Shown: positions 1 through 64,000 of the stretch, piece after piece | Numbering within the stretch: position 1 is the first letter of the stretch | Layout: every line of letters starts with the position of its first letter | Source of the DNA: Escherichia phage vB_EcoM-Pr121LW | Reading direction: 5' to 3' (one strand) | Sequence record: MH752840.1 | Length of the DNA: 64,000 bases | Notes under the pieces: generated by a model | The model's database searches: none | What the model was told of the DNA's origin: nothing | The model's input: the letters and a program-made list of their open reading frames with translations, nothing else | Made by a program: the position numbers and the translations under genes

Positions 1-1
1 T

Positions 2-2128
2 AACGGCGTGTTAGGAAGAAACACTGTAGACTCTGATGTTTACGGTGGCACAGATGATAACCCAGATTGGACAACATCCGGATTAAGTTGGTGGGTTGAG
101 TGGTATATAGCATGGGATGGTAATCGCTATTGGGCTAACGGTAGCATAGCTGATAGTGGTCATACGTCTGTAGAGTTTGGCACAATCCAATTACAAGACA
201 AGGGTGTTACAGGCAACCACAAAGTGACCTATTGTGTAAGATTACCTCAAGAGCAGGGTGGATCGGTGATCCCTGCTGGATCCCCTGTAATTGTGAATCC
301 TATAAACGTGGTTGCAGACAATCAAGCCCCAGAGTTGGATGGGGAAGAAATGTGGTGTGACGCTTGTTATCAACTCTACACCTTGACAGGTGAGGAAAAG
401 TATTACACCGCGTTTAAACAGTCTTACAACAAGTTGCTTAATTTCAGTGATATAAACGCTTACGACAAACTGTTTAGAAAGACCACGTTGATTAAGGCAC
501 CATTTACAGATGGTACTTGTCTTGTTGCAGGAACAGTTCCTGTCACGAGCAGAGACAGTGACGGGTATATCAATTTTAGAATGAACGCACGCCAGCCTTG
601 CGAAATAATTCAAAAAGGTACCACCTACAAAATAGGCAGAGATGCTGAAATTGTCATGAATTTCGGAGGAGAGGGGGTTCTGTTCCAGCCACATTTCATC
701 CTTAATGATGGCAACAATAACAAAAAACAGTACAGGATAGGTGTCCCTTTTGGAGGTGCAGAGGTAACAGAAATAGTTGCCAAGGTTACTGATTTCGTAG
801 AGGTAGTTGGTAAAGACGGTAATCCGTACCTCTTACCTAAAGAGGAAAACATTGCCGTGAGCGGTGGTGCCAGTGTTAGTATGCAGTACGATACTGACAT
901 TTACAACCACTCTGACAACTTCACCCGTTGTAATATAGCAAGAGGCAAAGTAACTTTCAATTTTGGAAGAGAGATTTCTTTAAACTCAGTAACTTATCGA
1001 TCAGATGATGAGATGGTAAGGGTCAAATTTCTTGACAAAGATAGGTGGTTATGGTATGCTGATCTATATGCCACTAATGGACAATGGATAACAGAAACTC
1101 TTACTCTAGGAGATTTCAAACTAGATCCGACACAACCTCATCACACTGAAGAAGAGATTAAACCTTTCTTTGCTAATCCTAAGGGACTCACCTCTGTAGA
1201 TTTCAGCCTAAGCGACAGACAGATAGGTAATGGCTTGTTTGATCTATATTGCGTCAACACACTGCCGCAATTCTATATTGCAGATAGGGATGCTTATCTA
1301 ATCTGGTTTAGCGTATGGATGGCAAGCAAGACAGAATCAACCGCTAAGGTTGGTGATTGCTATGTCAGAAACTACAAGCAAGGTGCATACAGGCACACTC
1401 CTGGTGTGTTCCCTGCCGGAAAGGTGATAGATAAGGAAAATTACCTCTTGGAGGAAAAGCCAAATTGGCCATATCCAGGTATGCAATACCCCGCAGTCTA
1501 CTGTATGGGTGCAGAAAACATAGATCGCTATAGGTTGTCAAATACAATAGGCTTTCTGTATGACGCTCAAGTCTGGTATAATAACACATTTAAGACAGAG
1601 GGTCCAGTCGCCTCACGTTATGTATGGCAGAGAGGTAATGAAGGATTAACTGGTTGGTGGGAGATGGTAGATAACTCTAAGCTCCAGTCAAGATCTTTTG
1701 TTGCTGCGTGCCGCACAATCTATGAGCTCAAGAAACATAAAGAACCTGTTGATGAAAGATTATTCCTGTTCTGCCAGAAATGGGCATGGTTCCTCAACAG
1801 ATTCCAGTCATCTCATTCAGGAAATCTACCTACAGACTTTAACACCTCTGGGGGATATTCTTATCAAGACAGAGGAGACAGGATGTGGGTGGTAGGTGAA
1901 TGGCTTGCAGGCTGCTGCTGGCTAGGTCTGTGCGGGTATTCAGAGACAATACCACAAATAGATATTGTTGTAGAAGCCTGTGTGAAGCTACTGCAAAAGC
2001 ACCACTTCATTAATGGTGATAATGTTTTAAACGGCTGCTGGGCAGTTTCTGATCCGGTGGGCTATCACTCTGGCGAAATCCTTCGCGGTCTGGGACTTTA
2101 TGCTCAATACCGTGGATTGTACCTTTAA
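2..2128 (+). CDS. tail-associated structural protein, 5-prime partial
   Basis: Long ORF open to the window edge (first in-frame start seen is GTG at 8); Trp/Gly-rich; directly upstream of tail-fibre gene; no catalytic motif recognised. Confidence 0.5.
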   Translation, partial: NGVLGRNTVDSDVYGGTDDNPDWTTSGLSWWVEWYIAWDGNRYWANGSIADSGHTSVEFGTIQLQDKGVTGNHKVTYCVRLPQEQGGSVIPAGSPVIVNPINVVADNQAPELDGEEMWCDACYQLYTLTGEEKYYTAFKQSYNKLLNFSDINAYDKLFRKTTLIKAPFTDGTCLVAGTVPVTSRDSDGYINFRMNARQPCEIIQKGTTYKIGRDAEIVMNFGGEGVLFQPHFILNDGNNNKKQYRIGVPFGGAEVTEIVAKVTDFVEVVGKDGNPYLLPKEENIAVSGGASVSMQYDTDIYNHSDNFTRCNIARGKVTFNFGREISLNSVTYRSDDEMVRVKFLDKDRWLWYADLYATNGQWITETLTLGDFKLDPTQPHHTEEEIKPFFANPKGLTSVDFSLSDRQIGNGLFDLYCVNTLPQFYIADRDAYLIWFSVWMASKTESTAKVGDCYVRNYKQGAYRHTPGVFPAGKVIDKENYLLEEKPNWPYPGMQYPAVYCMGAENIDRYRLSNTIGFLYDAQVWYNNTFKTEGPVASRYVWQRGNEGLTGWWEMVDNSKLQSRSFVAACRTIYELKKHKEPVDERLFLFCQKWAWFLNRFQSSHSGNLPTDFNTSGGYSYQDRGDRMWVVGEWLAGCCWLGLCGYSETIPQIDIVVEACVKLLQKHHFINGDNVLNGCWAVSDPVGYHSGEILRGLGLYAQYRGLYL

Positions 2129-2163
2129 CATAGGGGGCTGTTTGCCCCCTTTCAGGAGAAAGA

Positions 2164-5100
2164 ATGGCTGATATTAAAGTTGTCAGAATTGAATCTCTTC
2201 CTGCCACTACCGCAGTGACAGAGGATGATTACCTGGTTGTTCAACAACCAGACCTGACCCGTCGTGTAAAAATTGGCGATGTTGTCCATGTGGATGGGAC
2301 TGTTTCTCATGTAATCTCCTTTAAGGAAGGTGGTAAGTTAAACGGCCCAATGGATTTTGCCTACTTCGAAGAGGAAGACCTCTACCTGCGTTGGAAAGGC
2401 GAATTTCCACACACCGTTCCTGCATTGTCTTCACCGTACTCAGATGGTGGGATTACTGACGCTGCATGGATGGTATATACTGATCCGTCCTTAAGGGAGG
2501 AGCTGGAATCTACCATTGGCGCATCCATGATTATGACAGCTGAAGGTCAGTCTGTCCAGGATGTAATGGATGTTACAGTTAAGACCGCCAACGATGCTAA
2601 AGCACTTGCACAGCGGGTAGATTTTGGTACCGTGCACACTGTAGGCGATGTTATTCACCTTGTCAATTTTGTTGGCCCTGCAGTTATTGAAGAGGGAAGA
2701 ACTACTAACTACCCTTCTGTAGCAGCTGGTGAAAAATTCCTGAACGGTGTGGTATCTCGTCGTGATACTACAACTGTTGATGGTATTTTCCGTGGCGCTA
2801 CCTCCGGAGCTATGTATACCATTGCAGTAACCAACGGTGTAGCAACAACAAAAAGAATAGCACTTCGTGATGAATTTAAACGCCTAGAGGCAAACAACCC
2901 AACAAGAACCATTATTCGTGCTGGCGATGATGTAAACACAGCCGGGTACTTGCAGCTTGATGCAACAGGTCGTTGGGGCATGTGGAACCAACAGACATCT
3001 TCATGGCAACCTCTTGCTGTAGAGCAAGGTGGTACAGGTGCCAGAGATGCCGCAGGTGCACGTATTAATTTAGGAACTTTTTATAAACAACGTGCAGCCC
3101 TTGAGGCAAATTTCAATATCAATAATTTGACGGGTAATCAGGATGGTGTATACTACCAGCCGATGACTGCTAATGCAACTGAGGAAAATGGCTACCCTGC
3201 AGGTTCTGGTGCTGGTCACTTAATTGTTTGGCAGAACAATGCTAACGGCGGTGCAGGTTGTCGTCAGGAATACTATCCATTCTCTAACGTAGATGTTTGG
3301 TATTTGAGAACCTATCAGGCCAACACAAATCAGTGGACTGCATGGCAGCCTATGGTCAGACCTCGTAACGATGACACCTTCAGATCTCATATCGGCCTTG
3401 GTAAAAACAACTCACCAGCATTCGGGCACCTTTACTTAGCTCAATACTCTGGAGATGTTAAATCGGCCTCAGGTATTGTACACGGTGACAAGTATAATCG
3501 AGAAGGTACTCTTGAGCATGGATATCGTATCTACTCTGAAGTAAGAAACGATAATAAAGCTTGGTTAACAATACACCTCCATAAGGGAGCTACTGGTGCA
3601 GAAACACATAGATACCTCGGATTCAGAGAGGATGGTGTTTTAGATTGTCCTAAATATATGCAGGTTGGCGATCTAAATGGTCAGCTGGCAAACTGGGGAC
3701 TGGCAGAGTGGATCCGTAGTTCAGGCGCTGAAAGAGGTTTCTGGGGTTCCAAGAAAGCAGCCAAAATGGTTATCTGGGACGGAGGCATGGATGAGTCTGG
3801 TAACGGCACTCTGGAATGGGGTGTTTATAACAACCGGAAGGCCAAGTGGGAACCTTTACCTCAAGCCGCAGGTGGTACTGGAGCTACAACTCTGGCAGAA
3901 GCTCAAAACCTGTTTAGAATACCTATGGCAGCAGGTGTAAAAGATTTCTTAACACTGCCAAGAACAGCAGCCATGGTGGATGGTAAATATTACCCTGTTA
4001 TTGTAAGAACAGATCCGTACTATGCACCAGCTGTTGGTACAGATATTACAATAGTTACAAGATCCTCTTCTGGCAACGATCCTATGAACTGCGCAACACT
4101 CCAGTGTCATTACAGAACTGGTGGTTGGACAGACCGTGGAGACTCTTTTACTGGTGTTATAAACTTCTACCAGAACGAAAGAGCAATACTTGGTTGTGTT
4201 GCTCCTACTCGCGGAAAACAAGAGTATGTTGCTTTTTATGTAGAGGCCAGAGCTTTCCCAGTAAGCGTATATACAAGCCGAAACGTGCTTGAGGTATTTA
4301 CCAGGGAAAATGACTGGCAGGTAGGGAATGTAACTGACAATCAGGACGGTGTTAAGTTTTGTGCTCCGTTAGAGTCAGCAGACTTAAATCTTGCGATAAA
4401 GGGTGATAATGTAACTAACACCAGATCTCTTGCGGAGTTTAAAGGAACATCAGGTTTTTACACAGGCGGTGGTACTCAGTGGCACTACATCGGCACACCT
4501 GAACGCTATGCGGTCATGAGTAAAATGACCATGCCTAAAGTTGAGCTGTGGGCAGATGGTATCGACTACCTATGCCCTGGTAGCCAGACCACAAGGAAAG
4601 CACTGTTCTCTAATGCTGGATTCCAGGCAGCATCTGAAGGTACAGAGGACTTAATTAACAACACATTTACTTCCAAATGCGGCAAGGGTGCAGGTCTGAA
4701 AGGCCAGTCAGAGTTCAGGTCTACCCCAGAGGCTGGACAGGTAATTGTCAGAGATGTTGTTGGTTCTGCACATAAATTCTTTAACTTCAACAAAGACGGC
4801 ACATTCTACCCTCCTGGAGGTTATGTTTGCCAGACAGGTGCGGATTGGAACAATCAGTTTGGTAACACGAACCCGTCAAAAATAATGGCTGGTAATGTTA
4901 ACGGACCTGAAGGTTCCATGGTTGTAGCAGGGTTGTCGGTCGGTTTTTCTGGAAATTATGCATTCCAGATGGCTGGTCGTCTTGATCAGTTATACACTAG
5001 GTCTATTGAGGGTGGCAATCACAGAGCGTGGAACAAGGTAATCCAACACCGTGGTCAGGGCCTAGGGACAAACGATCTTAATGACTACAAGGGCGATAGA

Positions 5101-5970
5101 GAGGGTTTTTATCATCAAGAGGCCAACTCTCAAGCCACACCTGAGAGAAACTACCCATGCGGACAGGCAGGTACTCTCCTTATCTATAGAAACTATGCTA
5201 ACGTTCCAGAGAGTTGCGTACAGGAATATACAACATATCTTGGAGAAAAATTCCTGCGTTATGGAACAACGATAGGTGGTGTTTTCACATGGGGCCATTG
5301 GCAGCAGCTTGGTGGTAAGGGTATCACTTTAAAAACTCAAGGGTCCAATCTTGAACCTGAGTTCACAATACACACAGGTGGCGGTACTGATGTTACCAAC
5401 ACTTCAAACATGCCTTCTAATACAGGCAGGTTGTACTATTGGGGTAATGGCGCGGATAGGAAGAATGTGCTGGAGTTCCAGATAAGTGATGACTCAACAG
5501 CCGCCAGCTGGGTATTCCACTGTGGAGCTAAGACAGATGAGGCTAAATCAAGATATTTTGCTGTCAACGGCACGGTAGAATGTACCACTGTTAGCCAAAG
5601 TTCCGATAGAGACCTGAAGGATAATATAGAGGTCATACCTAACGCTCTGGAAGCAATTAGAAAGATGAAAGGCTATACCTACACCTTGAAAGAGAATGGT
5701 ATGCCTTATGCAGGCGTGATTGCTCAAGAGGTTATGGAAGCATTGCCAGAGGCAGTAGGATCTTTCGTGAAAAGGAAGGAAATAGAAGGTCCTACTCAAG
5801 ACGGTACTCCTCTGATGACCGAGGAAAGGTTCTATAACGTTGACTACGCAGCCGTAACAGGCTTGCTTGTCCAGGTTTGCAGGGAGCAGGATGATAAAAT
5901 AACTGCCCTTGAGGAGCAGGTTAAAAAATTAACGGAGGTTGTTACTGGGTTGCAAGAGAAACTGAAGTAA
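2164..5970 (+). CDS. long tail fibre protein with C-terminal intramolecular chaperone (peptidase S74-like) domain
   Basis: 1268-aa ORF with RBS aggagaaaga-ATG; C-terminus SDRDLKDNIEV...GYTYTLKENG...coiled coil matches the self-cleaving chaperone domain of L-shaped/endosialidase-type fibres; terminator follows. Confidence 0.75.
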   Translation: MADIKVVRIESLPATTAVTEDDYLVVQQPDLTRRVKIGDVVHVDGTVSHVISFKEGGKLNGPMDFAYFEEEDLYLRWKGEFPHTVPALSSPYSDGGITDAAWMVYTDPSLREELESTIGASMIMTAEGQSVQDVMDVTVKTANDAKALAQRVDFGTVHTVGDVIHLVNFVGPAVIEEGRTTNYPSVAAGEKFLNGVVSRRDTTTVDGIFRGATSGAMYTIAVTNGVATTKRIALRDEFKRLEANNPTRTIIRAGDDVNTAGYLQLDATGRWGMWNQQTSSWQPLAVEQGGTGARDAAGARINLGTFYKQRAALEANFNINNLTGNQDGVYYQPMTANATEENGYPAGSGAGHLIVWQNNANGGAGCRQEYYPFSNVDVWYLRTYQANTNQWTAWQPMVRPRNDDTFRSHIGLGKNNSPAFGHLYLAQYSGDVKSASGIVHGDKYNREGTLEHGYRIYSEVRNDNKAWLTIHLHKGATGAETHRYLGFREDGVLDCPKYMQVGDLNGQLANWGLAEWIRSSGAERGFWGSKKAAKMVIWDGGMDESGNGTLEWGVYNNRKAKWEPLPQAAGGTGATTLAEAQNLFRIPMAAGVKDFLTLPRTAAMVDGKYYPVIVRTDPYYAPAVGTDITIVTRSSSGNDPMNCATLQCHYRTGGWTDRGDSFTGVINFYQNERAILGCVAPTRGKQEYVAFYVEARAFPVSVYTSRNVLEVFTRENDWQVGNVTDNQDGVKFCAPLESADLNLAIKGDNVTNTRSLAEFKGTSGFYTGGGTQWHYIGTPERYAVMSKMTMPKVELWADGIDYLCPGSQTTRKALFSNAGFQAASEGTEDLINNTFTSKCGKGAGLKGQSEFRSTPEAGQVIVRDVVGSAHKFFNFNKDGTFYPPGGYVCQTGADWNNQFGNTNPSKIMAGNVNGPEGSMVVAGLSVGFSGNYAFQMAGRLDQLYTRSIEGGNHRAWNKVIQHRGQGLGTNDLNDYKGDREGFYHQEANSQATPERNYPCGQAGTLLIYRNYANVPESCVQEYTTYLGEKFLRYGTTIGGVFTWGHWQQLGGKGITLKTQGSNLEPEFTIHTGGGTDVTNTSNMPSNTGRLYYWGNGADRKNVLEFQISDDSTAASWVFHCGAKTDEAKSRYFAVNGTVECTTVSQSSDRDLKDNIEVIPNALEAIRKMKGYTYTLKENGMPYAGVIAQEVMEALPEAVGSFVKRKEIEGPTQDGTPLMTEERFYNVDYAAVTGLLVQVCREQDDKITALEEQVKKLTEVVTGLQEKLK

Positions 5971-5977
5971 CTGTTTT

Positions 5978-6004
5978 GCCCTCGCTTCGGCGGGGGCTTT
6001 TTTG
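5978..6004 (+). terminator. rho-independent terminator
   Basis: gccctcgcttcggcgggggc hairpin followed by tttttt. Confidence 0.7.
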
Positions 6005-6010
6005 TTTGTA

Positions 6011-6039
6011 TTGCGTATTAACTCAAAATCTGGTAAAAT
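6011..6039 (+). promoter_or_regulatory. sigma70-type promoter (TTGCGT-17-TAAAAT, TG-extended)
   Basis: -35/-10 hexamers with 17-nt spacer; shares caaaatNtggtaaaata with promoter at 11409. Confidence 0.5.
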
Positions 6040-6070
6040 AACTATCATGATTGTTTAACCTGGAGGCACA

Positions 6071-6661
6071 ATGTTTTTATGGGAAAGGCCTAGATACCTT
6101 CCAGATATTAGATTGGAGCTGCTGGCAGATATTGTTACGTTTAAAAGTCCGTTTACAGGTAAAACGCAAAAAGTAACCTATGCCACACCTAACTGGAAAG
6201 GCACTTTGACGGTTTCCAATATCAGCGAGTCACAGTTGCTAGAGCTTAAGAGCTTTGTTGATCAGGTGTATAAAGATGGGAACATATTTCTCATTAAAAC
6301 TTACGGTCACTCAGTAACAGCTAATGAGCCAATCGCCCTTGGGCCTACTGGTAACGACGATTTTTTGAAGACGGTTGGGTGGGAGCCAAACAGAGACATA
6401 GCTAGAGCTGGGGATAAAATATCTGTCAATGATGAATTGAAAGTGGTAACAGCTCCAGTACGCAGCGATGGTGTTGGGTCTGCTGTTATAAGCATATCTC
6501 CAAGACTTAGAAAACCTATTGCCGCAGGGGATACTATGAAGATAATAACTCAATCCCCAAAGGGTAGGTTTCATATCAGAGATATTTATAAAATTAAGCA
6601 AAAAGTCGATGCTATGCAAAAAGGTGATAATATAGTTATCAACTTCTTTGAGGATTTCTAA
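6071..6661 (+). CDS. minor tail protein (tail-tip complex)
   Basis: ORF after terminator and promoter, RBS ggaggcacaATG; position upstream of K-like and J-like genes. Confidence 0.5.
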   Translation: MFLWERPRYLPDIRLELLADIVTFKSPFTGKTQKVTYATPNWKGTLTVSNISESQLLELKSFVDQVYKDGNIFLIKTYGHSVTANEPIALGPTGNDDFLKTVGWEPNRDIARAGDKISVNDELKVVTAPVRSDGVGSAVISISPRLRKPIAAGDTMKIITQSPKGRFHIRDIYKIKQKVDAMQKGDNIVINFFEDF

Positions 6662-6662
6662 G

Positions 6663-7214
6663 ATGATTAGAGCGCCATTAGATAATTTATTTCTTGAGAA
6701 GCTGGAGCTTGATGGTGTTGAGATCTTAATTGCTGCAAAGCTAGAGCTACCGACAGGGACTGTCAGGGTGTGCTCAGGCACTGGTGTTGTAGTAATTGAG
6801 GGTCAACATTTTATAGGGATAGGTGGATCAGCAACATTAACTGCTGTGTCTGAGAAAGATGCCACCAACTTCGGATCTGTGGTAGCAACATTGAACGGGT
6901 TTGATCCTAAGTATGTTGGTGATCTACTGAAGACGGAGTATTCTGGTTGTCGTGCCACGTTGTACATTACCGCTATGGAGAATGGTCTGCCTGTTACAAC
7001 TAATGGTTTGTTTGACGGCCTTATAACAGATATGGCTATTCAGACAGGTGAGAACAGTGCTTTGTCCATATCCATCTCTTCCATCTTCAACAGTTGGTTA
7101 AGAGGTTTTCCTTATCGGTACACGGAGGAAAGCCACAGCTCAAGAAACGATAATGACAGATTTTTTAAATATGTGGATCAGGTGGCGAGCCGCCCGATCA
7201 TTTGGGAGGTTTAA
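6663..7214 (+). CDS. minor tail protein (tail-tip complex)
   Basis: ATG at 6663 with RBS gagga, coupled to upstream stop; synteny with lambda-type tip genes. Confidence 0.5.
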   Translation: MIRAPLDNLFLEKLELDGVEILIAAKLELPTGTVRVCSGTGVVVIEGQHFIGIGGSATLTAVSEKDATNFGSVVATLNGFDPKYVGDLLKTEYSGCRATLYITAMENGLPVTTNGLFDGLITDMAIQTGENSALSISISSIFNSWLRGFPYRYTEESHSSRNDNDRFFKYVDQVASRPIIWEV

Positions 7215-7639
7215 TGAGCACACATCCTCGTTTAGTAGATTGGCAAGAAAGATTGTGGAAAGTGTTTGACGAAGAGGCCACCATACCTTTTGAATGGGGA
7301 TTCCACGATTGTTGCACCTTTGCAGCCAAGTGTGTTGATGCCCAGTACGGAACAGATTTTCTTTCTAACTTCGAAGGAACGTATAAAACAGAGTTGGAAA
7401 GCAAAAGATGGTGCATGCTCCGTTTCAAAACCACACACCTGCCTACTATTTTTGATCTCTTTATGACTCGGCTGGATACTCATAAACAGGTTCAGCGTGG
7501 AGATATTGTCATTTTCGAAGGTCTGAACGGGCTCACCGCTGGTGTGTTCTGGAACAACCAGATTTGGGCGAAAGGTGATAAAGGGGTCTTTATGTTCGAC
7601 ATGAAAGATTCTATCGTTGTTGATGTCTGGAGGTATTAA
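7214..7639 (+). CDS. tail assembly protein, NlpC/P60-like (lambda K-like)
   Basis: ATG overlaps upstream stop (TAATG); FHDCCTF cysteine motif resembles NlpC/P60 active site; immediately upstream of J-like gene. Confidence 0.5.
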   Translation: MSTHPRLVDWQERLWKVFDEEATIPFEWGFHDCCTFAAKCVDAQYGTDFLSNFEGTYKTELESKRWCMLRFKTTHLPTIFDLFMTRLDTHKQVQRGDIVIFEGLNGLTAGVFWNNQIWAKGDKGVFMFDMKDSIVVDVWRY

Positions 7640-10600
7640 TGCCAATTGCAATGATTGATAACATCGTTGCTTCTGCAAGATCTTCAAGTTATGACTGGAA
7701 CGCATCCAAGGCAGCTCTGGCTGACAGCCTGAACACTGTTACCACCAGAACTCTGGATAAGATTTTTGAGGGCAACAAATCTTACAGAAGTCAGCAAGAT
7801 AGACAAAAGCTTCTCAGATCTTCTGCTGCACCCTGCTCTGTAGTGTATGGGAAGACACGCACGTCTGGGCTGCTTGCGTTTTTGGAGCAGGACAGAGACA
7901 GAACCCTCCATTGTGCCATTGTTCTTGCTAATCATCCTCTGGAAGGTATAGAAGACATACTCATCGACGGTAATCCTATTTCCTCGTATGGAGATCTGGT
8001 ATCGTGGGAGCTACATAACGACAGAAAAACATCTGATCCTTTCATGGGTACACACTGCCCATCGTGGTCACCAGATATGATAGGCAGAGGTATCAGTTGG
8101 CTGCGTGCCAGCTTCAAGTTTGACCCCAGTAAGTTTCCTTTTGGGTTGCCAAACGTTACACTGGTCAAGGTTGGTAAAAAATGCTATGACCCCCGCATCA
8201 GTAAAGAGGTGTATACCAATAACGCGGCCTTGGTGATCCTGGACTATTTAAGAACGTACCTTAAATGTCCTGACGAAACCATCAACTGGGAGTCCTTTAG
8301 GGAGGCTGCCAATATATGCGACGAGGCGGTAAAAAACGCTGACGGAACCAGTGAGCGACGTTACACCATTAACGGTGAGTTTGACATGGATGAGGCCCCA
8401 GCAAGTATTATGGCAGAAATGCTGAAAGCTTGCGGTGCAGACCTTAGTTATGTTGCTGGTAAGTATGGTTTGCTGGTTGGTGCATACTATGGCCCAGCAA
8501 CAATGACACTGAGTGAGGATTGTGTCTGTGGTGAGGTCAAGATCTATCCGGAAGCCTCCTTTGACAAGAGATCCAACACAATAACTGGCAGATTCACTAG
8601 TCCGACCAAAGGGTATTCTGAAACAGATTTTCCATCAGTGTTTGTCCCAGAGTGGATAGAGAAGGATGGAGAAAGAAAGATAATTGATATAGACTATCGC
8701 TTTGTTACCAGTCCTTATCAAGCTCAGCGTGTTTCTGCAATCTTCTTAAGACGTGCTAGAGCTGGCAGGATTATTGAAGTCACCTGCAATATGCGAGGTT
8801 TTAAATTTAAACCTGGCCGTTACGTTACAATGGACCTTCCAAGTATTGGTATAGTAGGCCAAGAAATGAGGGTTCTTGAATGGGAGTTCACCAAAAAGGG
8901 CGGTGTCAAGGTAAAACTTCGTCAAGATGCTAAAGAGTGGAATGATGCCACAGGGCAACTTCCGGATTCTGGTGATGTAGATATTCCGATATCTCCATCT
9001 GGTGTAGCTCAACCGCAAAACTTCAGATATTCCGTTCTCCAAGCCGGGGAAGTAACTCACGGTGTTTTGGCTTGGGACAACGTTGGAACTTACGCTCAAA
9101 ATATTGTGCAGGTAAGAAAGAACGGAGAGATTGTTTGGACAGCACAGACAGTTGAGCAGTTTGTCCGAGTAGAAGGCTTGACCAAAGGATCATACACAGC
9201 AACCGTGGTTGCAACATCTTATAAAGGTGGTGTATCTCCAGAAGCGTACTGCGAGTTCAACATTCAGGCACCTGAAGCTCCTGTTTCTGTGGAGGTTAAG
9301 CAGGGATACTTTGCTATTACCCTGATCCCGCACAGCAGAGACTTGGCTAGTGTAAGCACCCAGTACGACTTTTGGACATCTGGGATGACAAGATTGCCAG
9401 ATACCAGTGATGTAACAGTTACTTCAAAAGCCACTCGTATGGGTGTTGGTTCAACTTGGACATCTGAAGGTCTGCAGAACGATAAGATTTATTACTGGTA
9501 TATCAGGACAACAAATGCTTTTGGTTCATCTGCTTTTGTGGAGTGTGCAGCCCACTGTTACACATCCATAGAAGATCTTATGCCACAGATTGATGCTGAG
9601 TTCAAAAAGACAGAGACTTATAAAGAGCTTACCGCCAATCTTGATAATGCAGTCAAGGAAATGGATAAAAATGTTGGTGCAGTCAATGACCGTGTTACTA
9701 GCATTTTTGAAGAGCTTGGGGATACAATAGAGGGTGTTGTCAGAGAGACGACAGAAAAATTTACAGGGGTTAATGGAGAAATTTCTGCCCTTAACAGTAA
9801 GCTGGTAGCAGCTCAGCAATCCTTTGACGATAAACTTGCAGCAGAGTCTGGTAGGCTTGGGTCACTAATCGAGACAACAAATAGATCAACCGTTGATCTT
9901 GTTAATCGTAAAACTCAAGCATTGAGTGAGCAAATAACTGCAACTCAAGGTGCTCTGCGGGAAGAGTTGAAGAACACTGAGAGCAAACTTAACTCCTCTA
10001 TTCAAGAAACCAACAAGGCAACAACCGATCTGCTAAATAAGACAACGGAAGCTATTAAGCAGGATCTGGTGGCAGCTACAGGGAAGATCACCAAGCTGGA
10101 AGATGATGTGCAGAAAGAGGTTGCCAATCTGCAAGCATCTATTCAAGAAACTAATAGTACAACAGTTGATCTTGTTAATAATACAGCCACAGCGATCCGT
10201 CAAGAACTTACCTCTGCAAAACAAGAAATTGTTGACGAAATGGGTAATATTGATGAGCTCAGGGCTACAGTATCTAATACCTCTAAAGCTGTAACAACAC
10301 TTGAGGGTAAAATAGATGCTCAGTGGGGAGCTAAGATTCAGGTTGACAGCCATGGTAATAAATATGTGGCAGGTATCCAGCTGGGCATGGAGGGGTCTGG
10401 AGGACAAGTTCAATCATACTTCATGGTTAGTGCAAACAACTTTGCGGTATACAACCCCGGAAATGGAACAGCAACCCTTGCTTTCGCAATCAAGAACAAC
10501 CAAGCGTTCTTGAAAGACGCTTTTATAGAGAATGGCACGATCTCCTCTGCCAAGATCGCACAAGAAATTTCGTCAAACAACTACGATGGCAACGGGTACC

Positions 10601-11058
10601 ATAAATACGGTTGGTATATTAACAAGAACGGGCATGCCCAATTTATGGATGTGTGGGTGAAAGGCAACATCAACGCCAGTTCTGGTAACTTCACAGGGGC
10701 AGTTAATGCCACCAGTGGTACCTTCCGTGGAGATGTTTATGCCAATAATGGTAGCTTTAGAGGCACCATAGATGCAACCGGAGGTACATTCCGTGGTCGT
10801 GTAGAAGCTTCTGTTATCCGTGCTAACCAGTTCGAAGGTGCAATTGTTGCACACAGGACTTACGGAGATTGTGCTCCAGTGCATAACTCCCAGCAGAGGG
10901 TTTGCCGTTGGAGGTGGAGATACGTAGATAACGTTTCAGGTCAAGGTAAGAACGTAACATTCTTCTTTAAACTGAACGGTACTCGTGCCAACTCCCAACT
11001 AAATGCGTGGATAGCTGGTCATCAACTCCTTGCTGGCAAGAAGTACGGGAACGGATAA
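7639..11058 (+). CDS. tail-tip host-specificity protein (lambda J-like), truncated by stop at the junction of a 127-bp tandem duplication
   Basis: 1139 codons; motifs QGYFAITLIPH, QYDFWTS, YYWYIRTTNAFGSSAFVE, KYVAGIQLGMEG recalled as lambda J-like; stop TAA 11056-11058 sits exactly at repeat junction. Confidence 0.65.
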   Translation: MPIAMIDNIVASARSSSYDWNASKAALADSLNTVTTRTLDKIFEGNKSYRSQQDRQKLLRSSAAPCSVVYGKTRTSGLLAFLEQDRDRTLHCAIVLANHPLEGIEDILIDGNPISSYGDLVSWELHNDRKTSDPFMGTHCPSWSPDMIGRGISWLRASFKFDPSKFPFGLPNVTLVKVGKKCYDPRISKEVYTNNAALVILDYLRTYLKCPDETINWESFREAANICDEAVKNADGTSERRYTINGEFDMDEAPASIMAEMLKACGADLSYVAGKYGLLVGAYYGPATMTLSEDCVCGEVKIYPEASFDKRSNTITGRFTSPTKGYSETDFPSVFVPEWIEKDGERKIIDIDYRFVTSPYQAQRVSAIFLRRARAGRIIEVTCNMRGFKFKPGRYVTMDLPSIGIVGQEMRVLEWEFTKKGGVKVKLRQDAKEWNDATGQLPDSGDVDIPISPSGVAQPQNFRYSVLQAGEVTHGVLAWDNVGTYAQNIVQVRKNGEIVWTAQTVEQFVRVEGLTKGSYTATVVATSYKGGVSPEAYCEFNIQAPEAPVSVEVKQGYFAITLIPHSRDLASVSTQYDFWTSGMTRLPDTSDVTVTSKATRMGVGSTWTSEGLQNDKIYYWYIRTTNAFGSSAFVECAAHCYTSIEDLMPQIDAEFKKTETYKELTANLDNAVKEMDKNVGAVNDRVTSIFEELGDTIEGVVRETTEKFTGVNGEISALNSKLVAAQQSFDDKLAAESGRLGSLIETTNRSTVDLVNRKTQALSEQITATQGALREELKNTESKLNSSIQETNKATTDLLNKTTEAIKQDLVAATGKITKLEDDVQKEVANLQASIQETNSTTVDLVNNTATAIRQELTSAKQEIVDEMGNIDELRATVSNTSKAVTTLEGKIDAQWGAKIQVDSHGNKYVAGIQLGMEGSGGQVQSYFMVSANNFAVYNPGNGTATLAFAIKNNQAFLKDAFIENGTISSAKIAQEISSNNYDGNGYHKYGWYINKNGHAQFMDVWVKGNINASSGNFTGAVNATSGTFRGDVYANNGSFRGTIDATGGTFRGRVEASVIRANQFEGAIVAHRTYGDCAPVHNSQQRVCRWRWRYVDNVSGQGKNVTFFFKLNGTRANSQLNAWIAGHQLLAGKKYGNG

Positions 11059-11180
11059 CGTTTCAGGTCAAGGTAAGAACGTAACATTCTTCTTTAAACT
11101 GAACGGTACTCGTGCCAACTCCCAACTAAATGCGTGGATAGCTGGTCATCAACTCCTTGCTGGCAAGAAGTACGGGAACG
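10927..11180 (+). repeat. perfect 127-bp direct tandem duplication (copy 1 10927-11053, copy 2 11054-11180)
   Basis: Both copies identical base for base when read from the sequence; 127 is 1 mod 3 so the downstream reading frame shifts. Confidence 0.9.
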
Positions 11181-11365
11181 CCAACGATGGCATGTGTGCA
11201 ATTGGGATAACAGGTCTAGGTGAACAAACTATAGACATTATTATTGAAATCTACACCCCGTGGTCAACGTCAAACGTGACAGGTGTCACAATCTCCTGTC
11301 CCACTGTGATCGTTAGTCGTTCTAACTCAAGCTTCCAGGGACCTTGGAACGAGTCTCACGACTAA
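11054..11365 (+). other. displaced C-terminal coding segment of the J-like gene (+1 frame relative to 7639 ORF)
   Basis: Copy 2 is read in the same codon phase as copy 1 and continues 61 codons to a stop at 11365; deleting one copy fuses 7639..11365 into one ORF of about 1200 codons. Confidence 0.6.
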
Positions 11366-11372
11366 CCTTTAA

Positions 11373-11400
11373 AGCCCCGCTTCGGCGGGGTTTATTTTTA
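11373..11400 (+). terminator. rho-independent terminator
   Basis: ccccgcttcggcgggg hairpin followed by tttattttt. Confidence 0.75.
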
Positions 11401-11408
11401 TGCTCAGA

Positions 11409-11437
11409 TTGACTATTGTTACAAAATTTGGTAAAAT
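11409..11437 (+). promoter_or_regulatory. sigma70-type promoter (TTGACT-17-TAAAAT)
   Basis: Hexamers with 17-nt spacer; same core as promoter at 6011. Confidence 0.55.
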
Positions 11438-11470
11438 ACCTTGTAGAGATTTTCATACCGGAGGAGTGAC

Positions 11471-12961
11471 GTGGCTAAGTATGGATTGACAGAGGCTGGT
11501 TTCGTTATACCAACCCTAAATGACCTAATCGTTGAAACTAAGCAAAGCCTGATCCGTGCTTTTGGCGAAAACTTCAACGTACAGAGTAACTCCGTTGCAG
11601 ATAAGCTGACCACTATCTTCAACGAGCGAGAGTATCAACTTATTCTTATGGCAGCATCTGTATACGCATCACAGACGCTGTATGGGGCAGAAGGTATTTA
11701 CCTAGACGAACTTCTTGGAAGACGGGGTATTTACCGAAGAGGCCGTTCTAAATCATCAGGTACCTGCCAGTTGACGATCAACACAACTGTTCCGTACAAT
11801 ATGATTTACGATTCCAAAACTTATACGTTGGATAGTGGCAACTTTGTTCTTAGCAATGATGTGCAAGTAGCAGGGAATCTTATTGCTCACAGAATAAATG
11901 CTCCAGACCTAAGGATTGGTAAATACAACTTTCAAATTACCAACCAGACAGATGGAAGTATCAAAACAAAAAGTCTGGTTTTAACAGATAAGGCTCTGGA
12001 CTCTTCTGATCTGCCAAGCTTTTACGGAGAGATTAAGCAATTCATTGTCGATAATACAACTCTGTTGAACGACGATTTGATTCAGATCGATATGTTGACA
12101 GGAACGTTGTGGATAGGGTACAATTCGAATCTTGACCAAGTTGGACTTAATAGTAGGGTAGATTTCAGAGTATCCCCGATTGTAGGGGAAAGAACTATCA
12201 CCCTAGATGTTATCGCTAACGAGGCTGGTGAGCTGTCAAGAGAGGCAGAAACCGTGACAACAATGTCACCTACTCCCAGTGGATTTATCAAGCTTACCAA
12301 CCGAGAAAGATTCAATGAGGGAAGGGATGTTGAGAAAGACTCAGAGTACCGCTTAAGAGCTTCCAGCACAAAACAGTTAACATCTAAGGCTACCCGTCCT
12401 GCAATCCTTAGCGCTGTAAGCGAGGTGAAAGGTGTTGAGAAAGTGAGAGTGTTCTCTAACAATACCGATAAAACTGATGCTAAAGGTATACCTCCTTACA
12501 AGTTCCAAGTGGTTGTGTTTGGTGGTGCAACAGAGGACATTTGCCAAGCACTTTACCAAACTATAGCCTGTACGAACAGGACTTATGGTAATATTTTCTA
12601 CGATGTAACTACATCTGACGGTCAAACTGAAAGAATTTATTATTCCAAGGCAAATACCTACCGCCTGGATGTAAGAATTACCTACTCCGGTGCTGCGCTT
12701 TCCACAACCGAAAAAGATGCCATTGTAGAGGCTCTTTTGCAGGTTGTTAACGGACTGGATGTTGCAGATACGTTGTACAATATCCAATTGGTCGGTGCTG
12801 CATCTGCTGCTGTGTCGATAGGTAGATTTAATAGACTGGTAATTCAAGTTAAACCTGTGGGTGCTTCTGATGAAGCTTACACTGCAAACGATATTGTTGC
12901 AAACATGACCGAGGTGTTTGACCTCGATGAAAGTAATATAACTTTCCAACAAACTATTTAG
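11471..12961 (+). CDS. tail/baseplate structural protein
   Basis: 496-aa ORF, GTG start after RBS ggaggag, behind terminator and promoter; late-module context. Confidence 0.5.
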   Translation: MAKYGLTEAGFVIPTLNDLIVETKQSLIRAFGENFNVQSNSVADKLTTIFNEREYQLILMAASVYASQTLYGAEGIYLDELLGRRGIYRRGRSKSSGTCQLTINTTVPYNMIYDSKTYTLDSGNFVLSNDVQVAGNLIAHRINAPDLRIGKYNFQITNQTDGSIKTKSLVLTDKALDSSDLPSFYGEIKQFIVDNTTLLNDDLIQIDMLTGTLWIGYNSNLDQVGLNSRVDFRVSPIVGERTITLDVIANEAGELSREAETVTTMSPTPSGFIKLTNRERFNEGRDVEKDSEYRLRASSTKQLTSKATRPAILSAVSEVKGVEKVRVFSNNTDKTDAKGIPPYKFQVVVFGGATEDICQALYQTIACTNRTYGNIFYDVTTSDGQTERIYYSKANTYRLDVRITYSGAALSTTEKDAIVEALLQVVNGLDVADTLYNIQLVGAASAAVSIGRFNRLVIQVKPVGASDEAYTANDIVANMTEVFDLDESNITFQQTI

Positions 12962-12972
12962 GGCGGTGAGAT

Positions 12973-13659
12973 ATGGCAGAGATTAAGTCGGATGTTAACC
13001 ACATCCACACTCTGCCAGATTTTGTTCAGGGGGGTCTTGACTACCTGCCTGGAGATTTTCTGGCTGAGAAGGTTAATTTAGTCACATTCTTAACCGTGTA
13101 CCTTAAAAGGTTGGAGGATGTTGATAAGATGCTGGTAGGTTTGGCTGAAGGAAGATTGCTTAACAATGCCAGCGGAAGATACCTTGACGAAGTTGGTAAT
13201 CAACTCGGTATTCTTAGGAATGGACTTTCAGATGCTGATTTTCGTGCCACACTAATTATTCAGCAGGCCGCAGCATCAAGGGGCGGGACTCGCGAAGATG
13301 TCATCTCCACCTTGCGACAATTGTTCGGAAGAGACAATTTCGATACGTGGAAAGGAGACAACTTCAGGTTTGACATAAATATTAGAAAAACTTGCTTTGA
13401 CATATTGCAGTCTATTGATCAGATCTTAGACATGCTACCACTGCCTTGTCATTTGCGTCTTACAGAATCGCAAGGGCAAGCTTTTGGTTTTGAAGGTGAC
13501 TCTACAGCTCTTGGCTTCGGATCAGTGTGGGAAGAAAACCAATTCGGAGTTGGTGGGCTGGCTACTTTGCTGTATGTTCCTGACGTAAGACCTGATTGGG
13601 ACACCACAACCATTTATTGTGAAAGCATTACAGTAAACGCAACTAGACAGGAGGGTTAA
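12973..13659 (+). CDS. structural protein (tail-associated)
   Basis: 228-aa ORF, RBS ggtgag, tightly packed in late operon. Confidence 0.45.
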   Translation: MAEIKSDVNHIHTLPDFVQGGLDYLPGDFLAEKVNLVTFLTVYLKRLEDVDKMLVGLAEGRLLNNASGRYLDEVGNQLGILRNGLSDADFRATLIIQQAAASRGGTREDVISTLRQLFGRDNFDTWKGDNFRFDINIRKTCFDILQSIDQILDMLPLPCHLRLTESQGQAFGFEGDSTALGFGSVWEENQFGVGGLATLLYVPDVRPDWDTTTIYCESITVNATRQEG

Positions 13660-15731
13660 TGGCAACAGCTGTTTTTAAACCTTACCGTGATTACTCTACA
13701 ATGGCTGCACGGTTTCATTACCGCACAGTTCAGGATACTGCCGTTCCTGGTAGGGATTATGATCATGTTGAGGGCGATATAACTATCCCAGTTGGGGCAA
13801 CCAGTATTGAGATTCCAGTGGAAATTGTTGACAAATTACCCAACAGGTTACCAAGAAGCTTCTTTATGGAGTTTTCATCAAAATCTCAAGGGGTGATGAT
13901 TGGAACACAAAGGGCGAAATGCACAATAGTTTCAGATGAGAATCTTGACAGGATATCTTGGGATACTGTCGAGGAGAGAATGTTTCACCCAAGATATTGG
14001 GTTACAACTACTCAGCAGACTGAAAGTACCTGTATTGTTGCAGATGACAACTGTTGTATTAACCGTTTAGTGTCAAGAACATATGGAGGTATGGCTGGGT
14101 GCATTTGGGAAACAGTTGACAAGTATGACCATTTCGGTATTGGGTTTGATGATCACTATGAGATGAGAAACACCAAGCTTTGGTTCAGAATGTCAATAAC
14201 CAATGCCAGCAACTTCTCCACTCCTGAAAAGATGATTATGACTGTAGACCTTGTTGATGGTACAATCATCTATGTTCCTTTAGCTCAATATGCTGTCAGC
14301 ATCTCAGAGGATAAGAATGTTGCAGAGATTCATATTGATTTCGAGGACTGCGTCGGGATGGATCAGAACAACAACATGATGGGTGTTGATCCTCGACAGG
14401 TGAGAAGAATTTTAATACCGCTTATGCCTAAAGACTGGGTAAGTAATAGCACAGACCCGAGAACGGAAAATGTAGAGTGTGAGTTGCGCCTAGATCTGCT
14501 TCAGCCAGACACGGGCTGGAAAATGATGCAACTTAACAATATTCAGGTTAAAGAGCACGACGTTGGGATCTGCACCGCATATGACGATATGTGGAACGTA
14601 TCTCCTTTAAGGGTGTTGAACAATATCAAGCGTCTGGGCTATACCGGAACCATAAACCATTATGTTGGTATGAGTCATTATTATGACTACACATGGTCAG
14701 GAACCCAATGGTCTATAAACAGAACAGGGGCGCTAAACGCTGCAGCTTATAAATGGCATGATGATTTTATGTACAATGCCAAACGACATAACTTCGACGT
14801 TATGCAGTCTGTAAGTTTTGAGCTTTACAGCGATGCCTGCCCGTTGGAATGGACCCAAAGAGACTGGAATGATAACTACGCTAAAACAGGATATACACCT
14901 TGTAGCTACCTCCTGTCTCCAACCATTGAAGAGGGTATGAATTTCCTTACTGCAGTATTTAAGAATTTTGCATCAGCCGCTATGAGAAACAACCTGCCAG
15001 TGATTATGCAGGTTGGTGAACCGTGGTGGTGGTACAATACCGATACTCGTAGACCTTGTATTTATGATTACCCTACAAAACAGGCGTTTTATGATGAGAC
15101 AGGCGAGTATGCCTTAGATATTGGGACTATTGACGATCCTAAAACTGGAGGTGTTTACGACAAGTATGTAGCATTTTGTCGTGGTAAGCTTGGCGCTCGT
15201 ATTGCGGCTATTTCAAAGGCAATAAAGGCGCATGCTGCATCAGCTAAGATGACAGCTCTGCTGTTTTTCCCAACCATTATGGAAACCGAACTTACGCAAA
15301 AGCTTAACCTTGCTGACCAATATAAAAAAGAAGCAGGTGCTCTTGATTTCTTCTGCACTGAGTGCTACGATTGGGTGATGCAGGGAGGTATTGAAAAGGC
15401 AAAAGAGTCTGTAAACATACCTATCGTTAAGTTAGGTTGGCAACCGTCTGAAATACAATACCTTGCAGGGTTCGTTCCTAGTAAAGAGCTTGCTCCGGTA
15501 TATGGATACGACCCAACTAGGAATTACCAAGAATTTTTATGGAGATGTATTTGCGGAAACATGGCAACTATAGAGTATAGATACCCTGAGGTAAAACAGT
15601 ATGTGTGGGCATACCCGCAAGTAATGTCTGACAGCATCACTGTTACCGCTAGAGATTCTACCGTGCTTCATATGGGGCAGGTTGCTCTGAAAGGGTATGT
15701 AGAAGATGTTGTCCCGCCAGACTTCTCATAA
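13659..15731 (+). CDS. structural protein with Calx-beta-like motif
   Basis: 690 aa; N-terminal DTAVPGRDYDHVEGDITIPVGATSIEIPVEIVD resembles Calx-beta repeat; start overlaps upstream stop. Confidence 0.5.
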   Translation: MATAVFKPYRDYSTMAARFHYRTVQDTAVPGRDYDHVEGDITIPVGATSIEIPVEIVDKLPNRLPRSFFMEFSSKSQGVMIGTQRAKCTIVSDENLDRISWDTVEERMFHPRYWVTTTQQTESTCIVADDNCCINRLVSRTYGGMAGCIWETVDKYDHFGIGFDDHYEMRNTKLWFRMSITNASNFSTPEKMIMTVDLVDGTIIYVPLAQYAVSISEDKNVAEIHIDFEDCVGMDQNNNMMGVDPRQVRRILIPLMPKDWVSNSTDPRTENVECELRLDLLQPDTGWKMMQLNNIQVKEHDVGICTAYDDMWNVSPLRVLNNIKRLGYTGTINHYVGMSHYYDYTWSGTQWSINRTGALNAAAYKWHDDFMYNAKRHNFDVMQSVSFELYSDACPLEWTQRDWNDNYAKTGYTPCSYLLSPTIEEGMNFLTAVFKNFASAAMRNNLPVIMQVGEPWWWYNTDTRRPCIYDYPTKQAFYDETGEYALDIGTIDDPKTGGVYDKYVAFCRGKLGARIAAISKAIKAHAASAKMTALLFFPTIMETELTQKLNLADQYKKEAGALDFFCTECYDWVMQGGIEKAKESVNIPIVKLGWQPSEIQYLAGFVPSKELAPVYGYDPTRNYQEFLWRCICGNMATIEYRYPEVKQYVWAYPQVMSDSITVTARDSTVLHMGQVALKGYVEDVVPPDFS

Positions 15732-15743
15732 TCAGGAGATAAA

Positions 15744-16784
15744 ATGTCAAAACCTAGTTTTCCATTAGAGATTTGGGCAGAGGAGGATCAGGTTCTGCCT
15801 AACACCCACAGACAGAACAGGCTACGCCCGATTGATGATTTGTGGAGAAAAGGTTGGGATCTTGGTCAAAAGCCCTCATGTGAAGAACTTAACTATATTT
15901 TCAATATGCTCGGAACTTGGGCAAAATATATTGCTGACGAGCAGATCCCCGCTCAAGAAGGCCGTTATCTGGTACGCGATAATAACTTGAGTGATCTTTT
16001 GAACATTCCTGTTGCCCGTAGAAACCTTGGGATTATTACTAAGGAAGAGGCAGACGCCAGGTATGTAAAAGTTACAGGTGATACAATGACAGGCCCACTG
16101 GGTTTGCAACGTATCAACTTTAAAGCTGCCGAGACAGATAAGGCTTGGATAGAGACAACTATTGGCCCAGATAAGACAACTCTCGACTTTGGGTTAAGTG
16201 ATAATACCGGGTCGTTTGATGATGGTGGTACATCTACAGTAGATGCGTTTCGTTGGAGATTCCAGCCAACTCAACCGGATATCAATCCGGAGTTCACTTT
16301 GATGTACCTTAACGCGATCACGGCTAACCGTGCGCTGTTGAAAGTGATAGGCAATGTTGAAGTTGTCGATAACATGAGGTGCAATAACCTTACTATCAGC
16401 AATACAGCAACATTCACCAACTGTAATGTGGCTAGTCAGTTGACGGCTGGGTCAGTGTATGTTAATGGTGGTACAAGTTGTGACAGTATGGTTGTAAGAA
16501 GTCAGCACTGTGTTGTCGGTAACAGAAATGTGGTGCGCTCTGTGAATGGAGTGACGGCTAACGGTAACGGTGATGTAACAATCACTATCCCGCAGACAGG
16601 TGTGCAAGACATCAGAATCGGTGCAAGACTTGTTGACGGCGTTTCTGAATCTCCAATTCGCAACGGCTACGTTGTCACAGGCTGGCATTTCGGTGACAAA
16701 AAAGAGATGCGTGGTTCAACCTACTGGGCAGGACCTTTACAAAAACTTGTAAATGGTCAATGGATCACTGTTAATTATGCATAG
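15744..16784 (+). CDS. tail fibre protein (paralog 1)
   Basis: 346 aa; paralog of 17799..18842 along full length; followed by Tfa chaperone gene. Confidence 0.6.
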   Translation: MSKPSFPLEIWAEEDQVLPNTHRQNRLRPIDDLWRKGWDLGQKPSCEELNYIFNMLGTWAKYIADEQIPAQEGRYLVRDNNLSDLLNIPVARRNLGIITKEEADARYVKVTGDTMTGPLGLQRINFKAAETDKAWIETTIGPDKTTLDFGLSDNTGSFDDGGTSTVDAFRWRFQPTQPDINPEFTLMYLNAITANRALLKVIGNVEVVDNMRCNNLTISNTATFTNCNVASQLTAGSVYVNGGTSCDSMVVRSQHCVVGNRNVVRSVNGVTANGNGDVTITIPQTGVQDIRIGARLVDGVSESPIRNGYVVTGWHFGDKKEMRGSTYWAGPLQKLVNGQWITVNYA

Positions 16785-16798
16785 ATCGGAGGACTAGC

Positions 16799-17383
16799 AT
16801 GAAAATACTTCAAGAGTTTAAACTTTACCAACCGGGATCTGGCGAATACCACCCTAACAAGGGAACCAAGGAGCTGACCCCTCAAGAGGTTGAGGATTAC
16901 ACCGCATACACTGGGTATTTTTTACGTAATGATGATGGCGATTGGTATGTGCAGTCACGAACATTGCGACAAGAAAATCCGGGTTGTATCTTCCTACTTG
17001 TTGACGAGAAGGGAATTCTTAAGACATCTACAGAAGAACCTGATGCCCTATGGCCTGCTCCAGGTCTTCGTGTGGTTATCGCCAAAAAAGAAGAGGTACC
17101 AGAAAACATTATGCTTCACCACGACGCTTTGCGTTTAGTTGGTGATGAATTTGTCACAGACAATGAATTCTTTGTTCAACAGGCAGAGGGTGTCATAGAG
17201 ACAGAACTTGCTTGGGCTACTGCTAGAATTGGTGCCTATCAAGACATGATTGACCTTGAATATGATCTTACTGATGACCAGAAACGTAACATCAGAGATT
17301 TGAAAATGTACAGGGTAAAACTTCTTGAAATAGATACATCTAAAGCCCCTGACATTTTCTTCCCGGAGCGACCTACCCTCTAA
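16799..17383 (+). CDS. tail fibre assembly protein (Tfa-like chaperone)
   Basis: C-terminus KMYRVKLLEIDTSKAPDIFFPERP matches conserved Tfa motif (lambda Tfa ...YRVLLNRVDTSTAPDIEWP). Confidence 0.7.
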   Translation: MKILQEFKLYQPGSGEYHPNKGTKELTPQEVEDYTAYTGYFLRNDDGDWYVQSRTLRQENPGCIFLLVDEKGILKTSTEEPDALWPAPGLRVVIAKKEEVPENIMLHHDALRLVGDEFVTDNEFFVQQAEGVIETELAWATARIGAYQDMIDLEYDLTDDQKRNIRDLKMYRVKLLEIDTSKAPDIFFPERPTL

Positions 17384-17394
17384 GAGGAGGTGTT

Positions 17395-17709
17395 GTGGAG
17401 TTGGATTTGGCGGCATTGTACGGTATCTGCATGGGTACCGTTGTCCCGATCTGTGTATGGGCTTTCAACCAGTGGCACACCAAATGGAAAGGCATTTCCA
17501 AGAGGTTGGATGAACTGGAGAAAGACCTCATCTTAGTGAAAAACAGTATGGTTACAAAAGATAAACTTGATTCCGTTATCGAGACCCGGTTAAGCAAGCT
17601 AGAGGCCGATATTAACGACCTTAAGCAGGATGTCAGGACAGATGTCTCCGGTATCCGAGCTGATGTACAAAAGATTTTGCACATGCTCGTAGAGCATAGT
17701 AAAAGGTAA
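17395..17709 (+). CDS. membrane-anchored coiled-coil protein (i-spanin-like or fibre-associated)
   Basis: GTG start with RBS gaggagg; N-terminal TM helix LAALYGICMGTVVPICVWAF followed by heptad-rich helix. Confidence 0.4.
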   Translation: MELDLAALYGICMGTVVPICVWAFNQWHTKWKGISKRLDELEKDLILVKNSMVTKDKLDSVIETRLSKLEADINDLKQDVRTDVSGIRADVQKILHMLVEHSKR

Positions 17710-17798
17710 ACAAAGGTCAGGACGGAAAGGACTCCGTTCTTGCATTTTGTTCACTAAAGTGTTAAAATAGTCCTAAGGAATTTTCTCAGGAGAACGTG

Positions 17799-18842
17799 AT
17801 GACTAAACCAGTTATCCCTCTTGATATTTGGGCCAATCAGGATGTTGTGCTTGAAAATACGGGAGAATTGAATAAGTCCCAACCAAAAAAAGAAGAGAGA
17901 CTGAAAGGTTGGGATATGACACAAAGAGTGGCATGTGAAGTTGTTAACTTTGAACTTCACATGCTTTCTGCGTGGTTAAAGCATTTAACAGAAGATGTTG
18001 TCCCAGGATGGGATAATAGATTCTTAAGGGTCACTAATAATCTGGCAGACGTTCCAGACAAAGCTGCTGCACGTCAAGTTCTCAATGTATACTCGCCTGA
18101 AGAAATGGATGACCTTTATGTTGACAAGGCTGGAGACACAATGATCCAGACTCAAACTTTAGGTCTTCAAAGAATCGAGTTTGCATCCGCGTCAACAGAC
18201 AATGCGGCGATATACACCACCATAACTTCAGACAAGACGATGATGGATTTCTGGATTATGGACAACATCGGTGGTGCTGACGGCACAGACCTTGATGATC
18301 CCTCTCACCAAATAGACGGTTTCCGTTGGAGATTTCAACCTTCTGGTGGGCAGCCTGTGTTTTCAGCTATGAAGCTCAATGCTATAACTGCCAACCGTGC
18401 AAGACTGGCTATCCAAGGAAATCTTGAATGCAACGACGCAAAAAGTTCCTCTACAAATGCCAATGCAGCTACTATACCAAGAGCCACTGTTAATGGACAA
18501 CAATCCTGTGGAAGCGCTCAAATAGGTGGAAGAGTTGATTGCAACGATGAAACCGTCAGGGGCCAATATGCAACAGTTGGTGGAAGAAACGTGGTCCGCA
18601 GGGTAAATGGTAACAGCGCAGACGGTAGTGGTAACCTTACTATCCCTATGCCCAGCAGAGGGGTTGATGATGTGAGGATAGCAAACCGTTTCAAAACCAC
18701 CTACAGAGAGTCAAGAGTCTACCCTGGACATGTGATGTGCTCGGGTAACTACGCTTATAAACACCCTTATCAAGGTGATTACTGGACAGGTGCTATCCAA
18801 AAACTTGTAAATGGTCAATGGATCACTATATCTTATGCTTAA
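17799..18842 (+). CDS. tail fibre protein (paralog 2)
   Basis: 347 aa from ATG 17799; N-terminus TKPVIPLDIWANQD and C-terminus QKLVNGQWITISYA parallel paralog 1; last 30 nt before the final codons identical to 16741-16770. Confidence 0.6.
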   Translation: MTKPVIPLDIWANQDVVLENTGELNKSQPKKEERLKGWDMTQRVACEVVNFELHMLSAWLKHLTEDVVPGWDNRFLRVTNNLADVPDKAAARQVLNVYSPEEMDDLYVDKAGDTMIQTQTLGLQRIEFASASTDNAAIYTTITSDKTMMDFWIMDNIGGADGTDLDDPSHQIDGFRWRFQPSGGQPVFSAMKLNAITANRARLAIQGNLECNDAKSSSTNANAATIPRATVNGQQSCGSAQIGGRVDCNDETVRGQYATVGGRNVVRRVNGNSADGSGNLTIPMPSRGVDDVRIANRFKTTYRESRVYPGHVMCSGNYAYKHPYQGDYWTGAIQKLVNGQWITISYA

Positions 18843-18853
18843 AAAGAGGGTAA

Positions 18854-19120
18854 ATGAAACTAACTCAGTTTTTATGGGGACTGGTTGCGGCATCTGATGA
18901 CCCTACGAAAGTGTCCCAATCTAAGCTATGGTCAAACATAGGTATGGCGGTGATGACTGGGGTGTTTATTCATATGGGGTATAATGATACGCTTCCTGAA
19001 TGGTATGCGTGGATATATGCGCCTTCGGTAGCTTGCCCCCAGCTTATTAGCAAATTCATCTCGCTCCGGTGGGGTTGCCAGCACCCTGACCACGTTAAAA
19101 ACGAAGAGCAAAAAGCTTAA
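18854..19120 (+). CDS. small membrane protein
   Basis: 88 aa, hydrophobic segment IGMAVMTGVFIHMGY; RBS agagggtaaATG. Confidence 0.4.
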   Translation: MKLTQFLWGLVAASDDPTKVSQSKLWSNIGMAVMTGVFIHMGYNDTLPEWYAWIYAPSVACPQLISKFISLRWGCQHPDHVKNEEQKA

Positions 19121-19129
19121 GGAGAGATC

Positions 19130-20875
19130 ATGGCGCAAGACATGACAAGCTTTGAGCAGGCGGTAGATCAAGTAATTGTTGATTCTGAACGTTTGCACCT
19201 GATTGTCAACGGTAACGCTGTGGATGAGGTTGTCGTAGAGGATGGGACCACCATCCCTACGGTACGAAAAGCCATGCTTGACACCCTTTATTTTAAAACG
19301 CCGCCGATCCCTTGGGCGTATGGTGCATCCACAACAGTTTTTAACCAGCTATATGAGTTTAAAGGGGACACAGGGCCCCAGTGGTGGTACGCTCCCGCAG
19401 CATCAAAATCTAACCCGGTTAGAATGCCAGCAGATCCTTCACAATCCCCAAACTGGAGATTATATACTGACTCTGCAGTAATGGCAAAATACTACGCAAA
19501 ACTTAACAGCCCAAGGTTCGAAGGTGACCCGCGAGCACCTACACCCCCAATGGACGATAAGTCAGAGTCTATAGCAAACACAGAGTTTGTTGTTGACTAT
19601 GTTGATAGCATATTTAAAGCCATGGAGGGGATGAAAGTTACTGTAGGATCTTTGGTGGTAAAAGGTCTTACAGAACTCGCTAACACCATAGTTGGTGGCA
19701 CCCTTACCTTACATGGACCTGTTAATGGGGCAGATTCTACTGCACGCTTTAGGAATCTAATCCTCACGGCAAATACTTCTACACTTACTTTTGCGTGGAG
19801 CGATCCTAAGCATGCAGACTGGAGAAGTACAGAGCTGCAACCTCATGAAGTGTCCACCCACAGGGTTATAGCTGACACTATAACTTCTGGGAAACCAGTG
19901 GCTAATAATAACGATGTACATTTTGATGGTCTGGGTAATAACTTTTTTGACTACGTGTACATTCGTGGTAATGCCATGAAGGCAGCAACCGAACCGACAT
20001 TGCAGGTCGATGGGACCACCAGGGTTAAGAACCTTGAGGTGACAGGTACCGTTACAGGGATAACCTACTCTGTTGATGGCACCATGATCTACCCTAGCTA
20101 TATCGAAAGCACGGGTGATGCATTGATAAATGGCGATTTGGAGGTTGGCGGGTCTGTAGTTATTCGAGGTACAGCCTCTATCCAAAATATAGCTCTGAAT
20201 ACTCTAAGGGTCAATGAGCGTGCAACTTTTGAAGGAGAAGGGCTTACAGCCAATAAAGGTACAATTACCGAGCTGACCTCCACCACTTTGACTGCAACAA
20301 CTGCAAACTCTGAAAACTGCAACATTACCAGAAACTTGCAGGTAAATGGAGATGTTAGTTTAAACGCCGCAGGGACTGGCACCACCTACCTTCACAATCT
20401 TGAAATATCCGGCACAGTGACCGGGTGGCTGCCAGACTTCTCTAATGTCAACTTTGTCTGTAATGGTATTAACTCCAGTGGTAAGATAACCACCTCTCAA
20501 GAAATTGAGGCTGGTAAAACCATCACTGCCCCTACTTTCCACGCAGGGAAGGTAGATTTCGATTTAGAGGAGGTTGACGCGTCCAGTGGGACATGGACAC
20601 CTAACGGGCAGGCCAGTATGTATGTTGTCCACGCTAAAGGGGATTTTACAATAGGGCAGTGGCCTGGGACATCAGCGGAAGATAAACCTTATCCATTTAC
20701 TGCGGTTATCTATGTAATTCAGGATGCTGTAGGTCACAACGTGACTTTGCACGATAAGTATGCTATCCTGTCGGCAACACCTGTTATTAACAACAAGGCT
20801 AACAGTGTTACCTTGCTGCAATTAACGTATTGTGGTGTTGGTGATATCGTAGATGTAGTAATTGCACAACGTTAA
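19130..20875 (+). CDS. tail fibre/tailspike-like protein
   Basis: 581 aa, RBS aaggagagatcATG, late-module position; repetitive Gly/Thr-rich beta-like sequence; terminator follows. Confidence 0.5.
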   Translation: MAQDMTSFEQAVDQVIVDSERLHLIVNGNAVDEVVVEDGTTIPTVRKAMLDTLYFKTPPIPWAYGASTTVFNQLYEFKGDTGPQWWYAPAASKSNPVRMPADPSQSPNWRLYTDSAVMAKYYAKLNSPRFEGDPRAPTPPMDDKSESIANTEFVVDYVDSIFKAMEGMKVTVGSLVVKGLTELANTIVGGTLTLHGPVNGADSTARFRNLILTANTSTLTFAWSDPKHADWRSTELQPHEVSTHRVIADTITSGKPVANNNDVHFDGLGNNFFDYVYIRGNAMKAATEPTLQVDGTTRVKNLEVTGTVTGITYSVDGTMIYPSYIESTGDALINGDLEVGGSVVIRGTASIQNIALNTLRVNERATFEGEGLTANKGTITELTSTTLTATTANSENCNITRNLQVNGDVSLNAAGTGTTYLHNLEISGTVTGWLPDFSNVNFVCNGINSSGKITTSQEIEAGKTITAPTFHAGKVDFDLEEVDASSGTWTPNGQASMYVVHAKGDFTIGQWPGTSAEDKPYPFTAVIYVIQDAVGHNVTLHDKYAILSATPVINNKANSVTLLQLTYCGVGDIVDVVIAQR

Positions 20876-20883
20876 TATATCTA

Positions 20884-20910
20884 ACCGCTCCTGACGGGGC
20901 GGTTTTCTTA
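20884..20910 (+). terminator. rho-independent terminator
   Basis: accgctcctgacggggcggt hairpin followed by tttt. Confidence 0.65.
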
Positions 20911-20923
20911 TCTGGAGAACACA

Positions 20924-23900
20924 ATGCTTCCAATCCCTTTGCTAAAACTTGGTCGTCATTTCCTCGATAAGAGGGGTGGAATTAAGGAACTTGCTGTTCT
21001 GTCATACCCAATAGACAACAGTGATGGTACAAGCAATACAGTATCCTATGTAAATAGCTTAGCTATACTTTTTGATGATGGTCAGCTTAATATTACTGGC
21101 TATAATAGGTTCGGAGAGTGTCGGACTGGAGATCTTGATACAATAAACTATCCTAATGAGGCAGCTTGGAACGTAGACCATGTTTGGAGAGCTGACCGTG
21201 CATTTGTAATCCGCACATTCGATAATAAATTTTTCTATATTGGTTGCACAGCTGGTCTTATCGGATCTGAGGCAGCAGGTGGAAACGATGTTTGTGTCAG
21301 AGAGTGGACACCTTTGCCGGAACAGATTGTAACAGGGTTGCATTTGGACACCCATCCTGAGAGACTTGTTGAAGTAATGGGTGGCGTAAACAATACAGTG
21401 TGGGTAATTGCTGCACCAGAGGCTGATGGTATGCTTCACCTGTACGGCTCTGGCAATAATACTTACGGCTCTCTTCATGTTGACAAAAATCAACACGCTA
21501 CTCCAGTTAAGATTGGTGAAACATCTGAAAGTCCAGAGACAGGTCCTTGGAAAAATCCAAGAATTAATTGTGAAGTTCATGACAACTCGGTTATTTTTGG
21601 TGGTCCTAACGGATTCTGGATTGCAGGTTACGATTTCTTAAGAAATAACAGCAAAAACGCACTAGTTTATCCAGCCGAGCATGTGACTCTTGACCAGTTT
21701 AAAGGCATCCCAGTGGGCGAGACATGGAAAGGGTTCATGTGTGGGCCTAATGGTGCAATTATAGCCACAGAAAGGATGCACAAACCTGATGACCAACAGC
21801 TTGTTAATGTGTTTTATGGTCAGGATGTTTGGGGTGACGACACGTGGAGAAGCCTTAACATCACCTATACCCATGAAGTAATTATGGCTCGCGGGTACGG
21901 GACTAGTGGAATTTTCTTCAATAATGGTACAAAACAGTACCGTGGTTTCTCCAGAAACCTGTGTAACGATATTGGTGCTCAATCTGCTAATAATAATCCT
22001 AGGGCCAATTTTATTCATTACAGAGCGCTGGCAACAGCTAAGTTTGTTGAACAGACAGAGCCAGTAAGCTGGACAGAAAGCGTTTATTTTCAAGGGATCC
22101 ACAGGGAAGGTTTCTTAGGCACATTTTGTGTGGTAAATGGAAAGCTTTGGTGGTCAGGAATACCACGTGGTAGTTTTTCAGGATCTAATAACCTCTTTGG
22201 CGGCAGACTTAACAGCCAAGGGTTCACAGAGATTCCGGAGAATTGGTATAAAAATGTCCCGGTAGATAGCTGGGGTATCGAAGACATCTTTGATGTCAAT
22301 GGTGTGAGCAATGCTAGCAACATTTACATTGGAGATACTGTCAAGATGAAATTGAAACCTCAGCCGGAGGGTGCTACGTTCATTATTGACAAGATTGAGT
22401 TGGTAAATGCTGCAGGCACTGTTGTTACAGATGCAAACTATCAGTTCTCCACTAACTGGAACCATGGTGGTGCTAACGAAGTTGTGGTTACCCAGTATAA
22501 CCGTAACATCAACAGACGTGGTTTGTATTCTATCAAGATCACCTACCATGACAAGCATGGCACTGGAAGAACCTATACGACAAGGACTTTGAACTGGAAC
22601 ACTATAGTTCCTGCGTATCCGTCCGACGGCAAGTGGCATACCGTTGGTAGAAACAAGCAGTTCCATGTTAACGATACTGTATACTTTGGGCTGAATGGGA
22701 CCCAGCCTGCAGTAGAAGGGGATACATCGTATATGGTCAGACTCCACAGAATGGATGCTGGATCAGTCACTTATGATGTGACCCAAGAGATCTACGATCA
22801 AAGACGCGCCACGTATGACAATATTGTGAAAACACAAGCCTTGTGGGAGTTCAATCCCAATGGCAAGGGTGGTAAAATGTTGCAGGTTAATGAGCAGAAC
22901 GGAACGTCGTTGACTGTTCACGAACACCCAGACCCTTGGCCTGATCCTGGAAAACCTCACCCGGGAGCTCGTACACTGAAAATTGTCAGCCATGATGCAG
23001 GATATTTCGGAATACGCTGGGAAGCCACAGTAAGATATGCCGACGGGACAACAAACAACATAGGGATCACCCTTGGTGGCACTAGTGAGGATAACTCACT
23101 GAAAATTGCCTATACCCCTAGAGGCATCTCTATTGATAATATGGATGTTGTTCGCAACGGTTACGGTGATGTAAATGTCAAAGTTACTCTTGGTGAACAT
23201 CTCGGTGGGGAAAGGATCATCATGTATGCCTTTGATCATGATCCTCGCACCAACGGAACCTATGCAAATCAGGCGTGGAGTTACCTGATAAATGCACCTG
23301 AGCCGAATACTAAAGAGTTTTATTACGGTATGAAGCGGGATGTGTGCAAGAAAACAGGGACACATGATTGGATTGCTATCTGCGTTAAAGATGAACGAAC
23401 CGCTTGGGACGAGCCTGTTAACCGATGGTTCATAGGGATTCCCACCAGAAGTGATAAGTATGTCGCAGAATATATTGTGTGCATGGGCGGCACCAACCTG
23501 AACTTGTGTTGGAACGAGGATGCAAATAAATACTCTGATTATGACTATATGAGGGATATCTCTTGCAATCAGTGGTTTAGCCAATCAACAGGTTACCCTC
23601 CAAGACAGGCGAGAGTAAACCCTGCAATCTTCACAGACACGCAGGTTTTCTTGACAAAACAGGCCAACGAGGTTCAGACATTCAAGAATAAATACGATCC
23701 TAACAAGTGGTTCTACAACTGTTACGGCGCATTTTTCTGGGGACCTGGTGAGTTACCTGGTGGAGGATCTTGCTTGAATGAGGCAACTTACGCCAGTGAC
23801 TACATCATGGGGCAGGTCAAGAAGTATAAGATAATCCCCGGTCCTGAGACTTTGGGCAATGCCGTTGACCCTTATATCATCATGACTGCACTGAGATCAA

Positions 23901-26560
23901 ACATGGATGGGACATCCATGTCCATGCAAATTCCGGTAACAAACGGATACAAACGTGTTGTGATGATCATTAAGTGCGACCTGATAGGTAAACAAGTTCT
24001 TGCAGAAAACGGGACATCCACACATCCTTTTGAGATCGCTCTACACTATCAGTTTGCTGACTCACCTTTTGCAGGGGATAAGAGAATATCTGATACAGAC
24101 GCACAGCGTTGTAAGAAAGTATTGTTGGGTGCAGGTTGGTGGTGGTATGAGTTTGATTTAACAGATAAATTCACCGACACGTCTAAAGTTGTAACAGGAC
24201 TTCGTCTAGACTTTGGCGAGAACATGCACAAAGCTGTTTGTGATGGCACCTATGGTGACCCTACAATATACCTAAAATATGTTTCTTTTGAGCATCCGGA
24301 AGATGTTGTCTACGGTCCAAAACTGAGATTGTTTGGCAGCTGGATTGCAAAAGATAGGGTAGGTATGGGTAAGAAGGTAAGAGGGTTCTTGGTTGATGCA
24401 GGAACAGAAGACATGCTGGTTAATGCAGTATGGCCTGAATTACCTGGGACTCAGTGGGACAACTCAGCCAAATCTGTAAACTGGTTTAACATTCATAGGG
24501 CCATGTGGACCACTAACTGCTACTTGTGGAGAGAGCTTAACGATCAGGCCTTTGGCTTCAGCGATGGTAGAAGGATGGCGATCATTTGCTGGACAACACT
24601 GCAAAGATGTTATGACCATAACTATGAGATTGGAGGCAGGGAATGGAAAAATATCAGGGACAGAATCATAACCAATTTTGCAGACGACAACGGTGGCGGA
24701 GCACATAACTTTGGCACAAGCCGACTCATCCATTTGAACGGATCCTCAGCCTACAAGAAAGAAGGATACTCTGGGTCCATGATTGAGTGGGGTCTGGTAA
24801 AAGATGCTCGTGTGTTGATGGGTCAGCAACTTGCTGCTGCAATAGGGCCGAACGCAGTACAATCTGTTAAACCAGCGTGGTTCGATATCCCATTATGGTC
24901 ATCTGGAACACCAGGAACTGCTGCAATCAACCCTGCCACTGGGGATTTGGAAATCTCCTGGGAAGACTTGAAGCAGGTCGGTGGTTGGGACAAAACAGGG
25001 TATCAGGTTCAGTGGTGGAGAGCTGACGGATCTTTAGCCGCTGATGAGTTTGTTAAGGACAATTTCTACACCATGTCCTCTGCAAAAGCACAGGAATTGT
25101 TCGGTCAGGCAACTCCGTCAACGATCACCATGTCCATGTGCTGTAAAGACAACAGGACTGGAGCTTTGGGGCCAAGGGTTGCTAAGGTTTTCTCAGGTAT
25201 TAAATGGAATCCCTCTGTTCAAAGTGTTTCATGGAAGCAAATAGGTGATAACAAGCTGCTAGTTACCCCCGCCTGTCAGTTCAACGCAACTCTTAACGTT
25301 GATCCTGCTGCTGCGGCAAACTCAGCTAAAGCTTCTGACTTCTCTGTGTCTAACACTGCTATGGCAGATGTGAGGAAGATTGACACGCTGAACGCCAGAA
25401 TTACCTGTAAAAACACTTATGGCACATTCCAGATCATCAACAACTTCACAGATGCTGATTCTAAGGTAGTGAGGACAGCAAGCCAGACTCTGAGTTTAGG
25501 AACTCTGGCCTATGCAGCCCTGATCACTGAACAGTCGGCAACACTCCAAGGAGGTGGTGTAGGCAAGTCTATTACAACACCTGTGTGGAAGCCAAATGAG
25601 TGGGTTGTGTTTGATTTGACTGTGGACTTCTCCAGTGATAATAACTGGACATGGGTAAGGGATTGCTTGTCACAACTGATGGGTGGTCCAAGCTCCGTTA
25701 GTGATAGCCACGACTCCACTGACCCGAGTGTGTTTCAGGTGGGTAAAACTCACCCGGAGACTGGAGCAACTTTGCCTGACAGGAAGTATGCTTTGGTTTG
25801 CATCTCTTACGGAAAAGCAGATGTCACCTTCTCAGGAACACACACTTATAACGGTACATATAACTTCTCAAGGAAGTATAGTCTCAAGGCAGGGAACATT
25901 ATAGATGAGGTTGGTCCGTTATATAACCCTGGCAACGGGATAGGGATTGTAGGCGGCAAACTGCAGATGCAGGAACCTTCTATTACTCCTTCCAACGTGT
26001 CTGGGATCAGGAAGACTTGGGAAAGTAACAATACTGGCATCGCAACTGTGGATGCTACCACCGGACTGGTAACATTTAAAGCTCCCGGTGATGTCACTAT
26101 AACGTTTATAGTTACTGATGATGCAGGGCGCAAAACGTCTTCAACATCTTTTACTGTCAAACAGATGGCACCACAGTGGAGAATGTGGATAGGTACAGCA
26201 ACAAACGGGGCATACCCTAATCCGGCAGGTACTTCTGGTATGAAGACTTTCTCTACAAGCGAACCGATGGAGTACGGCAGCGGTCCTAAGGTAGGACAGA
26301 TGGTATACTTTGGTGCGTATATTCCTGAAATTATAGGGCTTCCGAGAAGTCAGCTTCAGTTGCTGTTTGGGGCTGGTGTTGACGATCTTGCCACTTTCGG
26401 GTATAGCGACAACATCGAGGCTGCAAGGAGTTCAGGATGGGTAGGGTTCAGAATGGAGTCTGGAAAGGAAGGCAGGATTCTAGGGACAGCCTCTATAGGT
26501 GTTATGTTCCCTGGTGACCAGCAGTATCGCCTGAAAGCCTACGCAACTTTCTCTCTTTAA
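20924..26560 (+). CDS. large structural protein (1878 aa) with Ig-like Big_2-type domain
   Basis: Longest ORF in window; near C-terminus ITPSNVSGIRKTWESNNTGIATVDATTGLVTFKAPGDVTITFIVTDDAGRKTSSTSFTV resembles bacterial Ig-like group 2 domain; ends at bidirectional terminator. Confidence 0.6.
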   Translation: MLPIPLLKLGRHFLDKRGGIKELAVLSYPIDNSDGTSNTVSYVNSLAILFDDGQLNITGYNRFGECRTGDLDTINYPNEAAWNVDHVWRADRAFVIRTFDNKFFYIGCTAGLIGSEAAGGNDVCVREWTPLPEQIVTGLHLDTHPERLVEVMGGVNNTVWVIAAPEADGMLHLYGSGNNTYGSLHVDKNQHATPVKIGETSESPETGPWKNPRINCEVHDNSVIFGGPNGFWIAGYDFLRNNSKNALVYPAEHVTLDQFKGIPVGETWKGFMCGPNGAIIATERMHKPDDQQLVNVFYGQDVWGDDTWRSLNITYTHEVIMARGYGTSGIFFNNGTKQYRGFSRNLCNDIGAQSANNNPRANFIHYRALATAKFVEQTEPVSWTESVYFQGIHREGFLGTFCVVNGKLWWSGIPRGSFSGSNNLFGGRLNSQGFTEIPENWYKNVPVDSWGIEDIFDVNGVSNASNIYIGDTVKMKLKPQPEGATFIIDKIELVNAAGTVVTDANYQFSTNWNHGGANEVVVTQYNRNINRRGLYSIKITYHDKHGTGRTYTTRTLNWNTIVPAYPSDGKWHTVGRNKQFHVNDTVYFGLNGTQPAVEGDTSYMVRLHRMDAGSVTYDVTQEIYDQRRATYDNIVKTQALWEFNPNGKGGKMLQVNEQNGTSLTVHEHPDPWPDPGKPHPGARTLKIVSHDAGYFGIRWEATVRYADGTTNNIGITLGGTSEDNSLKIAYTPRGISIDNMDVVRNGYGDVNVKVTLGEHLGGERIIMYAFDHDPRTNGTYANQAWSYLINAPEPNTKEFYYGMKRDVCKKTGTHDWIAICVKDERTAWDEPVNRWFIGIPTRSDKYVAEYIVCMGGTNLNLCWNEDANKYSDYDYMRDISCNQWFSQSTGYPPRQARVNPAIFTDTQVFLTKQANEVQTFKNKYDPNKWFYNCYGAFFWGPGELPGGGSCLNEATYASDYIMGQVKKYKIIPGPETLGNAVDPYIIMTALRSNMDGTSMSMQIPVTNGYKRVVMIIKCDLIGKQVLAENGTSTHPFEIALHYQFADSPFAGDKRISDTDAQRCKKVLLGAGWWWYEFDLTDKFTDTSKVVTGLRLDFGENMHKAVCDGTYGDPTIYLKYVSFEHPEDVVYGPKLRLFGSWIAKDRVGMGKKVRGFLVDAGTEDMLVNAVWPELPGTQWDNSAKSVNWFNIHRAMWTTNCYLWRELNDQAFGFSDGRRMAIICWTTLQRCYDHNYEIGGREWKNIRDRIITNFADDNGGGAHNFGTSRLIHLNGSSAYKKEGYSGSMIEWGLVKDARVLMGQQLAAAIGPNAVQSVKPAWFDIPLWSSGTPGTAAINPATGDLEISWEDLKQVGGWDKTGYQVQWWRADGSLAADEFVKDNFYTMSSAKAQELFGQATPSTITMSMCCKDNRTGALGPRVAKVFSGIKWNPSVQSVSWKQIGDNKLLVTPACQFNATLNVDPAAAANSAKASDFSVSNTAMADVRKIDTLNARITCKNTYGTFQIINNFTDADSKVVRTASQTLSLGTLAYAALITEQSATLQGGGVGKSITTPVWKPNEWVVFDLTVDFSSDNNWTWVRDCLSQLMGGPSSVSDSHDSTDPSVFQVGKTHPETGATLPDRKYALVCISYGKADVTFSGTHTYNGTYNFSRKYSLKAGNIIDEVGPLYNPGNGIGIVGGKLQMQEPSITPSNVSGIRKTWESNNTGIATVDATTGLVTFKAPGDVTITFIVTDDAGRKTSSTSFTVKQMAPQWRMWIGTATNGAYPNPAGTSGMKTFSTSEPMEYGSGPKVGQMVYFGAYIPEIIGLPRSQLQLLFGAGVDDLATFGYSDNIEAARSSGWVGFRMESGKEGRILGTASIGVMFPGDQQYRLKAYATFSL

Positions 26561-26571
26561 CAAGCGGTAAA

Positions 26572-26601
26572 TAAAAAGGGGCCAAATGGCCCCTTTCTTT
26601 T
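26572..26601. terminator. bidirectional terminator between convergent operons
   Basis: aaaaaggggccaaatggcccctttcttttt: GC hairpin flanked by A-run and T-run. Confidence 0.75.
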
Positions 26602-26606
26602 TATAA

Positions 26607-26807
26607 TTAGTAATATTCCCAACACGACCCATCTTCAGACGGCTGGACACGCTTGCCTTCATGATCGACATAGGTGTAACCGCAACCTTCGCAGATAACA
26701 GGTGCCGCATAACCTTCCTTCCACTGATCTTCTGTGATCAATCCTTCCAGATCTCTACAGTTAAAACCAAACAACTCTTCAGAACAATCTTTGCAAAAAT
26801 CAGCCAT
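26607..26807 (-). CDS. small zinc-ribbon protein
   Basis: 66 aa with CxxC ... CxxC spacing (CKDC / CEGC). Confidence 0.45.
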   Translation of the reverse strand: MADFCKDCSEELFGFNCRDLEGLITEDQWKEGYAAPVICEGCGYTYVDHEGKRVQPSEDGSCWEYY

Positions 26808-26810
26808 TTC

Positions 26811-27257
26811 TCAGTCCTCGCATTTAACAAATTTTTCTACAGATCCGCCAAGCACAGCTTGTTGCTTGATGGCACTTGCTTCATCATAGTGGATAGACTT
26901 ATGTTCCGTACCTCCAAACTTACCTGTGTGGAAGGTGTGCACCCAAATCTCTTTAGGAAGGGATTTATTCTCTTCCTCCACCAACTCCCACATACCCCAC
27001 AAGTGATCTGTGATATCTTTGATGAAATATCCCTCTCCTAGGTTTGTATTCACACTATAGGCCGATTCGTGATTTCCGCAAATATAACGGAAGGCAGTGT
27101 ACTCTTTTCCTGGTGTGAAGTGGGTATCCATTAGTATAGCTGTTAAAGAATAAGGGTCTCGAAAGCCCAAGAACTTTAGTTTAACAATTTCGACATTTAC
27201 ATCTGCAAGATTGTCCATGACGATCTCCTCTGTTTGGTTGGTGAGATAATCATACAT
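26811..27257 (-). CDS. hypothetical protein with GNHE motif (degenerate calcineurin-like phosphoesterase?)
   Basis: 148 aa; ICGNHES and later HTFHTG resemble metallophosphatase motifs III and the GH motif, but motifs I and II are absent and an in-frame stop lies upstream. Confidence 0.35.
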   Translation of the reverse strand: MYDYLTNQTEEIVMDNLADVNVEIVKLKFLGFRDPYSLTAILMDTHFTPGKEYTAFRYICGNHESAYSVNTNLGEGYFIKDITDHLWGMWELVEEENKSLPKEIWVHTFHTGKFGGTEHKSIHYDEASAIKQQAVLGGSVEKFVKCED

Positions 27258-27382
27258 AGATCTGATGTTAGGGTCAAGCTTAATTTTAAACTATTTTGGA
27301 GAGGTATTTTGTTCAGGAGGGTAATCACATAGGATAGGGCAATTTATGAAGGCACAGGCCTCTTTTGAGGCCTTAAAATCGA

Positions 27383-27763
27383 TTATGACACTTTGACGTA
27401 GCGCTCCGACAGAGCTGGAAAGCCAAAAGCAGTACCTATACTACCGTATGCTACCCACCATTGAAGTTCATCGTGACACCATTTTCCGATCAGGAAGGTG
27501 CTGGGGTAGCGGGTCAGTATTTTGGCATAAGCTTTAGGGTCTGCATCCTCTGGGATAATGATGCTTGGAACATCTTTGTTATGACCACAGCAGCAGTTTA
27601 GAGTTTTCAGTCCTGCCGCCCATAGACTCATGATAGGCTTAGCCATGCACTTATCAAGGCACACACGTTTTTTGCCGTCTCGAAGTTTTTTAGGCACATC
27701 AACGATAACATTTGGATGCTTGGCACCTTTCACTTTCCAATTATAGGATTTACACTTGCACAT
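27383..27763 (-). CDS. Cys-rich hypothetical protein
   Basis: 126 aa with CKC, CLDKC and CCCGH clusters, probable metal-binding. Confidence 0.45.
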   Translation of the reverse strand: MCKCKSYNWKVKGAKHPNVIVDVPKKLRDGKKRVCLDKCMAKPIMSLWAAGLKTLNCCCGHNKDVPSIIIPEDADPKAYAKILTRYPSTFLIGKWCHDELQWWVAYGSIGTAFGFPALSERYVKVS

Positions 27764-27796
27764 CGTTTAATCAGTCTCCATCTAGAAAGCAATACT

Positions 27797-27967
27797 TTAC
27801 TTAAAATCTTTGTCACCTATTACGATTGCACGAATCCACTCATTGTGATGTTCAATGGCGGTAAGGTGTAACATAATGTAGTGATTGTCATTACTAAACA
27901 CGGTGCGGTAAGCTTTAGCAGCACCATGATATAACTTCCACATCAGGTAATGATATCTTCGCCTCAT
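27797..27967 (-). CDS. small hypothetical protein (56 aa)
   Basis: Hand-translated ORF MRRRYHYLMWKLYHGAAKAYRTV... filling the gap between flanking minus-strand genes; below 60-aa track cutoff. Confidence 0.3.
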   Translation of the reverse strand: MRRRYHYLMWKLYHGAAKAYRTVFSNDNHYIMLHLTAIEHHNEWIRAIVIGDKDFK

Positions 27968-27972
27968 GGCTC

Positions 27973-28443
27973 TTACTCCGGTTCAGGATCTGGGTAATCT
28001 TCAATAATAAAGGTCCATCCGTTCCGCTTAGCCTCAGACTTATACTCAATCTCCTTCATTGCGAACTCTAACTGATTTTTAGCCGGAATACATGCCGGAG
28101 AATCATCAATCCAAATATCCGGGTAGATATCAAACTGCGCCAGATAGGCTGCCTTCTGAACACCGCCAGTATAAAACACACCAACATCGAGCTCCTTGCG
28201 CCAATACTCAATGTCCACGTTGTCTTGAGTGATGAATCGGGAAGTCACAAGGTATACTGTCCACCCTTCCTTTTTCAAGTCCCTAATCAGGCGGGAGAAG
28301 ATGAAAGGACTCGCATTAAATGTTCCATCAAAGTCAATGGCAATGATGTGTGTGCCGTGGCGAGTCTCGTATGGATTGCTTGTGGTAAGATTACTGTAGT
28401 TAAAAGGAACTTCTTCCCCGCAGTAGCTGTAGTCCATATTCAC
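27973..28443 (-). CDS. HAD-superfamily phosphatase / nucleotidase
   Basis: Motif I IAIDFDGTF (DxDGT), motif II VYLVTSR, motif IV IWIDDSP. Confidence 0.6.
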   Translation of the reverse strand: MNMDYSYCGEEVPFNYSNLTTSNPYETRHGTHIIAIDFDGTFNASPFIFSRLIRDLKKEGWTVYLVTSRFITQDNVDIEYWRKELDVGVFYTGGVQKAAYLAQFDIYPDIWIDDSPACIPAKNQLEFAMKEIEYKSEAKRNGWTFIIEDYPDPEPE

Positions 28444-28715
28444 ACCTTCTCGTTGATAAATTTACGGGCGGTTTGGTGAGTTGTTTCTGCTGTCTTCAGA
28501 ATGATATTAATTTTATTGTCAAGATCATTCATCTCTGCAGTTAATTCAGGAATCTCTCCAGCATGCATAGTGAAATCATACATAGACATGCCCAGAATCT
28601 CATTGATGCGACGGTTGCATTCTGCAGCACGCTGGTTCATTTTCCAAGCTAACACCAAAGCCTCCTGCGTAGCCTCTAGTGCAAAATCTAATACGTCTGC
28701 CTCTTCTTTCGTCAT
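28440..28715 (-). CDS. hypothetical protein
   Basis: 91-aa ORF, start overlaps upstream stop in operon. Confidence 0.45.
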   Translation of the reverse strand: MTKEEADVLDFALEATQEALVLAWKMNQRAAECNRRINEILGMSMYDFTMHAGEIPELTAEMNDLDNKINIILKTAETTHQTARKFINEKV

Positions 28716-28773
28716 CTCAGTCTCTCCTGTTGTATTGTTGGTAGGTGTATGAATACCTTATAACTCACCTTTT

Positions 28774-29340
28774 TTATTCAAACTGCAATAGTAAGTCCAC
28801 CACCGCGCTAGGTCTGTCAACAAATTCCCCAGGTCCACATGCCCACAGAGGGTATCCGTCCACATACCGCCAAATCCAACCTGCAGTGTGGAGTTCGAGC
28901 AGGGCAGTACCGTCCTTACTGTCAACCACTCTTTCCCACAGTGTTGGGCAGCGAAGCTTGAGAATCGGATCACCTCCCTTATACCCGTCCATGTAGATAC
29001 CTATTGCAAAGTTCAGCATCATCTTTTTGTGCACTGATCTCTTACTGAGGGTGCTCATCACTTCCTCTTTGTGAATGTTTGTAAGCTTCTCTTTGGCTAC
29101 CCGCAGATCGTTGCAACCATTGTTCAGCAGATCTTCCAGACACTTGATCCGGAGGTCGTGAATGTCTTTGTCGTGTACCGTTGGCACAGGGTCGTAGCGG
29201 TATAGCACTGTTGATACAAGGTTGCTCGGGTGTGGGTCTGACAGCAACCCATAACCCCAATACTCTTCTGTATCTGAAAGGACAAGACACCCAATGTCTC
29301 TGTCAAGCTTTCCTGTGTTGTAAGCCACATTGACCGCCAT
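28774..29340 (-). CDS. hypothetical protein
   Basis: 188-aa ORF in minus-strand operon. Confidence 0.45.
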   Translation of the reverse strand: MAVNVAYNTGKLDRDIGCLVLSDTEEYWGYGLLSDPHPSNLVSTVLYRYDPVPTVHDKDIHDLRIKCLEDLLNNGCNDLRVAKEKLTNIHKEEVMSTLSKRSVHKKMMLNFAIGIYMDGYKGGDPILKLRCPTLWERVVDSKDGTALLELHTAGWIWRYVDGYPLWACGPGEFVDRPSAVVDLLLQFE

Positions 29341-29342
29341 GA

Positions 29343-29588
29343 CTATAGCTCCACTAGCAAAGTGCTTTCAAAGTGCCGTTCATGCAGACCGTTGTAAGGG
29401 ACCACTTCCACAACACCATCACGGACATACGGGGCCATCATCGTGGTATAATCTCCAAACGGGTTGGTATTGTCACTAACCACAACCACCTTCTGCCCTT
29501 CCTTAGCAGAGTGCCAAATAGATCTACACTTCATCAGGTGTTCGAGAGCTCCAGGTAAAATTTTGTTACGTTCTTTACGGGTCTTCAT
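29343..29588 (-). CDS. hypothetical protein
   Basis: 81-aa ORF, tightly spaced in operon. Confidence 0.4.
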   Translation of the reverse strand: MKTRKERNKILPGALEHLMKCRSIWHSAKEGQKVVVVSDNTNPFGDYTTMMAPYVRDGVVEVVPYNGLHERHFESTLLVEL

Positions 29589-30034
29589 AACAGATATAGC
29601 TCCTTATGAAAGTGGTCTTTTAATTTCTCACTGAGAAACTTCTTGATACCTTCCTCTAAAGTGTTTTCGATGTAGTCCAGCTTAACTGCTTCGATGGACA
29701 TATCATAGATTGCCAGCTCTAAGCTGTCAAGTCCCATCATAGCATGAACCATAAGATTTTCATCTTCAGATACATTCAGGGGACTTCCTATAACATCTGG
29801 AGGCAGAATAGTTTCCCAATTATTCTGGGTGGTAGTTCTCCCGCCATCTACTTTACGGCGCAGTTCGAATGTGTTCTTAGTGTAGAACACTTCATAAGAA
29901 ACGATACGACTGTCACTCTCATAATAAACGAAGTTCAGGTAGGAGCCTAGCCGCAGTCGGCAAACTTCTACCCCAAACCATTGTTTCTTATAAGAATTCA
30001 GGCTAATGCTGTCGCATTCACGCTTGCTCAACAC
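29585..30034 (-). CDS. hypothetical protein
   Basis: 149-aa ORF, overlapping stop/start with neighbour. Confidence 0.45.
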   Translation of the reverse strand: MLSKRECDSISLNSYKKQWFGVEVCRLRLGSYLNFVYYESDSRIVSYEVFYTKNTFELRRKVDGGRTTTQNNWETILPPDVIGSPLNVSEDENLMVHAMMGLDSLELAIYDMSIEAVKLDYIENTLEEGIKKFLSEKLKDHFHKELYLL

Positions 30035-30050
30035 GGCTATCTCCTTTTTG

Positions 30051-30284
30051 TTAATCTTCGTAAATCAGGATTTCTGCTTTAGGTTTTCGTGCTTTCAAGT
30101 CCAGCTCTATCCAGTGCACCATGGCTGTTTCAAGAAAAACAGCTTGGATGCATCCGTCCTCAGCGTGCCCCACCAACATAACAAGATCTTCACCTTCATC
30201 ATCTGCATCACGAACATACAGAATCTCTCCAGATTCAAAGTCTTTCACAACCTGATTGCTGGATAATTTACGAATTTTTGCCAT
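30051..30284 (-). CDS. hypothetical protein
   Basis: 77-aa ORF in operon. Confidence 0.4.
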   Translation of the reverse strand: MAKIRKLSSNQVVKDFESGEILYVRDADDEGEDLVMLVGHAEDGCIQAVFLETAMVHWIELDLKARKPKAEILIYED

Positions 30285-30285
30285 A

Positions 30286-30549
30286 TCAGAAACCCTCTAA
30301 AAAGCTCTTGTAGAAAATAATTTCAGTGTCCACACCTGTCACGATCTTATCGTTTCGGATCTCATCTGTGAGGTAGGTATCGAAACGTAGTACTTGTGTG
30401 GTATTGTCACACATCCACTCAGCTGTGACCATAGCGAAAATCTTAGCATCTTCATTATCTGGTGTGAATGTTACCACCTCGCCGCATTTAAACTTTTCGA
30501 TAGGTTGTGTGTTAGCTTTCGGTTCTGCAATAGTGATTTTCGTGGTCAT
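30286..30549 (-). CDS. hypothetical protein
   Basis: 87-aa ORF in operon. Confidence 0.4.
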   Translation of the reverse strand: MTTKITIAEPKANTQPIEKFKCGEVVTFTPDNEDAKIFAMVTAEWMCDNTTQVLRFDTYLTDEIRNDKIVTGVDTEIIFYKSFLEGF

Positions 30550-30809
30550 TGCTCTTCCTCCATAGTTTCACCAAATACTTCGATACGAGCATCGAGCTCG
30601 GTTGCTTTCAGCTCCCCAACAAAATATTTTAGTTCTTTCTCGTCCAGATCGTAAGCCCACACACAAGAAGAACATGCCACAATCAGTAGCGTAGATACAC
30701 GACCTGGCTCTGTGATCATGCTCACAATGGTTCCCACAGGGAACGTGTTGATAGCTTTTTTAACTGGGCGTTCAGCTTTAATTACTACCTCTGTTGCCAT
30801 AAATAACAT
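30546..30809 (-). CDS. hypothetical protein
   Basis: 87-aa ORF, overlapping stop/start. Confidence 0.4.
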   Translation of the reverse strand: MLFMATEVVIKAERPVKKAINTFPVGTIVSMITEPGRVSTLLIVACSSCVWAYDLDEKELKYFVGELKATELDARIEVFGETMEEEQ

Positions 30810-30815
30810 CCTCTC

Positions 30816-32297
30816 TTACTTAGCGTACTCGATTAATTCCACAGTTTTACCAAAGCTAGGGATATAATTTTTATTATACCCTTCGGTTAGAACCCATAAA
30901 GTATCGTACTTTTTCCACTTGTTGTCAACAGCCTTTTGTTCAAAGTTATGCTCAAAGTATAGGTCGGTCAGGACGATGACATCTTTTGCATTCGGTATGT
31001 TAGCATCCAGATACTCGAACACGCAAGCAGCTGTTGTGCCCCATGTTGAGTGGACCTCATAGTTGATCATCTCGTCTATGTTGCCGCGAGTGTATACTTT
31101 AACCTCTCCAACCTCAGTTGACCAACAGAACATTGTAACCTTAAACTCTTTATACAGATTGCACAATCCTGTGATTTCATTGAACATTTTCTTTAAAGTT
31201 CTTTGAGAGATCGAGCCAGAAACGTCCAAAGCCACCACAATATCTATAGTGTTTTCCGGATTACGACCAGGAACAATAACGTGTTGGTTCTTGTTTATAG
31301 CTCCGACTTTTCGCATTGTGCTGGTCAAAGACCCAGATCGGCGACCAGGTTTTCTGTAGGTCAGTTCGGCCTTTCTTTTAGACAACATACGCTGCTTGAT
31401 GATGTCTATATAATTGATTACAGGCTTACCTCTATTCTTGACAAACTCACGAACCGCCTCAGGGCAACGACCTCCGGAAGCTTGCATTGCTGCCTCAAGC
31501 ATGTCACCAGAGTCCTGCATGGCCTGATCTTTATCAGATTGGCTGATTACAGGTTGTGGCTGATCATACCCCATCGCCTTTCCAAGATCATCACTAGTGC
31601 CACCGTTACCACTCATGTGATCGTCGGTTTGTCGTTTATCTCCTTGAGAGTTCTCGCCTTTACCGCTCTTACTTTTACCGTTATTCTGATCTCTTTGCTT
31701 ATCAAGAACTGCATAAACGTTCTCAGCAATCCATCCATGAAACTTCATGTCGCAGTAGCAGCTGGCTAAGAAGCCAAAAGGCTTACCTTTCACGAACGTA
31801 GTGCTTTTCCCCTTCGGGAAGAAAACACAAGGAGGTTTGCTAAAGTCAACCACAAGGCCTGTGTTGATAACGTGATCACAAGCAATATTGAACAGTTCCG
31901 GCTCAAAGCTTTTACCACGGACCAGGTGATCACAGATAATATGCCCCACCTCATGTGACAGAAGGAAGGCCACCTCTTTCACAGATTTTGGGGAATAGAA
32001 AACTTCAGCCATCTCAAACTGCTCGTCAGTTAGAGAAGCCTTAAGAATAGCCTTGCGTTCATCAGCCAATCCCATAATGAACTCAGGACTGTAATAGATG
32101 CGTTTATGGTCGGTTGCCATGGTGGAGCACCATGTGTGGTTTTCTACGAACTGCAACCCTGACAGTAGTGTGCCATAAAACGGCAGCTTTTCAAGGAGAT
32201 ACATACGTGCAGCCTGCAACATTCTCAGGGCATCATCTTTCTGTGAGGTAATGATTTCTGAACTTCTGCTATCCATTAAAACTCCAGAAGGGGCCAT
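30816..32297 (-). CDS. VWA-domain protein with N-terminal HExxH metallopeptidase-like motif (DUF2201-type)
   Basis: HEVGHIICDH zinc-binding motif in N-terminal half; IVVALDVSGSIS (DxSxS MIDAS) in C-terminal half. Confidence 0.65.
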   Translation of the reverse strand: MAPSGVLMDSRSSEIITSQKDDALRMLQAARMYLLEKLPFYGTLLSGLQFVENHTWCSTMATDHKRIYYSPEFIMGLADERKAILKASLTDEQFEMAEVFYSPKSVKEVAFLLSHEVGHIICDHLVRGKSFEPELFNIACDHVINTGLVVDFSKPPCVFFPKGKSTTFVKGKPFGFLASCYCDMKFHGWIAENVYAVLDKQRDQNNGKSKSGKGENSQGDKRQTDDHMSGNGGTSDDLGKAMGYDQPQPVISQSDKDQAMQDSGDMLEAAMQASGGRCPEAVREFVKNRGKPVINYIDIIKQRMLSKRKAELTYRKPGRRSGSLTSTMRKVGAINKNQHVIVPGRNPENTIDIVVALDVSGSISQRTLKKMFNEITGLCNLYKEFKVTMFCWSTEVGEVKVYTRGNIDEMINYEVHSTWGTTAACVFEYLDANIPNAKDVIVLTDLYFEHNFEQKAVDNKWKKYDTLWVLTEGYNKNYIPSFGKTVELIEYAK

Positions 32298-32309
32298 TGG
32301 CCCCTGTCA

Positions 32310-33353
32310 TTATTTAACGTGTTTGAAAATACCTGCCAACTCGGTCATTGTCATGCGGGTGGTCTTCATAAGATCTGTCATAGCTTTCTCCATAATTGGA
32401 GATACTACCATAAAGTTTCCTTTAGTGAAACCTTTATTCCAGTCGGTCACCAACAGTGGTTTAAGTCCAGCTCCGAGACGTTCACCAGTTAAAGCACAGC
32501 ATTTGCGAATATACGAACTCTTAAATTGGCTGAACGACAGATCAACTTTCATACCTGCATCGTAGAACGTTTGACAATAGAAAGTGTAAGCCTTAGCAAT
32601 CTCAACATCATCAGGCAGTGCAGGAACCTCTTCTGCAATCCCCTCTTCGACCTCCTGAGGCTCTTTTTCCTCTTCAGAGTTCTGTTCTTCAACTTCTTCT
32701 GTCACAGTCTCGTTCACGATGTCTGAAATGTGTTTGTTGGCTGCACGATCAGCCATGAAATTTTTAAAGTCCTGCATTGGTGACATATCTTCTTCCTCTT
32801 CGTCAAATAGTGCTAGTTTATCTTCTTCTGTCCCGTATTGCAAGATGAAATCTTCAAAAGTATAATCACCTTTCAATTTCTCCATACGCTCTTCGCTCAG
32901 GTGGAGCATCATCTGCTGGACAATTTTTCGATCAGTTTTGTCTTTAATCAGGATTGCAGTCTTTTTATCTACCAGACAGTCTTTCAGAGCATTGCACCTC
33001 AACCCTACCACACAACAATTGTCAATTGCGTAAGGACCTTCATCATCTATACGCTCCAAAGATGGGTAGAAAGGATTTCCCAGCCCGTTTTCATCTGTGT
33101 GCATGTCAAAAGGTATAAGGGTATAGTCGCATACTCCATCTCCTAAAAGTTTTTTACCAAATAGGAGGTATTCTTCCCATGACAGGTTGAACTCTATATC
33201 TCGTTTCCGTGCATTATTCTGTTTGCGTCTATATTTTTTAAGCAGGCGCTCTAACTCTTCTGGTGTATAATATTTTTCAAGATTCATGCGTTGTCTCTCG
33301 TGCTCTGTAAGTGAAGAAATCGTATCAATTGTTTCAATAGATGTCAACATCAA
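32310..33353 (-). CDS. hypothetical protein with acidic low-complexity segment; possible degenerate HNH-like region
   Basis: 347 aa; SLERIDDEGPYAIDNCCVVGLRCNALK loosely resembles an HNH core without the catalytic His; EEEEDMS / EEVEEQNSEEEKEPQEVEE acidic stretch. Confidence 0.4.
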   Translation of the reverse strand: MMLTSIETIDTISSLTEHERQRMNLEKYYTPEELERLLKKYRRKQNNARKRDIEFNLSWEEYLLFGKKLLGDGVCDYTLIPFDMHTDENGLGNPFYPSLERIDDEGPYAIDNCCVVGLRCNALKDCLVDKKTAILIKDKTDRKIVQQMMLHLSEERMEKLKGDYTFEDFILQYGTEEDKLALFDEEEEDMSPMQDFKNFMADRAANKHISDIVNETVTEEVEEQNSEEEKEPQEVEEGIAEEVPALPDDVEIAKAYTFYCQTFYDAGMKVDLSFSQFKSSYIRKCCALTGERLGAGLKPLLVTDWNKGFTKGNFMVVSPIMEKAMTDLMKTTRMTMTELAGIFKHVK

Positions 33354-33360
33354 AAACGTG

Positions 33361-33389
33361 TTGACTTTACTCTAAATCTCCGATATAGT
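33361..33389 (+). promoter_or_regulatory. sigma70-type promoter (TTGACT-17-TATAGT) in divergent intergenic region
   Basis: Hexamers with 17-nt spacer upstream of 33430 gene. Confidence 0.55.
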
Positions 33390-33429
33390 GCACCCATTCG
33401 AAAGAAAACTAACATAGGAGCACTTACTT

Positions 33430-34329
33430 ATGGCAAATCTTAACAGTTTTAGTACGCGGTGGAAACAGGACATAACAACCAATCTTTCAGCTGGGGACAT
33501 CCTTTCTGCAATTTACGAGGCTTTAGATGATAAAGCTACTTCAAAAGCGGTTTGTACCAACCCACTAATTCCTGTAGTGATGAAGGTTATTGAGCGTAGA
33601 TTGGTATCTGGGTCTGATAAGTGGACATATTTAGATAATGAAGGACACACCTATTCCAATGGGTATGTCGATATAAAAGTAGAATACGCGGTATCATACC
33701 GCCGGAGCGGTTCTGTAACTTTCAACTTCTCTGGAGGTTTTCGATCTCTGGCTACCTCACCTTTTGTTTCCTCAGAGGAGAAGTATGAGCTGCCATTTCT
33801 TTGGATGATGGCTAACGCGACAGGAAAAACCCCCGTTAGCATCCGAGTAAAATACAACTACAACGGATCTAGTAAGATCTATGCCGAAAGTGTCTCAGCA
33901 AGTTTTTATTTTGTGATGGGGGATGGAATCCTCAAACATATAAAGATGTGCGATATGCATGATGTTATAAATGAAGTGACTGATAAGAATGTTCTAGTGA
34001 AAGACCTCAACAATTTTTATACACCCGGAGACTATTACGTCAGCCGTCCACTGTGCATCTTTAATGCCGCACACCCTCTAGGTGAGTATTTGATCGCCAA
34101 TAGCGATATTGCCAATAACCGCTTCGAGGTAGCAAGAGTTCAGAATGAGGTATTGACATCTTGCAAGAGCGGTGATACGTTTACCGAAGAAGAGATGGGT
34201 GTTTTAGAAATGATGGGATATAAGTGTAGCCTTTGGGTAGATGAGGTGTTTAATGATTGCATCTATGGACAGGATATTTACCCATTAAAGAAGTATACTG
34301 ATACAAGTTTAATTTATGCGAGGGTTTGA
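33430..34329 (+). CDS. hypothetical protein
   Basis: 299-aa ORF, RBS taggag, first gene downstream of promoter 33361-33389. Confidence 0.5.
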   Translation: MANLNSFSTRWKQDITTNLSAGDILSAIYEALDDKATSKAVCTNPLIPVVMKVIERRLVSGSDKWTYLDNEGHTYSNGYVDIKVEYAVSYRRSGSVTFNFSGGFRSLATSPFVSSEEKYELPFLWMMANATGKTPVSIRVKYNYNGSSKIYAESVSASFYFVMGDGILKHIKMCDMHDVINEVTDKNVLVKDLNNFYTPGDYYVSRPLCIFNAAHPLGEYLIANSDIANNRFEVARVQNEVLTSCKSGDTFTEEEMGVLEMMGYKCSLWVDEVFNDCIYGQDIYPLKKYTDTSLIYARV

Positions 34330-34331
34330 CT

Positions 34332-34604
34332 ATGATGAAGGCATGTGGTAATGTATATTACGTCGGTGAACATGTTCAGGCAGACAGTGTGTGGAAATCT
34401 ATTAAGTCCACCACTGACGATGCCTTTCTGAGTGGACTATGTTTCCCCAATCCGGGAGACATCCTCCCTCATCCTGGAGATTTTGTTGTCAACAAGATGG
34501 ACGGTTATACCGTGTGCCTGATGGTTGAAAAAATCTTTTTAGACACTAGACACAATCACCGTCTTGTGTTAAAATTTCAAGAATGTAAAATGACAATTGC
34601 CTAA
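34332..34604 (+). CDS. hypothetical protein
   Basis: ATG 34332 with gaggg 8 nt upstream; track start 34326 is TTG. Confidence 0.4.
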   Translation: MMKACGNVYYVGEHVQADSVWKSIKSTTDDAFLSGLCFPNPGDILPHPGDFVVNKMDGYTVCLMVEKIFLDTRHNHRLVLKFQECKMTIA

Positions 34605-34617
34605 GGAGACCTTACCG

Positions 34618-34974
34618 ATGTCTAAAGTTACTTATCGTGCAGCTATTTACTGCAATGAACACCCAATCAATAATGATGGTCACTGCCTTTTCAAAGAAAA
34701 TCAGTTGGGATGTATTGTCCTCCCTGATGAAGGGGAAGGTTATCTGATTGCATTAACAGGGTTTGAGCCTGAAGCTTTGGAAGCCAATCTGGACTACCTG
34801 GTAGAAGAGGGTGCTGCAGACCTGGTTGCCAATGGCTTCCCCGTAAGCCTTGACGAAGTGGAGCGCTTCATGGGCAATTACCGTGTAGTGCGTGAGTTTA
34901 CTATCGAGGTGGAAACTCCAGAGTGGGGCAGCCATGAAACTAATGCCGAAGAAAAAGAAGAGGGGGTAGAATAA
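34618..34974 (+). CDS. hypothetical protein
   Basis: ATG 34618 with RBS aaggag; track start 34597 is TTG inside upstream gene. Confidence 0.4.
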   Translation: MSKVTYRAAIYCNEHPINNDGHCLFKENQLGCIVLPDEGEGYLIALTGFEPEALEANLDYLVEEGAADLVANGFPVSLDEVERFMGNYRVVREFTIEVETPEWGSHETNAEEKEEGVE

Positions 34975-35231
34975 TGAAAGTGCAGATCTTGACTAATGCC
35001 GAGAAGATGTTTATCGAAGATACACCTTTTGAAGCTGGTGAGCTACAGTTCGTTTATTTTGTTGACTTAGATAAGGTGTTCCCTGCACTGAATCTGGGTC
35101 TGGATGAAGTTCCTCATAAGGTTTTGTGCCAAGTTGTTCGTGCATTAGCGGCAGATGGAGAGTTCCACACCCTTCAAGATGTCCAGACCTACGGGTATCT
35201 TGAACTACAACGAGAAGAAGAGGTGGACTGA
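34974..35231 (+). CDS. hypothetical acidic protein
   Basis: 85-aa ORF, start overlaps upstream stop. Confidence 0.4.
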   Translation: MKVQILTNAEKMFIEDTPFEAGELQFVYFVDLDKVFPALNLGLDEVPHKVLCQVVRALAADGEFHTLQDVQTYGYLELQREEEVD

Positions 35232-35233
35232 TA

Positions 35234-35614
35234 ATGGCCCGGTGGAAGACAACAATTGACCTGCATGATCAGTGGTTAGGACGCATCACTGAAGACGGGA
35301 AACTAGTGGAGTGGGACAATAAGCATGTTAGCGAGTTGGCAAGCATTGTGGCTGGCAAGTTACGCTCCAAGTTCCCTGAACAACTGGATCCTGATAATTC
35401 AAAGTTCGATCCTGAGTTGGAGGATGTTGTATACTACTTCGATACCGTGGATGACTACGATGCGTGGTTTGCAGCACGGGAGCTTTACCCACAAGGCTCT
35501 GCTATGCGCCAGATGGAAGAAGATTATCCTCCGTGCGAGCAATTTAATAGCGCAATGACTTGCCTCTACGATTGGGCAGATAAGAACCTTGTCTGGATTC
35601 GGACTGCATTTTAG
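35234..35614 (+). CDS. hypothetical protein
   Basis: 126-aa ORF, RBS aggtgga. Confidence 0.45.
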   Translation: MARWKTTIDLHDQWLGRITEDGKLVEWDNKHVSELASIVAGKLRSKFPEQLDPDNSKFDPELEDVVYYFDTVDDYDAWFAARELYPQGSAMRQMEEDYPPCEQFNSAMTCLYDWADKNLVWIRTAF

Positions 35615-35658
35615 TGGGCAGGAATGGCGGCAAGGATGCTGCTTAAGGAGTAGTAGAG

Positions 35659-35928
35659 ATGTTATACCAGCAATATGAACTTCGTGCAGAAAAAGAGTTA
35701 AATTTTGACAAAGATATTCACAGATATTATTATGGGAAAGTTAGAGGGCAAGCAAGAAAGTGTACTCCAACACTCTTTTATGCCAGCAGACGACTAGCGC
35801 CAGAAGAGGCAACAGCAGAAAGGGTTGCGTACAACTGGAGAGTCACGTATGATATTGACAGATCCGATGTGATATCTGTTTTGGAAAACTTTGAAAACAC
35901 TTACACACAAGTAGAGGACTTTTACTAA
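35659..35928 (+). CDS. hypothetical protein
   Basis: 89-aa ORF, RBS aaggag. Confidence 0.4.
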   Translation: MLYQQYELRAEKELNFDKDIHRYYYGKVRGQARKCTPTLFYASRRLAPEEATAERVAYNWRVTYDIDRSDVISVLENFENTYTQVEDFY

Positions 35929-37112
35929 TGTCAAGAAACGTATTTGAAAGTGGTCAAATCACTGTCCGTGAGTTGCCAGCTATCATTCAGTTTGCCCAGC
36001 GTCATAACCGATCTGTCCTGATTTTAGGACCAATGGGCGTGGGAAAGAGCCAAGTGATGAAGCAGATCGCCGATAATATGTTCGGTGAGCGAGATGATAA
36101 CTTGGTTGACGTGCGACTGTCAGATAAAGATCCTGCCGACTTATCTGGGCTACCTATCCCTGTAGAAGCGGATGGAACTACACGTACAGTATTTGCAATT
36201 CCAGAATTTTGGCCTGCGGATCCTGACTGGAGCGGAATTATCTTTCTGGATGAGCTCACTCATGCAGATAACTACCTGCAAAAGGTTGCAATGCAAATTA
36301 TGCTCGACCACAAGTGCGGTACCTATGCATTCCCTAAGGGTTCTGTTTTTGTGGCTGCTGGTAACCGTTCTACAGATGGTGCGGTTCTTTCGGCGCTCGA
36401 AGCCCCTCTGGCTAACCGTTTTATCATTGTAGAAGTTACAAGCAATGCAGAGGTGTTTATTGAGGACTACGCATTCCTTAATGGGGTGCACTCCTCTGTA
36501 ATTGGATATCTGAAAAGAGTTCCATCAGCTATCGATAATTATGAGGCCATGGCTGAGATTAATTGTCCATCTTTTGCCACACCACGATCTTGGGTTGCTG
36601 CATCTGATATCTTGCACGATTTTGACAGCGGTATTATTTCTGACGCTATGGCCCGTGTTCTTCTGCAAGGTGCTATCGGTCACACTGCAGCGGTAGAGAT
36701 CTGGACTTACCACACCAAGAAACGCAACTTACCGGAAATCGGTCGGATTATGGCAGGAGGTTGCAAAGAATATGTAGGTCCTAAACAGCCAGACATCTTG
36801 TGGATTCTTGGATCTGAAGGCTGTATCGCTATTCGTAATATGATGGAAAATGCAAGTATCTCCGACGAAGATCTTGTTAGCTGTGTGGCAAACTTCCTCG
36901 ATTTCCTTTGGGAAAACTTCAAGGACGAGAACCGAGATTTTGTATTCTCGGTCTTTATGGCGATGATGAAACCTAATGCCTTAGGAAATGCCTTGCTTAT
37001 CGGTAAAGGTCGTGACAAGATTGTTGCTCAGCTGATCAAAGCATACCCAAACCTGATGAAGATTGTAAAAGAGTTTGGTGAAGAGTTTAGCGCCATTTTG
37101 GCTAAAGCTTAA
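35928..37112 (+). CDS. AAA+ ATPase, MoxR/AAA_5-like
   Basis: Walker A LILGPMGVGKSQV and Walker B IIFLDELTHAD; size and layout typical of MoxR-type ATPases. Confidence 0.65.
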   Translation: MSRNVFESGQITVRELPAIIQFAQRHNRSVLILGPMGVGKSQVMKQIADNMFGERDDNLVDVRLSDKDPADLSGLPIPVEADGTTRTVFAIPEFWPADPDWSGIIFLDELTHADNYLQKVAMQIMLDHKCGTYAFPKGSVFVAAGNRSTDGAVLSALEAPLANRFIIVEVTSNAEVFIEDYAFLNGVHSSVIGYLKRVPSAIDNYEAMAEINCPSFATPRSWVAASDILHDFDSGIISDAMARVLLQGAIGHTAAVEIWTYHTKKRNLPEIGRIMAGGCKEYVGPKQPDILWILGSEGCIAIRNMMENASISDEDLVSCVANFLDFLWENFKDENRDFVFSVFMAMMKPNALGNALLIGKGRDKIVAQLIKAYPNLMKIVKEFGEEFSAILAKA

Positions 37113-37121
37113 GGAGGTTGT

Positions 37122-37502
37122 ATGGCTAAAGTAGGTAAGCGGGGGAACTACCTGGTGATATTGACCGAGGAGCCGGAGAAGGAGTATGAATGCAGCTCCA
37201 CTTGCGTGATCGATATCCGAGAAAAAGATGTAGATGAAATCTGGTTTAAAATATTGGACGCTTGCGATAGCAGTGATTATTTCTTCATCTATGTCAACGA
37301 TAAGGCTGGGTTCTTCCATGACGACGGAGAGTTGCCGTATGAAATCTATGAACTTGTAGAGGCTTGCCATCGTGGAGATGCGGAGTTGTTTGGCTTACGG
37401 CTGAAAAGCGGTAAATTCTTCTATCAAGATGAGTGCATGAATCTTCATAACTTTGTAGAGGGAACTTGCAACGATGGAGAGATTTTGGCACACTACGATT
37501 AA
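37122..37502 (+). CDS. hypothetical protein
   Basis: 126-aa ORF, RBS aaggagg; followed by terminator. Confidence 0.45.
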   Translation: MAKVGKRGNYLVILTEEPEKEYECSSTCVIDIREKDVDEIWFKILDACDSSDYFFIYVNDKAGFFHDDGELPYEIYELVEACHRGDAELFGLRLKSGKFFYQDECMNLHNFVEGTCNDGEILAHYD

Positions 37503-37514
37503 TTTCTAAGACCA

Positions 37515-37541
37515 CCCCGCTTCGGCGGGGATTTTCTATTT
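37515..37541 (+). terminator. rho-independent terminator
   Basis: ccccgcttcggcgggg hairpin (identical to the one at 11375) followed by attttctattt. Confidence 0.7.
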
Positions 37542-37550
37542 GGAGTTATT

Positions 37551-38051
37551 GTGAAAATTAAGATCTTTGCTATTATTTTGAGCGCATTTTTATCGCTGCC
37601 TGTTGTTGCAGCACCAAAACAAAAAGTATACCATACTTGCAAGCCATCAGATACTAAGGAAAACATTCTAGCATGCAATATCTACAGGGAAGCTAGAGGG
37701 GATGGCACGATGGGTATGCTGGCATCTGGGTTTGCCACCCTAAACAGGAAATCTCATCCCAAATACCCAGACACTATAAGAAAGATTGTCTACCAACCTA
37801 ATCAGTTTTCGTGGACAAACTACGGCAAAACTTTTAAGGTGACAGAAAAAGATTCATGGGATCACGCTAAAAGTCTTGCAAAGATGCTTCTAAAGGTCTA
37901 TAATAACAACCATGTTGCATACATGGCTATGGATATAACAGGTGGAGCAACACACTACCATACAACCAAAGTACGACCGAAATGGGCAAAAAAGATGCAG
38001 AGGACAGCTCAATTCGGGAGCCATATCTACTACAAGGAGCGCAATAAATGA
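37551..38051 (+). CDS. secreted cell-wall hydrolase (SleB/Hydrolase_2-like)
   Basis: N-terminal signal peptide MKIKIFAIILSAFLSLPVVAAP; NIYREARGDGTMGMLASGFATLNRKSHPKYPDTIRKIVYQPNQFSW matches Hydrolase_2 core. Confidence 0.55.
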   Translation: MKIKIFAIILSAFLSLPVVAAPKQKVYHTCKPSDTKENILACNIYREARGDGTMGMLASGFATLNRKSHPKYPDTIRKIVYQPNQFSWTNYGKTFKVTEKDSWDHAKSLAKMLLKVYNNNHVAYMAMDITGGATHYHTTKVRPKWAKKMQRTAQFGSHIYYKERNK

Positions 38052-40030
38052 TCGTAAACAGTAATGAAACTAAAGCGGTACTGACCGGGAATATGGAGGT
38101 AACCAGGGGATCAATTTCTCTGAACAAAGAGACTTTTGGGCTAATCATTAAAGGGATTTACGAAGATAAGGTGCTGGCAAGCTGCCGTGAACCAATCTTC
38201 AATGCTGTGGACTCTCATGTTGAGTCTGGACGTGGTGATGTACCGATCATCATTCACTCTCCTACAGACCTTGAACCATACTTCTTTGTACAGGACGTTG
38301 GATTGGGCATGTCAGAAGAGATGGTCCGCAACACTTTCATGAACCTCGGGGAGTCAACCAAGCGCAACAGCAACGCTCTGGTAGGTAATAAAGGTGTTGG
38401 TTCAAAGGCTCCGTTCAGCATGGTGGACACTTTCGATGTGATCAGCGTGCATAACGGTGTTGAAAGCACATATCTATTGTTCTTGGATCAGGGTATCCCA
38501 AACGTTACCAAGATCCGCGAGCGGAAGACTGAAGAGCACAACGGGGTAAAAGTTCAGTTCCATGTTAAGAAAGAGCATGTCCTGAAATATCGCACTGCTA
38601 TTGCATCGTGCTTACGCTATGCGAAGTTTCCGTTCACCGTCACCGATCCCATGACCAGTAAGATGTTAGAAGGTGACAAGGTTGAGGCACAGTATCGTTA
38701 CGAGAAGGATGGCTGGAAAATGACCATCCTGAAAGGTTATACCAGTTCTGATGAGAGCCGTGTTGTGATGGGTCACCAACCTTACCGCTCTAAGTTCCTG
38801 GAGACATTGACCGATTACCCTGCAATCTGCGTGGAAATTCCTATTGGGGATTGCAATATTAACCCTGGGCGTGAATGGACCATAGAGGGCCATGACGACG
38901 GTGGATTCCAGGATCGCCTGGAGGCCTTTGTCAAAGAAGGTATACGTCTTCGCGGGGCAGAAGTTGTTGCAGAACTGGAGACGGCAAAAACCTCCGCAGA
39001 AGCACGTGAAATGATGAAGAATAGTGGTGTGTTCGGACACATCTTCGGCAAAAACTTTATGTGGAACCGTTGGGAAGAAACAGGGCTTGGTGACTTAGGC
39101 GATTGTGAAATTTTCGCTGGCGGCTTAAATAAGGGCCGCATAGGCTATGCTCGTTACGGAAAGTCGGAGTTCTTACGAGGTGTATACCTTGTATTTAACG
39201 ACGGAGACGGCAAATATAACCGGAATAAGTGTAACTACTTAAGCGAGATCACCGGACGCAACGTTTTCTATTGCCGTAACACGGATCTGGTGGAAGAGTT
39301 TAAAGAAGCGGCACACCACCCGTTCTTTGCAGATACGGTCAAATTGTTATCAGAACTCCCTCGCCGACCTGTCAAGAAAGGTGAAACAAAAACTCGTTAT
39401 GAGCCAGGCTATTGGGTTAAAAAACTTGAGAAGGATGGTTACTTCCGCCGTGAGCGTATTACTAAGGCAGAGTTCCGGAAGATTAAACACTGCATCCCTT
39501 ATGAGGGTGATATCCAACGTGGAAGTTGTTGGCTGGGGCAGATGAGTAACATCTACCAGCAAAATTATGACCGTGTGCGTGCGGCACTTCAGATTCCTGA
39601 AGGTGAAGATCTGTACCTGGTATCAGAATCTCGTCTGCTTTGGACTGGTCCTGATTGCCAGTATGTTACAGAGAAAAATGTGGAACATTTGTTGAAAGAG
39701 GACGCCTGGCAATTCTTACTGACTCGCGCAGCAAATGAAACTTCATATGACAGCCTGTATAGACAATTAGGGAAAATTATCCCCATGCAAGATTTTGGAA
39801 ATTATCGGCCACATTTCCACAAGTGGGAAGGTAACACCGCGTGGAAGCACAGTGAGCTAAATCATCGTGCCAAAATCTTAATCGCTAACCGAGTCAAGTG
39901 CGGGAAGGCCTATATTGCAAGATTGGAAAAGAAATATCCGCTTTTGAAGCATGTGGGCTTGAAATATTGGGACACTCCTGCTATGATTGAATACCGTGAA
40001 CTGATCGACGCAAAGAATAACACCAAATAA
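38048..40030 (+). CDS. rIIA: rIIA-like protein with GHKL-type ATPase motifs
   Basis: N-box-like EPIFNAVDSH, G1-like VQDVGLGMSEEM, G2-like GNKGVGSKAPF; 660 aa; adjacent to rIIB-like gene. Confidence 0.55.
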   Translation: MIVNSNETKAVLTGNMEVTRGSISLNKETFGLIIKGIYEDKVLASCREPIFNAVDSHVESGRGDVPIIIHSPTDLEPYFFVQDVGLGMSEEMVRNTFMNLGESTKRNSNALVGNKGVGSKAPFSMVDTFDVISVHNGVESTYLLFLDQGIPNVTKIRERKTEEHNGVKVQFHVKKEHVLKYRTAIASCLRYAKFPFTVTDPMTSKMLEGDKVEAQYRYEKDGWKMTILKGYTSSDESRVVMGHQPYRSKFLETLTDYPAICVEIPIGDCNINPGREWTIEGHDDGGFQDRLEAFVKEGIRLRGAEVVAELETAKTSAEAREMMKNSGVFGHIFGKNFMWNRWEETGLGDLGDCEIFAGGLNKGRIGYARYGKSEFLRGVYLVFNDGDGKYNRNKCNYLSEITGRNVFYCRNTDLVEEFKEAAHHPFFADTVKLLSELPRRPVKKGETKTRYEPGYWVKKLEKDGYFRRERITKAEFRKIKHCIPYEGDIQRGSCWLGQMSNIYQQNYDRVRAALQIPEGEDLYLVSESRLLWTGPDCQYVTEKNVEHLLKEDAWQFLLTRAANETSYDSLYRQLGKIIPMQDFGNYRPHFHKWEGNTAWKHSELNHRAKILIANRVKCGKAYIARLEKKYPLLKHVGLKYWDTPAMIEYRELIDAKNNTK

Positions 40031-40040
40031 GGAGACAGCT

Positions 40041-41246
40041 ATGATTTTCATCTACGAACATTTCAAAACTCGTAAAGAAGCACGCGACCGCCGTGCAGAA
40101 CTTGAGAAGAAGGGTTTCACATGTGCTATTGAGAAAGGTACTACAACATGGACACTGGCAGTAGGTGCCCCAGAGCTGTTTGATCCTGACCGAGACAGTG
40201 TCTGCTATACCCGTGAGGATTTTGAAACCCGCGAAGAGGCCCGTTTATTCCGCTACGGACTGGAAGACAACGGTAAGTACGCCATGATCTTAGATTCAGG
40301 AGAAGGTTCCGTTAAACGTTGGAGTGTGGTATACCCACTGTGCGTTGTTCACGGTGTGGGGTTCACTGGAGTAGCAATCAAGTCAGAAGAACCTTCAGTA
40401 GAAGTCAAAGATCCGGTGCTGGAGGTGGTAAGCAGTGTTTCTCAACAACAGACTCGAAGCATAGAGCCTTTAGTAGTTATTTGTGGAGAACTTCTCCAAA
40501 TCACCTGCAACGAAGGTATTTTTGAAATTCGCCGCAGTGAAAGTGAAGAAGTTTACCAGAAAGTCTTCGACCATATCTCTGTTCAGAAATATGACGAGGC
40601 AATTGGTGAAATCCTTGTCTGGTTGGAACGCAAGAATGAGTTCACTACACTTGCAGACAACCTGATTATGAAAGATGGTAAGCTCTATTACTACGGTGTA
40701 GAGATGCAATCTACCATTGCAAAGAAAATTGAGGAAGATTATGTAGATGGAACACTGGACGACCGATATGTTAAATTCCTTGTCCGTCTGCTACGCAACC
40801 CGTCTGCAAAATCTGTGAACATGCTCTACGATTTCATGCAGGCTAATGACATCCAGGTTGCAGAAGATGGTCGAATCATTTGCTATAAAGGGGTTCAGTT
40901 TAACGGAGGCAAGTGGGTGGATTGGCACAGCGGTAAAGTTCCACAATACCAGGGTGCTTTTGTATCCATGCCTCGTAACTTTGTAGAAGATGATCCGGAA
41001 GCTGCGTGTTCTTATGGCCTGCACTGCGCCAGCAAAGAGTATGCAGCTGGCTATGGCACCGTAATGATGGTTATGGTTGACCCTGCGGATGTGGTTAGTG
41101 TGCCATACCAACACAACAGTGCTAAGTGCCGTGCATGCCGCTACGAAATCGTAGCAGCACCGGAATCACGCAAAGATGGCGATCCGATTGAATACGTAGT
41201 TGACCGTGATGGTAACATCATCGACATTATCTACGAGGAGGCGTAA
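40041..41246 (+). CDS. rIIB: rIIB-like protein
   Basis: C-terminal half (RLLRNPSAKSVNMLYDFMQANDIQVAEDG..., SYGLHCASKEY, VDPADVVSVPYQHNSAKCRACRYEIV) parallels T4 rIIB as recalled from memory. Confidence 0.5.
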   Translation: MIFIYEHFKTRKEARDRRAELEKKGFTCAIEKGTTTWTLAVGAPELFDPDRDSVCYTREDFETREEARLFRYGLEDNGKYAMILDSGEGSVKRWSVVYPLCVVHGVGFTGVAIKSEEPSVEVKDPVLEVVSSVSQQQTRSIEPLVVICGELLQITCNEGIFEIRRSESEEVYQKVFDHISVQKYDEAIGEILVWLERKNEFTTLADNLIMKDGKLYYYGVEMQSTIAKKIEEDYVDGTLDDRYVKFLVRLLRNPSAKSVNMLYDFMQANDIQVAEDGRIICYKGVQFNGGKWVDWHSGKVPQYQGAFVSMPRNFVEDDPEAACSYGLHCASKEYAAGYGTVMMVMVDPADVVSVPYQHNSAKCRACRYEIVAAPESRKDGDPIEYVVDRDGNIIDIIYEEA

Positions 41247-42616
41247 TGGAAAAAGGGCAGTATGACGTAGGCACAGATGCTGCCCTCATTGCAATCATGA
41301 GCGGTGAGAATGTCTTCGTTTCAGGACCCGCAGGTTGTGGGAAGACGTATCTCATCAACATGATCCAGTCCATGTATGGAGACTCTTGCATAACGGTTGC
41401 CCCGACAGGGGTAGCCGCATTAAACGTTAATGGAGCAACAGCACACCGAACATTCGATCTTGCAGCAGGTGTGAGCATGGAGTCGGACTGGACTGCAATA
41501 AGGGCAAAAACAGCAAAGCCTTTGAAAAGCAAGGCATTTACCATCCTAATTATCGATGAAATCTCTATGATCCGTGCTGATAAGTTTATAGAGATGGATA
41601 GGAAACTCCGCTTCCTTCGAAAAAATGACAAACCTTTCGGAGGCATACAGGTCATATTGTTTGGCGATTTTTACCAAGCACCTCCTGTTGTCTCTTCTAT
41701 GGAGAAGGAAGCCTACTTCAACTTCTACCATACGGACCTGTGTTGCTATACCGAATCTTGGAAAGAGCTTGACCTCCACAACATAGCCCTAGTAGATCAG
41801 TTCCGACAGGAGTCTATTCGATTTGCCACAATGCTCAACTGTGTTCGTGAGGGTCGTCGCATAAAAGAGGTTGTAGCAGAACTTAATGCTCGTTGTTACA
41901 AAGGCGGTGTACCAACAGACGCTCTCACAATTTGCGCCACCAACAAACAAGCGGAGGAAGTGAACAGAAGGTTCTATGATGCCATCAACGCCCCAGAAAA
42001 GGTATACACTGGTGAAATGAAGGGTAAGTTTCCCTCCACCCTGCCAGTTGAGCAGGAGATGAAGTTGAAAATTGGCATGAAAGTTATGATAACCGCCAAC
42101 GATGTTGACCCGACGCACAAAGTACCTTATTATGTTAACGGAACACGTGCCACAATTGTTAAATTTAAGAACAAGGCGGTGGTGGTAGAGCTTGAAGATG
42201 GAACACAGGTTGACATAGAACAGAGGTTGTGGGAGAATAACGAGTATAAGCCATCTCAAAGATACAACATTGCAGAAAGGAAGATGGAGAAGTTTATAGA
42301 GAGGGTAGTGATTGGATCATACAAGCAACTTCCTCTGAAATCTGGGTATGCCGTAACATCTCATAAAAGTCAAGGACTTACGCTAGATTGTTACAACCTG
42401 GACCTTGGAAAGAACGGAGCTTTCTCTCCTGGGATGACGTATGTTGCTTTGAGTCGAGTTAAGACAATACAAGGGATAAACTTGTTGCGTCCACTAAGAG
42501 AAGTTGATATTATTGTTGACCCGCGAGTCGTAGAGTTTTACAATACAACATTCCCTGACTTAGACAAAATTGTCAGGAAAGATTTTGAAACCAGAGCAGA
42601 AGAGGGGGACGTATGA
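41246..42616 (+). CDS. SF1B DNA helicase (PIF1/Dda/RecD-like)
   Basis: Walker A VSGPAGCGKTYL, Walker B ILIIDEISM, C-terminal SH3-like region; 456 aa. Confidence 0.7.
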   Translation: MEKGQYDVGTDAALIAIMSGENVFVSGPAGCGKTYLINMIQSMYGDSCITVAPTGVAALNVNGATAHRTFDLAAGVSMESDWTAIRAKTAKPLKSKAFTILIIDEISMIRADKFIEMDRKLRFLRKNDKPFGGIQVILFGDFYQAPPVVSSMEKEAYFNFYHTDLCCYTESWKELDLHNIALVDQFRQESIRFATMLNCVREGRRIKEVVAELNARCYKGGVPTDALTICATNKQAEEVNRRFYDAINAPEKVYTGEMKGKFPSTLPVEQEMKLKIGMKVMITANDVDPTHKVPYYVNGTRATIVKFKNKAVVVELEDGTQVDIEQRLWENNEYKPSQRYNIAERKMEKFIERVVIGSYKQLPLKSGYAVTSHKSQGLTLDCYNLDLGKNGAFSPGMTYVALSRVKTIQGINLLRPLREVDIIVDPRVVEFYNTTFPDLDKIVRKDFETRAEEGDV

Positions 42617-42954
42617 GTTTGTGGAGAAATATAGTTAACTACGTGTGTGGCAATCCAACTCCTGAAGAGAAGGATGTTGTGATTCACGATTTTACTAAAA
42701 GATCTCGTGAAAAAGACCTGCTGCTAACAAAGGTGGTTGATAAAGATCCTGCAGTCGGGGACTGGGCAGGTTTTGCGTTTACATCGGACAAATACACCTT
42801 TAACAAAGGTGACTATCTTGTTGTAGATTTTAACGAAGACATTGAGGGTGCTGAACCTTACTATCAGACCCTTATTATTGCAGGGTGCGTTGATCTCTCT
42901 GCAGGAATGCACAGTTTGATTCTTTTTGAGCTTGACTCTGAAGACCTTCAGTAG
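42613..42954 (+). CDS. hypothetical protein
   Basis: 113-aa ORF, RBS gaggggga, start overlaps upstream stop. Confidence 0.4.
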   Translation: MSLWRNIVNYVCGNPTPEEKDVVIHDFTKRSREKDLLLTKVVDKDPAVGDWAGFAFTSDKYTFNKGDYLVVDFNEDIEGAEPYYQTLIIAGCVDLSAGMHSLILFELDSEDLQ

Positions 42955-43014
42955 TAAGATGTTAGTCTAAAGGGGAGGCACTCCTCCCCACAAAAACTAA
43001 GGAAGCACTAAACG

Positions 43015-43317
43015 ATGAAACGTTATAAACCATACACTTTTGAAATCGATTTCGAACTTGACGATATGTTTACTGTGGAAGCTCAAGCAGTTGTCCAGTT
43101 GCCAGACTCGGAGTGCCGTGACTCTGATGTTGACTATTACGGATTTAGACAAATTACCGATGTGCGTGTTTACCACAACGGTGAAGAGGTGGACTTCCAC
43201 CAACTACCAAACGATATGCGCCACTCAATTTACAAACGTGCAGCCCGTGAACTAGAGTCCTATCTGGATGCAGCGACGACAGCAGCTGCATTTGCTGAAG
43301 AAGTTGGAGGTTTCTGA
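43015..43317 (+). CDS. hypothetical protein
   Basis: 100-aa ORF, RBS aaggaag. Confidence 0.4.
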   Translation: MKRYKPYTFEIDFELDDMFTVEAQAVVQLPDSECRDSDVDYYGFRQITDVRVYHNGEEVDFHQLPNDMRHSIYKRAARELESYLDAATTAAAFAEEVGGF

Positions 43318-43712
43318 TGATTACAGGTGTAAAGATTATCCAATACCACTTAACCAAATTGGAAGATGCTGAAAAAGAGCTTGCAGAAGTTCTGAATAGT
43401 GGATATACTTTGCTATCATGCGCCTGCTCAGATACCTACGCTGTGTGGACACTTACCCGGAAGGAAGAGCCTGCATGGGTCTTGGTGCCAAACCCTAAGA
43501 TTATTAGTGAGGTGGATGACTACCCTCAGGACGGCCTGTCAGAAGACTGGGAAGTATGGGAAGGTGGTGAAAACCCTGCACCAGGTAAGTGGGTAAAATA
43601 TAAACTACGTAGTGGTGCACAGTACGCTGACTACTCTGATAACCTAGACTGGAGTCATTCTTCACTAGGATCGTCTGCAAGTTCATATGATATCGTTGCT
43701 TTTCAGGAATAA
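43317..43712 (+). CDS. hypothetical protein
   Basis: 131-aa ORF, RBS ggaggt. Confidence 0.4.
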   Translation: MITGVKIIQYHLTKLEDAEKELAEVLNSGYTLLSCACSDTYAVWTLTRKEEPAWVLVPNPKIISEVDDYPQDGLSEDWEVWEGGENPAPGKWVKYKLRSGAQYADYSDNLDWSHSSLGSSASSYDIVAFQE

Positions 43713-43724
43713 GGAGAAGGTGGT

Positions 43725-44207
43725 ATGTCAGATTTTATGTGGAAAGTTGGTTATTCCTCCCCTGAAATGTGTAAGGCCTGTTTTGTGAAAATAGGTCGCG
43801 AAGATATCGACAAAGTGATCCTTAAGTTTCGTGATGTGGCTGTGATCGGCAACCGAGTGCTTAAGCACTTAAAGAATCTGAAGCTCACCAAAAAGAAATT
43901 CTTCGGACTTTTCGAAGAGAAAGTTGATGCTTGGACCCATTGCATTCAGGAAGCTAAATCTCACTACAGTGCTATCGTTACCCCAGAACGGGTAGCCAAG
44001 ATGGAAGGACTCATCAACAGCACAGAGTTTGAGTGTCTGAAAGCTGCACTCGATAGTTATCCGAAATGCCTCAAGCACTTGGACAAGTATGTAGAAAAGG
44101 ATGGGGAAATGTATCTCACCCTGGACGCATACTATGAGATGCAAGAAATTTTAAATTTAGATTTGACATTGGTATCCACCGAGTATACAATAGGTATCCG
44201 GGTTTAA
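43725..44207 (+). CDS. hypothetical protein
   Basis: 160-aa ORF, RBS aaggagaagg; terminator follows. Confidence 0.4.
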   Translation: MSDFMWKVGYSSPEMCKACFVKIGREDIDKVILKFRDVAVIGNRVLKHLKNLKLTKKKFFGLFEEKVDAWTHCIQEAKSHYSAIVTPERVAKMEGLINSTEFECLKAALDSYPKCLKHLDKYVEKDGEMYLTLDAYYEMQEILNLDLTLVSTEYTIGIRV

Positions 44208-44213
44208 CACTAG

Positions 44214-44240
44214 GCCCTGCCCGAAAGGGTGGGGCTTTTT
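44214..44240 (+). terminator. rho-independent terminator
   Basis: gccctgcccgaaagggtggggc hairpin (with G-U pairs) followed by ttttt. Confidence 0.7.
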
Positions 44241-44258
44241 GCATTAGGAGACAGCAAA

Positions 44259-45023
44259 TTGAAATTTATCTACAAAGAACACTACCACAAAGGTGTTGTG
44301 TGGAGTCTATTTGACGGGTCTGGTGGTGCAGTCATTGACTGGGCAAAAGCTGGGTACCTGTGCCTGTGCTTTAATGCAGAAGGTGCTGATCACGGCAGTT
44401 ATGCAGAGGTGATAACCGATCATCCCAACATTCACTATGTGGATTATTGGATTGACCCATGGTTCCCTCAGGAAACTTTTTGCATGTACCCAGCTCCAGA
44501 CTTTATTCTTGCATTTCCTCCGTGCACGCATTTAGCGGTATCAGGTGCTGCACATTTTAAGAAAAAGCTGGCTAAGGACCCTATGATCCAAATTAATGCT
44601 GTAAAGGATGCTCGGGTTGCGGAAGAGCTGGGAGAGATTTACGATTGCCCGTGGCATGTAGAGAATCCTGTAGGTGTTATGTCCACACTGTGGCGCAAAC
44701 CTGATTACCGTTTTCATCCTTCTGACTATGGCGGGTATTTACCGGAGGATGATGTAAACCCTTGGTTTCCTGAATTTATAGCTCCACGCGATGCCTATCC
44801 AAAAATAACTTGCGGCTGGATAGGTAATGGATTTATAATCCCGGCCACAAAACCTGTCCCGCAAATAGTTGACGCGGTTAGCGGGTATTCCATGCAACAC
44901 GCTAAGCTAGGTGGAAAAAGTGCAAGGACGAAGATGATTCGAAGCCTCACACCCCGTGGCTGGGCAAAAGCCGTATTCTTAGCAAACGAGCCTGTAGTAA
45001 GGAGCAGAATTAATGGGAAGTAA
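44259..45023 (+). CDS. DNA cytosine-5 methyltransferase-like protein (short form)
   Basis: Motif I-like LFDGSGGAVIDWAKAG, motif IV-like FPPCTHLAVSG, motif VI-like HVENPVGV; start ambiguous (TTG 44259 after RBS aggag, or GTG 44229 inside terminator). Confidence 0.4.
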   Translation: MKFIYKEHYHKGVVWSLFDGSGGAVIDWAKAGYLCLCFNAEGADHGSYAEVITDHPNIHYVDYWIDPWFPQETFCMYPAPDFILAFPPCTHLAVSGAAHFKKKLAKDPMIQINAVKDARVAEELGEIYDCPWHVENPVGVMSTLWRKPDYRFHPSDYGGYLPEDDVNPWFPEFIAPRDAYPKITCGWIGNGFIIPATKPVPQIVDAVSGYSMQHAKLGGKSARTKMIRSLTPRGWAKAVFLANEPVVRSRINGK

Positions 45024-47091
45024 ATTTATGGCATCTGCATATAACCGTTTCGGTGAGCCAAACCCGAAAGCAACTAAGTATAAAAGTGGGGGAAGTGTGA
45101 AACGAGACTATCGTGATGAAAAAGAAGTTGAAACTGTAGAGACTGTTTTAGAAAATACTAAAATCGTCCCTGTCCCACAACAAAATATTGGTCTGATGGC
45201 TGCACAATATTTTGGTGTGCGATCAGCATTGTCCCAAGAAGACGGTGTGACAGTTACTGCAACATATTTCCCATATTACGACCGCTACGGGAATCTGTCC
45301 GGTTTCAAAAAGCGTGACTGGACGATCCCCAAAGAGCAACGTGGGCACTTTACGACGGTTGGGATCGTAAAGGCTAACTCCCAGATGTTTGGGCAAAAGC
45401 TGTGTGCATCTTCTAACAACCGTAAGCAGATTAACGTTTGTGAGGGGGAAGGCGATGTTATTGCAGCATGGCAGGCTGCATATCAGATACAAGTAAAAGG
45501 GATTCTCACCAACGCTAAAGCCCCGGCAAAGGTGAAACAGTGGGCTAAAGAGGTCCAGGACGGGATCGATGCAGTTATCAACGGGGGTGATCTGGCAGGA
45601 AAACCCTGCCTACCTTTTGTTGGAATTAACTGTGGATGTGCAAACGCAGTAGATACTTTTGCAAACAATGAGAAATTTATCCGTAGCTACGGAACAGTGG
45701 TCCTTGCAATGGACAACGATGCAGCTAACGAGGTAGAGAAGCAAAAACACGTTATCAAAGGTGTTGAAGCCACACATAATATCGCGGCATTTTTGATGGC
45801 TGATAACGTTTACCACGTGGAATACCCCAGCGAGGTAAACGATCCTGACGGTGTAAAAGATATCCGTGACATGCTGAAGGCTAAAAAGCTGGAAGATATT
45901 GTCAACATGTTCCGTCACCCAGTCAAATATGTGCCCGATGCTGTATCTGATTTAGAAGACTTCTCCATTGAATCTCTTCGTAAGAAGACTTCTAATGGCG
46001 TAGATATCAGCGCGGAGTTCCCTAAATTACAGAAGATGCTGAAAGGACTCCACAAAGGCACCTTGATGATGCTGACAGGCCCATCTGGCGGTGGTAAAAC
46101 AACTGTAGCCAAGAAACTAGAGCACTGCATTGCAAAATACTTGATGGATCCGACATGCCCTAAAGCCGATGATTATGAAGAGGATGATCGCCTGTGTCTG
46201 ATTCACCTTGAAGAGGACCCTGAGGAAGCAATTAACTCTCTGTACGCCAACCAGTTGGGGTTTGATGTTAAAGAGTTTGTTGAAGACCCTAGTCAGTTCC
46301 TGACTGATCAGGAGCATGCTGAGATTCACCAATCTTGGGCCAAGGCTGGAAAAATCAAAGTGTTCAAGCATTTTGGGTCTATTCCTGTAGATGAGTTGAT
46401 CACTAAGCTTAAACAAATGGTGTGTCTGTATCACTGCCGTTACATTGTGCTGGATCACCTGTCCATGGTAATTTCAGGGCTTAATGTTAAGGATGAGCGC
46501 AAAGAACTTGACATGGCTATGACGCAACTAGCCGCGTTCTGTAAGCAGTTTAATGTATTTATCTTGGTGATCGCTCACCTGAAACGCACAGAGATTGTGC
46601 CTCCAAAGGACAAGGATGGGAATCCGTTACCTTTCTGGTATCCTGTACGAAAAGAGAACCTTCGGGGTAGTGCCGGATTGGAGCAACTTAGCTGGGTAGT
46701 TGTTGGGGTGGAGGCAGAAGAGATGGTGGATCGTTCCCGTGGACGTGTCCGACTGGTAGGTCTTAAAAACCGCCCAGCAAAAACGTTAGGCATTGCGGAT
46801 ACCTTAGTTATGGATCCCCACACAGGTAAGTTCCATGATGCCAGCAACTGGTACTGGGACAAAGAAATGCAGATGTTCACAGACGGCGAAGGTGGGGAAG
46901 TTGTTTGGAGACCTCAAGCTATGTTTGAGGATCAAGAGCACGCAGTTGTAGAAACACCTGTAGGTAGGGTTGTGGCTGATAAGGTTGTAACTCCTACTGT
47001 TAACCCTGTTGACACACAGGAAGACCTTCCGTATGATGATCCGTCCTCTGACCCTGTTCCTGGCTTTGAAGACGATGAAACACCTTTTTAA
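45013..47091 (+). CDS. bifunctional DNA primase / DnaB-family helicase
   Basis: Toprim-like EGEGDVIAAW in N-half; Walker A MLTGPSGGGKTT and helicase motifs in C-half; 692 aa. Confidence 0.75.
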   Translation: MGSKFMASAYNRFGEPNPKATKYKSGGSVKRDYRDEKEVETVETVLENTKIVPVPQQNIGLMAAQYFGVRSALSQEDGVTVTATYFPYYDRYGNLSGFKKRDWTIPKEQRGHFTTVGIVKANSQMFGQKLCASSNNRKQINVCEGEGDVIAAWQAAYQIQVKGILTNAKAPAKVKQWAKEVQDGIDAVINGGDLAGKPCLPFVGINCGCANAVDTFANNEKFIRSYGTVVLAMDNDAANEVEKQKHVIKGVEATHNIAAFLMADNVYHVEYPSEVNDPDGVKDIRDMLKAKKLEDIVNMFRHPVKYVPDAVSDLEDFSIESLRKKTSNGVDISAEFPKLQKMLKGLHKGTLMMLTGPSGGGKTTVAKKLEHCIAKYLMDPTCPKADDYEEDDRLCLIHLEEDPEEAINSLYANQLGFDVKEFVEDPSQFLTDQEHAEIHQSWAKAGKIKVFKHFGSIPVDELITKLKQMVCLYHCRYIVLDHLSMVISGLNVKDERKELDMAMTQLAAFCKQFNVFILVIAHLKRTEIVPPKDKDGNPLPFWYPVRKENLRGSAGLEQLSWVVVGVEAEEMVDRSRGRVRLVGLKNRPAKTLGIADTLVMDPHTGKFHDASNWYWDKEMQMFTDGEGGEVVWRPQAMFEDQEHAVVETPVGRVVADKVVTPTVNPVDTQEDLPYDDPSSDPVPGFEDDETPF

Positions 47092-47149
47092 TGTTTAACC
47101 AAGAGTGGGAGGGGTAGTACAACCGCCTCCCCTTTAAGGAGAACACTTT

Positions 47150-49927
47150 ATGAGTATGTATAGCTTCGATTTTGAGGCCTCTGGGCTTTTGGAAGATCCA
47201 GACCTTTATTATCACTGCGGCCTGTTTAAAGCGTTGAATAAGAACCGTTTTATGCTGTTCCTTCCTCTGAATGACCGCACACACTACTCCGAGGAGGATA
47301 TAGAGAAGGCTAAGAACTTTATTCTGGCAAAGAAAACTCTTTATAAGGATTTTGAAGTTCGCATAGCAGATTTTTCGGAGTTGGAAGGTTGGCTTACAGG
47401 AAATTCTGACTGGTCACCAACAGCTTTGAACTGCCATAACTGCTACAGTTATGACTTTATGCTGATGGAGAGATTGTCCGGTATTCATTTTGATATGTTC
47501 CGTGACCCTAAGTGTATGGGGACTATCAACGACCACCAGGTTAATCTGTTTGATACGTTGGCGATGAGCCGAATCTTGTGGCCTGATCGCCCTTTACCAA
47601 AAGGTTGTCCGGACTCTGTATTCAACCCGGTTACTAAGAAAATGCAGCCTGTTGGTCCTCACGGACTTATGGCATGGGGCTACGCCCTTGGTAACCAGAA
47701 AGTTCAAATTGATGACTGGCGCGATCTTCCGTTGTGGAAGTATGTGGATCGTGTATTCGAGGACGTTATCATCCAGGAGCTGCTCTGGAAAGAGCTGGTA
47801 GCGGAATCAAAAGGTGTATTCTACGGCAAATCTGACATGCAGAACTTTATGTACGATCCTGCCAAAGAGAAGCCGAAAGGGTTCAAGAAGATCACCTGGA
47901 AGAACGCATTACGCCGAGGCATGCTGCAGCACTTCCTGATGGAACTGCAGGCCCGTCAGGGTGTGTATTTTGACATAGATGGAGCTATTGCTTTACGTGA
48001 CCGTTGCGATGCGTGGATGAAAGAAATCGCTGATCGTGTTGAACCTCAACTTCCTTTAAAAGAGTTATCAATATCTCAGCGGCCCAAGTTCCCTGAAAAG
48101 CCGTTTAACCAAGACGGGACAATCTCTAATAATGGTTGGAAATGGTTAAAAGATAAGCTTGGCTATCCTGTAGACATGAGCGCTTTAGATTTCAAATCCC
48201 CGCCTAAGCGAGCATTTACCTCTACAGGAGATGTCAGCAAGATGGGGATAAAATGGTGTGAAGAGATGGGCTGCAAAGACCCCGATAAGATGGCTGATTT
48301 CTTGAGAGGCTATATTAAGGGCACTTCCACACCTCACCCTTTGCCTAAAGAGCTGATGGATCAGGCAATAAGTGATCTACAGCAGAAGCGAATGCCGGAC
48401 TGCAAGATACCTATGAAAATCAGCAATCAGGACGACATTAAGCGGTATCTGATCAGTGCTGGCTGGCTACCGACAATGTGGAGAACTAAGGATGTAACTA
48501 AAGATAGCAAGAAGAAAGCTCTACCTGATGCGGATGTTGATGCACGAGTATATGCATATATGGACGAGCTTTTAGAGTCAGAGTATTGTGACCTGATTAT
48601 CAACTTCTGGAACAAAACTGATGCCAAGTTCCAGACAACTGTGCACAAGTTCCGAAGCTTTCCTAACTCTGAAAGGATTAAAAAGGAAGTATTCGGGAAA
48701 ATACGTAGAAAAGCCAGAGCACTTATTACTTCTCCGCAACTGAAAGATACGTTTGGACACCTGTGTCCGAATCTTGAAAAATTGAACGGAGAGATGGCTA
48801 AAGATATCGTCTTGTGGTTATCATTGCGAAACCGCAGATCAGTCCTTGACCCAATCAAGGAGGATAAGGTTGATACTGGTCTTCTTAATCACCCACGTTT
48901 GAAGATTGACCATAAGCTTCCTGCTAAAAGCTCTGGATTAACAAACACTTCCAGACAGAAACACAGTATTTGTGCAAACATGCCTAAACCATCCCCCAAA
49001 GTGGTTATGGGTAAAGAGATGCGCAGTCTGTGGGGTGTTCCTCCTGGATACTTTCAGATCGGTATTGACGGGTCCAACTTAGAGCAGCTTATCGGGGCTT
49101 GGGGTGCCTTTGAGTTCGACAACGGCTTGTATTATGATGTTGTAAGTAACGGGGACGCACACCAAAACAATGCTGAGGCATATACAAAAGTAGCAGGCAG
49201 AGAGGTGTCTCGTAACGACGGTAAACCTATCACGTATGGGGTTATGTACGGGGCACAAAAAGATAAAGTTGCAGATATGCTGGACATCTCTCCAGAGTTG
49301 GGACAAAGGGTAATCGATGCACTCTGGGATGCCAACCCTGGTCTCAAGGGGCGCAAAGAGGATCTGGAGAAATTCTGGGAAGCAACTGGTAAGAAGTTTA
49401 TCTACTCTTTTGATGGTCATGCTATCTGGACCAGATCTAAACACTCTTTACTTAATGCATACCAACAGAATGGTGGTGCATCGCTGTGTGACTTAGTTGG
49501 GATACTTATGCACCACCAGATGGTGAAGCGTGGGTGGTACGATGAAGGTGTTCGTCGTATTATCTATTACCATGATGAGTACCAACTTCAGGTCCCTGAC
49601 ACTCCTAAGTATAAGACTGTGTACACCTTCGACACAATTGAAGAACTGGAAGCATTTAAGGCAGAGCAGGAGGCCAAACTTCATGTGTTCGACGGTCATA
49701 AGTACAAAAAGGCACGCAAGGATGAGGACGGAAACGAAGTGGTTGACAGAGACGGAAACACGGTGTACGATCCTATCCTGAACGATGACGGAAAGCTTGA
49801 ACTTATCTGGAGCCCTGTGGGTGAAATGGTGGTGCATTGCTTCTGGCAAGCTTCTAAAATGATGGGAGTCCCGTTCCAGATCACAGGTGAATACTTGTGT
49901 GGTCGTAACTGGGGTGATTGTCACTAA
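47150..49927 (+). CDS. family A DNA polymerase with 3-prime to 5-prime exonuclease domain
   Basis: Exo I-like FDFEASG; motif A IDGSNLEQL; motif B RNDGKPITYGVMYG; motif C YYHDEYQL; 925 aa. Confidence 0.8.
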   Translation: MSMYSFDFEASGLLEDPDLYYHCGLFKALNKNRFMLFLPLNDRTHYSEEDIEKAKNFILAKKTLYKDFEVRIADFSELEGWLTGNSDWSPTALNCHNCYSYDFMLMERLSGIHFDMFRDPKCMGTINDHQVNLFDTLAMSRILWPDRPLPKGCPDSVFNPVTKKMQPVGPHGLMAWGYALGNQKVQIDDWRDLPLWKYVDRVFEDVIIQELLWKELVAESKGVFYGKSDMQNFMYDPAKEKPKGFKKITWKNALRRGMLQHFLMELQARQGVYFDIDGAIALRDRCDAWMKEIADRVEPQLPLKELSISQRPKFPEKPFNQDGTISNNGWKWLKDKLGYPVDMSALDFKSPPKRAFTSTGDVSKMGIKWCEEMGCKDPDKMADFLRGYIKGTSTPHPLPKELMDQAISDLQQKRMPDCKIPMKISNQDDIKRYLISAGWLPTMWRTKDVTKDSKKKALPDADVDARVYAYMDELLESEYCDLIINFWNKTDAKFQTTVHKFRSFPNSERIKKEVFGKIRRKARALITSPQLKDTFGHLCPNLEKLNGEMAKDIVLWLSLRNRRSVLDPIKEDKVDTGLLNHPRLKIDHKLPAKSSGLTNTSRQKHSICANMPKPSPKVVMGKEMRSLWGVPPGYFQIGIDGSNLEQLIGAWGAFEFDNGLYYDVVSNGDAHQNNAEAYTKVAGREVSRNDGKPITYGVMYGAQKDKVADMLDISPELGQRVIDALWDANPGLKGRKEDLEKFWEATGKKFIYSFDGHAIWTRSKHSLLNAYQQNGGASLCDLVGILMHHQMVKRGWYDEGVRRIIYYHDEYQLQVPDTPKYKTVYTFDTIEELEAFKAEQEAKLHVFDGHKYKKARKDEDGNEVVDRDGNTVYDPILNDDGKLELIWSPVGEMVVHCFWQASKMMGVPFQITGEYLCGRNWGDCH

Positions 49928-49976
49928 TGTAAACTATCAGCACAGGGAGGTGCTGTCAAGCAAAGAGGAAACTTTT

Positions 49977-50261
49977 ATGGTAGTAGAACCAACAAAAACA
50001 TTTACATCCATGACTATTCCTGTTATTATGCAGGTGGAGTGTGTTCAGGTATCTCAAGTGTGGCCTGGCACCAAAATCCCAACAGGGCCTGATTTCTTTC
50101 AGGTTGGGAAAGTGTACAATGTCTGGAAGGCACCAGATTGTTACCCTTTCATTAAAGATGACCGTGGGATGCTGTGGTACCTTGGAAATGACTTGACACT
50201 GCACCTTGGGAATACTATTATTGCAGTATTCAGACTTAACAAGAAGGAGACCGATCAATGA
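49977..50261 (+). CDS. small protein, paralog family member
   Basis: ATG 49977 with RBS aagagga; shares FxxGKxY ... KDDxGxxWY motif with neighbours. Confidence 0.4.
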   Translation: MVVEPTKTFTSMTIPVIMQVECVQVSQVWPGTKIPTGPDFFQVGKVYNVWKAPDCYPFIKDDRGMLWYLGNDLTLHLGNTIIAVFRLNKKETDQ

Positions 50262-50485
50262 CGACTTTGGTTAAAGCTACCTTTGTAGAAGAAAAGATGA
50301 CAGACCTGTCATTCTTTAAAGAAGGAAAGACCTACGAGGTTTATTACGATAAAGCTCGTGCAAACAAAATGATTAAAGACGAGGAAGGGGTTGCCTGGTA
50401 TATCTCTCACCTGGCAAACGGTGAGTATCATATCTACGGGACCACTTTGCTTGCCAAGTTTGTAGTTGTTGAAGAGGACCTATGA
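50258..50485 (+). CDS. small protein, paralog family member
   Basis: FFKEGKTYEVYY ... IKDEEGVAWYI. Confidence 0.4.
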   Translation: MTTLVKATFVEEKMTDLSFFKEGKTYEVYYDKARANKMIKDEEGVAWYISHLANGEYHIYGTTLLAKFVVVEEDL

Positions 50486-50676
50486 AAGCAAAGTATCTTG
50501 CTGAAGGTATGAATAGGTATTTTACCCTTGGTGAAGAATATTGGCCCTTTACAAACAACGGCGATGTCTACGTGAAAGATAATTTCGGCACGCCGTGGTT
50601 TCTGCACTCTAATGGGCTGGGATACTCTATTTACTGCGGTGCAGTGAACAACACAACTCTTGCAGAGTTCGTTTAG
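50482..50676 (+). CDS. small protein, paralog family member
   Basis: FTLGEEYWPF ... VKDNFGTPWFL. Confidence 0.4.
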   Translation: MKAKYLAEGMNRYFTLGEEYWPFTNNGDVYVKDNFGTPWFLHSNGLGYSIYCGAVNNTTLAEFV

Positions 50677-50686
50677 AGGAGGTAGG

Positions 50687-51058
50687 ATGCTAGTAAAAGG
50701 TACCCACACAGTCAAACAACGTATTGAAGTTGAGATTGATGACTGTGAGCTGAAGCATATTTTACGGTCATGCTCCAACGTTTTGCTCCTTAGTATTCTT
50801 CAGGAGCGAGCGGAGAACGAGTTCTTAAATGCATTGGCAGGCCGTCCAGGTGACTTTTGTGTGCGTAAGCGTGGTGACAACAAGTCATGGTTGTGGGAAA
50901 TCGATGCCGACTGGGATTACCACAAAAATGAGGGCATAGATGAGCCTATTCGTGAACTGACGGACAAAGAGATTCAGATGTACAATGAAGTTTGTCATTG
51001 GGCAACACGCCAACAAATTTACCTAGACCCTGTGTGGCTGATTGAAAATAGCCATTGA
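50687..51058 (+). CDS. hypothetical protein
   Basis: ATG 50687 with RBS gaggagg; track start 50660 overlaps upstream gene. Confidence 0.4.
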   Translation: MLVKGTHTVKQRIEVEIDDCELKHILRSCSNVLLLSILQERAENEFLNALAGRPGDFCVRKRGDNKSWLWEIDADWDYHKNEGIDEPIRELTDKEIQMYNEVCHWATRQQIYLDPVWLIENSH

Positions 51059-51134
51059 CAAGAAGTAAGATTAGATATAAGATGCTTCACACAAACAAAG
51101 CGTTGATTTTTAAATAACTAAGGAGACTGCCAAG

Positions 51135-51389
51135 ATGAAAATTACTTTGAAGCCAGAATGCGTTGCAAATGACCGAGCTTTTAAAGATTGCACAGTCGGT
51201 GCAATCTATGAAGCAGAGTTTTGTGAGAACCCTCTGGTAAAAGCCCTTCTGGAAGAAGGGGCCCCTTTATCACAAGAAGAGATTGATGAGCTGGAAAACT
51301 CAGCACAGTGCCTTACCTTTAAAGATGATGAAGGAGACTCTGTCTGGTGCACTGTTAATGAGGTAGTTTTTGTAAAACCTGAACATTAA
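51135..51389 (+). CDS. small protein, paralog family member
   Basis: AFKDCTVGAIYEAEF ... FKDDEGDSVWCT; paralog of 51453 ORF. Confidence 0.4.
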   Translation: MKITLKPECVANDRAFKDCTVGAIYEAEFCENPLVKALLEEGAPLSQEEIDELENSAQCLTFKDDEGDSVWCTVNEVVFVKPEH

Positions 51390-51392
51390 TAC

Positions 51393-51430
51393 TTGACAAC
51401 AGTGATAGGGCCTAATATAATGGCCCTATC
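51393..51430 (+). promoter_or_regulatory. consensus sigma70 promoter (TTGACA-17-TATAAT) embedded in 9-bp perfect inverted repeat
   Basis: -35 51393-51398, -10 51416-51421; palindrome gatagggcc (51404-51412) / ggccctatc (51422-51430) centred on the -10. Confidence 0.6.
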
Positions 51431-51452
51431 AAAACGAAAGGGGACCACAGCA

Positions 51453-51725
51453 ATGACCAAACAATATCAACGAATTAAAGCCAAGGTTAAGCCAGACTAT
51501 CTGGAGAAAGACTCTGCTTTTCGGGACTGCACAGCCGACAAAGTTTACACAGGGGCCGTCCTGTTGAACGATGAACTTGAAGTAGATATTCTGGGTAAAG
51601 AGGCCACTATTAAGGACGACCAAGGCGATTATGTTTGCTGCACCACACGTGAGCTAGAAATCTTAGAATACTTCGGTGAAATCTTCACCTCTCTTGATGA
51701 TTACTTAGATGATGAGGAAGCGTGA
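51453..51725 (+). CDS. small protein, paralog family member
   Basis: ATG 51453 with RBS aaagggga; AFRDCTADKVYTGAV ... IKDDQGDYVCCT. Confidence 0.4.
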   Translation: MTKQYQRIKAKVKPDYLEKDSAFRDCTADKVYTGAVLLNDELEVDILGKEATIKDDQGDYVCCTTRELEILEYFGEIFTSLDDYLDDEEA

Positions 51726-52114
51726 TGAAAAATATTTGGGATATCAATATCTTTGAAGCCTCTAAGCTTGATGGTGCTGATGGAGTGATTATGGTATCTG
51801 ATGGCAAGGCAACACTAACTTCCGGAGATATCATCTATGCCTTGGACGAGCTGGCGCTTCTGAAATCTACCGGTAACACTCTAGAGGAGCGTCTTCAAGG
51901 CTTCGCCTTCAAAGAAGGTACAAATACAGCCATGATGTGCACCACACGGACAGTTCAGATGGGTAACGGTGTCTATATGATTATTGCTGTGTGTCCTAAA
52001 TTCAGCAACGTCAACAAAGATGATGCTGACGCGGTGAACGATGTGGTTGTTCTCTTCGTGGGTGACGCTATGGCAGATCTGATGAATGCAGGGGAAGCAG
52101 CAAATGAAGACTGA
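51725..52114 (+). CDS. hypothetical protein
   Basis: ATG 51725 overlapping upstream stop (GTGATG). Confidence 0.4.
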   Translation: MKNIWDINIFEASKLDGADGVIMVSDGKATLTSGDIIYALDELALLKSTGNTLEERLQGFAFKEGTNTAMMCTTRTVQMGNGVYMIIAVCPKFSNVNKDDADAVNDVVVLFVGDAMADLMNAGEAANED

Positions 52115-52406
52115 AAACATCACCCCAGCAGGGTTCTTAAAAGTATACCGTGAACTGCTGTATACTACAGAGGACAGTGTTCTAGAGTATCCAGAATATC
52201 TCTTGCTGTATAAGTATCTGCAGGAGGCTGGTGAAAATCTGCCAGTTAGTGCAGAAGGCGGTCCGAACTGGGTATACAGCGCATGGAGAAAGGTTGACAT
52301 TATCCCAGACCCAGGCAAAGATATGGTAGTTTGGCAGCTTATCAACAACATCGGGATTCCAATCTTTGATGAAGCTGTTAAAATCTATTTTGAACTTGAC
52401 GATTAA
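52104..52406 (+). CDS. hypothetical protein
   Basis: ATG 52104; track start 52086 overlaps upstream gene. Confidence 0.4.
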   Translation: MKTENITPAGFLKVYRELLYTTEDSVLEYPEYLLLYKYLQEAGENLPVSAEGGPNWVYSAWRKVDIIPDPGKDMVVWQLINNIGIPIFDEAVKIYFELDD

Positions 52407-52423
52407 TATCAGGAGACCTTAAG

Positions 52424-52669
52424 ATGACTGAAGTAGTTGCTCGCGCAGGACAGAAAGTACGTTGTGTTGAAGTAGGTTTTGGTGGCAAAGGGTGTCAAAA
52501 CTTGACTCAAGGTAAGGAATACGCTGTTATCTCTGGTGGTGGCGACGAAAGTATTGTGTTCGAGGGCCACATCCTGGATGCTGAAAACTTTGAAATCTTT
52601 GACGACGATGGGGATCCGATCACCTGCCTGCTGGACGGGAATTGGGGAACTTTCGAAGTGATTGGCTAA
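52424..52669 (+). CDS. small protein, paralog family member
   Basis: LTQGKEYAVIS ... FDDDGDPITCLL; RBS aggagacc. Confidence 0.4.
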   Translation: MTEVVARAGQKVRCVEVGFGGKGCQNLTQGKEYAVISGGGDESIVFEGHILDAENFEIFDDDGDPITCLLDGNWGTFEVIG

Positions 52670-52752
52670 CAAATACCTATTGTAATTTACAGAAGGGGAT
52701 GCTAAAATAGTGTCTCCTTCTATGTTGTTCAAATAAAATCGGAGATTCCATA

Positions 52753-53118
52753 ATGGAACAAATGAACGATCAAGAGTCGGTTGCGATGAACGAGCAAGAA
52801 CAACCTCAAGAATTTTTCTTAGGGTTAAGTAAAGATCAAGTGTCTCTTTTGCTAGTGCTTTCTTCTTTCATGGGAAGACTTCAGGAGCTCACACAACAAC
52901 CGGAGGCTGAACAATTATTTCAGGCTCTGCGTGAAGAAGAAAAATATCGTCGTTTGGACTATGCCTTAGGTTGGGTAGCTCAACAACGAGATATGCTAAT
53001 GGCCCTCTCTGGGACCACAAGTTTTGCAATGGGCCTATTGGCTCAAGTTCAGGACAAATTAATTCAAGCAGGGTTTGCACACACGGCAAACACTAACGAA
53101 GAACAAGGAGACAAATAA
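52753..53118 (+). CDS. hypothetical protein
   Basis: 121-aa ORF, RBS cggaga, immediately upstream of SSB. Confidence 0.4.
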   Translation: MEQMNDQESVAMNEQEQPQEFFLGLSKDQVSLLLVLSSFMGRLQELTQQPEAEQLFQALREEEKYRRLDYALGWVAQQRDMLMALSGTTSFAMGLLAQVQDKLIQAGFAHTANTNEEQGDK

Positions 53119-54344
53119 TGAGCGTTATTCAACAATTTGCTAACCCGATGAATCCGCGTGAAACTGTTTTACTGGCTCACGGTATGATCAAGCGTGTTAG
53201 CATCAAACCTATTAAAGGAGCTGATCCTGCAACAGGTATTAAAACCACCGTGTGGCAAGGTAAGAAAATTGAATCCAGCCACACCATCTCTTTACTGATT
53301 TCTGAACTGGATTCCTCTGATAACCTACTTCAAGGCGGTGAAGAAGTCTGGATCAGCATGGGTGATAAGCTGCTTAAACCTGGCCATCAAGACTCTGTCT
53401 CTGTTAAGATTGATGACAAGTGGGAAACCGTAACGCCAGGATGGATCGTAAATATTCCTTTGAAGGCAAACGAGCATAACGGTAAGACCTATTACAAAGG
53501 CTCACTGGCTAAGATGGTCAAGCTGGGTGCAGGAGAGGCTCCAGCAGCGACTCAGCAGCAAAAACAGCAACAAGGTGCACAATCACAAGGCCAGAAGCAG
53601 AAACCTCAGCAGAATGCCAATCAGGACGTTTTACGCATCTATGGCGATGTGACTCAGATTGTTGGCAACGTGGTTACTGTTAATGACCACAAGATCGGCG
53701 AAGGTGCTATGGTTGTCACGGATGAGCAGCTTAAAGACCTGGTGGTAGGTGGTCGTGTTGCAGCCATTGTTGACAAAGACACCGGAAACATTATCAGTGG
53801 TTTCAAAGCCTATCCACCTAAGGCAGAGAACGGCACCCAAGGTTCTGGTGGCAAGCGTAAATCCTCTTACGACCCTATTGGTGTGGAGACTGGGCATAGC
53901 ATCAATGCGTTGCAAATCATCCTGGATCGCGGGTTTAAGGTAGACGACCCACTAGGTGTGGCTAAAGCACTGCACGTAGTCACCATTGAGCTTAAGAAAG
54001 AGTATGCTCAAGCCACCAACCGAACTGAAGATGAAGTAGGTGCCAGTGTCGGTAATGCGGTGTTGAACGCTTGTCGCCGTATTGACAAGAAAACGAAAGT
54101 TGATGATTTTGCAGCGGCAATTACTGCAGAAGCAAAAGATGTGTTGACTAATCTGGCTGAGCCGTTGTACGATTGGATCAAGAACGGTGCTGGGTCAACT
54201 GACCATCAAGAACCTCAGGCTGCCAAACAGGAAGCAGCTCCACAGCAAAACACTGTAGACGCTCCTCCTGTAAATGATGGGGAAGACGACCCGATGGATC
54301 AGAATCCAGCACAGTACGCCTTTGATGATGACATCCCCTTCTAA
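53118..54344 (+). CDS. ssb: single-stranded DNA-binding protein with acidic C-terminal tail
   Basis: C-terminus ends YAFDDDIPF, matching the DDDIPF partner-binding tail of bacterial SSB; Gln-rich linker; replication-module context. Confidence 0.6.
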   Translation: MSVIQQFANPMNPRETVLLAHGMIKRVSIKPIKGADPATGIKTTVWQGKKIESSHTISLLISELDSSDNLLQGGEEVWISMGDKLLKPGHQDSVSVKIDDKWETVTPGWIVNIPLKANEHNGKTYYKGSLAKMVKLGAGEAPAATQQQKQQQGAQSQGQKQKPQQNANQDVLRIYGDVTQIVGNVVTVNDHKIGEGAMVVTDEQLKDLVVGGRVAAIVDKDTGNIISGFKAYPPKAENGTQGSGGKRKSSYDPIGVETGHSINALQIILDRGFKVDDPLGVAKALHVVTIELKKEYAQATNRTEDEVGASVGNAVLNACRRIDKKTKVDDFAAAITAEAKDVLTNLAEPLYDWIKNGAGSTDHQEPQAAKQEAAPQQNTVDAPPVNDGEDDPMDQNPAQYAFDDDIPF

Positions 54345-54359
54345 CATCTAGTTAACATA

Positions 54360-54389
54360 GCCCTGCCCGAAAGGGTGGGGCATTTTTGT
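54360..54389 (+). terminator. rho-independent terminator
   Basis: gccctgcccgaaagggtggggc hairpin (same as 44214) followed by atttttgt. Confidence 0.7.
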
Positions 54390-54406
54390 ATAAGGAGATC
54401 TGAAAA

Positions 54407-54823
54407 ATGACATTAGAAGATATCATTGTTAAACCTGAGAACTATGACCAATACAACCTGTCAACTCAATCTGTAGACCTTGGATGCGCCACAGTCAGTG
54501 CGTGGCTGGTTAACGGAAAAGAGCTGGACAAGTGCTTAGAAGCTCACATGTCTGTTAACAAGTTTCTGGATGAAAATACTCACTGGCTTGAGGGTGCTGG
54601 AGTATATGCTTCATGGTTGGAGAGCATGGGCTTTGACTATCAATCTGATGAAGGGTGGTGGAGCTATCTAGCTATCTGTCCAGAAACACTGCAATGCTTC
54701 ATGAAATATTCTGAAGATTTGGAGTACCGGGCGGTGGTTGATAGTGCTATTGCCCGTTATAGCCGTAAACCTTTTTCCCACGACATTAAAACTGTGGAAG
54801 AGTTTGTTGAAGTTTTCTGTTGA
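54407..54823 (+). CDS. hypothetical protein
   Basis: 138-aa ORF, RBS aaggagatc after terminator. Confidence 0.4.
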   Translation: MTLEDIIVKPENYDQYNLSTQSVDLGCATVSAWLVNGKELDKCLEAHMSVNKFLDENTHWLEGAGVYASWLESMGFDYQSDEGWWSYLAICPETLQCFMKYSEDLEYRAVVDSAIARYSRKPFSHDIKTVEEFVEVFC

Positions 54824-54918
54824 CACAGGTTGAAAGGTGTGCAATTATAACTTCATAGACTGGAGGACGTGATGAACGAAGAAAACTGGGATGTATAACT
54901 AACAGGAGGCCACTGCCC

Positions 54919-55116
54919 ATGATTTATCGAATCCGTGTAAGAGAAGATGCACCAGGCTGTTACTTTGACTGGCGTGGGTGGTGGTTTCTCCACCCAATGG
55001 ATGGACTCACAGATAGAATGCTGGATGCTGCCTTTTATACAGATACCGACATAGAATATAATCTCTATCTGAAAGACGGTATAGATAACGGCCTGTTTGA
55101 AGCAATTCCTGTGTAA
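54919..55116 (+). CDS. hypothetical protein
   Basis: 65-aa ORF, RBS aggagg. Confidence 0.35.
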   Translation: MIYRIRVREDAPGCYFDWRGWWFLHPMDGLTDRMLDAAFYTDTDIEYNLYLKDGIDNGLFEAIPV

Positions 55117-55184
55117 GAGACTGTGATAGCTATGTTTTATGATCTTCCTGTAGCACCACCACCTGTTGAACCCGGAGAACTAAG

Positions 55185-55610
55185 ATGATCTATGAAATGC
55201 CAAAACTGATTCATGACGATGCCCAAAACGCTCACACCATTATTATGGGTAAGCGCATGGATATTATTTGTCATAAAGATTTCTGGGAAGGGAGTTACTT
55301 CACGGAATATTTTGGTAAACTGGATAATGGTCTGCTGATCCAGTTCTACACCGATGCGGAAAACAATATCTGCTGGGAGTTCGAAACTGAAGATATCCAT
55401 AAACTTTTCACCTTCCTAGGTATTAAGGTTGAGGCCAAGTTCGAAGAAGGTGAGTGCGACGATTGTGGATTCTACGAGGTAACAGATTTCTATCTCCCAA
55501 GTGGTGAGAACCTTTACTATGAAAGCCACTTCGGCAACTCAAATATGCCACAAGGTTGGGATGAGTTTTTTGAAATTGTGGAAGAGGAGCTGGCATACCG
55601 TGATTATTGA
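55185..55610 (+). CDS. hypothetical protein
   Basis: 141-aa ORF, RBS ggagaa. Confidence 0.4.
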   Translation: MIYEMPKLIHDDAQNAHTIIMGKRMDIICHKDFWEGSYFTEYFGKLDNGLLIQFYTDAENNICWEFETEDIHKLFTFLGIKVEAKFEEGECDDCGFYEVTDFYLPSGENLYYESHFGNSNMPQGWDEFFEIVEEELAYRDY

Positions 55611-56058
55611 TACTGTAGAGGGAGATTTAATCTCCCTTTTTAAGAGCGGCGCTGGTCACCTGATCCACGGTTGTAACTGCTTCCACACAATGGGCAAGGG
55701 GATAGCAAAACAGATTGCCCGTGAGTTCCCTCAAGCATTGGCAGCTGACAAAGAGACCAGACATGGTTGCCTAAGTAAACTGGGTGCGTTCTCCCGATGG
55801 GAGCACTTATCTCCGAGAGGTATTGTCTACGGAATCAATCTGTATACTCAGTTCTACCCAGGACCTAATGCTGAATATTTCTCAATCCTGAAAGGCTTTG
55901 AGCTAGTCAATGAGGTATTCAGTGGATCGACTTTACCATTCTACATCCCTAAGATCGGGTGCGGCATAGGCGGTTTGAAGTGGGAGCACGTAGAGGACGT
56001 TATTAACCTTGCCACTTTTGATATGAATATTATCGTGGTGGAGTACAAAAAGTGTTGA
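55600..56058 (+). CDS. macro-domain protein (Macro_2-like, ADP-ribose binding/processing)
   Basis: GTG 55600 with RBS gaggag 12 nt upstream; HGCNCFHTMGKGIAKQI and IPKIGCGIGGL match macro-domain phosphate-binding loops. Confidence 0.6.
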   Translation: MIIDTVEGDLISLFKSGAGHLIHGCNCFHTMGKGIAKQIAREFPQALAADKETRHGCLSKLGAFSRWEHLSPRGIVYGINLYTQFYPGPNAEYFSILKGFELVNEVFSGSTLPFYIPKIGCGIGGLKWEHVEDVINLATFDMNIIVVEYKKC

Positions 56059-56083
56059 CAGCGGGTTTTTGAGATGGTATAGT
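56055..56083 (+). promoter_or_regulatory. sigma70-type promoter (TTGACA-17-TATAGT)
   Basis: Hexamers with 17-nt spacer. Confidence 0.5.
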
Positions 56084-56111
56084 CACCACAACGATTGAGA
56101 GAGGGAGCACT

Positions 56112-56282
56112 ATGGAGACTAAAATCTTAATTCTGGCTGTGATAGATACAACCGAAGGGGCTGTGTTCGAATCTGCAGGAGGGTATTTCTACCTACCCTA
56201 CGGAAAAAGAACTGCTGAACCAGGTAAAGATTCAATCATCAAAGTGTTCCCGTGTGCTTTCTGGCTGGATATTTTGGTATAA
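56112..56282 (+). CDS. small hypothetical protein (56 aa)
   Basis: Hand-translated; follows promoter 56055-56083 and RBS gagagggag. Confidence 0.3.
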   Translation: METKILILAVIDTTEGAVFESAGGYFYLPYGKRTAEPGKDSIIKVFPCAFWLDILV

Positions 56283-56308
56283 GATTGCAGAGGATTTGGG
56301 AGAGAATT

Positions 56309-56503
56309 ATGAGAAACAAGAGAGAGCTTTACTCTGGCGAGTGGATAAACGATCAACAGGTTGGAGAGGTAACCTGCTTCCGGTGTTTTACTCGGTACAA
56401 TCTTAAAACTGCACCAAAAAGTGTTCCAAAGACTGATGGTTATTACATAAAAGAGCCTCATTGCCCGAAATGTAAATGCCGAGTATACTGGAGTAACCTG
56501 TAA
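56309..56503 (+). CDS. small zinc-ribbon protein
   Basis: ATG 56309 with RBS ggagaga; CFRC ... CPKCKC cysteine pairs. Confidence 0.4.
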   Translation: MRNKRELYSGEWINDQQVGEVTCFRCFTRYNLKTAPKSVPKTDGYYIKEPHCPKCKCRVYWSNL

Positions 56504-56507
56504 AAGA

Positions 56508-56535
56508 TTGACATCTGAAAACTGCGGTGTATAAT
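56508..56535 (+). promoter_or_regulatory. sigma70-type promoter (TTGACA-16-TATAAT)
   Basis: Consensus hexamers with 16-nt spacer. Confidence 0.6.
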
Positions 56536-56566
56536 ACAAACATAAACTAGCAGAGAGGGATATATT

Positions 56567-56758
56567 ATGGTAATTTTTAATCGAGACGGTATCATAGTCA
56601 GGCAGCACCCATTCCTTGAATACTATCAAATTGAGCAATGGTGCTACGGAGATTGCAGTCACTCCTATGGGCAAAGTTGGGGATATCGCACAGTTTTTGA
56701 ATCAACAGACCTTGACAAAGTAAGACAGAAAGTTTTAGAACTTATTAACAACAAGTGA
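56567..56758 (+). CDS. hypothetical protein
   Basis: 63-aa ORF behind strong promoter 56508-56535 and RBS gagaggga. Confidence 0.4.
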   Translation: MVIFNRDGIIVRQHPFLEYYQIEQWCYGDCSHSYGQSWGYRTVFESTDLDKVRQKVLELINNK

Positions 56759-56768
56759 GTATCGTGCC

Positions 56769-57101
56769 ATGGTAACATTGGAAAGACGTAAAGCTATCGC
56801 CGCCACACTGGCAGACATCTTTTGGGATTGCAACTTAAAAGATACCCGAAATTGTGGCGCATCTGTAGATGTATTATTCCCACGGCCTACCATTGTTGCA
56901 ATGGGAAACCTGTCAAACGTAGTGTACGGAGCATGGGACAAAGAAGGTGGATTCTATATCTGGCAACCTGACTACGGAGCCTGGAAAGAGGTAAGGGGTG
57001 CGGTTGACTTTGGGCCTACAAGTGCTAAGATGGATGGCTGGGAAATTTATGTTGGAAACGACATGAAGCTGAAAGGCGAGATTGTTTACTGGTTGCCTTA
57101 A
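56769..57101 (+). CDS. hypothetical protein
   Basis: 110-aa ORF. Confidence 0.4.
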   Translation: MVTLERRKAIAATLADIFWDCNLKDTRNCGASVDVLFPRPTIVAMGNLSNVVYGAWDKEGGFYIWQPDYGAWKEVRGAVDFGPTSAKMDGWEIYVGNDMKLKGEIVYWLP

Positions 57102-57121
57102 GAACGTGCAGGAGATAAAGT

Positions 57122-57367
57122 ATGAACAAAGGGTGGACATTCGTAGACGGCGTTAAAAACATGCCTCTTGGAAAGTATATTGTAGCCATGGCAGATGAGA
57201 ATGGCAAGGTGGATTTCGGAGTTTGCGAGGTTGTTCTTGCAGGATCTGGCGACTATGTGCACAAAACTGGGATAATTAACGGTCATTTCTACTTTGATTA
57301 CAACCCTGTTGTGGCGTATATGGCTATGCCAGAGTTTAAGTTCCCAAAGGAGGGTGCTGATGTTTAA
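57122..57367 (+). CDS. hypothetical protein
   Basis: 81-aa ORF, RBS aggagataaag. Confidence 0.4.
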   Translation: MNKGWTFVDGVKNMPLGKYIVAMADENGKVDFGVCEVVLAGSGDYVHKTGIINGHFYFDYNPVVAYMAMPEFKFPKEGADV

Positions 57368-57557
57368 GCTTAAATCCGCATGGAACATTGCTGTAGGTGA
57401 CGAGATCCGTATTCCCGGTGGAGAAACTATTATGAAGATATCTCGTATCGAGTATGAAGGTGACCGTGTATTCCACATCTTTGCAGAAGATGGTCGAGAA
57501 ATTTATATACAGGCAGGCTCTCACATCTATATCCGTAAGAAAGGGGACGACAAATGA
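57360..57557 (+). CDS. hypothetical protein
   Basis: ATG 57360 with RBS aaggaggg, overlapping upstream stop. Confidence 0.4.
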   Translation: MFKLKSAWNIAVGDEIRIPGGETIMKISRIEYEGDRVFHIFAEDGREIYIQAGSHIYIRKKGDDK

Positions 57558-57886
57558 CAGAGATCATCGTTTCAACTGCAGGGTATGTATTCCTGACAAT
57601 CATTGCGCTGGCTATTCTGGTGGCGGTGTATGGATTTGTTATCCTGCCTATTCTTGAGACATTTAGTTTGTGTCGGTGTTGGAGAAAAGCTTACGGACCA
57701 CAACCGTGGAAAGACTGGTTCCATTTGGTGCGTATAGCGTTCTCTTATGCCTATGACCACTCTAGCAGTGCATGCGTAACCGGGTACCATGCCTACAACT
57801 GGAACTGGGAAGGGTTGGGGAGATGGACTGTTACAAAAACTATACCCTTACGGTTGTACAAAGGAAAGAACAAACTGGGCACCTGA
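57554..57886 (+). CDS. membrane protein
   Basis: Hydrophobic segment YVFLTIIALAILVAVYGFVILPIL; last gene before non-coding region. Confidence 0.45.
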   Translation: MTEIIVSTAGYVFLTIIALAILVAVYGFVILPILETFSLCRCWRKAYGPQPWKDWFHLVRIAFSYAYDHSSSACVTGYHAYNWNWEGLGRWTVTKTIPLRLYKGKNKLGT

Positions 57887-58901
57887 TATTTTAAGTTATC
57901 AGGTTCCCAGAGATCAGGAGGATTTCTAAAATGGATTTCCTCCTTTTGATATTTCACCGGACCAGATATTTTAAAATTCTTAGAAAATCAGAAAATGGAT
58001 CGAAAACTAAAATGGATTTTTTCAACACAGGCGCGGAAAATTGTGCCAATCTATCTAGCCGTTTGCACCATATTCGAAATCACCGTTCCAGATTTCCCAC
58101 ACATACACACCTCCCCGCCATACCTTTCTCCACTCACTCTTAGTGATTTATGACGGAAAACCCATCACTATCAGTGAGTTGCGGTACAATTTTTCCAGTA
58201 CTCGATCTACTTTTCATTTCATGGTTTGGATTTTCTGAAAATTTTTCTCGATAAATTTCTCAGTACTCGATCTGTTTTTCGTTTTCTGAATCGGATTTTC
58301 TGGAAATCGTTCCGGCTCTCGACCTGAAATTTTTGGGGACGAAATCGATTTTTCGTTTTCAGAAATGGATTTTTAAAATTTCTATATGGGAATATTTTAT
58401 GGGGTACTGTTTTATAGGAAATTGTTACGGATGGTAATTAGCATGCTAATTAAATTTATTAAATGCGAGGAGTTCTCATTTAGAATTTTGAATGATAATC
58501 ATTCTCGTTTGCAGAATAACGGGCAGGCCCGGTGATTGTCTCCCGGCCCCTACTGCCCCGGCTTGCTATTATAGTAACACACAGGACAAAGAAAGCAAGA
58601 AGTTTTTGCATAAATTTTTAGACGATAATGATAATCGTTCTCATTTCATGCAGCGCCCATCCCCGGTGGTTGTCTCCCCCGTCACCGGTGCCTGCCGTCC
58701 TTTCGATAGGTATATTGTGCCACCTGGCGGGGCCGCTGTCAACACTTTTCAAAAAATTTTTCTAACCTGATGCGCTAACCGCTGCAACCTGGCGGGGCCA
58801 GCCTGGCAGTACCTAACTGACCAGGTAGGAGAGAATGAAGGCTTGTAAACCTGGTGGGCCTATGCTATAGGATAGGTAACAATTGAAGAGGAGGTACAAA
58901 A
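57887..58901. other. about 1-kb non-coding region with several families of short direct repeats
   Basis: Four aaaatggat copies, two cagtactcgatct copies, two tttcgttttc copies, two gataatcNttctcNttt ... cccggtgNttgtctccc units (58493-58565, 58623-58700), two cctggcggggcc copies; no ORF with credible coding character. Confidence 0.6.
57916..57955 (+). terminator. hairpin aggagga / tcctcct with T-rich tail (possible terminator)
   Basis: 7-bp stem with 15-nt loop followed by tttgatattt; just after last replication-module gene. Confidence 0.35.
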
Positions 58902-59078
58902 ATGAAAGGTAATATAATCCCCCTGGAAAATGTAGCTATTAATGACGCTGAGGCTATCGCCCTGGTTGAAAAGGCTATGGCGGGAGCGTTGGAACATAAA
59001 GAAGAGTACGAAAAAATGATGGTTAACCTGGCAGGGGCGGCGGCTGGAGAATTCTGCCCAAAAAATAATTTTACATAA
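58902..59078 (+). CDS. small early protein (58 aa)
   Basis: Hand-translated MKGNIIPLENVAIND...; RBS gaggagg 6 nt upstream; below track cutoff. Confidence 0.4.
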   Translation: MKGNIIPLENVAINDAEAIALVEKAMAGALEHKEEYEKMMVNLAGAAAGEFCPKNNFT

Positions 59079-59081
59079 TGG

Positions 59082-59110
59082 TTGACAGCTCGGATAGTTC
59101 TTGTTATTCT
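59082..59110 (+). promoter_or_regulatory. early promoter (TTGACA-17-TATTCT)
   Basis: Hexamers with 17-nt spacer. Confidence 0.5.
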
Positions 59111-59162
59111 TATCCTCGCAAGGTGAACAACACCACACTAATTAACAAAGAGGATAAAAATC

Positions 59163-59360
59163 ATGAACGCATACGGAATCAAAGTACGTCGCAACACTCG
59201 CCAGGTGGTCACCGACCAAGTGATTTGCCGGGTGGATGTAACCATCAACAACGGGCAAGGCCTTTATAAATTTCGTCGCGGTCATAGCTATACCCTGCAA
59301 CAGCTTAACCGTTGCGCCCTGACAAAAGGTCAGATCAACCACTGGTTTAATAAAAAATAA
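59163..59360 (+). CDS. small basic early protein
   Basis: 65 aa; own promoter 59082-59110 and RBS agaggataaaaatc. Confidence 0.45.
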   Translation: MNAYGIKVRRNTRQVVTDQVICRVDVTINNGQGLYKFRRGHSYTLQQLNRCALTKGQINHWFNKK

Positions 59361-59363
59361 ATA

Positions 59364-59392
59364 TTGACATATAGTCTGACACAAAATATACT
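59364..59392 (+). promoter_or_regulatory. early promoter (TTGACA-17-TATACT)
   Basis: Hexamers with 17-nt spacer, A-rich upstream. Confidence 0.6.
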
Positions 59393-59424
59393 GAAATCAC
59401 AAAAGACACTAAGAGGATAAAATC

Positions 59425-59823
59425 ATGAAAACCACAACCTTTAATTTTGATAATGCCGACTTCTCTTTTTCTGATGTCAAGAACTGCCGCCGTGATCGTG
59501 GATTTTACAAGGCTTATAATCTGGTGGGCCTGGACGATGACAATAATTTGCACGAAGTAGCTGAGATCCGGTATTATGCCGCCTCCAGCGGTAACACTCA
59601 TTATTGCGTCTTTTGGATGCACGACAGCAAGAACAACAAGTACGGTTATACTGGTGGCAAGGCGAGCGGTCACGGTTATGATAAGGCCAATGCAGCACTT
59701 GAAAGCGCGTTAAATGCTATGGGGATCACTGCCAACGGCTGGATCTATGAAGATGAGTTTTTGTCAGCACTTGCTGCCCACCTGGGGTATAAAAAGCACA
59801 TTGTGACATGCGCCCACGAATAA
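59425..59823 (+). CDS. early protein, unknown function
   Basis: 132 aa; own promoter 59364-59392 and RBS. Confidence 0.5.
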   Translation: MKTTTFNFDNADFSFSDVKNCRRDRGFYKAYNLVGLDDDNNLHEVAEIRYYAASSGNTHYCVFWMHDSKNNKYGYTGGKASGHGYDKANAALESALNAMGITANGWIYEDEFLSALAAHLGYKKHIVTCAHE

Positions 59824-59838
59824 AAAAAAAAAAAATTA

Positions 59839-59866
59839 TTGACACGCTGCAAAATTAAAGTAAACT
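59839..59866 (+). promoter_or_regulatory. early promoter (TTGACA-16-TAAACT) with upstream A-tract
   Basis: Hexamers with 16-nt spacer; a14 run at 59822-59835. Confidence 0.55.
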
Positions 59867-59876
59867 AGACACAAAA

Positions 59877-59895
59877 GGCGGGAATGTTTCCCGCC
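59877..59895 (+). promoter_or_regulatory. 5-prime UTR stem-loop
   Basis: ggcgggaatgtttcccgcc, 7-bp GC stem about 10 nt after the -10. Confidence 0.5.
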
Positions 59896-59914
59896 AACAC
59901 AAAGGAAAAAGATC

Positions 59915-60310
59915 ATGAATAAGAACGTACGCCGCATCATGAACGAACTGGCAAACGATGAAAAAATTATTGATATGCATTTGGTCAACATTTGCCGCCG
60001 TTGTGTAACATATAACAACCGCGCCGCAAAAGCGCGTGAGATGAACGCAAAAGGCACCTTAAAGCCCTTTCAGGTGGTTGTAAAATCTATAGCTAATGCA
60101 GCAGGCCAGGCGCATGACCACAACAACGAGAGCACTAATATTGATCCGTCTTACGTAATGAAACGGATCCGGACTTGCAAGAATAAAGAGCAGGTGTATA
60201 ACGTCATAGATTGGCTGGACTCCATGGGCGATGTGGTTTATAATAGGTTTTCTGCAGCTATCGAGATCCAGCTTGACAGACTGGACGGGAAAGTACTGAA
60301 AACTTACTGA
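59915..60310 (+). CDS. early protein, unknown function
   Basis: 131 aa; own promoter 59839-59866 and 5-prime UTR hairpin. Confidence 0.5.
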   Translation: MNKNVRRIMNELANDEKIIDMHLVNICRRCVTYNNRAAKAREMNAKGTLKPFQVVVKSIANAAGQAHDHNNESTNIDPSYVMKRIRTCKNKEQVYNVIDWLDSMGDVVYNRFSAAIEIQLDRLDGKVLKTY

Positions 60311-60311
60311 G

Positions 60312-60358
60312 TTTATTTTTAGATGGCCTTGACTCCAGGGCCATCAATAAAGTAAACT
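60312..60358 (+). repeat. 47-bp intergenic cassette, copy 1
   Basis: tttatttttagatggccttgactccagggccatcaataaagtaaact; T-run, inverted repeat gatggcc/ggccatc, TTGACT-18-TAAACT promoter-like hexamers. Confidence 0.7.
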
Positions 60359-60389
60359 AACCACAGTTGAGCGGAAAGGGGGCTTAAAG

Positions 60390-60509
60390 ATGAGTACTAC
60401 ACGCCAGCACACAAAGGTAACTATTATCGTTTGCATCATTGGTTACATCCTGGCGCAAATGTTGATGGGTAGCGCCAACGGTATCGCAAAATTTTTCTTA
60501 AACTTTTAA
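60390..60509 (+). CDS. small hydrophobic peptide (39 aa)
   Basis: Hand-translated MSTTRQHTKVTIIVCIIGYILAQMLMGSANGIAKFFLNF; RBS aaaggggg; downstream of repeat-cassette promoter. Confidence 0.3.
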   Translation: MSTTRQHTKVTIIVCIIGYILAQMLMGSANGIAKFFLNF

Positions 60510-60537
60510 TTGACAAGCTAACTTAGATCAGTATACT
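60510..60537 (+). promoter_or_regulatory. early promoter (TTGACA-16-TATACT)
   Basis: Hexamers with 16-nt spacer. Confidence 0.6.
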
Positions 60538-60587
60538 AAACACATAAACGGGAAAACTTCCCAGAACACACAAAAGGAGAAAACACC

Positions 60588-60929
60588 ATGACTACTATGA
60601 CCGCCGCAGAAAAAGCTATGCAGATCGCTGCGCTGAAAAAACAGATCGCAGACCTTGAGAACAAGATCGATAACTTTGAAATCGACGAGGACAAGTACGA
60701 CGAAAACTATGATGAATGGTTAGACGAGATCTACGGCGAAATTATGATCGGAAACATTTCTTTTCTTCCGTCGCGTATCCTCAAGGAGCTAGATCCTATC
60801 GCTTACCGCTGCGGATTTAGCGACTACATCGACAGCCTGGATATTGAGGACGATGAAGAATACCAGGAATTGCAGACAGAGCTTGAAGAAGTGAAAGAAG
60901 AGCTTTCAGAGCTGGAAGAAAACGAGTAA
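60588..60929 (+). CDS. acidic early protein
   Basis: 113 aa, strongly acidic C-terminal half; own promoter 60510-60537. Confidence 0.5.
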   Translation: MTTMTAAEKAMQIAALKKQIADLENKIDNFEIDEDKYDENYDEWLDEIYGEIMIGNISFLPSRILKELDPIAYRCGFSDYIDSLDIEDDEEYQELQTELEEVKEELSELEENE

Positions 60930-60930
60930 A

Positions 60931-60977
60931 TTTATTTTTAGATGGCCTTGACTCCAGGGCCATCAATAAAGTAAACT
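60931..60977 (+). repeat. 47-bp intergenic cassette, copy 2 (identical to 60312-60358)
   Basis: Exact repeat read from sequence; a degenerate third copy lies at about 61264-61315. Confidence 0.7.
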
Positions 60978-61018
60978 TTACACTGTTAACACTGAACTAA
61001 TACAGAGGAGTTAAAACC

Positions 61019-61264
61019 ATGGCCGCACTAATTACCAAATATTACGCCCCTACCAACACCAAAAGCGCCCGTATCATGGTAAAAGGCTTCGGACGTAAAA
61101 AGGTTTACACCTGGGATTATTCCCTAGACATGGAAGACAACTACACCAACGCGATGACCGATTTTATTAACGAGCTGAATACGCGGATCTTAACAAATTA
61201 TAAAATTACCGACATTGCTTATATAGGTGAAGGCGGGATCTGTTTTGTAGGCATTGTGAAATAG
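61019..61264 (+). CDS. early protein, unknown function
   Basis: 81 aa; RBS agaggag; downstream of second repeat cassette. Confidence 0.5.
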   Translation: MAALITKYYAPTNTKSARIMVKGFGRKKVYTWDYSLDMEDNYTNAMTDFINELNTRILTNYKITDIAYIGEGGICFVGIVK

Positions 61265-61339
61265 TTATTTTTTCGGTGGTCCTTGCTGCAGGGCCATCTA
61301 TAAAGATAATTTACTAACACCATGAAAGGAGAAAGTAAC

Positions 61340-61693
61340 ATGATCAGCGGGGCTAGTTTTATTATTGGCGCTATTGCTACGGCTTTAATTGTAAACAAGA
61401 TCCAGGATAAAAAGGAAAGAGGAAGTACCGCCCTTGCAGAATATCCATTTTGGACATTCAACGATAACGAAGATTATATTGTAAAGTATAAAAATAAAGA
61501 AGGTTACCAAGTAACACCGCGACCGATCCCTGCTTACAAGATGCAGGAAACACTATACCGCCTGGAGGCGGGGGGCGCAAAAATTGTAGACTTTTGGGGA
61601 TACGATCACACAGATCAGGAAGCTATAAAGCGACGTATCAGGGCTATTCAGGCCAATATTGAAGTTAGCAAGGGGGGAATATATGAAGATTAA
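61340..61693 (+). CDS. membrane-anchored early protein
   Basis: ATG 61340 with RBS aaaggagaaag; N-terminal hydrophobic ISGASFIIGAIATALIV. Confidence 0.45.
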   Translation: MISGASFIIGAIATALIVNKIQDKKERGSTALAEYPFWTFNDNEDYIVKYKNKEGYQVTPRPIPAYKMQETLYRLEAGGAKIVDFWGYDHTDQEAIKRRIRAIQANIEVSKGGIYED

Positions 61694-61880
61694 TTTTGAG
61701 AAAATTGTAAAGCGATCTCATGATTCCGAAGAGCTGCCGGAACGCCGCCAGCGTAACAATAAACTGAATAAGCCAAAAAGATTTGGGAAGATCTGGCGGA
61801 ATCATTATGATCGTAAATTGCCGGGCCTCCTTTTGGAACGTGAACGGCAGGCGGAACGATACCGCCACAAAGGCAACTAA
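61683..61880 (+). CDS. small basic protein
   Basis: ATG 61683 overlapping upstream gene; Arg/Lys-rich; terminator follows. Confidence 0.4.
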   Translation: MKINFEKIVKRSHDSEELPERRQRNNKLNKPKRFGKIWRNHYDRKLPGLLLERERQAERYRHKGN

Positions 61881-61888
61881 CAACCAAC

Positions 61889-61917
61889 GCCCCGCCATAG
61901 TGCGGGGCTTTTTATTT
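61889..61917 (+). terminator. rho-independent terminator
   Basis: gccccgccatagtgcggggc hairpin followed by tttttattt. Confidence 0.7.
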
Positions 61918-62039
61918 CTATCCTACGAATAGCGCCCCTGGTTGGCCCTGTAAGCGCCAAAAAGCCCCCCCACCTATGCAATCGCCCCCTTTAACCTGAA
62001 AACATCGCCCAGGGCCGTTTTATGGCGTTAAAAATATCA

Positions 62040-62067
62040 TTGACATCGTCAACAGGTTAGCTATACT
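62040..62067 (+). promoter_or_regulatory. early promoter (TTGACA-16-TATACT)
   Basis: Hexamers with 16-nt spacer. Confidence 0.6.
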
Positions 62068-62099
62068 AACCACATCAAAGAGAGAAAGGAGTAAACGCC

Positions 62100-62360
62100 A
62101 TGCGTAAATTAAAAAATTTTGATAAAGTTGATGTTATCCTGAATAATTTCTACTACTGCAACAACAAGGCTATTTGGTGGCGTGATAGTTCCACCGATAA
62201 AGTCAAGGCGCGCTTTCTTCAGGGGCATTGGCAAGGCCGCCCAGTGATTAAAATCATGGGGCAATTGGTAGCGTTTAAAAATTGCCGCCGTGTTGATGAC
62301 GTTGAGGAGATTTTAAACATTTTGCGCCACAATAATTTAAAAAATAGTGTTGACAAGTAA
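62100..62360 (+). CDS. early protein, unknown function
   Basis: 86 aa; own promoter 62040-62067 and RBS aaaggag. Confidence 0.5.
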   Translation: MRKLKNFDKVDVILNNFYYCNNKAIWWRDSSTDKVKARFLQGHWQGRPVIKIMGQLVAFKNCRRVDDVEEILNILRHNNLKNSVDK

Positions 62361-62377
62361 ATCTCAATAAGTATAAT
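62350..62377 (+). promoter_or_regulatory. early promoter (TTGACA-16-TATAAT)
   Basis: Consensus hexamers; -35 overlaps stop codon of upstream gene. Confidence 0.65.
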
Positions 62378-62387
62378 TAAACACACA

Positions 62388-62406
62388 GGCGGGAAAACTT
62401 CCCGCC
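62388..62406 (+). promoter_or_regulatory. 5-prime UTR stem-loop
   Basis: ggcgggaaaacttcccgcc, near-identical to hairpin at 59877. Confidence 0.5.
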
Positions 62407-62434
62407 ACCAACAAAGAAAACAGGAGAAAATATC

Positions 62435-63058
62435 ATGACCACCGTTAACATTACCACAGGTTACAATTTATCTTTCGACGTGCTGACCGACGAACAAAAA
62501 GAAAAAGCCGTTGAAATGGTCCGCGAAAGAGAAGAACACAGCGGGGATAACTTTTTTGCAGAAAGTGTAATTGAATACTATAAAGAATATGTTTTTCCAG
62601 AGTACGGGCTTGAAGATACAGATGTACATTGGTCCGGCTTTTGGTGCCAGGGCGACGGCGCGTCAATTAGCGCTGAAAATGTAAACTTAGAAAAATTCTT
62701 GCGTAAAGTCAAGTCTTTGACTAAATTCCGCTCAATTCGTCACTTGTTCGGCACAATGCACGATGGCGAGCTATCCGCAAGCGTTGAGCGTATCCCGTTT
62801 AGCCATTATCACCACGAAAACACAATAGGCGGGTGCATCGATACCAATTGGCTAGACCTGACCACCAAGCAAGAGGATAAAGTTGAAGAGCTGGAAGAGC
62901 TGATCACCGAGACGGTACGGGAGCTATCCCGCAAGGTTTACGTAGACCTGGAGCAAGCCTATCTTGAACAATTCACTACCGAAAACCTGATCGGCCTTAT
63001 CGAGGCCAATGATTGGCGGTTTGATGTGGATGAATATGGCGAGATGACTTTTTCATAA
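62435..63058 (+). CDS. early protein, unknown function
   Basis: 207 aa; own promoter 62350-62377 with UTR hairpin; RBS caggag. Confidence 0.5.
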   Translation: MTTVNITTGYNLSFDVLTDEQKEKAVEMVREREEHSGDNFFAESVIEYYKEYVFPEYGLEDTDVHWSGFWCQGDGASISAENVNLEKFLRKVKSLTKFRSIRHLFGTMHDGELSASVERIPFSHYHHENTIGGCIDTNWLDLTTKQEDKVEELEELITETVRELSRKVYVDLEQAYLEQFTTENLIGLIEANDWRFDVDEYGEMTFS

Positions 63059-63066
63059 ATAAAGTG

Positions 63067-63094
63067 TTGCAATAACCTAAAAACCTGCTATATT
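63067..63094 (+). promoter_or_regulatory. early promoter (TTGCAA-16-TATATT)
   Basis: Hexamers with 16-nt spacer. Confidence 0.5.
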
Positions 63095-63103
63095 AAAACT
63101 CAA

Positions 63104-63127
63104 GGGGGGCAAGACGTTTGCCCCCCC
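63104..63127 (+). promoter_or_regulatory. 5-prime UTR stem-loop
   Basis: ggggggcaagacgtttgccccccc GC-rich hairpin just after the -10. Confidence 0.5.
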
Positions 63128-63151
63128 ACACAAAACAAAGAGGAAAACATC

Positions 63152-63532
63152 ATGAAAAACACTACTAAAGCTATTGACACCGTCATGTTTAACCTGGTTA
63201 CCTTTCGCGAGGATATGAAAGATCTTCCACGTGAAACAGTGTGCGATCACATTGAAAACTATCGCAAACTAATCAAAGAGTTGCCTTTAAAACGTGACCA
63301 GTATGCGGCTAACGCTATGCTCAACGCCATGATCAAAAAGATGATTCAGTGTGATTTAACCATGGCCTATGATTATGCAGGTGGTCGTTTTGCAGTATAC
63401 AATCAGCCCGTGCCTGGTATGGGCACCACCGAAGAATTGCACGCGCTCAATCTAAAACAAGACGTGTGGGATAGTATGCCCCGCGTGGTGGTGTGGGCAG
63501 AAAGCGGAAAGATTTACGGCGATAATTTTTAA
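63152..63532 (+). CDS. early protein, unknown function
   Basis: 126 aa; own promoter 63067-63094 with UTR hairpin; terminator follows. Confidence 0.5.
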   Translation: MKNTTKAIDTVMFNLVTFREDMKDLPRETVCDHIENYRKLIKELPLKRDQYAANAMLNAMIKKMIQCDLTMAYDYAGGRFAVYNQPVPGMGTTEELHALNLKQDVWDSMPRVVVWAESGKIYGDNF

Positions 63533-63542
63533 TCAGGTAACA

Positions 63543-63568
63543 GGCGGCATATTTGCCGCCTTATTGTT
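63543..63568 (+). terminator. rho-independent terminator
   Basis: ggcggcatatttgccgcc hairpin followed by ttattgtt. Confidence 0.65.
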
Positions 63569-63596
63569 AAACAGAACTGCAAAAGAGGTACATAGA

Positions 63597-63968
63597 ATGG
63601 AATTTATTATTTTGGCTGTATTGGTTGCCTTGTTTAACGCCTGGATCGCTGGCAAGATAGGTAGATCCGCCTTTTTATGGTTTATTATATCTATTTTCCT
63701 GGGGGTGGTTGCAACTATTGTATTGGTTATCCTTGCAATTGTTGACAAGGGGAATAATAGAAAGGGTAAAGTATTTTCAGACCTGTACGACGCTCAAACG
63801 TTTGTCAACGCCTATTATAGTGATCTTCCAGTCTCCCTACGCTGCAGCCTGGCACAACAGGTTTTTGATGAGGCTAAAACCAGAGATCAAGCCCACGAGA
63901 TATGTTTAACTGAGGCGGATCGCCTATTTGAGAGGAATAGAAAATATGTGGGCCAACCGTTTAAATAA
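63597..63968 (+). CDS. membrane protein
   Basis: ATG 63597 with RBS aaagagg; two hydrophobic helices. Confidence 0.45.
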   Translation: MEFIILAVLVALFNAWIAGKIGRSAFLWFIISIFLGVVATIVLVILAIVDKGNNRKGKVFSDLYDAQTFVNAYYSDLPVSLRCSLAQQVFDEAKTRDQAHEICLTEADRLFERNRKYVGQPFK

Positions 63969-64000
63969 TGCCACGTTAATTAATCCCTTTAGTGAAGATT

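Follow-up and report, generated by a model that had tools for sequence, protein, structure and literature searches.

An exact 127-nt tandem repeat that splits the J-like tail-tip gene in an rV5-like coliphage sequence is very probably an assembly or record-handling artefact

Tandem duplications are known in phage genomes. The value of 127 is, in turn, the largest k that SPAdes accepts and belongs to its k series for long paired reads; it also appears in the k list of JGI metaSPAdes, and the meta-large preset of MEGAHIT ends at it. Overlaps of 127 bp between the two ends of SPAdes contigs have been documented as artefacts that should be taken out of phage genomes (PMC5923482), and in a coliphage genome announcement 127-bp terminal repeats were removed before the genome was re-opened (PMC8104045). 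The genome of the type phage rV5 is described as circularly permuted (PMC3606486), and because of such permutation rV5-like genomes, presumably including the present one, assemble as circles. In this study, we describe a perfect 127-nt repeat inside the J-like tail-tip gene of a phage related to rV5, found in a window of 64,000 nucleotides, which is the whole stretch of DNA that was analysed.

Megablast against phage records places the window in Vequintavirus, as an rV5-like E. coli myophage with a genome of about 136 kb. With the J-like gene as the query, 116 phage records were matched at 90–98% identity, mostly Escherichia phages of 135–139 kb, while a 25-kb stretch downstream matched 135 records; the best relatives are 96–99.9% identical. 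Eighteen unannotated UNVERIFIED records (MG065635-MG065690), named 'Campylobacter phage' with C. jejuni as the host, share 95–97% identity with rV5-like phages of E. coli and are assigned to Vequintavirinae. The attribution of these records to C. jejuni looks doubtful, and they are possibly derived from contaminating coliphages in the preparations.

The repeat consists of two copies on the + strand, at 10927..11053 and 11054..11180, each of 127 nt, 100% identical to one another and set head to tail; the perfect 127-bp tandem duplication that the sequence-only reading had placed at 10927-11180 was thus reproduced base for base. The run with a period of 127 extends over exactly 254 nt, its periodicity being broken by the flanking bases A10926 and C11181. 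A repeat of this kind, both long and perfect, is unique within the 64-kb window, in which no second k-length duplication was found, and it cannot have arisen by chance. Microhomology is absent from the junction (0 nt). GATAACG, at the start of the unit, and GACAACG, across the end of the unit in the relatives, form the closest imperfect direct repeat, with a spacing of 126 nt and not 127.

Copy 1 keeps the frame of the J-like ORF upstream of it; its 127 nt code for DNVSGQGKNVTFFFKLNGTRANSQLNAWIAGHQLLAGKKYGN and contribute one further base, the first of the following codon. Copy 2 carries the same bases in the +1 frame relative to the upstream one, and we read it as the redundant copy, corresponding to a putative k-mer overlap. 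As present, the J-like ORF occupies 7639..11058 on the + strand and encodes 1139 aa, namely the native residues 1–1138 and a Gly, which are followed by the TAA at 11056–11058. This stop codon lies three bases into copy 2 and arises from the frame shift at the junction; the continuation of the protein is found in the +1 frame and stops at 11363–11365. As 127 equals 42×3+1, the removal of one copy yields 3600 nt, that is, 1199 codons and a stop, in which 7639..11053 is continuous with the 3′ remainder of the gene (11181..11365, + strand; the last two bases of codon 1139, the last 60 codons and the stop). The repaired protein of 1199 aa aligns without gaps, residue for residue, with the 1199-aa J-like proteins of 10 relatives, from which it differs by 3–23 substitutions. 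The true J-like tail-tip gene almost certainly has 1199 codons without interruption, with 11181..11365 following directly on 7639..11053.

The surroundings of the gene point in the same direction. A strong intrinsic-terminator-like hairpin followed by a T-run (AAGCCCCGC-TTCG-GCGGGGTTT; 11372..11399, + strand, with the hairpin itself at 11372-11393) begins 7 nt past the stop at 11365, and therefore the natural end of the gene is at 11365 and not at 11058. A promoter-like site follows at 11409-11437, ahead of the next gene, which starts at 11471. Neither a programmed frameshift nor a gene functionally split in two was retained as an explanation: the downstream fragment has its first start codon, a TTG, at 11030, before which no Shine-Dalgarno-like stretch was seen by eye, and the shift is due solely to the extra copy, absent from the relatives.

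The repaired product is related to the tip attachment protein J, or central tail fibre, of lambda-type phages (PDB 8IYK, 8XCJ). It matches the Pfam families PF09327 Phage_Tail_Tip (E 1.6e-38; 132.1 bits, with a cut-off of 22) and PF24489 Ig_J_second (E 3.4e-30; 104.6 bits, cut-off 27), while PF24421 scores 24.4 bits, under its cut-off of 29. Among known structures it matches the J chains of lambda (8iyk_J, E 2.4e-27; 8xcj_Z, E 1.2e-22), although only over query residues ~376-1036, and its counterparts in the relatives are annotated as host specificity protein J, tip attachment protein J or central tail fiber J. The gene sits in a tail and baseplate block, with neighbours that encode a PF22262:DUF6950 protein, a Tail_spike_N/Peptidase_S74 protein, Caudo_TAP and proteins annotated as baseplate components in the relatives. 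Unlike lambda J, the present protein belongs to a contractile-tailed (myovirus) phage of the rV5-like type, has a long coiled-coil-like insert at about 660-885, and shows no sequence match to the C-terminal receptor-binding domain of lambda J in its last ~160 residues. For the C-terminal 103 residues, encoded by window 11054-11362, single-sequence modelling with AlphaFold2 reached a mean pLDDT of 39, which is unusable as a guide to whether the unit belongs to a single domain with the last 61 residues. The claims made before on this gene, namely a J-like tail-tip gene whose 1139-codon ORF stops at the junction, with the rest of the protein in the +1 frame to 11365, and whose repair by deletion of a single copy gives one ORF of about 1200 codons, all hold: the domain and structure matches support the assignment to J, the ORF analysis agrees with the split, 1199 codons and a stop were obtained, and the alignment with related phages that had been proposed as a check runs continuously in the 10 relatives compared.

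The last ~350 nt of the J-like gene (window 10990-11365) are far more variable among the relatives than the remainder, and several distinct alleles can be recognized in the alignment. An exact word of 28 nt shared with window 11131-11231 is found in 13 phage records, against 116 for the whole gene. This variable 3′ end fits what would be expected, on the basis of sequence comparison, for an exchangeable C-terminal receptor-binding module.

The duplication is confined to the sequence analysed here. A 3762-nt query covering the gene corresponds to about 3635 nt (3762 minus 127) in 112 of the 116 matching phage records, which thus carry a single copy, as do all 19 aligned relatives. The junction between copy 1 and copy 2 occurs in no phage record, both halves of a junction probe mapping to one and the same stretch of 127–133 nt, and exact-pattern scans of IMG/VR and JGI metagenome contigs did not find the exact junction either. 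Seven contigs encode a protein identical to the neighbouring one of 496 aa, and the J gene is intact, at 1199 aa, in all six that were displayed. An exact look-up of the truncated product of 1139 aa returned no such gene on record, and a search of IMG/VR for related contigs that might end at the site or duplicate it gave only three close loci, all single copy. Nor was the record from which the window derives recovered by megablast against phages, plasmids and complete E. coli genomes, by scans of IMG/VR and JGI contigs for the junction and for the C variant at 11181, or in the gene-position index. The closest relative here is L004, a 136,480-bp contig of an NCBI assembly with 99.8% identity upstream; from 10713 to about 12500 only two things set the window apart from it, the extra 127 nt and a C in place of A at 11181.

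Over the region compared with L004 and with L003, the other of the two closest contigs (window 1343-22962), identity is 99.8–99.9% upstream of the end of the J gene and about 99.0% across the tail-fibre and baseplate genes downstream. The additional downstream mismatches set in around 12.5 kb rather than at the junction and are spread over the tail-fibre genes, and the lower identity was therefore rejected as evidence that two strains had been fused at the junction. These mismatches are concentrated at 13.5-17 kb and 19-20.5 kb, a distribution which suggests that phages otherwise nearly identical have exchanged fibre modules in a mosaic fashion.

The base that directly follows the repeat deserves separate consideration. 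At 11181 (+ strand) the window has C, whereas 19 of 19 aligned relatives have A, and codon 1139 is changed from GAC (Asp) to GCC (Ala). The relatives differ among themselves at many sites in the vicinity and yet they all have A at this one, so that Asp1139 is invariant among those compared and only the window has Ala. Differences private to the window amount to 44 in 21,619 comparable positions, and the chance that one of them should directly adjoin the repeat is about 0.4%. The unit 11054-11180 comprises exactly the 127 bases that precede 11181. In a de Bruijn graph with k = 127, the stretch of 127 bases ahead of a variable base is the node at which the graph branches; a circular path is opened at this node, and its sequence then stands at either end of the contig. 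Because the private base directly follows the unit, the repeated 127-mer can be viewed as the node of a k=127 de Bruijn graph that stands before a variant base, and the position of this base at the edge of the repeat adds independent support for a putative origin in such a graph. The C at 11181 could also be an ordinary private substitution that adjoins the repeat by coincidence, the gene having another private change at 9952. With respect to 10 relatives, two changes of the J-like protein are private, T772A (window 9952) and D1139A (window 11181), both to alanine; these could be genuine variants of host range, or else errors in the consensus where a site is polymorphic.

Taken as a whole, the assembled sequence and its comparison with relatives make it very probable that the 127-base repeat is an artefact of assembly or of record handling and not biology. 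The repeat resembles the documented 127-bp end overlaps of SPAdes contigs in its exact length, in its perfect identity and in the circularly assembling type of genome in which it occurs, and also in that removing one copy restores the gene and brings the sequence into agreement with all relatives. It differs from them in that the copies stand head to tail inside the sequence instead of at its two ends. The sequence-only reading had taken the 127 nt as the likely k-length end overlap of an assembler, left untrimmed on a circular contig. The published cases of 127-bp SPAdes overlaps (PMC5923482, PMC8104045), the circular permutation described for rV5, the length and identity of the repeat, the single copy in all relatives (more than 110 phage records and 7 near-identical contigs), the gap-free repair and the private base at the edge all support this reading.

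A possible course of events can be proposed. Copy 2 would be absent from the phage DNA and would represent the k-length overlap (k = 127) left at the contig ends on circular closure by an assembler of the de Bruijn graph type, presumably SPAdes or metaSPAdes, or MEGAHIT with a k-max of 127. The reads may have contained both A and C at 11181, owing either to a minority host-range variant in the lysate or to a mixture of phages, and in that case the k=127 graph would have branched at the node 11054-11180. A circular path opened at that node could then have taken the C branch and returned to it, giving a contig that starts and ends with the 127-mer. As the copies are internal and do not lie at the ends of the sequence, a further step without trimming is required, be it rotation, joining or wrapping: the contig ends would later have been set head to tail during the re-opening or rotation of the record, during the joining of contigs, or through a window taken across the end of a contig that was treated as circular. 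The detailed history of the graph is speculative, since assemblers usually collapse simple SNP bubbles.

This explanation has to be weighed against a genuine and very recent 127-bp tandem duplication, by which the J-like protein would be cut after residue 1138 and its last 61 residues, presumably the receptor-binding region, would be lost. The duplication is, after all, present in the sequence as given, and such events are generally known to occur in phage genomes, where illegitimate recombination or slippage produces head-to-tail direct repeats that, as here, may lie within a gene and shift its frame. The 3′ end of the gene is, in addition, its most variable part among the relatives, and so under diversifying pressure, and the private changes T772A and D1139A could hint at an unusual selection history. 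Nevertheless, we regard a genuine duplication as very unlikely. It gives no reason for a length of 127, which coincides exactly with the maximal k of a common assembler, and the repeat departs from genuine phage tandem duplications in having this assembler-constant length, no divergence between its copies, a junction devoid of microhomology (the imperfect direct repeat being spaced by 126 nt and not 127) and no carrier among the relatives and other assemblies searched. Duplication creates only the junction between the end of copy 1 and the start of copy 2, whereas the private base sits at the outer boundary, which is native and would be left untouched. The C-terminus would be lost, as the downstream fragment would begin only with the TTG at 11030, with no Shine-Dalgarno-like stretch seen before it, and the phage would have to survive with a fibre protein lacking its last 61 residues; besides, a perfect direct repeat of 127 bp would be expected to be quickly deleted by recombination. 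That a real duplication is carried by a viable or defective subpopulation with a J-like fibre shortened by 61 residues, having arisen together with D1139A, for example in a host-range or escape variant that uses the side fibres only, appears highly improbable.

It is also conceivable, with a probability that we judge to be very small, that two contigs, one ending and the other beginning at the same k=127 node and both derived from a sample with two alleles of the J gene or with several related phages, were put together manually or by a scaffolder and that the shared k-mer was kept. Such a joining leaves the same signature, namely a length of exactly k and a variant base that follows the node directly, and it could be seen as agreeing with the drop in identity to L003 and L004 across the junction and with the record MG065652.1, which ends 2 nt past the 127-nt unit as if assemblies tended to break there. 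The rise in mismatch density only at ~12.5 kb stands against it, nothing indicating that two strains meet at the junction, and so does the lack of a second k-length duplication in the 64 kb. The joining of contigs differs from the circular closure of one contig only in a bookkeeping step, and the repeat is in both cases an artefact.

The record MG065652.1 (L002; UNVERIFIED, 58,772 bp, 'Campylobacter phage C11') is a public contig whose positions 1-129 correspond to window 11054-11182 and which ends 2 nt past the unit (...GGAAACGAC). With ~116 records, the chance of a contig end so close to the unit is under 1%. Assemblies from mixed rV5-like preparations may be prone to break at the start of the variable 3′ part of the J gene. 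The end of MG065652.1 also prompted us to consider a pac site or a physical end of the genome at this place, which was rejected, as rV5 is circularly permuted (PMC3606486) and other records start elsewhere.

The artefact matters mainly as data hygiene. If the sequence is annotated unrepaired, the tail-tip gene is called as a truncated protein of 1139 aa and an orphan fragment, the genome is 127 bp too long, and the locus runs the risk of being misread as a pseudogene, as a programmed frameshift or as a host-range truncation. The possible A/C polymorphism (Asp1139/Ala), which falls within the variable C-terminal part of the fibre, may be a real minor host-range variant. From a methodological point of view, a k-length tandem repeat that abuts a base private to the assembly would mark a de Bruijn graph node that coincides with a polymorphic site, and it offers a transferable diagnostic that can be applied without reads and that could flag similar artefacts in other deposited phage genomes.

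Some other features of the window were observed in the course of the analysis. ARAGORN found no tRNA genes in the 64 kb. An intergenic element of 57 nt is present in three copies, at 60312-60368, 60931-60987 and 61265-61321 (100, 93 and 65% identity), and contains a T-run, a perfect palindrome, GATGGCC..GGCCATC, in which TTGACT is embedded, and, some 18 nt further downstream, a TAAACT-like -10 box; the 24-nt palindrome is found in exact form twice in the window, where 0 would be expected. By its motifs, the element resembles an early promoter that is present in several copies and carries an operator-like hairpin. A repeat of 62 nt with 84% identity is found at 16722-16783 and 18780-18841, at the 3′ ends of two tail-fibre ORFs of similar size (15744..16784, 346 aa, and 17796..18842, 348 aa). 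In rV5, gp30 and gp33 form a pair of paralogous T4 gp12-like short fibres that are 42% identical (PMC3606486), and the two ORFs are probably a short-fibre pair of this gp30/gp33 type.

Follow-up and report, generated by a model that had tools for sequence, protein, structure and literature searches.

Paralogous short tail fibre genes with one Tfa chaperone in an rV5-like phage: layout and evolution of the locus

Two paralogous short tail fibre genes of the kind carried by rV5-like phages, here termed A and B, were identified together with a single Tfa chaperone gene in the window, that is, in the whole 64,000-nucleotide stretch of Escherichia phage vB_EcoM-Pr121LW that was analysed. We consider it likely that A and B encode two short fibres which would differ in fine specificity for the LPS core and would be assembled by the one Tfa, that B is an old extra copy, and that the 3' ends of the two genes have been exchanged by gene conversion. 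The gene-conversion evidence, the replacement of a membrane-protein gene by B and the existence of an uncultured sister lineage are not mentioned in the published accounts of the locus that were consulted. What is added is modest and bears on the evolution of the pair and the arrangement of the locus.

The locus and its two short tail fibres

Nucleotide search placed the window in Vequintavirus, as an rV5-like E. coli phage with roughly 98% identity to more than 100 Vequintavirus genomes. Annotation and synteny of the region agree with rV5 and the BASEL phages, and the gene order gp34 - A - Tfa - gp31 - B - gp29 - gp28 recurs unchanged in rV5, MaxBurger and further genomes (Table 1). The counterparts of A, Tfa and B in rV5 (gp33, gp32 and gp30) and in the BASEL phages are the same genes, at 96–99% amino-acid identity and in the same order and sizes, and the locus is without difference. 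Several of its properties are already known. In rV5 the paralog pair was reported at 42.3% identity, with the suggestion of two LPS chemotypes, alongside its presence in virions and the predicted promoter P030 (Kropinski et al. 2013, PMC3606486). For the BASEL Vequintavirus phages, Maffei et al. (2021, PMC8594841) described two paralogous short tail fibres and one chaperone, homologous to Mu GpS/GpU, and noted that phi92-like phages have a single copy.

Table 1. Positions of the features of the short tail fibre region in the window
Feature	Position	Strand	Evidence
rV5 gp34 homologue, neighbour upstream of A: 690-aa structural protein with Calx-beta and N4-type non-contractile tail sheath (NCTSP) domains	13659..15731	+	Pfam PF23845 1.7e-79, PF23844 6.7e-13; rV5 annotation
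Short tail fibre paralog A, rV5 gp33 homologue, 346 aa	15744..16784	+	phrog_4465; phiTE and Mu matches; synteny
30-nt run in A, identical to 18798-18827, encoding QKLVNGQWIT; assigned as gene-conversion tract	16740..16769	+	
Tfa chaperone, Mu GpU-like, rV5 gp32 homologue, 194 aa	16799..17383	+	Caudo_TAP; phrog_136
104-aa protein, rV5 gp31 (M1)	17395..17709	+	phrog_5345 1.1e-48
Terminator-like hairpin, then TTGCATTTTG, within 89-nt spacer 5' of B	17719..17740	+	
Late-promoter-like motif TGTTAAAATA, ~30 nt 5' of B	17760..17769	+	corresponds to predicted rV5 P030
Short tail fibre paralog B, rV5 gp30 homologue, 347 aa, extra copy	17799..18842	+	phrog_4465; 9cuy_c match; synteny
30-nt run in B, identical to 16740-16769	18798..18827	+	
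88-aa small protein, rV5 gp29 (M3), annotated membrane protein	18854..19120	+	phrog_1322 2.7e-32
581-aa fibre protein, rV5 gp28 homologue	19130..20875	+	phrog_4549; 9cuy_g

The similarity of the two ORFs pointed out in the initial annotation was found to be that of true paralogs, 43% identical along their full length (E 2e-95). Both matched the profile phrog_4465, 'tail fiber protein', end to end: A over residues 1–346 (4.3e-171; the profile has 342 positions) and B over residues 1–347 (2.5e-164). B starts at the ATG at 17799, with AGGAG 7 nt before it. In a phmmer search of the PDB set, residues 1–108 of A and 1–83 of B matched the phiTE short tail fibre 9cuy_c (1.4e-19 and 1.9e-8 respectively, by sequence only), and this domain is homologous to the baseplate-attachment domain of the phiTE short tail fibre (STF), of which residues 3–92 bind wedge protein 1 in the structure (PDB 9CUY/9MJN, PMC11972413). 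Fibre III of phi92, assigned to gp147, sits on the wedge protein gp145 (PMC13450770); its homology to A is drawn via the BASEL paper (PMC8594841) and the phi92-like phage muut, not via the gp147 sequence. At the other end, the C-terminal ~60 residues of A matched the Mu fibre S (5yvq; whole-sequence E 1.9e-6, best domain 286–343 on 440–501 with an i-Evalue of 0.0064). B alone gave no Mu S match at E<=1 in the same PDB search and is linked to Mu S only through its alignment with A. On these matches, A and B are identified as baseplate short tail fibres of the phiTE STF and phi92 fibre III kind and not as generic fibres, and each would consist of an N-terminal domain for anchoring to the baseplate wedge, then a shaft, then a C-terminal tip of the Mu GpS kind.

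Fibres of this kind point downward from the wedge periphery in phiTE and phi92, as six trimers per baseplate (PMC11972413, PMC13450770). Those phages have one such fibre each, as opposed to the two paralogs here, and the phiTE STF carries a long coiled coil and Ig-like domains instead of a Mu-type tip. A further likeness is to T4 gp12, the baseplate short fibre that binds the LPS core irreversibly, whose role is analogous. HHpred similarity of rV5 gp30 and gp33 to gp12 has been reported (PMC3606486). Neither A nor B matched gp12 chains at E<=1 with phmmer against the PDB set, HHpred being the more sensitive method, and the chaperone here is of the Caudo_TAP family, unlike gp57A of T4.

Both copies are functional as judged by selective constraint, with dN/dS of 0.029 for A and 0.061 for B, and no degraded copy of either was observed among the relatives examined. 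Compared with A, B has a distinct conserved type of N-terminal domain and more variation in the shaft. Its tip loops are altered in Vequintavirus, where the central loops read TGWHFGDKKEMRGS in B and CSGNYAYKHPYQGD in A. The C-terminal ~61–62 residues are the least variable region of each protein. Presence of A and B in virions is indicated by work on the near-identical phage rV5: Kropinski et al. (2013, PMC3606486) report in their main text that gp30, gp32 and gp33 were all detected when the whole virion was analysed by proteomics; peptides and masses for the three were not found in the accessible part of the rV5 MS supplement. The two objections foreseen in the initial annotation, absence of both paralogs from virions and decay of one into a pseudogene in relatives, are thereby in effect answered. 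Several indels separate the two shafts, for which reason A/B heterotrimers are judged unlikely. An AlphaFold2 monomer model of B, built on a 10-sequence alignment, was unusable (mean pLDDT 31.5, pTM 0.19).

Sequence exchange between the 3' ends

The identical stretch reported near the ends of the two genes was measured at exactly 30 nt, CAAAAACTTGTAAATGGTCAATGGATCACT. The next-longest in-register run of identity between A and B is 12 nt, and a 13-nt out-of-register match (16385/18632) was treated as chance. Out of the conserved degenerate codons across the whole pair only 36% are identical, and under local codon usage the chance of all 10 QKLVNGQWIT codons matching is 1.3e-4. At the protein level 16 of the last 20 residues are identical.

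The shared termini and the run could be explained by purifying selection on a conserved peptide, coupled to a codon preference or a nucleotide signal, with no exchange taking place. QKLVNGQW is in fact conserved in protein even among single-copy relatives, Av-05 has CTTGTGAATGGTCAATGG, in which 17 of 18 bases are identical to the window run, and a 24-nt core of the run is unchanged in the divergent genome L010. This explanation is nevertheless disfavoured and in our judgement very improbable, given the codon-usage probability above and the existence of synonymous variants of the run within the genus, which mean that its bases are not fixed by selection. In L018 and L020 both A and B read CAAAAACTGGTCAATGGTCAGTGGATCAC, whereas both copies in the window read ...CTTGTAAATGGTCAA...; the two versions of the run are separated by three synonymous differences, and all three are common to both paralogs. 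Selection alone is further argued against by perfect tracts of 110 nt in L022 and 30 nt in L021, which lie at different positions in a deeper sister lineage (L017, L021 and L022), inside 3' regions that are 77–84% identical around them. Perfect A/B tracts were also found in L017 (23 and 19 nt) and L018 (29 nt), in addition to the 30 nt of the window, and the tracts of L017 are again at different positions.

The extreme ends of the proteins point in the same direction. The last residues co-vary by lineage, being NYA/SYA in the window, QTL in both copies of L017, L021 and L022, and NLN in Av-05 and R7. In L017, A and B share 87% identity over their C-terminal 61 residues, as against 61% (A) and 35% (B) with their orthologues in the window. 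Paralogs within a genome thus share synonymous states that differ between the orthologues of different genomes. From these shared states and the sister-lineage tracts of 23–110 nt we conclude that the 3' ends of A and B have been repeatedly homogenised by gene conversion, as had been suggested from the 30-nt run. The C-terminus of B resembles that of A because of this homogenisation, and continued conversion would keep the extreme C-terminus of B A-like. The conversion has probably been kept by selection, since both fibres would depend on one chaperone.

Origin and surroundings of paralog B

By synteny, A is orthologous in position to the one STF that Avunavirus, Seunavirus and phi92-like phages have. 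In the single-copy phages Av-05, R7 and GAP31 the order is STF-Tfa-M1-M2-M3-fibre, and B occupies the slot of M2, a 157-aa membrane-protein gene in these relatives. No M2 remnant was found in the window, the best tblastn hit (E 0.09) being at an unrelated place. A is the ancestral gene, conserved in position, and B is an old additional copy that has its own terminator-like hairpin and late promoter and took the place of the 157-aa membrane-protein gene downstream of Tfa.

Membrane-protein ORFs had been proposed to follow each fibre gene, and this applies only loosely. The 104-aa ORF (gp31, M1) has one clear hydrophobic segment at residues 3–24, followed by a long charged helix-like region, but it comes after Tfa and not after A; the 88-aa ORF (gp29, M3) does follow B but is weakly hydrophobic. 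M1 is 32–33% identical to homologues at the same position, beside Tfa, in Av-05, R7 and GAP31, and gave only sub-threshold Pfam matches, for example to XhlA at E 0.016. M3 is 51–56% identical to its homologues in the same three phages and adjoins fibre genes in single-copy relatives too. The possibility that the two ORFs are paralogs of each other or chaperones was rejected; they have no mutual similarity (E 12). The conserved gene order indicates that B is not the product of duplication of a fibre-chaperone-membrane module and that the small flanking ORFs are old, unrelated neighbours.

The spacer 5' of B is conserved in part. The TTGCATTTTG tail of the terminator-like hairpin is nearly invariant across six genomes of three lineages, with one change, in L018; RNAalifold applied to the spacer did not recover the hairpin. 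The promoter-like motif corresponds to P030, which is given as ...AAAGTGTTAAAATAGTCC... among the predicted late promoters in Table S4 of the rV5 paper supplement (PMC3606486). GTG(C/T)TAAAATA is kept in the aligned Vequintavirus and sister-lineage genomes, with ATG at the first three bases in L010 and L018. A scan for sigma-70 promoters found 11 sites, about as many as the 10.0 expected from shuffled sequence.

Horizontal acquisition of B, with a phage that has a related short fibre as donor and with later patchwise conversion by A, was also considered. The N-terminal domain of B is 40% identical to A and 44–47% identical to outgroups, and as it is no closer to A than to outgroups, B may have come from an unsampled relative; shaft identities among A, B and the outgroups are all similar (44–50%). 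B also came with its own promoter-bearing spacer and displaced a resident gene. Against this, no closer relative of B than the A/B family of the two-paralog lineages was found in the phage collection or in a set of 5.8 billion proteins, and every genome seen to have B has A as well, with B in an unvarying slot. A and B further share a ~32-column gap and the motifs FRWRFQP and LNAITANRA relative to outgroups, which conversion could also explain. On balance we regard acquisition from elsewhere as unlikely. An IMG/VR scan with B returned 4 loci only, all of them close relatives.

One chaperone and two fibres

The ORF behind A was confirmed as a Tfa. It matched Pfam Caudo_TAP (PF02413) at 45.2 bits, with a gathering cut-off of 22.1 (1.3e-11; residues 122–192 on profile positions 61–130), and phrog_136 at 3.6e-36. 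It starts 15 nt after the stop of A, and B lies 416 nt further downstream, beyond gp31. In line with the initial annotation, it is the only Tfa in the genome by tblastn and profile search. A single place was found for each listed Vequintavirus record (tblastn E<=1), with 371 places in 366 records overall.

Across relatives, identity of the tip tracks identity of Tfa with a rho of 0.68–0.81, compared with 0.38 for the shaft, the P-values being nominal because the pairs are phylogenetically non-independent. The argument is carried by discordant pairs: R7 and GAP31 are 77% identical in the shaft, 44% in the tip and 16–28% in Tfa, and Av-05 and R7 are ~25% identical to muut in the shaft and ~65% in the tip. 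These comparisons indicate that the last ~60 residues of the fibre and Tfa are exchanged as one module. The joint movement of tip and chaperone makes it plausible that a single Tfa serves both A and B. TfaMu is needed for production of the Mu fibre and remains on the fibre tip. The Mu GpU-like Tfa encoded between A and B would similarly fold and trimerise the tip, and would probably remain on the fibre; the detection of gp32 in rV5 virions parallels the behaviour of TfaMu. The resemblance to Mu lies in the C-terminal ~60 residues of A, which match Mu S, and in a chaperone of the same Pfam family. In Mu, two alternative tips (S, S') each have their own Tfa (U, U'), and inversion of the G segment selects which of the two pairs is expressed. 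Unlike in Mu, both fibres are here full genes, both are reported in (rV5) virions and there is one Tfa, and the N-terminal attachment domain of A and B is not Mu-like.

B might alternatively be independent of Tfa, its tip folding unaided or helped by some other factor of host or phage origin; the shared C-terminal peptide would then belong to the architecture of the fibre itself and would not reflect a constraint linked to the chaperone. The Alteromonas phage A5 system is known to include a fibre that needs no chaperone, and the central tip loops of B are strongly unlike those of A and of all Tfa-associated relatives. B also lies downstream of the terminator-like hairpin with a promoter of its own, and would thereby be transcriptionally separable from the A-Tfa unit. 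However, the tip-flanking motifs and last 20 residues of B are nearly identical to those of A, its terminal residues co-vary with A by lineage alongside the Tfa type of the lineage, and in the sister lineage B carries essentially the whole A tip. The low variability of its C-terminal 62 residues likewise argues against independence, which we find somewhat unlikely.

If one Tfa does serve both fibres, it may constrain them in a way that shapes the pair. Conversion would keep the C-terminal parts of both paralogs matched to the chaperone, leaving only the shaft and tip loops free to diverge towards different receptors. The conserved B-type N-terminal domain may in addition dock at a second site, so that rV5-like baseplates would have two distinct rings of short fibres. 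This proposal is put forward tentatively; neither the Tfa constraint nor the two-ring docking has been described for the rV5-like group.

Among coliphages, those of the rV5 type are some of the most often isolated, and they are candidate agents of therapy and biocontrol. Irreversible attachment to the LPS core, the last step of adsorption, is probably determined by their short fibres. For host-range engineering, a tip swap would probably have to include the Tfa that goes with it, and a new tip built into one gene could be lost again through conversion by its paralog.

The initial annotation regarded the set of candidate receptor-binding proteins as unusually rich. This did not hold, as such a set, described as a 'nanosized Swiss army knife', is the published norm for Vequintavirinae (PMC8594841). 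One member of the set, the gp28 homologue, matched 9cuy_g, a 'Putative tail fiber protein' of the phiTE baseplate entry, over residues 8–325 (3.2e-76), and this counterpart is probably the phiTE long tail fibre.

Gene content of the fibre locus

At 97.7–98.7% nucleotide identity, region 15000-20000 matched over 100 rV5-like coliphages (genus Vequintavirus); in the nucleotide search, 111 records spanned at least 80% of it. Open reading frames were assigned by comparison with the annotated records of rV5 and of the BASEL phage MaxBurger. The two short tail fibre ORFs, A and B, that the initial annotation had called paralogous were 43% identical over their full length (E 2e-95), and both matched PHROG 4465 end to end. 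As it had also proposed, only the first is followed by a chaperone gene: this ORF encodes a genuine Tfa, scoring 45.2 bits with Pfam Caudo_TAP where the cut-off is 22.1, and tblastn (E<=1) located Tfa at one place per listed Vequintavirus genome. Of the membrane-protein ORFs that it had described behind each fibre gene, M1, which follows the Tfa gene, has a clear N-terminal hydrophobic segment; M3 is only weakly hydrophobic and unrelated to M1.

Features of the fibre locus and its flanks
Feature	Position	rV5 homologue	Remark
ORF upstream of A	13659-15731		N4-type non-contractile tail sheath TIM-barrel domain, PF23845, 1.7e-79
A	15744-16784	gp33	annotated 'short tail fiber'
identical 30-nt run in A	16740-16769
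Tfa	16799-17383	gp32	annotated 'tail fiber chaperone'
M1	17395-17709	gp31	small ORF
terminator-like hairpin	17719-17740		in 89-nt spacer
late-promoter motif TGTTAAAATA	17760-17769		in 89-nt spacer
B	17799-18842	gp30	annotated 'short tail fiber'
identical 30-nt run in B	18798-18827
M3	18854-19120	gp29	small ORF
fibre protein gene	19130-20875	gp28
ORF	20924-26560	gp27

N4 glycan receptor binding is connected, in a 2026 preprint, with a domain of a Vequintavirus tail fibre protein that is homologous to N4 gp65; this protein may or may not be the product of the ORF upstream of A. The gp28 homologue gave no significant match in the local Pfam copy and was homologous to the second fibre protein of the phiTE baseplate entry (9cuy_g, 3e-76); in precomputed annotations gp28 homologues carry the newer families PF26208/PF26209 (Phage_phiTE_241_N/C).

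The arrangement has already been published for rV5-like phages. Kropinski et al. 2013 (PMC3606486) described gp30 and gp33 as fibre proteins of similar size with 42.3% identity and HHpred likeness to T4 gp12, raised the possibility that two LPS chemotypes are recognised, and reported gp30, gp32 and gp33 in the rV5 virion proteome. For Vequintavirinae sensu stricto, Maffei et al. 2021 (PMC8594841) reported two paralogous short tail fibres with one chaperone, which they regard as homologues of the one short fibre in phi92-like phages and, ultimately, of Mu GpS/GpU; they also described a multi-fibre 'Swiss army knife' typical of the group. The observation is confirmed and its interpretation largely right, but as written it is therefore not new, and the receptor-binding set, which had been called unusually rich, is not unusual for the subfamily. 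The 3'-end conversion, the tip/Tfa module and the replacement of M2 described below are useful additions in detail and do not amount to a new kind of system.

Position and origin of the second copy

Two copies were found by tblastn in Vequintavirus records only (115-116) and one copy everywhere else. In the single-copy relatives compared, Av-05 (Avunavirus) and R7 and GAP31 (Seunavirus type), the order is short tail fibre, Tfa, M1 (104 aa), M2 (157 aa), M3 (~88 aa) and a gp28-like fibre. M1 has one hydrophobic segment and a helix-like region, and M2 several hydrophobic segments. M2 was not found in the window, where its slot is occupied exactly by B and an 89-nt spacer. As the first fibre gene shares its position with that of the single-copy relatives while B lies in the M2 slot, A is by position the orthologue of their single short fibre. 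The addition thus comprised the fibre ORF only, and no fibre-chaperone-membrane module was added. B may have arisen either by duplication in this lineage or from an unsampled relative. Divergent lineages keep the promoter motif of the spacer and the T-rich tail that follows its hairpin, and a late promoter, P030, was predicted directly upstream of gene 30 in rV5 (Table S4 of Kropinski et al. 2013, PMC3606486).

The three-gene block of small predicted membrane proteins between Tfa and the next fibre spans 5638-6701, 5686-6755 and 5650-6719 in the single-copy Vequintavirinae loci L003, L004 (R7) and L005; M1 and M3 have counterparts in the window, and M2 is lost from two-paralog lineages. That M1-M3 act in lysis or in superinfection exclusion is no more than a guess.

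Divergence and exchange between the two copies

Divergence differed by region. The B-type N-terminal domain is 60% identical between lineages and 37-44% identical to the A/outgroup type, the change of RPIDDLW to QPxK(E/D)xR being an example. In the shaft and middle, orthologues are closer than paralogs. This reverses in the C-terminal 61 residues, where A and B of the sister-lineage locus L017 are 87% identical to each other, whereas L017 A is only 61% identical to A of the window and L017 B only 35% to B of the window. The last residues are characteristic of the lineage in A and B alike, being NYA/SYA for the genus of the window and QTL for the sister lineage; Av-05 and R7 end in NLN. Purifying selection acts on A (dN/dS 0.029) as well as on B (0.061), as calculated over 10-12 genomes, and no genome examined had either copy degraded to a pseudogene. 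A separate count, over 14 genomes, gave B about twice the variable sites of A; the C-terminal 61-62 residues varied least (A 8%, B 13%) and residues 201-285 most (A 27%, B 42%).

The identical run ahead of the last codons, which encodes QKLVNGQWIT, is exactly 30 nt. Among conserved degenerate codons, 51/143 were identical between A and B. With codons used as in the neighbouring late genes, the probability that all ten codons of the run match is 1.3e-4, so the run exceeds chance. Both copies in the window read CAA AAA CTT GTA AAT GGT CAA TGG ATC ACT, whereas both copies in L018 and L020, of a closer metagenomic group, read CAA AAA CTG GTC AAT GGT CAG TGG ATC AC; this amounts to three synonymous differences between genomes and zero between paralogs. 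In one genome of the genus, L011, the same AAT-to-AAC change is present in both copies. As the run is polymorphic within the genus, its bases are not fixed by selection. Identical tracts between A and B also vary among genomes of the sister lineage: L022 has one of 110 nt, L021 one of 30 nt and L017 two, of 23 and 19 nt, within surrounding 3' sequence that is 77-84% identical. Such a pattern is the mark of gene conversion recurring between A and B, which supports the recombination or conversion first suggested from the run.

The fibre tip and its chaperone

The N-terminal ~80-110 residues of A and B matched the short tail fibre chain of the phiTE virion (9CUY; 1.4e-19 and 1.9e-8, respectively), in which residues 3-92 form the joint binding wedge protein 1 (PMC11972413). 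Phi92 has one short fibre, fibre III, which is attributed to gp147 and sits as six trimers on wedge protein gp145 (PMC13450770); its homology to A is drawn from the BASEL paper (PMC8594841) and the phi92-like phage muut. The final ~60 residues of A matched Mu fibre S in 5YVQ, to which B gave no direct match.

Across eight genomes, identity of the C-terminal 61 residues followed Tfa identity (Spearman 0.68-0.81, with P nominal as pairs are non-independent), compared with 0.38 for the remainder of the fibre. Discordant pairs are stronger evidence than this correlation. Between R7 and GAP31, identity is 77% for the body but falls to 44% for the tip and 16-28% for Tfa, while for Av-05/R7 and muut the values are ~25%, ~65% and 37-47%. 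Together these indicate that tip and Tfa move as one module. TfaMu is needed to make the Mu fibre and remains bound to its tip, in line with gp32 in rV5 virions (PMC3606486). We infer that a single Tfa serves both fibres. In this genus the central tip loops differ (CSGNYAYKHPYQGD in B, TGWHFGDKKEMRGS in A), but B retains the flanks and the final 20 residues (16/20 identical). Structure prediction of B failed (pLDDT 31.5) and gave no support in either direction. The last ~58 residues of A were 57-59% identical to fibre C-termini of unrelated ~52-kb Salmonella myoviruses, and this sequence likeness suggests that exchange of the tip module reaches well beyond Vequintavirinae.

Metagenomic relatives and database records

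A protein search with B followed by context look-ups gave two further two-copy groups. The closer one (L018-L020) is 87% identical to the window in A, 79% in B and 78% in Tfa, measured on L018. For the deeper sister lineage of Vequintavirus (L017, L021 and L022) the values are 73%, 49% and 45%, measured on L017, with a Tfa of 205-208 aa; no match above 80% nucleotide identity was present in the phage collection. These uncultured contigs of up to 135 kb (Logan SRR24653873 and SRR32732957; ENA ERZ28596771) probably represent an undescribed genus-level clade. They retain the two-fibre layout with an extended M3 (118-126 aa), and the clusters to which their fibre proteins belong comprise 159-172 sequences.

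At this locus, 16-22 GenBank 'Campylobacter phage' records (MG0656xx; host Campylobacter jejuni) were ~98% identical to rV5-like E. coli phages, and their host assignment looks doubtful. Salmonella phage vB_Sen_SG_WM_RUS_R7 (PQ002170.1) carries Demerecviridae in its taxonomy line; its fibre locus is collinear with that of Seunavirus GAP31 (Vequintavirinae) at 67-95% protein identity, and the record is probably misclassified.

Follow-up and report, generated by a model that had tools for sequence, protein, structure and literature searches.

What a leftward run of 14 genes contributes to its phage is the question raised by positions 26607–33353 of the window, the 64,000-nucleotide stretch of Escherichia phage vB_EcoM-Pr121LW (MH752840.1) that was analysed. 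The initial annotation regarded this block as a variable region of the kind in which host-takeover or anti-defence genes sit, and its title stressed a phosphatase and metal-binding proteins, which misses the two most informative genes, those for an Srd-like protein and a DUF2201 protein. The source of the window is a Vequintavirus, an rV5-like myophage infecting E. coli, and the block is the leftward transcription unit "genes 11–26" of rV5, known since 2013; in the rV5 paper, this unit is described together with bidirectional terminators and bidirectional promoters (PMC3606486; Kropinski et al., 2013, Virol J 10:76). With a probability of about 0.8, the block is a leftward early unit making accessory host-interaction proteins, including Srd-like, DUF2201, and HAD members. 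Its products are parts of neither the replication machinery nor the virion.

Gene content and transcription of the block

The window and rV5 genes 11–26 have an identical gene set and order, with 82–100% protein identity, and have divergent promoters and a bidirectional terminator in common. The rV5 GenBank record differs in that its DUF2201 gene is split into ORF12/13 by a 1-nt indel, while the gene is intact in the window; the remaining differences are point substitutions. All 14 minus-strand ORFs were present at the coordinates first stated, except that the 5' ends of ORF2 and ORF14 had been over-extended. Their dN/dS values against rV5, AlexBoehm, and FFH2 were 0–0.2 in the ORF comparisons having synonymous changes, which indicates purifying selection, and by this substitution pattern all 14 are genuine genes. 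The block does lie between the tail and replication modules: its left neighbour is a convergent tail fibre gene (1878 aa), and genes for an AAA+ ATPase, rIIA-like, PIF1/Dda-like, and DnaB-like proteins, and a family A DNA polymerase are found further right.

Host sigma70 RNA polymerase would start at the leftward operon promoter (33319–33347, minus strand; rV5 P11), which has TTGACA, a 17-nt spacer, TACGAT, and an extended −10 TG, and is annotated as a promoter in rV5. It stands back to back with a divergent rightward promoter (33361–33389, plus strand; TTGACT, 17-nt spacer, TATAGT). The polymerase would then read the 14 genes and halt at the bidirectional intrinsic terminator common to the block and the tail fibre gene (26575–26596). 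This terminator, already proposed in the initial annotation, is a GC-rich 9-bp hairpin with an upstream A-run, AAATAAAAA, and a downstream T-run, TTTCTTTTT; two rho-independent terminators are annotated at the matching position in the rV5 record and, likewise, in its paper (PMC3606486). The promoter type and analogy suggest early timing of the block.

The dispensability of the block can be read from published Tn-seq data on Bas54, whose proteins are 93–100% identical to those of the window except in the swapped ORF2 slot. The orthologues bas54_0042–0056 are all non-essential on E. coli K-12, with reduced fitness for 0043, so every gene of the block is dispensable on laboratory K-12 as represented by these orthologues.

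The Srd-like first gene

ORF14 (32310–33287, minus strand; 325 aa) most likely starts at ATG 33287 and not at 33353, because the operon promoter falls within the longer ORF. It comprises two degenerate HNH-fold cores with an acidic disordered linker between them. An HNH relationship of 32310–33353 had been noted earlier as weak, which understates a real homology to T4 Srd combined with an HNH fold. The match to T4 Srd reached a probability of 95.8 and an E-value of 7e-9 in hhalign and 3e-7 in BLASTP; the C-terminal domain was matched to Srd residues 30–80 (BLASTP, E 1e-3), and the N-domain to the C-domain of the same protein (E 0.0025). PHROG matches also link ORF14 to Srd, and its AF2 model matches PacI, further HNH structures, and phage models of "Srd/anti-sigma" proteins. 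The HNH catalytic histidines (SLERID) and the Zn-binding cysteines are absent. By these profile and model comparisons, ORF14 is a T4 Srd homologue whose HNH-fold core is tandem-duplicated and predicted to be catalytically dead; gp11 is already called a probable Srd homologue in the rV5 paper (PMC3606486).

The N-terminal cores of the two proteins are homologous (R-x-I-x-F-x-L ... C-x-Y-T/S ... SLER(I/F)D ... GY..N), both proteins have an HNH-like fold without catalytic His, and both genes head a sigma70-promoter transcription unit. T4 Srd, formerly named "anti-sigma decoy", differs in sequence, with approximately 24% identity over 143 aa of the N-terminal core, and ORF14 adds a second core copy that has diverged further and an acidic disordered linker of approximately 60 residues. 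Binding to RNase E and stimulation of host RNA decay have been described for T4 Srd (Qi et al., 2015, as cited). By analogy, ORF14 would most likely bind a host protein and hasten host mRNA decay. In T4, the bound part is the N-terminal half of RNase E; for ORF14, RNase E itself is a candidate target that may not carry over, because the identity to T4 Srd is so low. The Srd-like orthologue in Bas54 showed no phenotype, either on K-12 or when the clinical isolate described below was compared (log2FC −0.08 in the latter).

The DUF2201 protein and a candidate ATPase partner

ORF13 (30816–32297, minus strand; 493 aa) is the largest gene of the block and has homologues in 670 phage records. It combines an N-terminal HExxH metallopeptidase domain with a C-terminal VWA domain and matches the Pfam models DUF2201_N (3.4e-28) and DUF2201 (3.6e-11), both over the gathering cut-offs. 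The residues H115, E116, H119, and H124, as well as D358, S360, S362, T421, and D445 of the MIDAS, are invariant in the same seven divergent phages; judged from these residues, ORF13 is a VWA-metallopeptidase whose HExxH and MIDAS sites are intact. The initial annotation did not recognise the gene as such.

An AAA+ ATPase annotated as MoxR is encoded outside the block (35928–37112, plus strand), 3.6 kb from ORF13 on the opposite strand. It matches phrog_1297 at 1.4e-110 and is 99.7% identical to bas54_0063; among Pfam models only generic AAA was matched and none specific to MoxR; "MoxR" is the label of the depositors. A related ATPase (phrog_1297 or a tblastn homologue) was found within a few kb of the DUF2201 gene in every divergent lineage examined (SSE121, CB7, W70, Possum, PA5oct, and Pag-Yong1), co-directional in five. 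This arrangement suggests that the MoxR-type ATPase is a likely partner of ORF13. The pair resembles MoxR AAA+/VWA pairs such as RavA-ViaA, in which a full-MIDAS VWA domain is encoded near an AAA+ ATPase, but the pair in the window is split into two operons by the divergent promoter, and its VWA partner also has an HExxH metallopeptidase domain.

In the Bas54 Tn-seq paper, MoxR (bas54_0063) is reported as an anti-defence gene that overcomes DS-28 of the clinical isolate CFE311. The comparison used the whole isolate and not isolated DS-28, and the title of the data sheet gives CFE303, while its command line gives sample 311. MoxR was depleted with a log2FC of −7.23. The ORF13 orthologue (98.6% identical) was also significantly depleted, far more weakly, with a log2FC of −2.20 (adjusted p 0.009); the authors did not name this metallopeptidase as an anti-defence gene. 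ORF13 would most likely work with the ATPase, which may remodel or present a target to be held by the MIDAS site of the VWA domain and cleaved at the HExxH site. Such action would help the phage past a host defence (in the published case, DS-28), and the protein cut by ORF13 may be a defence protein.

It is doubtful that MoxR works on its own or with some other partner and that the DUF2201 protein serves an unrelated purpose, such as maturing or degrading a protein for takeover. The opposite strands and the distance between the genes would fit separate roles, as would the unequal Tn-seq effects and the fact that the second gene validated by the authors against DS-28 was bas54_0140 and not the metallopeptidase. 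The recurrent proximity of the two genes across divergent lineages and their joint depletion in one comparison argue instead for the partnership of ATPase and ORF13.

ORF9 (29585–30034, minus strand; 149 aa; phrog_6790) travels with the VWA gene, and its homologue directly follows that gene in SSE121. Its Bas54 orthologue had a log2FC of −2.28 in the clinical-isolate comparison (p 0.028, adjusted p 0.195), and ORF9 may join the MoxR-ORF13 module. Its label "tail protein" is unsupported, as the virion proteins listed in the accessible text of the rV5 paper do not include it.

The HAD protein and the small ORFs

ORF5 (27973–28443, minus strand; likely start ATG 28437) was correctly described as a HAD phosphatase from its motifs and is a capless (C0), phosphatase-like mini-HAD. 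D37, D39, and K97 are invariant in its family of 572 clusters, and conservation reaches at least 90% for T41, T67, D113, and D114. The AF2 pLDDT exceeds 95 over residues 31–120, and PDB matches of the model at a probability of at least 0.96 are all HAD enzymes. The protein is 47.7% identical to SSE121 gp119 and matches no curated Pfam or NCBIfam model. Motifs and model together place ORF5 in the HAD phosphatase family, where it would most likely dephosphorylate a small phosphomonoester, possibly a nucleotide. Like the capless KDO-8-P phosphatase YrbI and KDN-9-P phosphatase, it has a Rossmannoid core, motifs I–IV, and no cap insertion, but its conserved core spans only approximately 90 residues (33–120), with 15–26% identity to solved HADs. 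The label "polynucleotide kinase" was rejected, since the protein has 156 aa, a HAD core only, and no kinase domain.

For seven ORFs, the only PHROG matches have numbers above 10000, which we take to mark small families, and these ORFs were not detected in the SSE121, CB7, and W70 loci. ORF3, treated below, is one of them; the other six, also on the minus strand, make up a set of seven genus-restricted ORFans together with ORF8. ORF4 (27797–27967; 56 aa; phrog_12006) has a dN/dS of 0.14 against rV5, which fits a constrained coding sequence, but its coding support is weaker than that of the other ORFs because all two to three AlexBoehm/FFH2 differences are non-synonymous. ORF6 (28440–28715; 91 aa; phrog_12604), with a stop codon that overlaps the start of the HAD gene, has only synonymous changes against rV5 and AlexBoehm, and ORF7 (28774–29340; 188 aa; phrog_12232) retains 98–99.5% protein identity in relatives. 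ORF10 (30051–30284; 77 aa; phrog_12046) is weakly similar to ORF11 (phmmer E ~0.01 in a 20-sequence set). ORF11 (30286–30549; 87 aa; phrog_12861) has synonymous changes only, and ORF12 (30546–30809; 87 aa) matches phrog_10698. In addition, ORF8 (29343–29588, minus strand; 81 aa; phrog_4868), likewise with synonymous changes only, is weakly related to proteins of Cronobacter, Pectobacterium, and Klebsiella phages with genomes of approximately 147–150 kb.

The distal genes

ORF3 (27383–27763, minus strand; 126 aa; rV5 ORF24; phrog_12958 only) has a dN/dS of 0.03–0.06. The Cys cluster first noted in it holds up: C2, C4, H16, C39, and H61 are invariant, and CCC 57–59 is kept in eight of nine sequences. 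Searches of Pfam, NCBIfam, PADLOC, and the PDB gave no match, and the conserved residues point to probable Zn binding.

The gene is followed by a hairpin (27356–27373, minus strand; AGGCCTC-AAAA-GAGGCCT) whose stem is invariant in the window, rV5, AlexBoehm, and FFH2. Its T-tract is weak, and it may be a weak terminator or an RNA-stabilising element. Next comes an internal sigma70-like promoter (27249–27277, minus strand; TTGACC, 17-nt spacer, TATGAT), the −35 element of which is kept in four phages and just downstream of which the FFH2 swap starts. It is predicted to drive the two distal genes, ORF1 and ORF2, so that hairpin and second promoter (27373–27249) would supply them with a separate start.

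The start of ORF2 (26811–27218, minus strand; 135 aa) is most likely ATG 27218, preceded by a GAGGAG ribosome-binding site downstream of this promoter, and not 27257. The gene fills the only variable slot and fuses two small modules: residues 26–95 match phrog_30425 and FFH2 ORF24 (50% identity), and residues 104–148 match 48-aa proteins of E. coli/Klebsiella phages of approximately 42–53 kb (phrog_3955). Two unrelated genes replace it in FFH2 and Bas54. The phosphoesterase-like character once given to 26811–27257 rested on a GNHE motif that is a chance occurrence; FFH2 ORF24 has GIDG there, and no phosphoesterase profile was matched.

ORF1 (26607–26807, minus strand; 66 aa; rV5 ORF26) bears out the earlier description of a Zn-ribbon protein, with CxxC pairs at residues 5/8 and 39/42. 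It matches phrog_2210 at 1.7e-35, has a dN/dS of 0.02–0.11, and is non-essential in Bas54. It occurs in 835 phage records, including Felixounavirus (~70% identity), and its relatives are approximately 60% identical in several 106–122 kb Salmonella/E. coli phages, presumably T5-like; it is a probable horizontally shared Zn-ribbon protein.

The distal unit resembles phage "morons" in that a hairpin and a sigma70-like promoter of its own precede one or two small genes followed by a terminator, and in that its content is exchangeable among close relatives. It differs in lying in the early operon of a virulent phage and not in a prophage late region, and its autonomous expression is only predicted.

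Conservation and meaning of the block

The exchanged ORF2 slot directly downstream of the conserved hairpin and promoter, the sharing of ORF1 and the ORF2 C-terminal module with unrelated phage families, and the seven ORFs that match only high-numbered PHROGs would suit the framing of the initial annotation, a hypervariable anti-defence island with gene content differing from phage to phage. That framing is improbable in view of the block as a whole: 113 of the 121 matching phage records carry the entire 7.2-kb block in one piece (at least 80% of its length, 90–99% identity), and gene order is the same in rV5, AlexBoehm, FFH2, and Bas54 save for the ORF2 slot. Proteins are 93–100% identical under strong purifying selection, and the block proteins gave no PADLOC match of note. 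As these comparisons indicate, the region is low in variability within the genus, with one distal slot exchanged. What stands of the earlier view is the host-takeover or anti-defence character, to the extent that the genes are accessory and dispensable, with an Srd homologue and a metallopeptidase depleted alongside MoxR; conservation is gene for gene, and the functions are not housekeeping ones.

A housekeeping or structural block, as RefSeq/pharokka-type labels derived from phrog_1314, phrog_3118, and phrog_6790 would have it (ORF13 and ORF14 as "HNH endonuclease", ORF9 as "tail protein", and the HAD protein as "polynucleotide kinase"), is highly improbable, as the orthologues are all non-essential, ORF13 is DUF2201_N plus VWA and not HNH, the HNH-folded ORF14 lacks the catalytic histidines and the Zn-binding cysteines, the HAD protein has no kinase domain, and the virion proteins listed in the accessible text of the rV5 paper do not include gp11–26.

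Overall, the block is best regarded as an ordinary, previously described accessory early operon.

DUF2201 Metallopeptidase and MoxR-Type ATPase

The most informative member of the leftward block of 14 minus-strand ORFs at 26607–33353, numbered ORF1 (distal) to ORF14 (promoter-proximal), is ORF13 (30816–32297), which the initial annotation, made without database searches, had missed. Its product of 493 amino acids matches the Pfam family DUF2201_N, a putative metallopeptidase (3.4e-28, 99.4 bits against a cut-off of 23.2), and the VWA-like family DUF2201 (3.6e-11, 43.7 bits against a cut-off of 26.4). The HExxH zinc site (H115-E116-x-x-H119 together with H124) and the MIDAS residues D358, S360, S362, T421, and D445 are invariant across seven of the most divergent phage orthologues; thus, both predicted active sites are maintained. 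Homologues were found in 670 phage records, among them Vequintavirinae, N4-like Schitoviridae, jumbo phages, and a Planktothrix phage. This protein is called "HNH endonuclease", and the product of ORF9 (29585–30034) "tail protein", in many RefSeq or pharokka-style records, names that originate from the labels of phrog_1314 and phrog_6790. The former is contradicted by the domain content, DUF2201_N plus DUF2201, and the latter finds no support in domain content or among the virion proteins named in the accessible part of the rV5 paper (Kropinski et al., PMC3606486). In the original GenBank record of rV5 (L001, DQ832317, 7441–8902), a 1-nt indel divides the DUF2201 gene into rV5 ORF12 and rV5 ORF13. 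Because the window, AlexBoehm, FFH2, and Bas54 all have an uninterrupted copy, the indel probably reflects a sequencing error in that record.

An AAA+ ATPase gene of phrog_1297 (35928–37112, plus strand) lies 3.6 kb from the DUF2201 gene on the opposite strand. A MoxR-type ATPase is found immediately upstream of DUF2201 on the same strand in Certrevirus CB7 and phage W70, and an annotated ATPase lies 1–3.5 kb upstream, also on the same strand, in Possum, PA5oct, and Pag-Yong1, giving a co-directional arrangement at 0.1–3.5 kb across these five phages. The ATPases of Possum and Pag-Yong1 belong to phrog_1297, as does that of the window, and that of PA5oct was recovered as a homologue by tblastn (E 2e-8). 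In the window, as in Seunavirus SSE121, the two genes lie on either side of the divergent promoter region. The name MoxR is the depositors' annotation, the window ATPase having only generic AAA or Clp matches in Pfam and the PDB. The DUF2201 metallopeptidase is the probable partner of this anti-defence ATPase, in a pair that is widespread in phages.

Transposon sequencing (Tn-seq) was applied in a 2025 preprint to Bas54 (bioRxiv 10.1101/2025.11.20.689424). Also known as phage MaxBurger, Bas54 has block proteins that are 93–100% identical to those of the window, one swapped slot excepted. On K-12, bas54_0042–0056 were all non-essential, with reduced fitness for 0043, and the MoxR ATPase bas54_0063 and bas54_0140 were reported as anti-defence genes needed against DS-28 of the clinical isolate CFE311 (bioRxiv 10.1101/2025.11.20.689424). 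In the supplementary resampling table of the preprint, the MoxR gene has a log2FC of -7.23, and the DUF2201 gene bas54_0055 is significantly depleted (log2FC -2.20, adjusted p 0.009). For the ORF9 orthologue bas54_0051, log2FC is -2.28 (p 0.028, adjusted p 0.195), and the Srd-like and HAD genes are unaffected. A caveat is that the sheet (Data S6, Extended Data Table 8) bears the title "resampling_K-12_vs_CFE303", whereas sample 311 is the one named in its command line and wig files. The word "metallopeptidase" is absent from the main text of the preprint; the published screen named the ATPase and not its probable DUF2201 partner, whose significant depletion goes unremarked in the supplementary table. 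Depletion of both orthologues in the same clinical-isolate comparison lends indirect support to a possible functional dependence of DUF2201 on the ATPase. In SSE121, the ORF9 gene directly follows the DUF2201 gene, and this adjacency, together with the log2FC of the Bas54 orthologue, suggests that ORF9 may belong to the same module.

Organization and Conservation of the Operon

The region 26400–33600 was matched by 121 phage records in a megablast search against phage genomes. Of these, 113 align at 90–99% identity over at least 80% of the query in one place, and almost all of the 113 are from rV5-like Escherichia phages (genus Vequintavirus). The counterparts of the block are ORF11–ORF26 in rV5 and bas56_0041–0054 in AlexBoehm. 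Its architecture is already known, since four transcription units, "11-26" among them, were proposed for rV5 in the accessible text of the 2013 paper, where the operon, promoters, terminator, and Srd assignment are all in print (Kropinski et al., PMC3606486); over 100 GenBank records contain the genes. Among the matching records, 16 bear the name "Campylobacter phage" (MG0656xx; host given as C. jejuni) and share 95–97% identity with the block of this E. coli phage, and their host labels look doubtful, pointing to contamination or mislabelling.

The block had been described as a variable region; in members of the genus, its genes are retained one for one, the ORF2 slot excepted. The Srd-like, DUF2201, ORF9, HAD, and MoxR genes and one rightward gene, and no others, are detectable in SSE121, and DUF2201 and MoxR alone in CB7 and W70. 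None of ORFs 3, 4, 6, 7, 10, 11, and 12 was detected in the SSE121, CB7, or W70 loci, and their matches are restricted to PHROGs numbered above 10000, which we take to be small families. The conservation across the genus and partial retention in these three loci argue that the block is a stable genus-level accessory operon around an older core and not a hotspot. The companion suggestion of an accessory, host-takeover or anti-defence region is broadly supported by the gene functions and Tn-seq. An Rfam search of 26000–36000 gave no RNA family, the literature on Vequintavirus early genes and transcription yielded no transcriptome of any Vequintavirus, and no literature linking rV5 with MoxR was found.

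All 14 ORFs are present at the coordinates initially assigned, and the anatomy first proposed is largely correct, apart from one misread motif (GNHE) and an HNH relationship put too cautiously. Most substitutions that separate the ORFs from their counterparts in rV5, AlexBoehm, and FFH2 are synonymous, and dN/dS falls at 0–0.2 wherever synonymous changes exist, with the exceptions of ORF12 (one comparison with dN/dS of 0.5) and ORF4, whose 2–3 differences from AlexBoehm and FFH2 are all non-synonymous. Overall, this substitution pattern indicates that the ORFs are real genes.

Transcription Signals, Gene Starts, and Neighboring Genes

The proposed bidirectional terminator corresponds to a 9-bp GC-rich hairpin at 26575–26596, which can work both ways because an A-run precedes it and a T-run follows it. 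The lateral tail fibre gene (20924–26560, plus strand, 1878 amino acids), the left neighbour, converges on this shared terminator. In Bas54, its orthologue is non-essential on K-12 and has a log2FC of -2.23 (depletion) in the clinical-isolate comparison, a pattern consistent with alternative fibres being used on different hosts.

The opposite end of the block has a near-consensus leftward promoter (33347–33319, minus strand; TTGACA, 17 nt, TACGAT, extended -10 TG), back to back with a rightward promoter (33361–33389, plus strand). The leftward promoter falls within the 347-codon ORF14 initially drawn, and the true start is most likely the ATG at 33287, with GAGAG ahead, giving 325 amino acids as annotated in BASEL phages. 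Similarly, a GAGGAG ribosome-binding site precedes the ATG at 27218, the most likely start of ORF2, which leaves 135 amino acids as in rV5 and phrog_15992; both start codons should therefore move.

Rightward of the block are six small rightward genes followed by the ATPase annotated as MoxR, beyond which lie a rIIA-like gene, PIF1/Dda-like and DnaB-like helicases, and a family A DNA polymerase. The first rightward gene (33430–34329, plus strand) is called "putative alpha 1-3 fucosyltransferase" in rV5-like records. This name seems to lack a basis, as the product has no Pfam match and matches a single PHROG of unknown function, phrog_12338. In Bas54, the orthologue is non-essential.

HAD Phosphatase-Like Protein

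The HAD gene product (ORF5, 27973–28443) was missed by the curated libraries Pfam and NCBIfam, and a single-sequence PDB search with it returned nothing. An exhaustive HMMER search of representatives, which was needed to recover the family, gave 572 related clusters, mostly of 90–130 amino acids, aligned to query residues 33–120; a word-indexed search gave five close relatives. D37, D39, K97, and W111 are invariant in the alignment of 71 family members, and T41, T67, R69, D113, D114, and P116 are retained in at least 90% of them. These residues include motif I, DxDx(T/V) (D37, D39, T41), which comes after strand E33–37 in the AlphaFold model, followed by motif II (T67), motif III (K97), and motif IV (D113/D114) in the canonical order. 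The model (AF2) has pLDDT above 95 over residues 31–120 and comprises a bare Rossmannoid core with no cap.

Foldseek matches to the PDB at probability 0.96–1.0 are HAD proteins: 2voy (a P-type ATPase P-domain), 3n07, 1wzc, 3e81, 1k1e, and AphA. The enzymes matched include KDO-8-P, KDN-9-P, and mannosyl-3-phosphoglycerate phosphatases as well as AphA, with BT_0820 at 0.92. TM-scores on the query are modest (0.33–0.43) because approximately 60 of the 156 residues sit in the lower-confidence termini. The initial HAD phosphatase call is confirmed by the motif order, the Rossmannoid fold, and the HAD-type PDB matches, and ORF5 is a predicted HAD-superfamily phosphatase-like member. Three family members weakly match the Pfam 5'-nucleotidase model, and in SSE121 (locus L003, 16177–16898) the mini-HAD homologue gp119 lies directly after the MazG-like pyrophosphatase gp118. 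The nucleotidase matches and the MazG-like neighbour hint at a nucleotide substrate but do no more than that. With approximately 570 clusters, this uncurated mini-HAD family is a lead in its own right.

Srd-Like Protein

The N-terminal 130 residues of the ORF14 product (32310–33287) match PHROGs labelled "Srd anti-sigma factor" (phrog_1400, 2e-9), "decoy of host sigma70", "endonuclease VII", and "HNH endonuclease". The family profile matches T4 Srd at an hhalign probability of 95.8 (E 7e-9), and BLASTP gives 3e-7. The C-terminal domain also aligns with T4 Srd residues 30–80 (E 1e-3), and a comparison of the N-terminal with the C-terminal sub-alignment gives a weak match in the same register (E 0.0025, hhalign probability 11.9). 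BLASTP between the two halves found no repeat, so that the duplication is visible only by profile comparison and via T4 Srd; ORF14 most likely contains the Srd core in duplicate. A word-indexed search gave 23 homologues, all close relatives, and a single-sequence PDB search returned nothing.

The AlphaFold model has pLDDT of approximately 90 in the N domain and 85 in the C domain, joined by a disordered acidic linker (164–222). It matches the HNH nuclease PacI (probability 0.99, TM 0.52 on target) and, at lower probability, McrA, Cas9-HNH, and Gme-HNH; thus, the predicted fold is HNH-like (beta-beta-alpha). Among BFVD viral models, it matches phage "anti-sigma/Srd" proteins, including those of Acinetobacter phages 133 and Acj9. 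The HNH relationship of 32310–33353, initially rated as weak, is hence replaced by Srd homology together with an HNH fold. No His is invariant in the family alignment, each core has one conserved Cys, and the presumed catalytic-His segment, placed by eye, reads S-x-E-R-I-D (SLERFD in T4 Srd). Active HNH endonucleases have a catalytic His (general base), a metal-binding His/Asn pair, and usually CxxC pairs for structural Zn; judged from the alignment, ORF14 lacks this set, and nuclease activity is not expected of it. In T4, the one phage for which the role is known, Srd attaches to RNase E through the N-terminal half of the enzyme and accelerates the decay of host RNA (Qi et al., 2015); by analogy, ORF14 could play a similar role. 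The Bas54 orthologue is non-essential and unaffected under the conditions tested. In Certrevirus CB7, a small "HNH" gene (locus L004, 11475–11987) is inserted between MoxR and DUF2201. Considered as a Srd relative linking Srd to the module, it was discarded as an ordinary homing HNH of phrog_99, unrelated to the Srd-like protein.

Possible Exchangeable Cassette and Small ORFs

ORF2 is a fusion of two small modules (numbering of the ORF 26811–27257). Residues 26–95 resemble a 72-amino acid protein family, and residues 104–148 (26811–26950) resemble stand-alone 48-amino acid proteins of phrog_3955, which some records call "fusion protein". The 48-amino acid relatives of these C-terminal 45 residues are found in E. 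coli and Klebsiella phage genomes of approximately 42–53 kb, a match that points to module shuffling between unrelated phages. The initial annotation had proposed a GNHE phosphoesterase-like protein, already noting that the calcineurin-like metallophosphoesterase motifs I and II (DxH, GDxxDR) are lacking. GNHE aligns with GIDG in FFH2 ORF24, a homologue with 50% identity in the first module, which makes it a chance match, and neither Pfam nor NCBIfam gave a match at E up to 0.1; the phosphoesterase reading is rejected.

The ORF2 position is the sole slot that varies within the genus, with the rV5-type gene in 88 records and two different genes in FFH2 and Bas54. Just upstream of it are a hairpin (27356–27373), whose stem is invariant in four phages, and a sigma70-like promoter (27277–27249, minus strand) with a conserved -35, immediately past which the divergence between phages begins. 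Since the swapped slot begins right after the conserved hairpin and promoter, the distal two genes resemble a small cassette that can be exchanged and has a predicted promoter of its own.

The second of these genes, ORF1 (26607–26807, 66 amino acids), has CxxC pairs at C5-x2-C8 and C39-x2-C42 in both sequences inspected (window and FFH2). Two CxxC knuckles approximately 30 residues apart in a small protein agree with its earlier description as a Zn-ribbon protein, a putative metal binder. Relatives were found in 835 phage records, including Felixounavirus at approximately 70% identity and several 106–122 kb Salmonella/E. coli phages, presumably T5-like, at approximately 60%. Such unusually high conservation across unrelated virulent enterobacterial phages suggests a shared host target; at 60–70% identity, this common Zn-ribbon protein is a further lead.

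The Cys-cluster protein recognized at 27383–27763 (ORF3) is borne out by C2, C4, H16, C39, and H61 in all nine aligned homologues and CCC 57–59 in eight of them. It has no match in Pfam, NCBIfam, PADLOC, or the PDB, the last searched with both the single sequence and the family profile, and a word-indexed search gave 11 homologues, close relatives only. The small ORFs yielded only sub-threshold noise in Pfam, NCBIfam, and PADLOC (spectrin, Lar_N, Kelch, Cas12a, and similar). The consecutive ORF10, ORF11, and ORF12 (30051–30809; 77, 87, and 87 amino acids) share a faint mutual resemblance (phmmer E of approximately 0.01–0.2 in a 20-sequence set) and may be old tandem paralogues.

Significance

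As a genomic feature, the block changes nothing. Its annotation needs cleaning up: the DUF2201 gene is not an HNH gene, the "tail" label of ORF9 is unsupported, and the GNHE phosphoesterase does not exist. What it offers is a testable link that ties a recently reported anti-defence ATPase to a probable metallopeptidase partner. The most interesting open reading of the block is that DUF2201 and the MoxR-type ATPase form a two-part counter-defence machine that would recognize a host immune protein (DS-28 in E. coli CFE311) and inactivate it by proteolysis; this reading is given a probability of roughly 0.35. If true, it would represent a widespread ATP-driven anti-defence protease shared by Vequintavirinae, Schitoviridae, jumbo phages, and a cyanophage.
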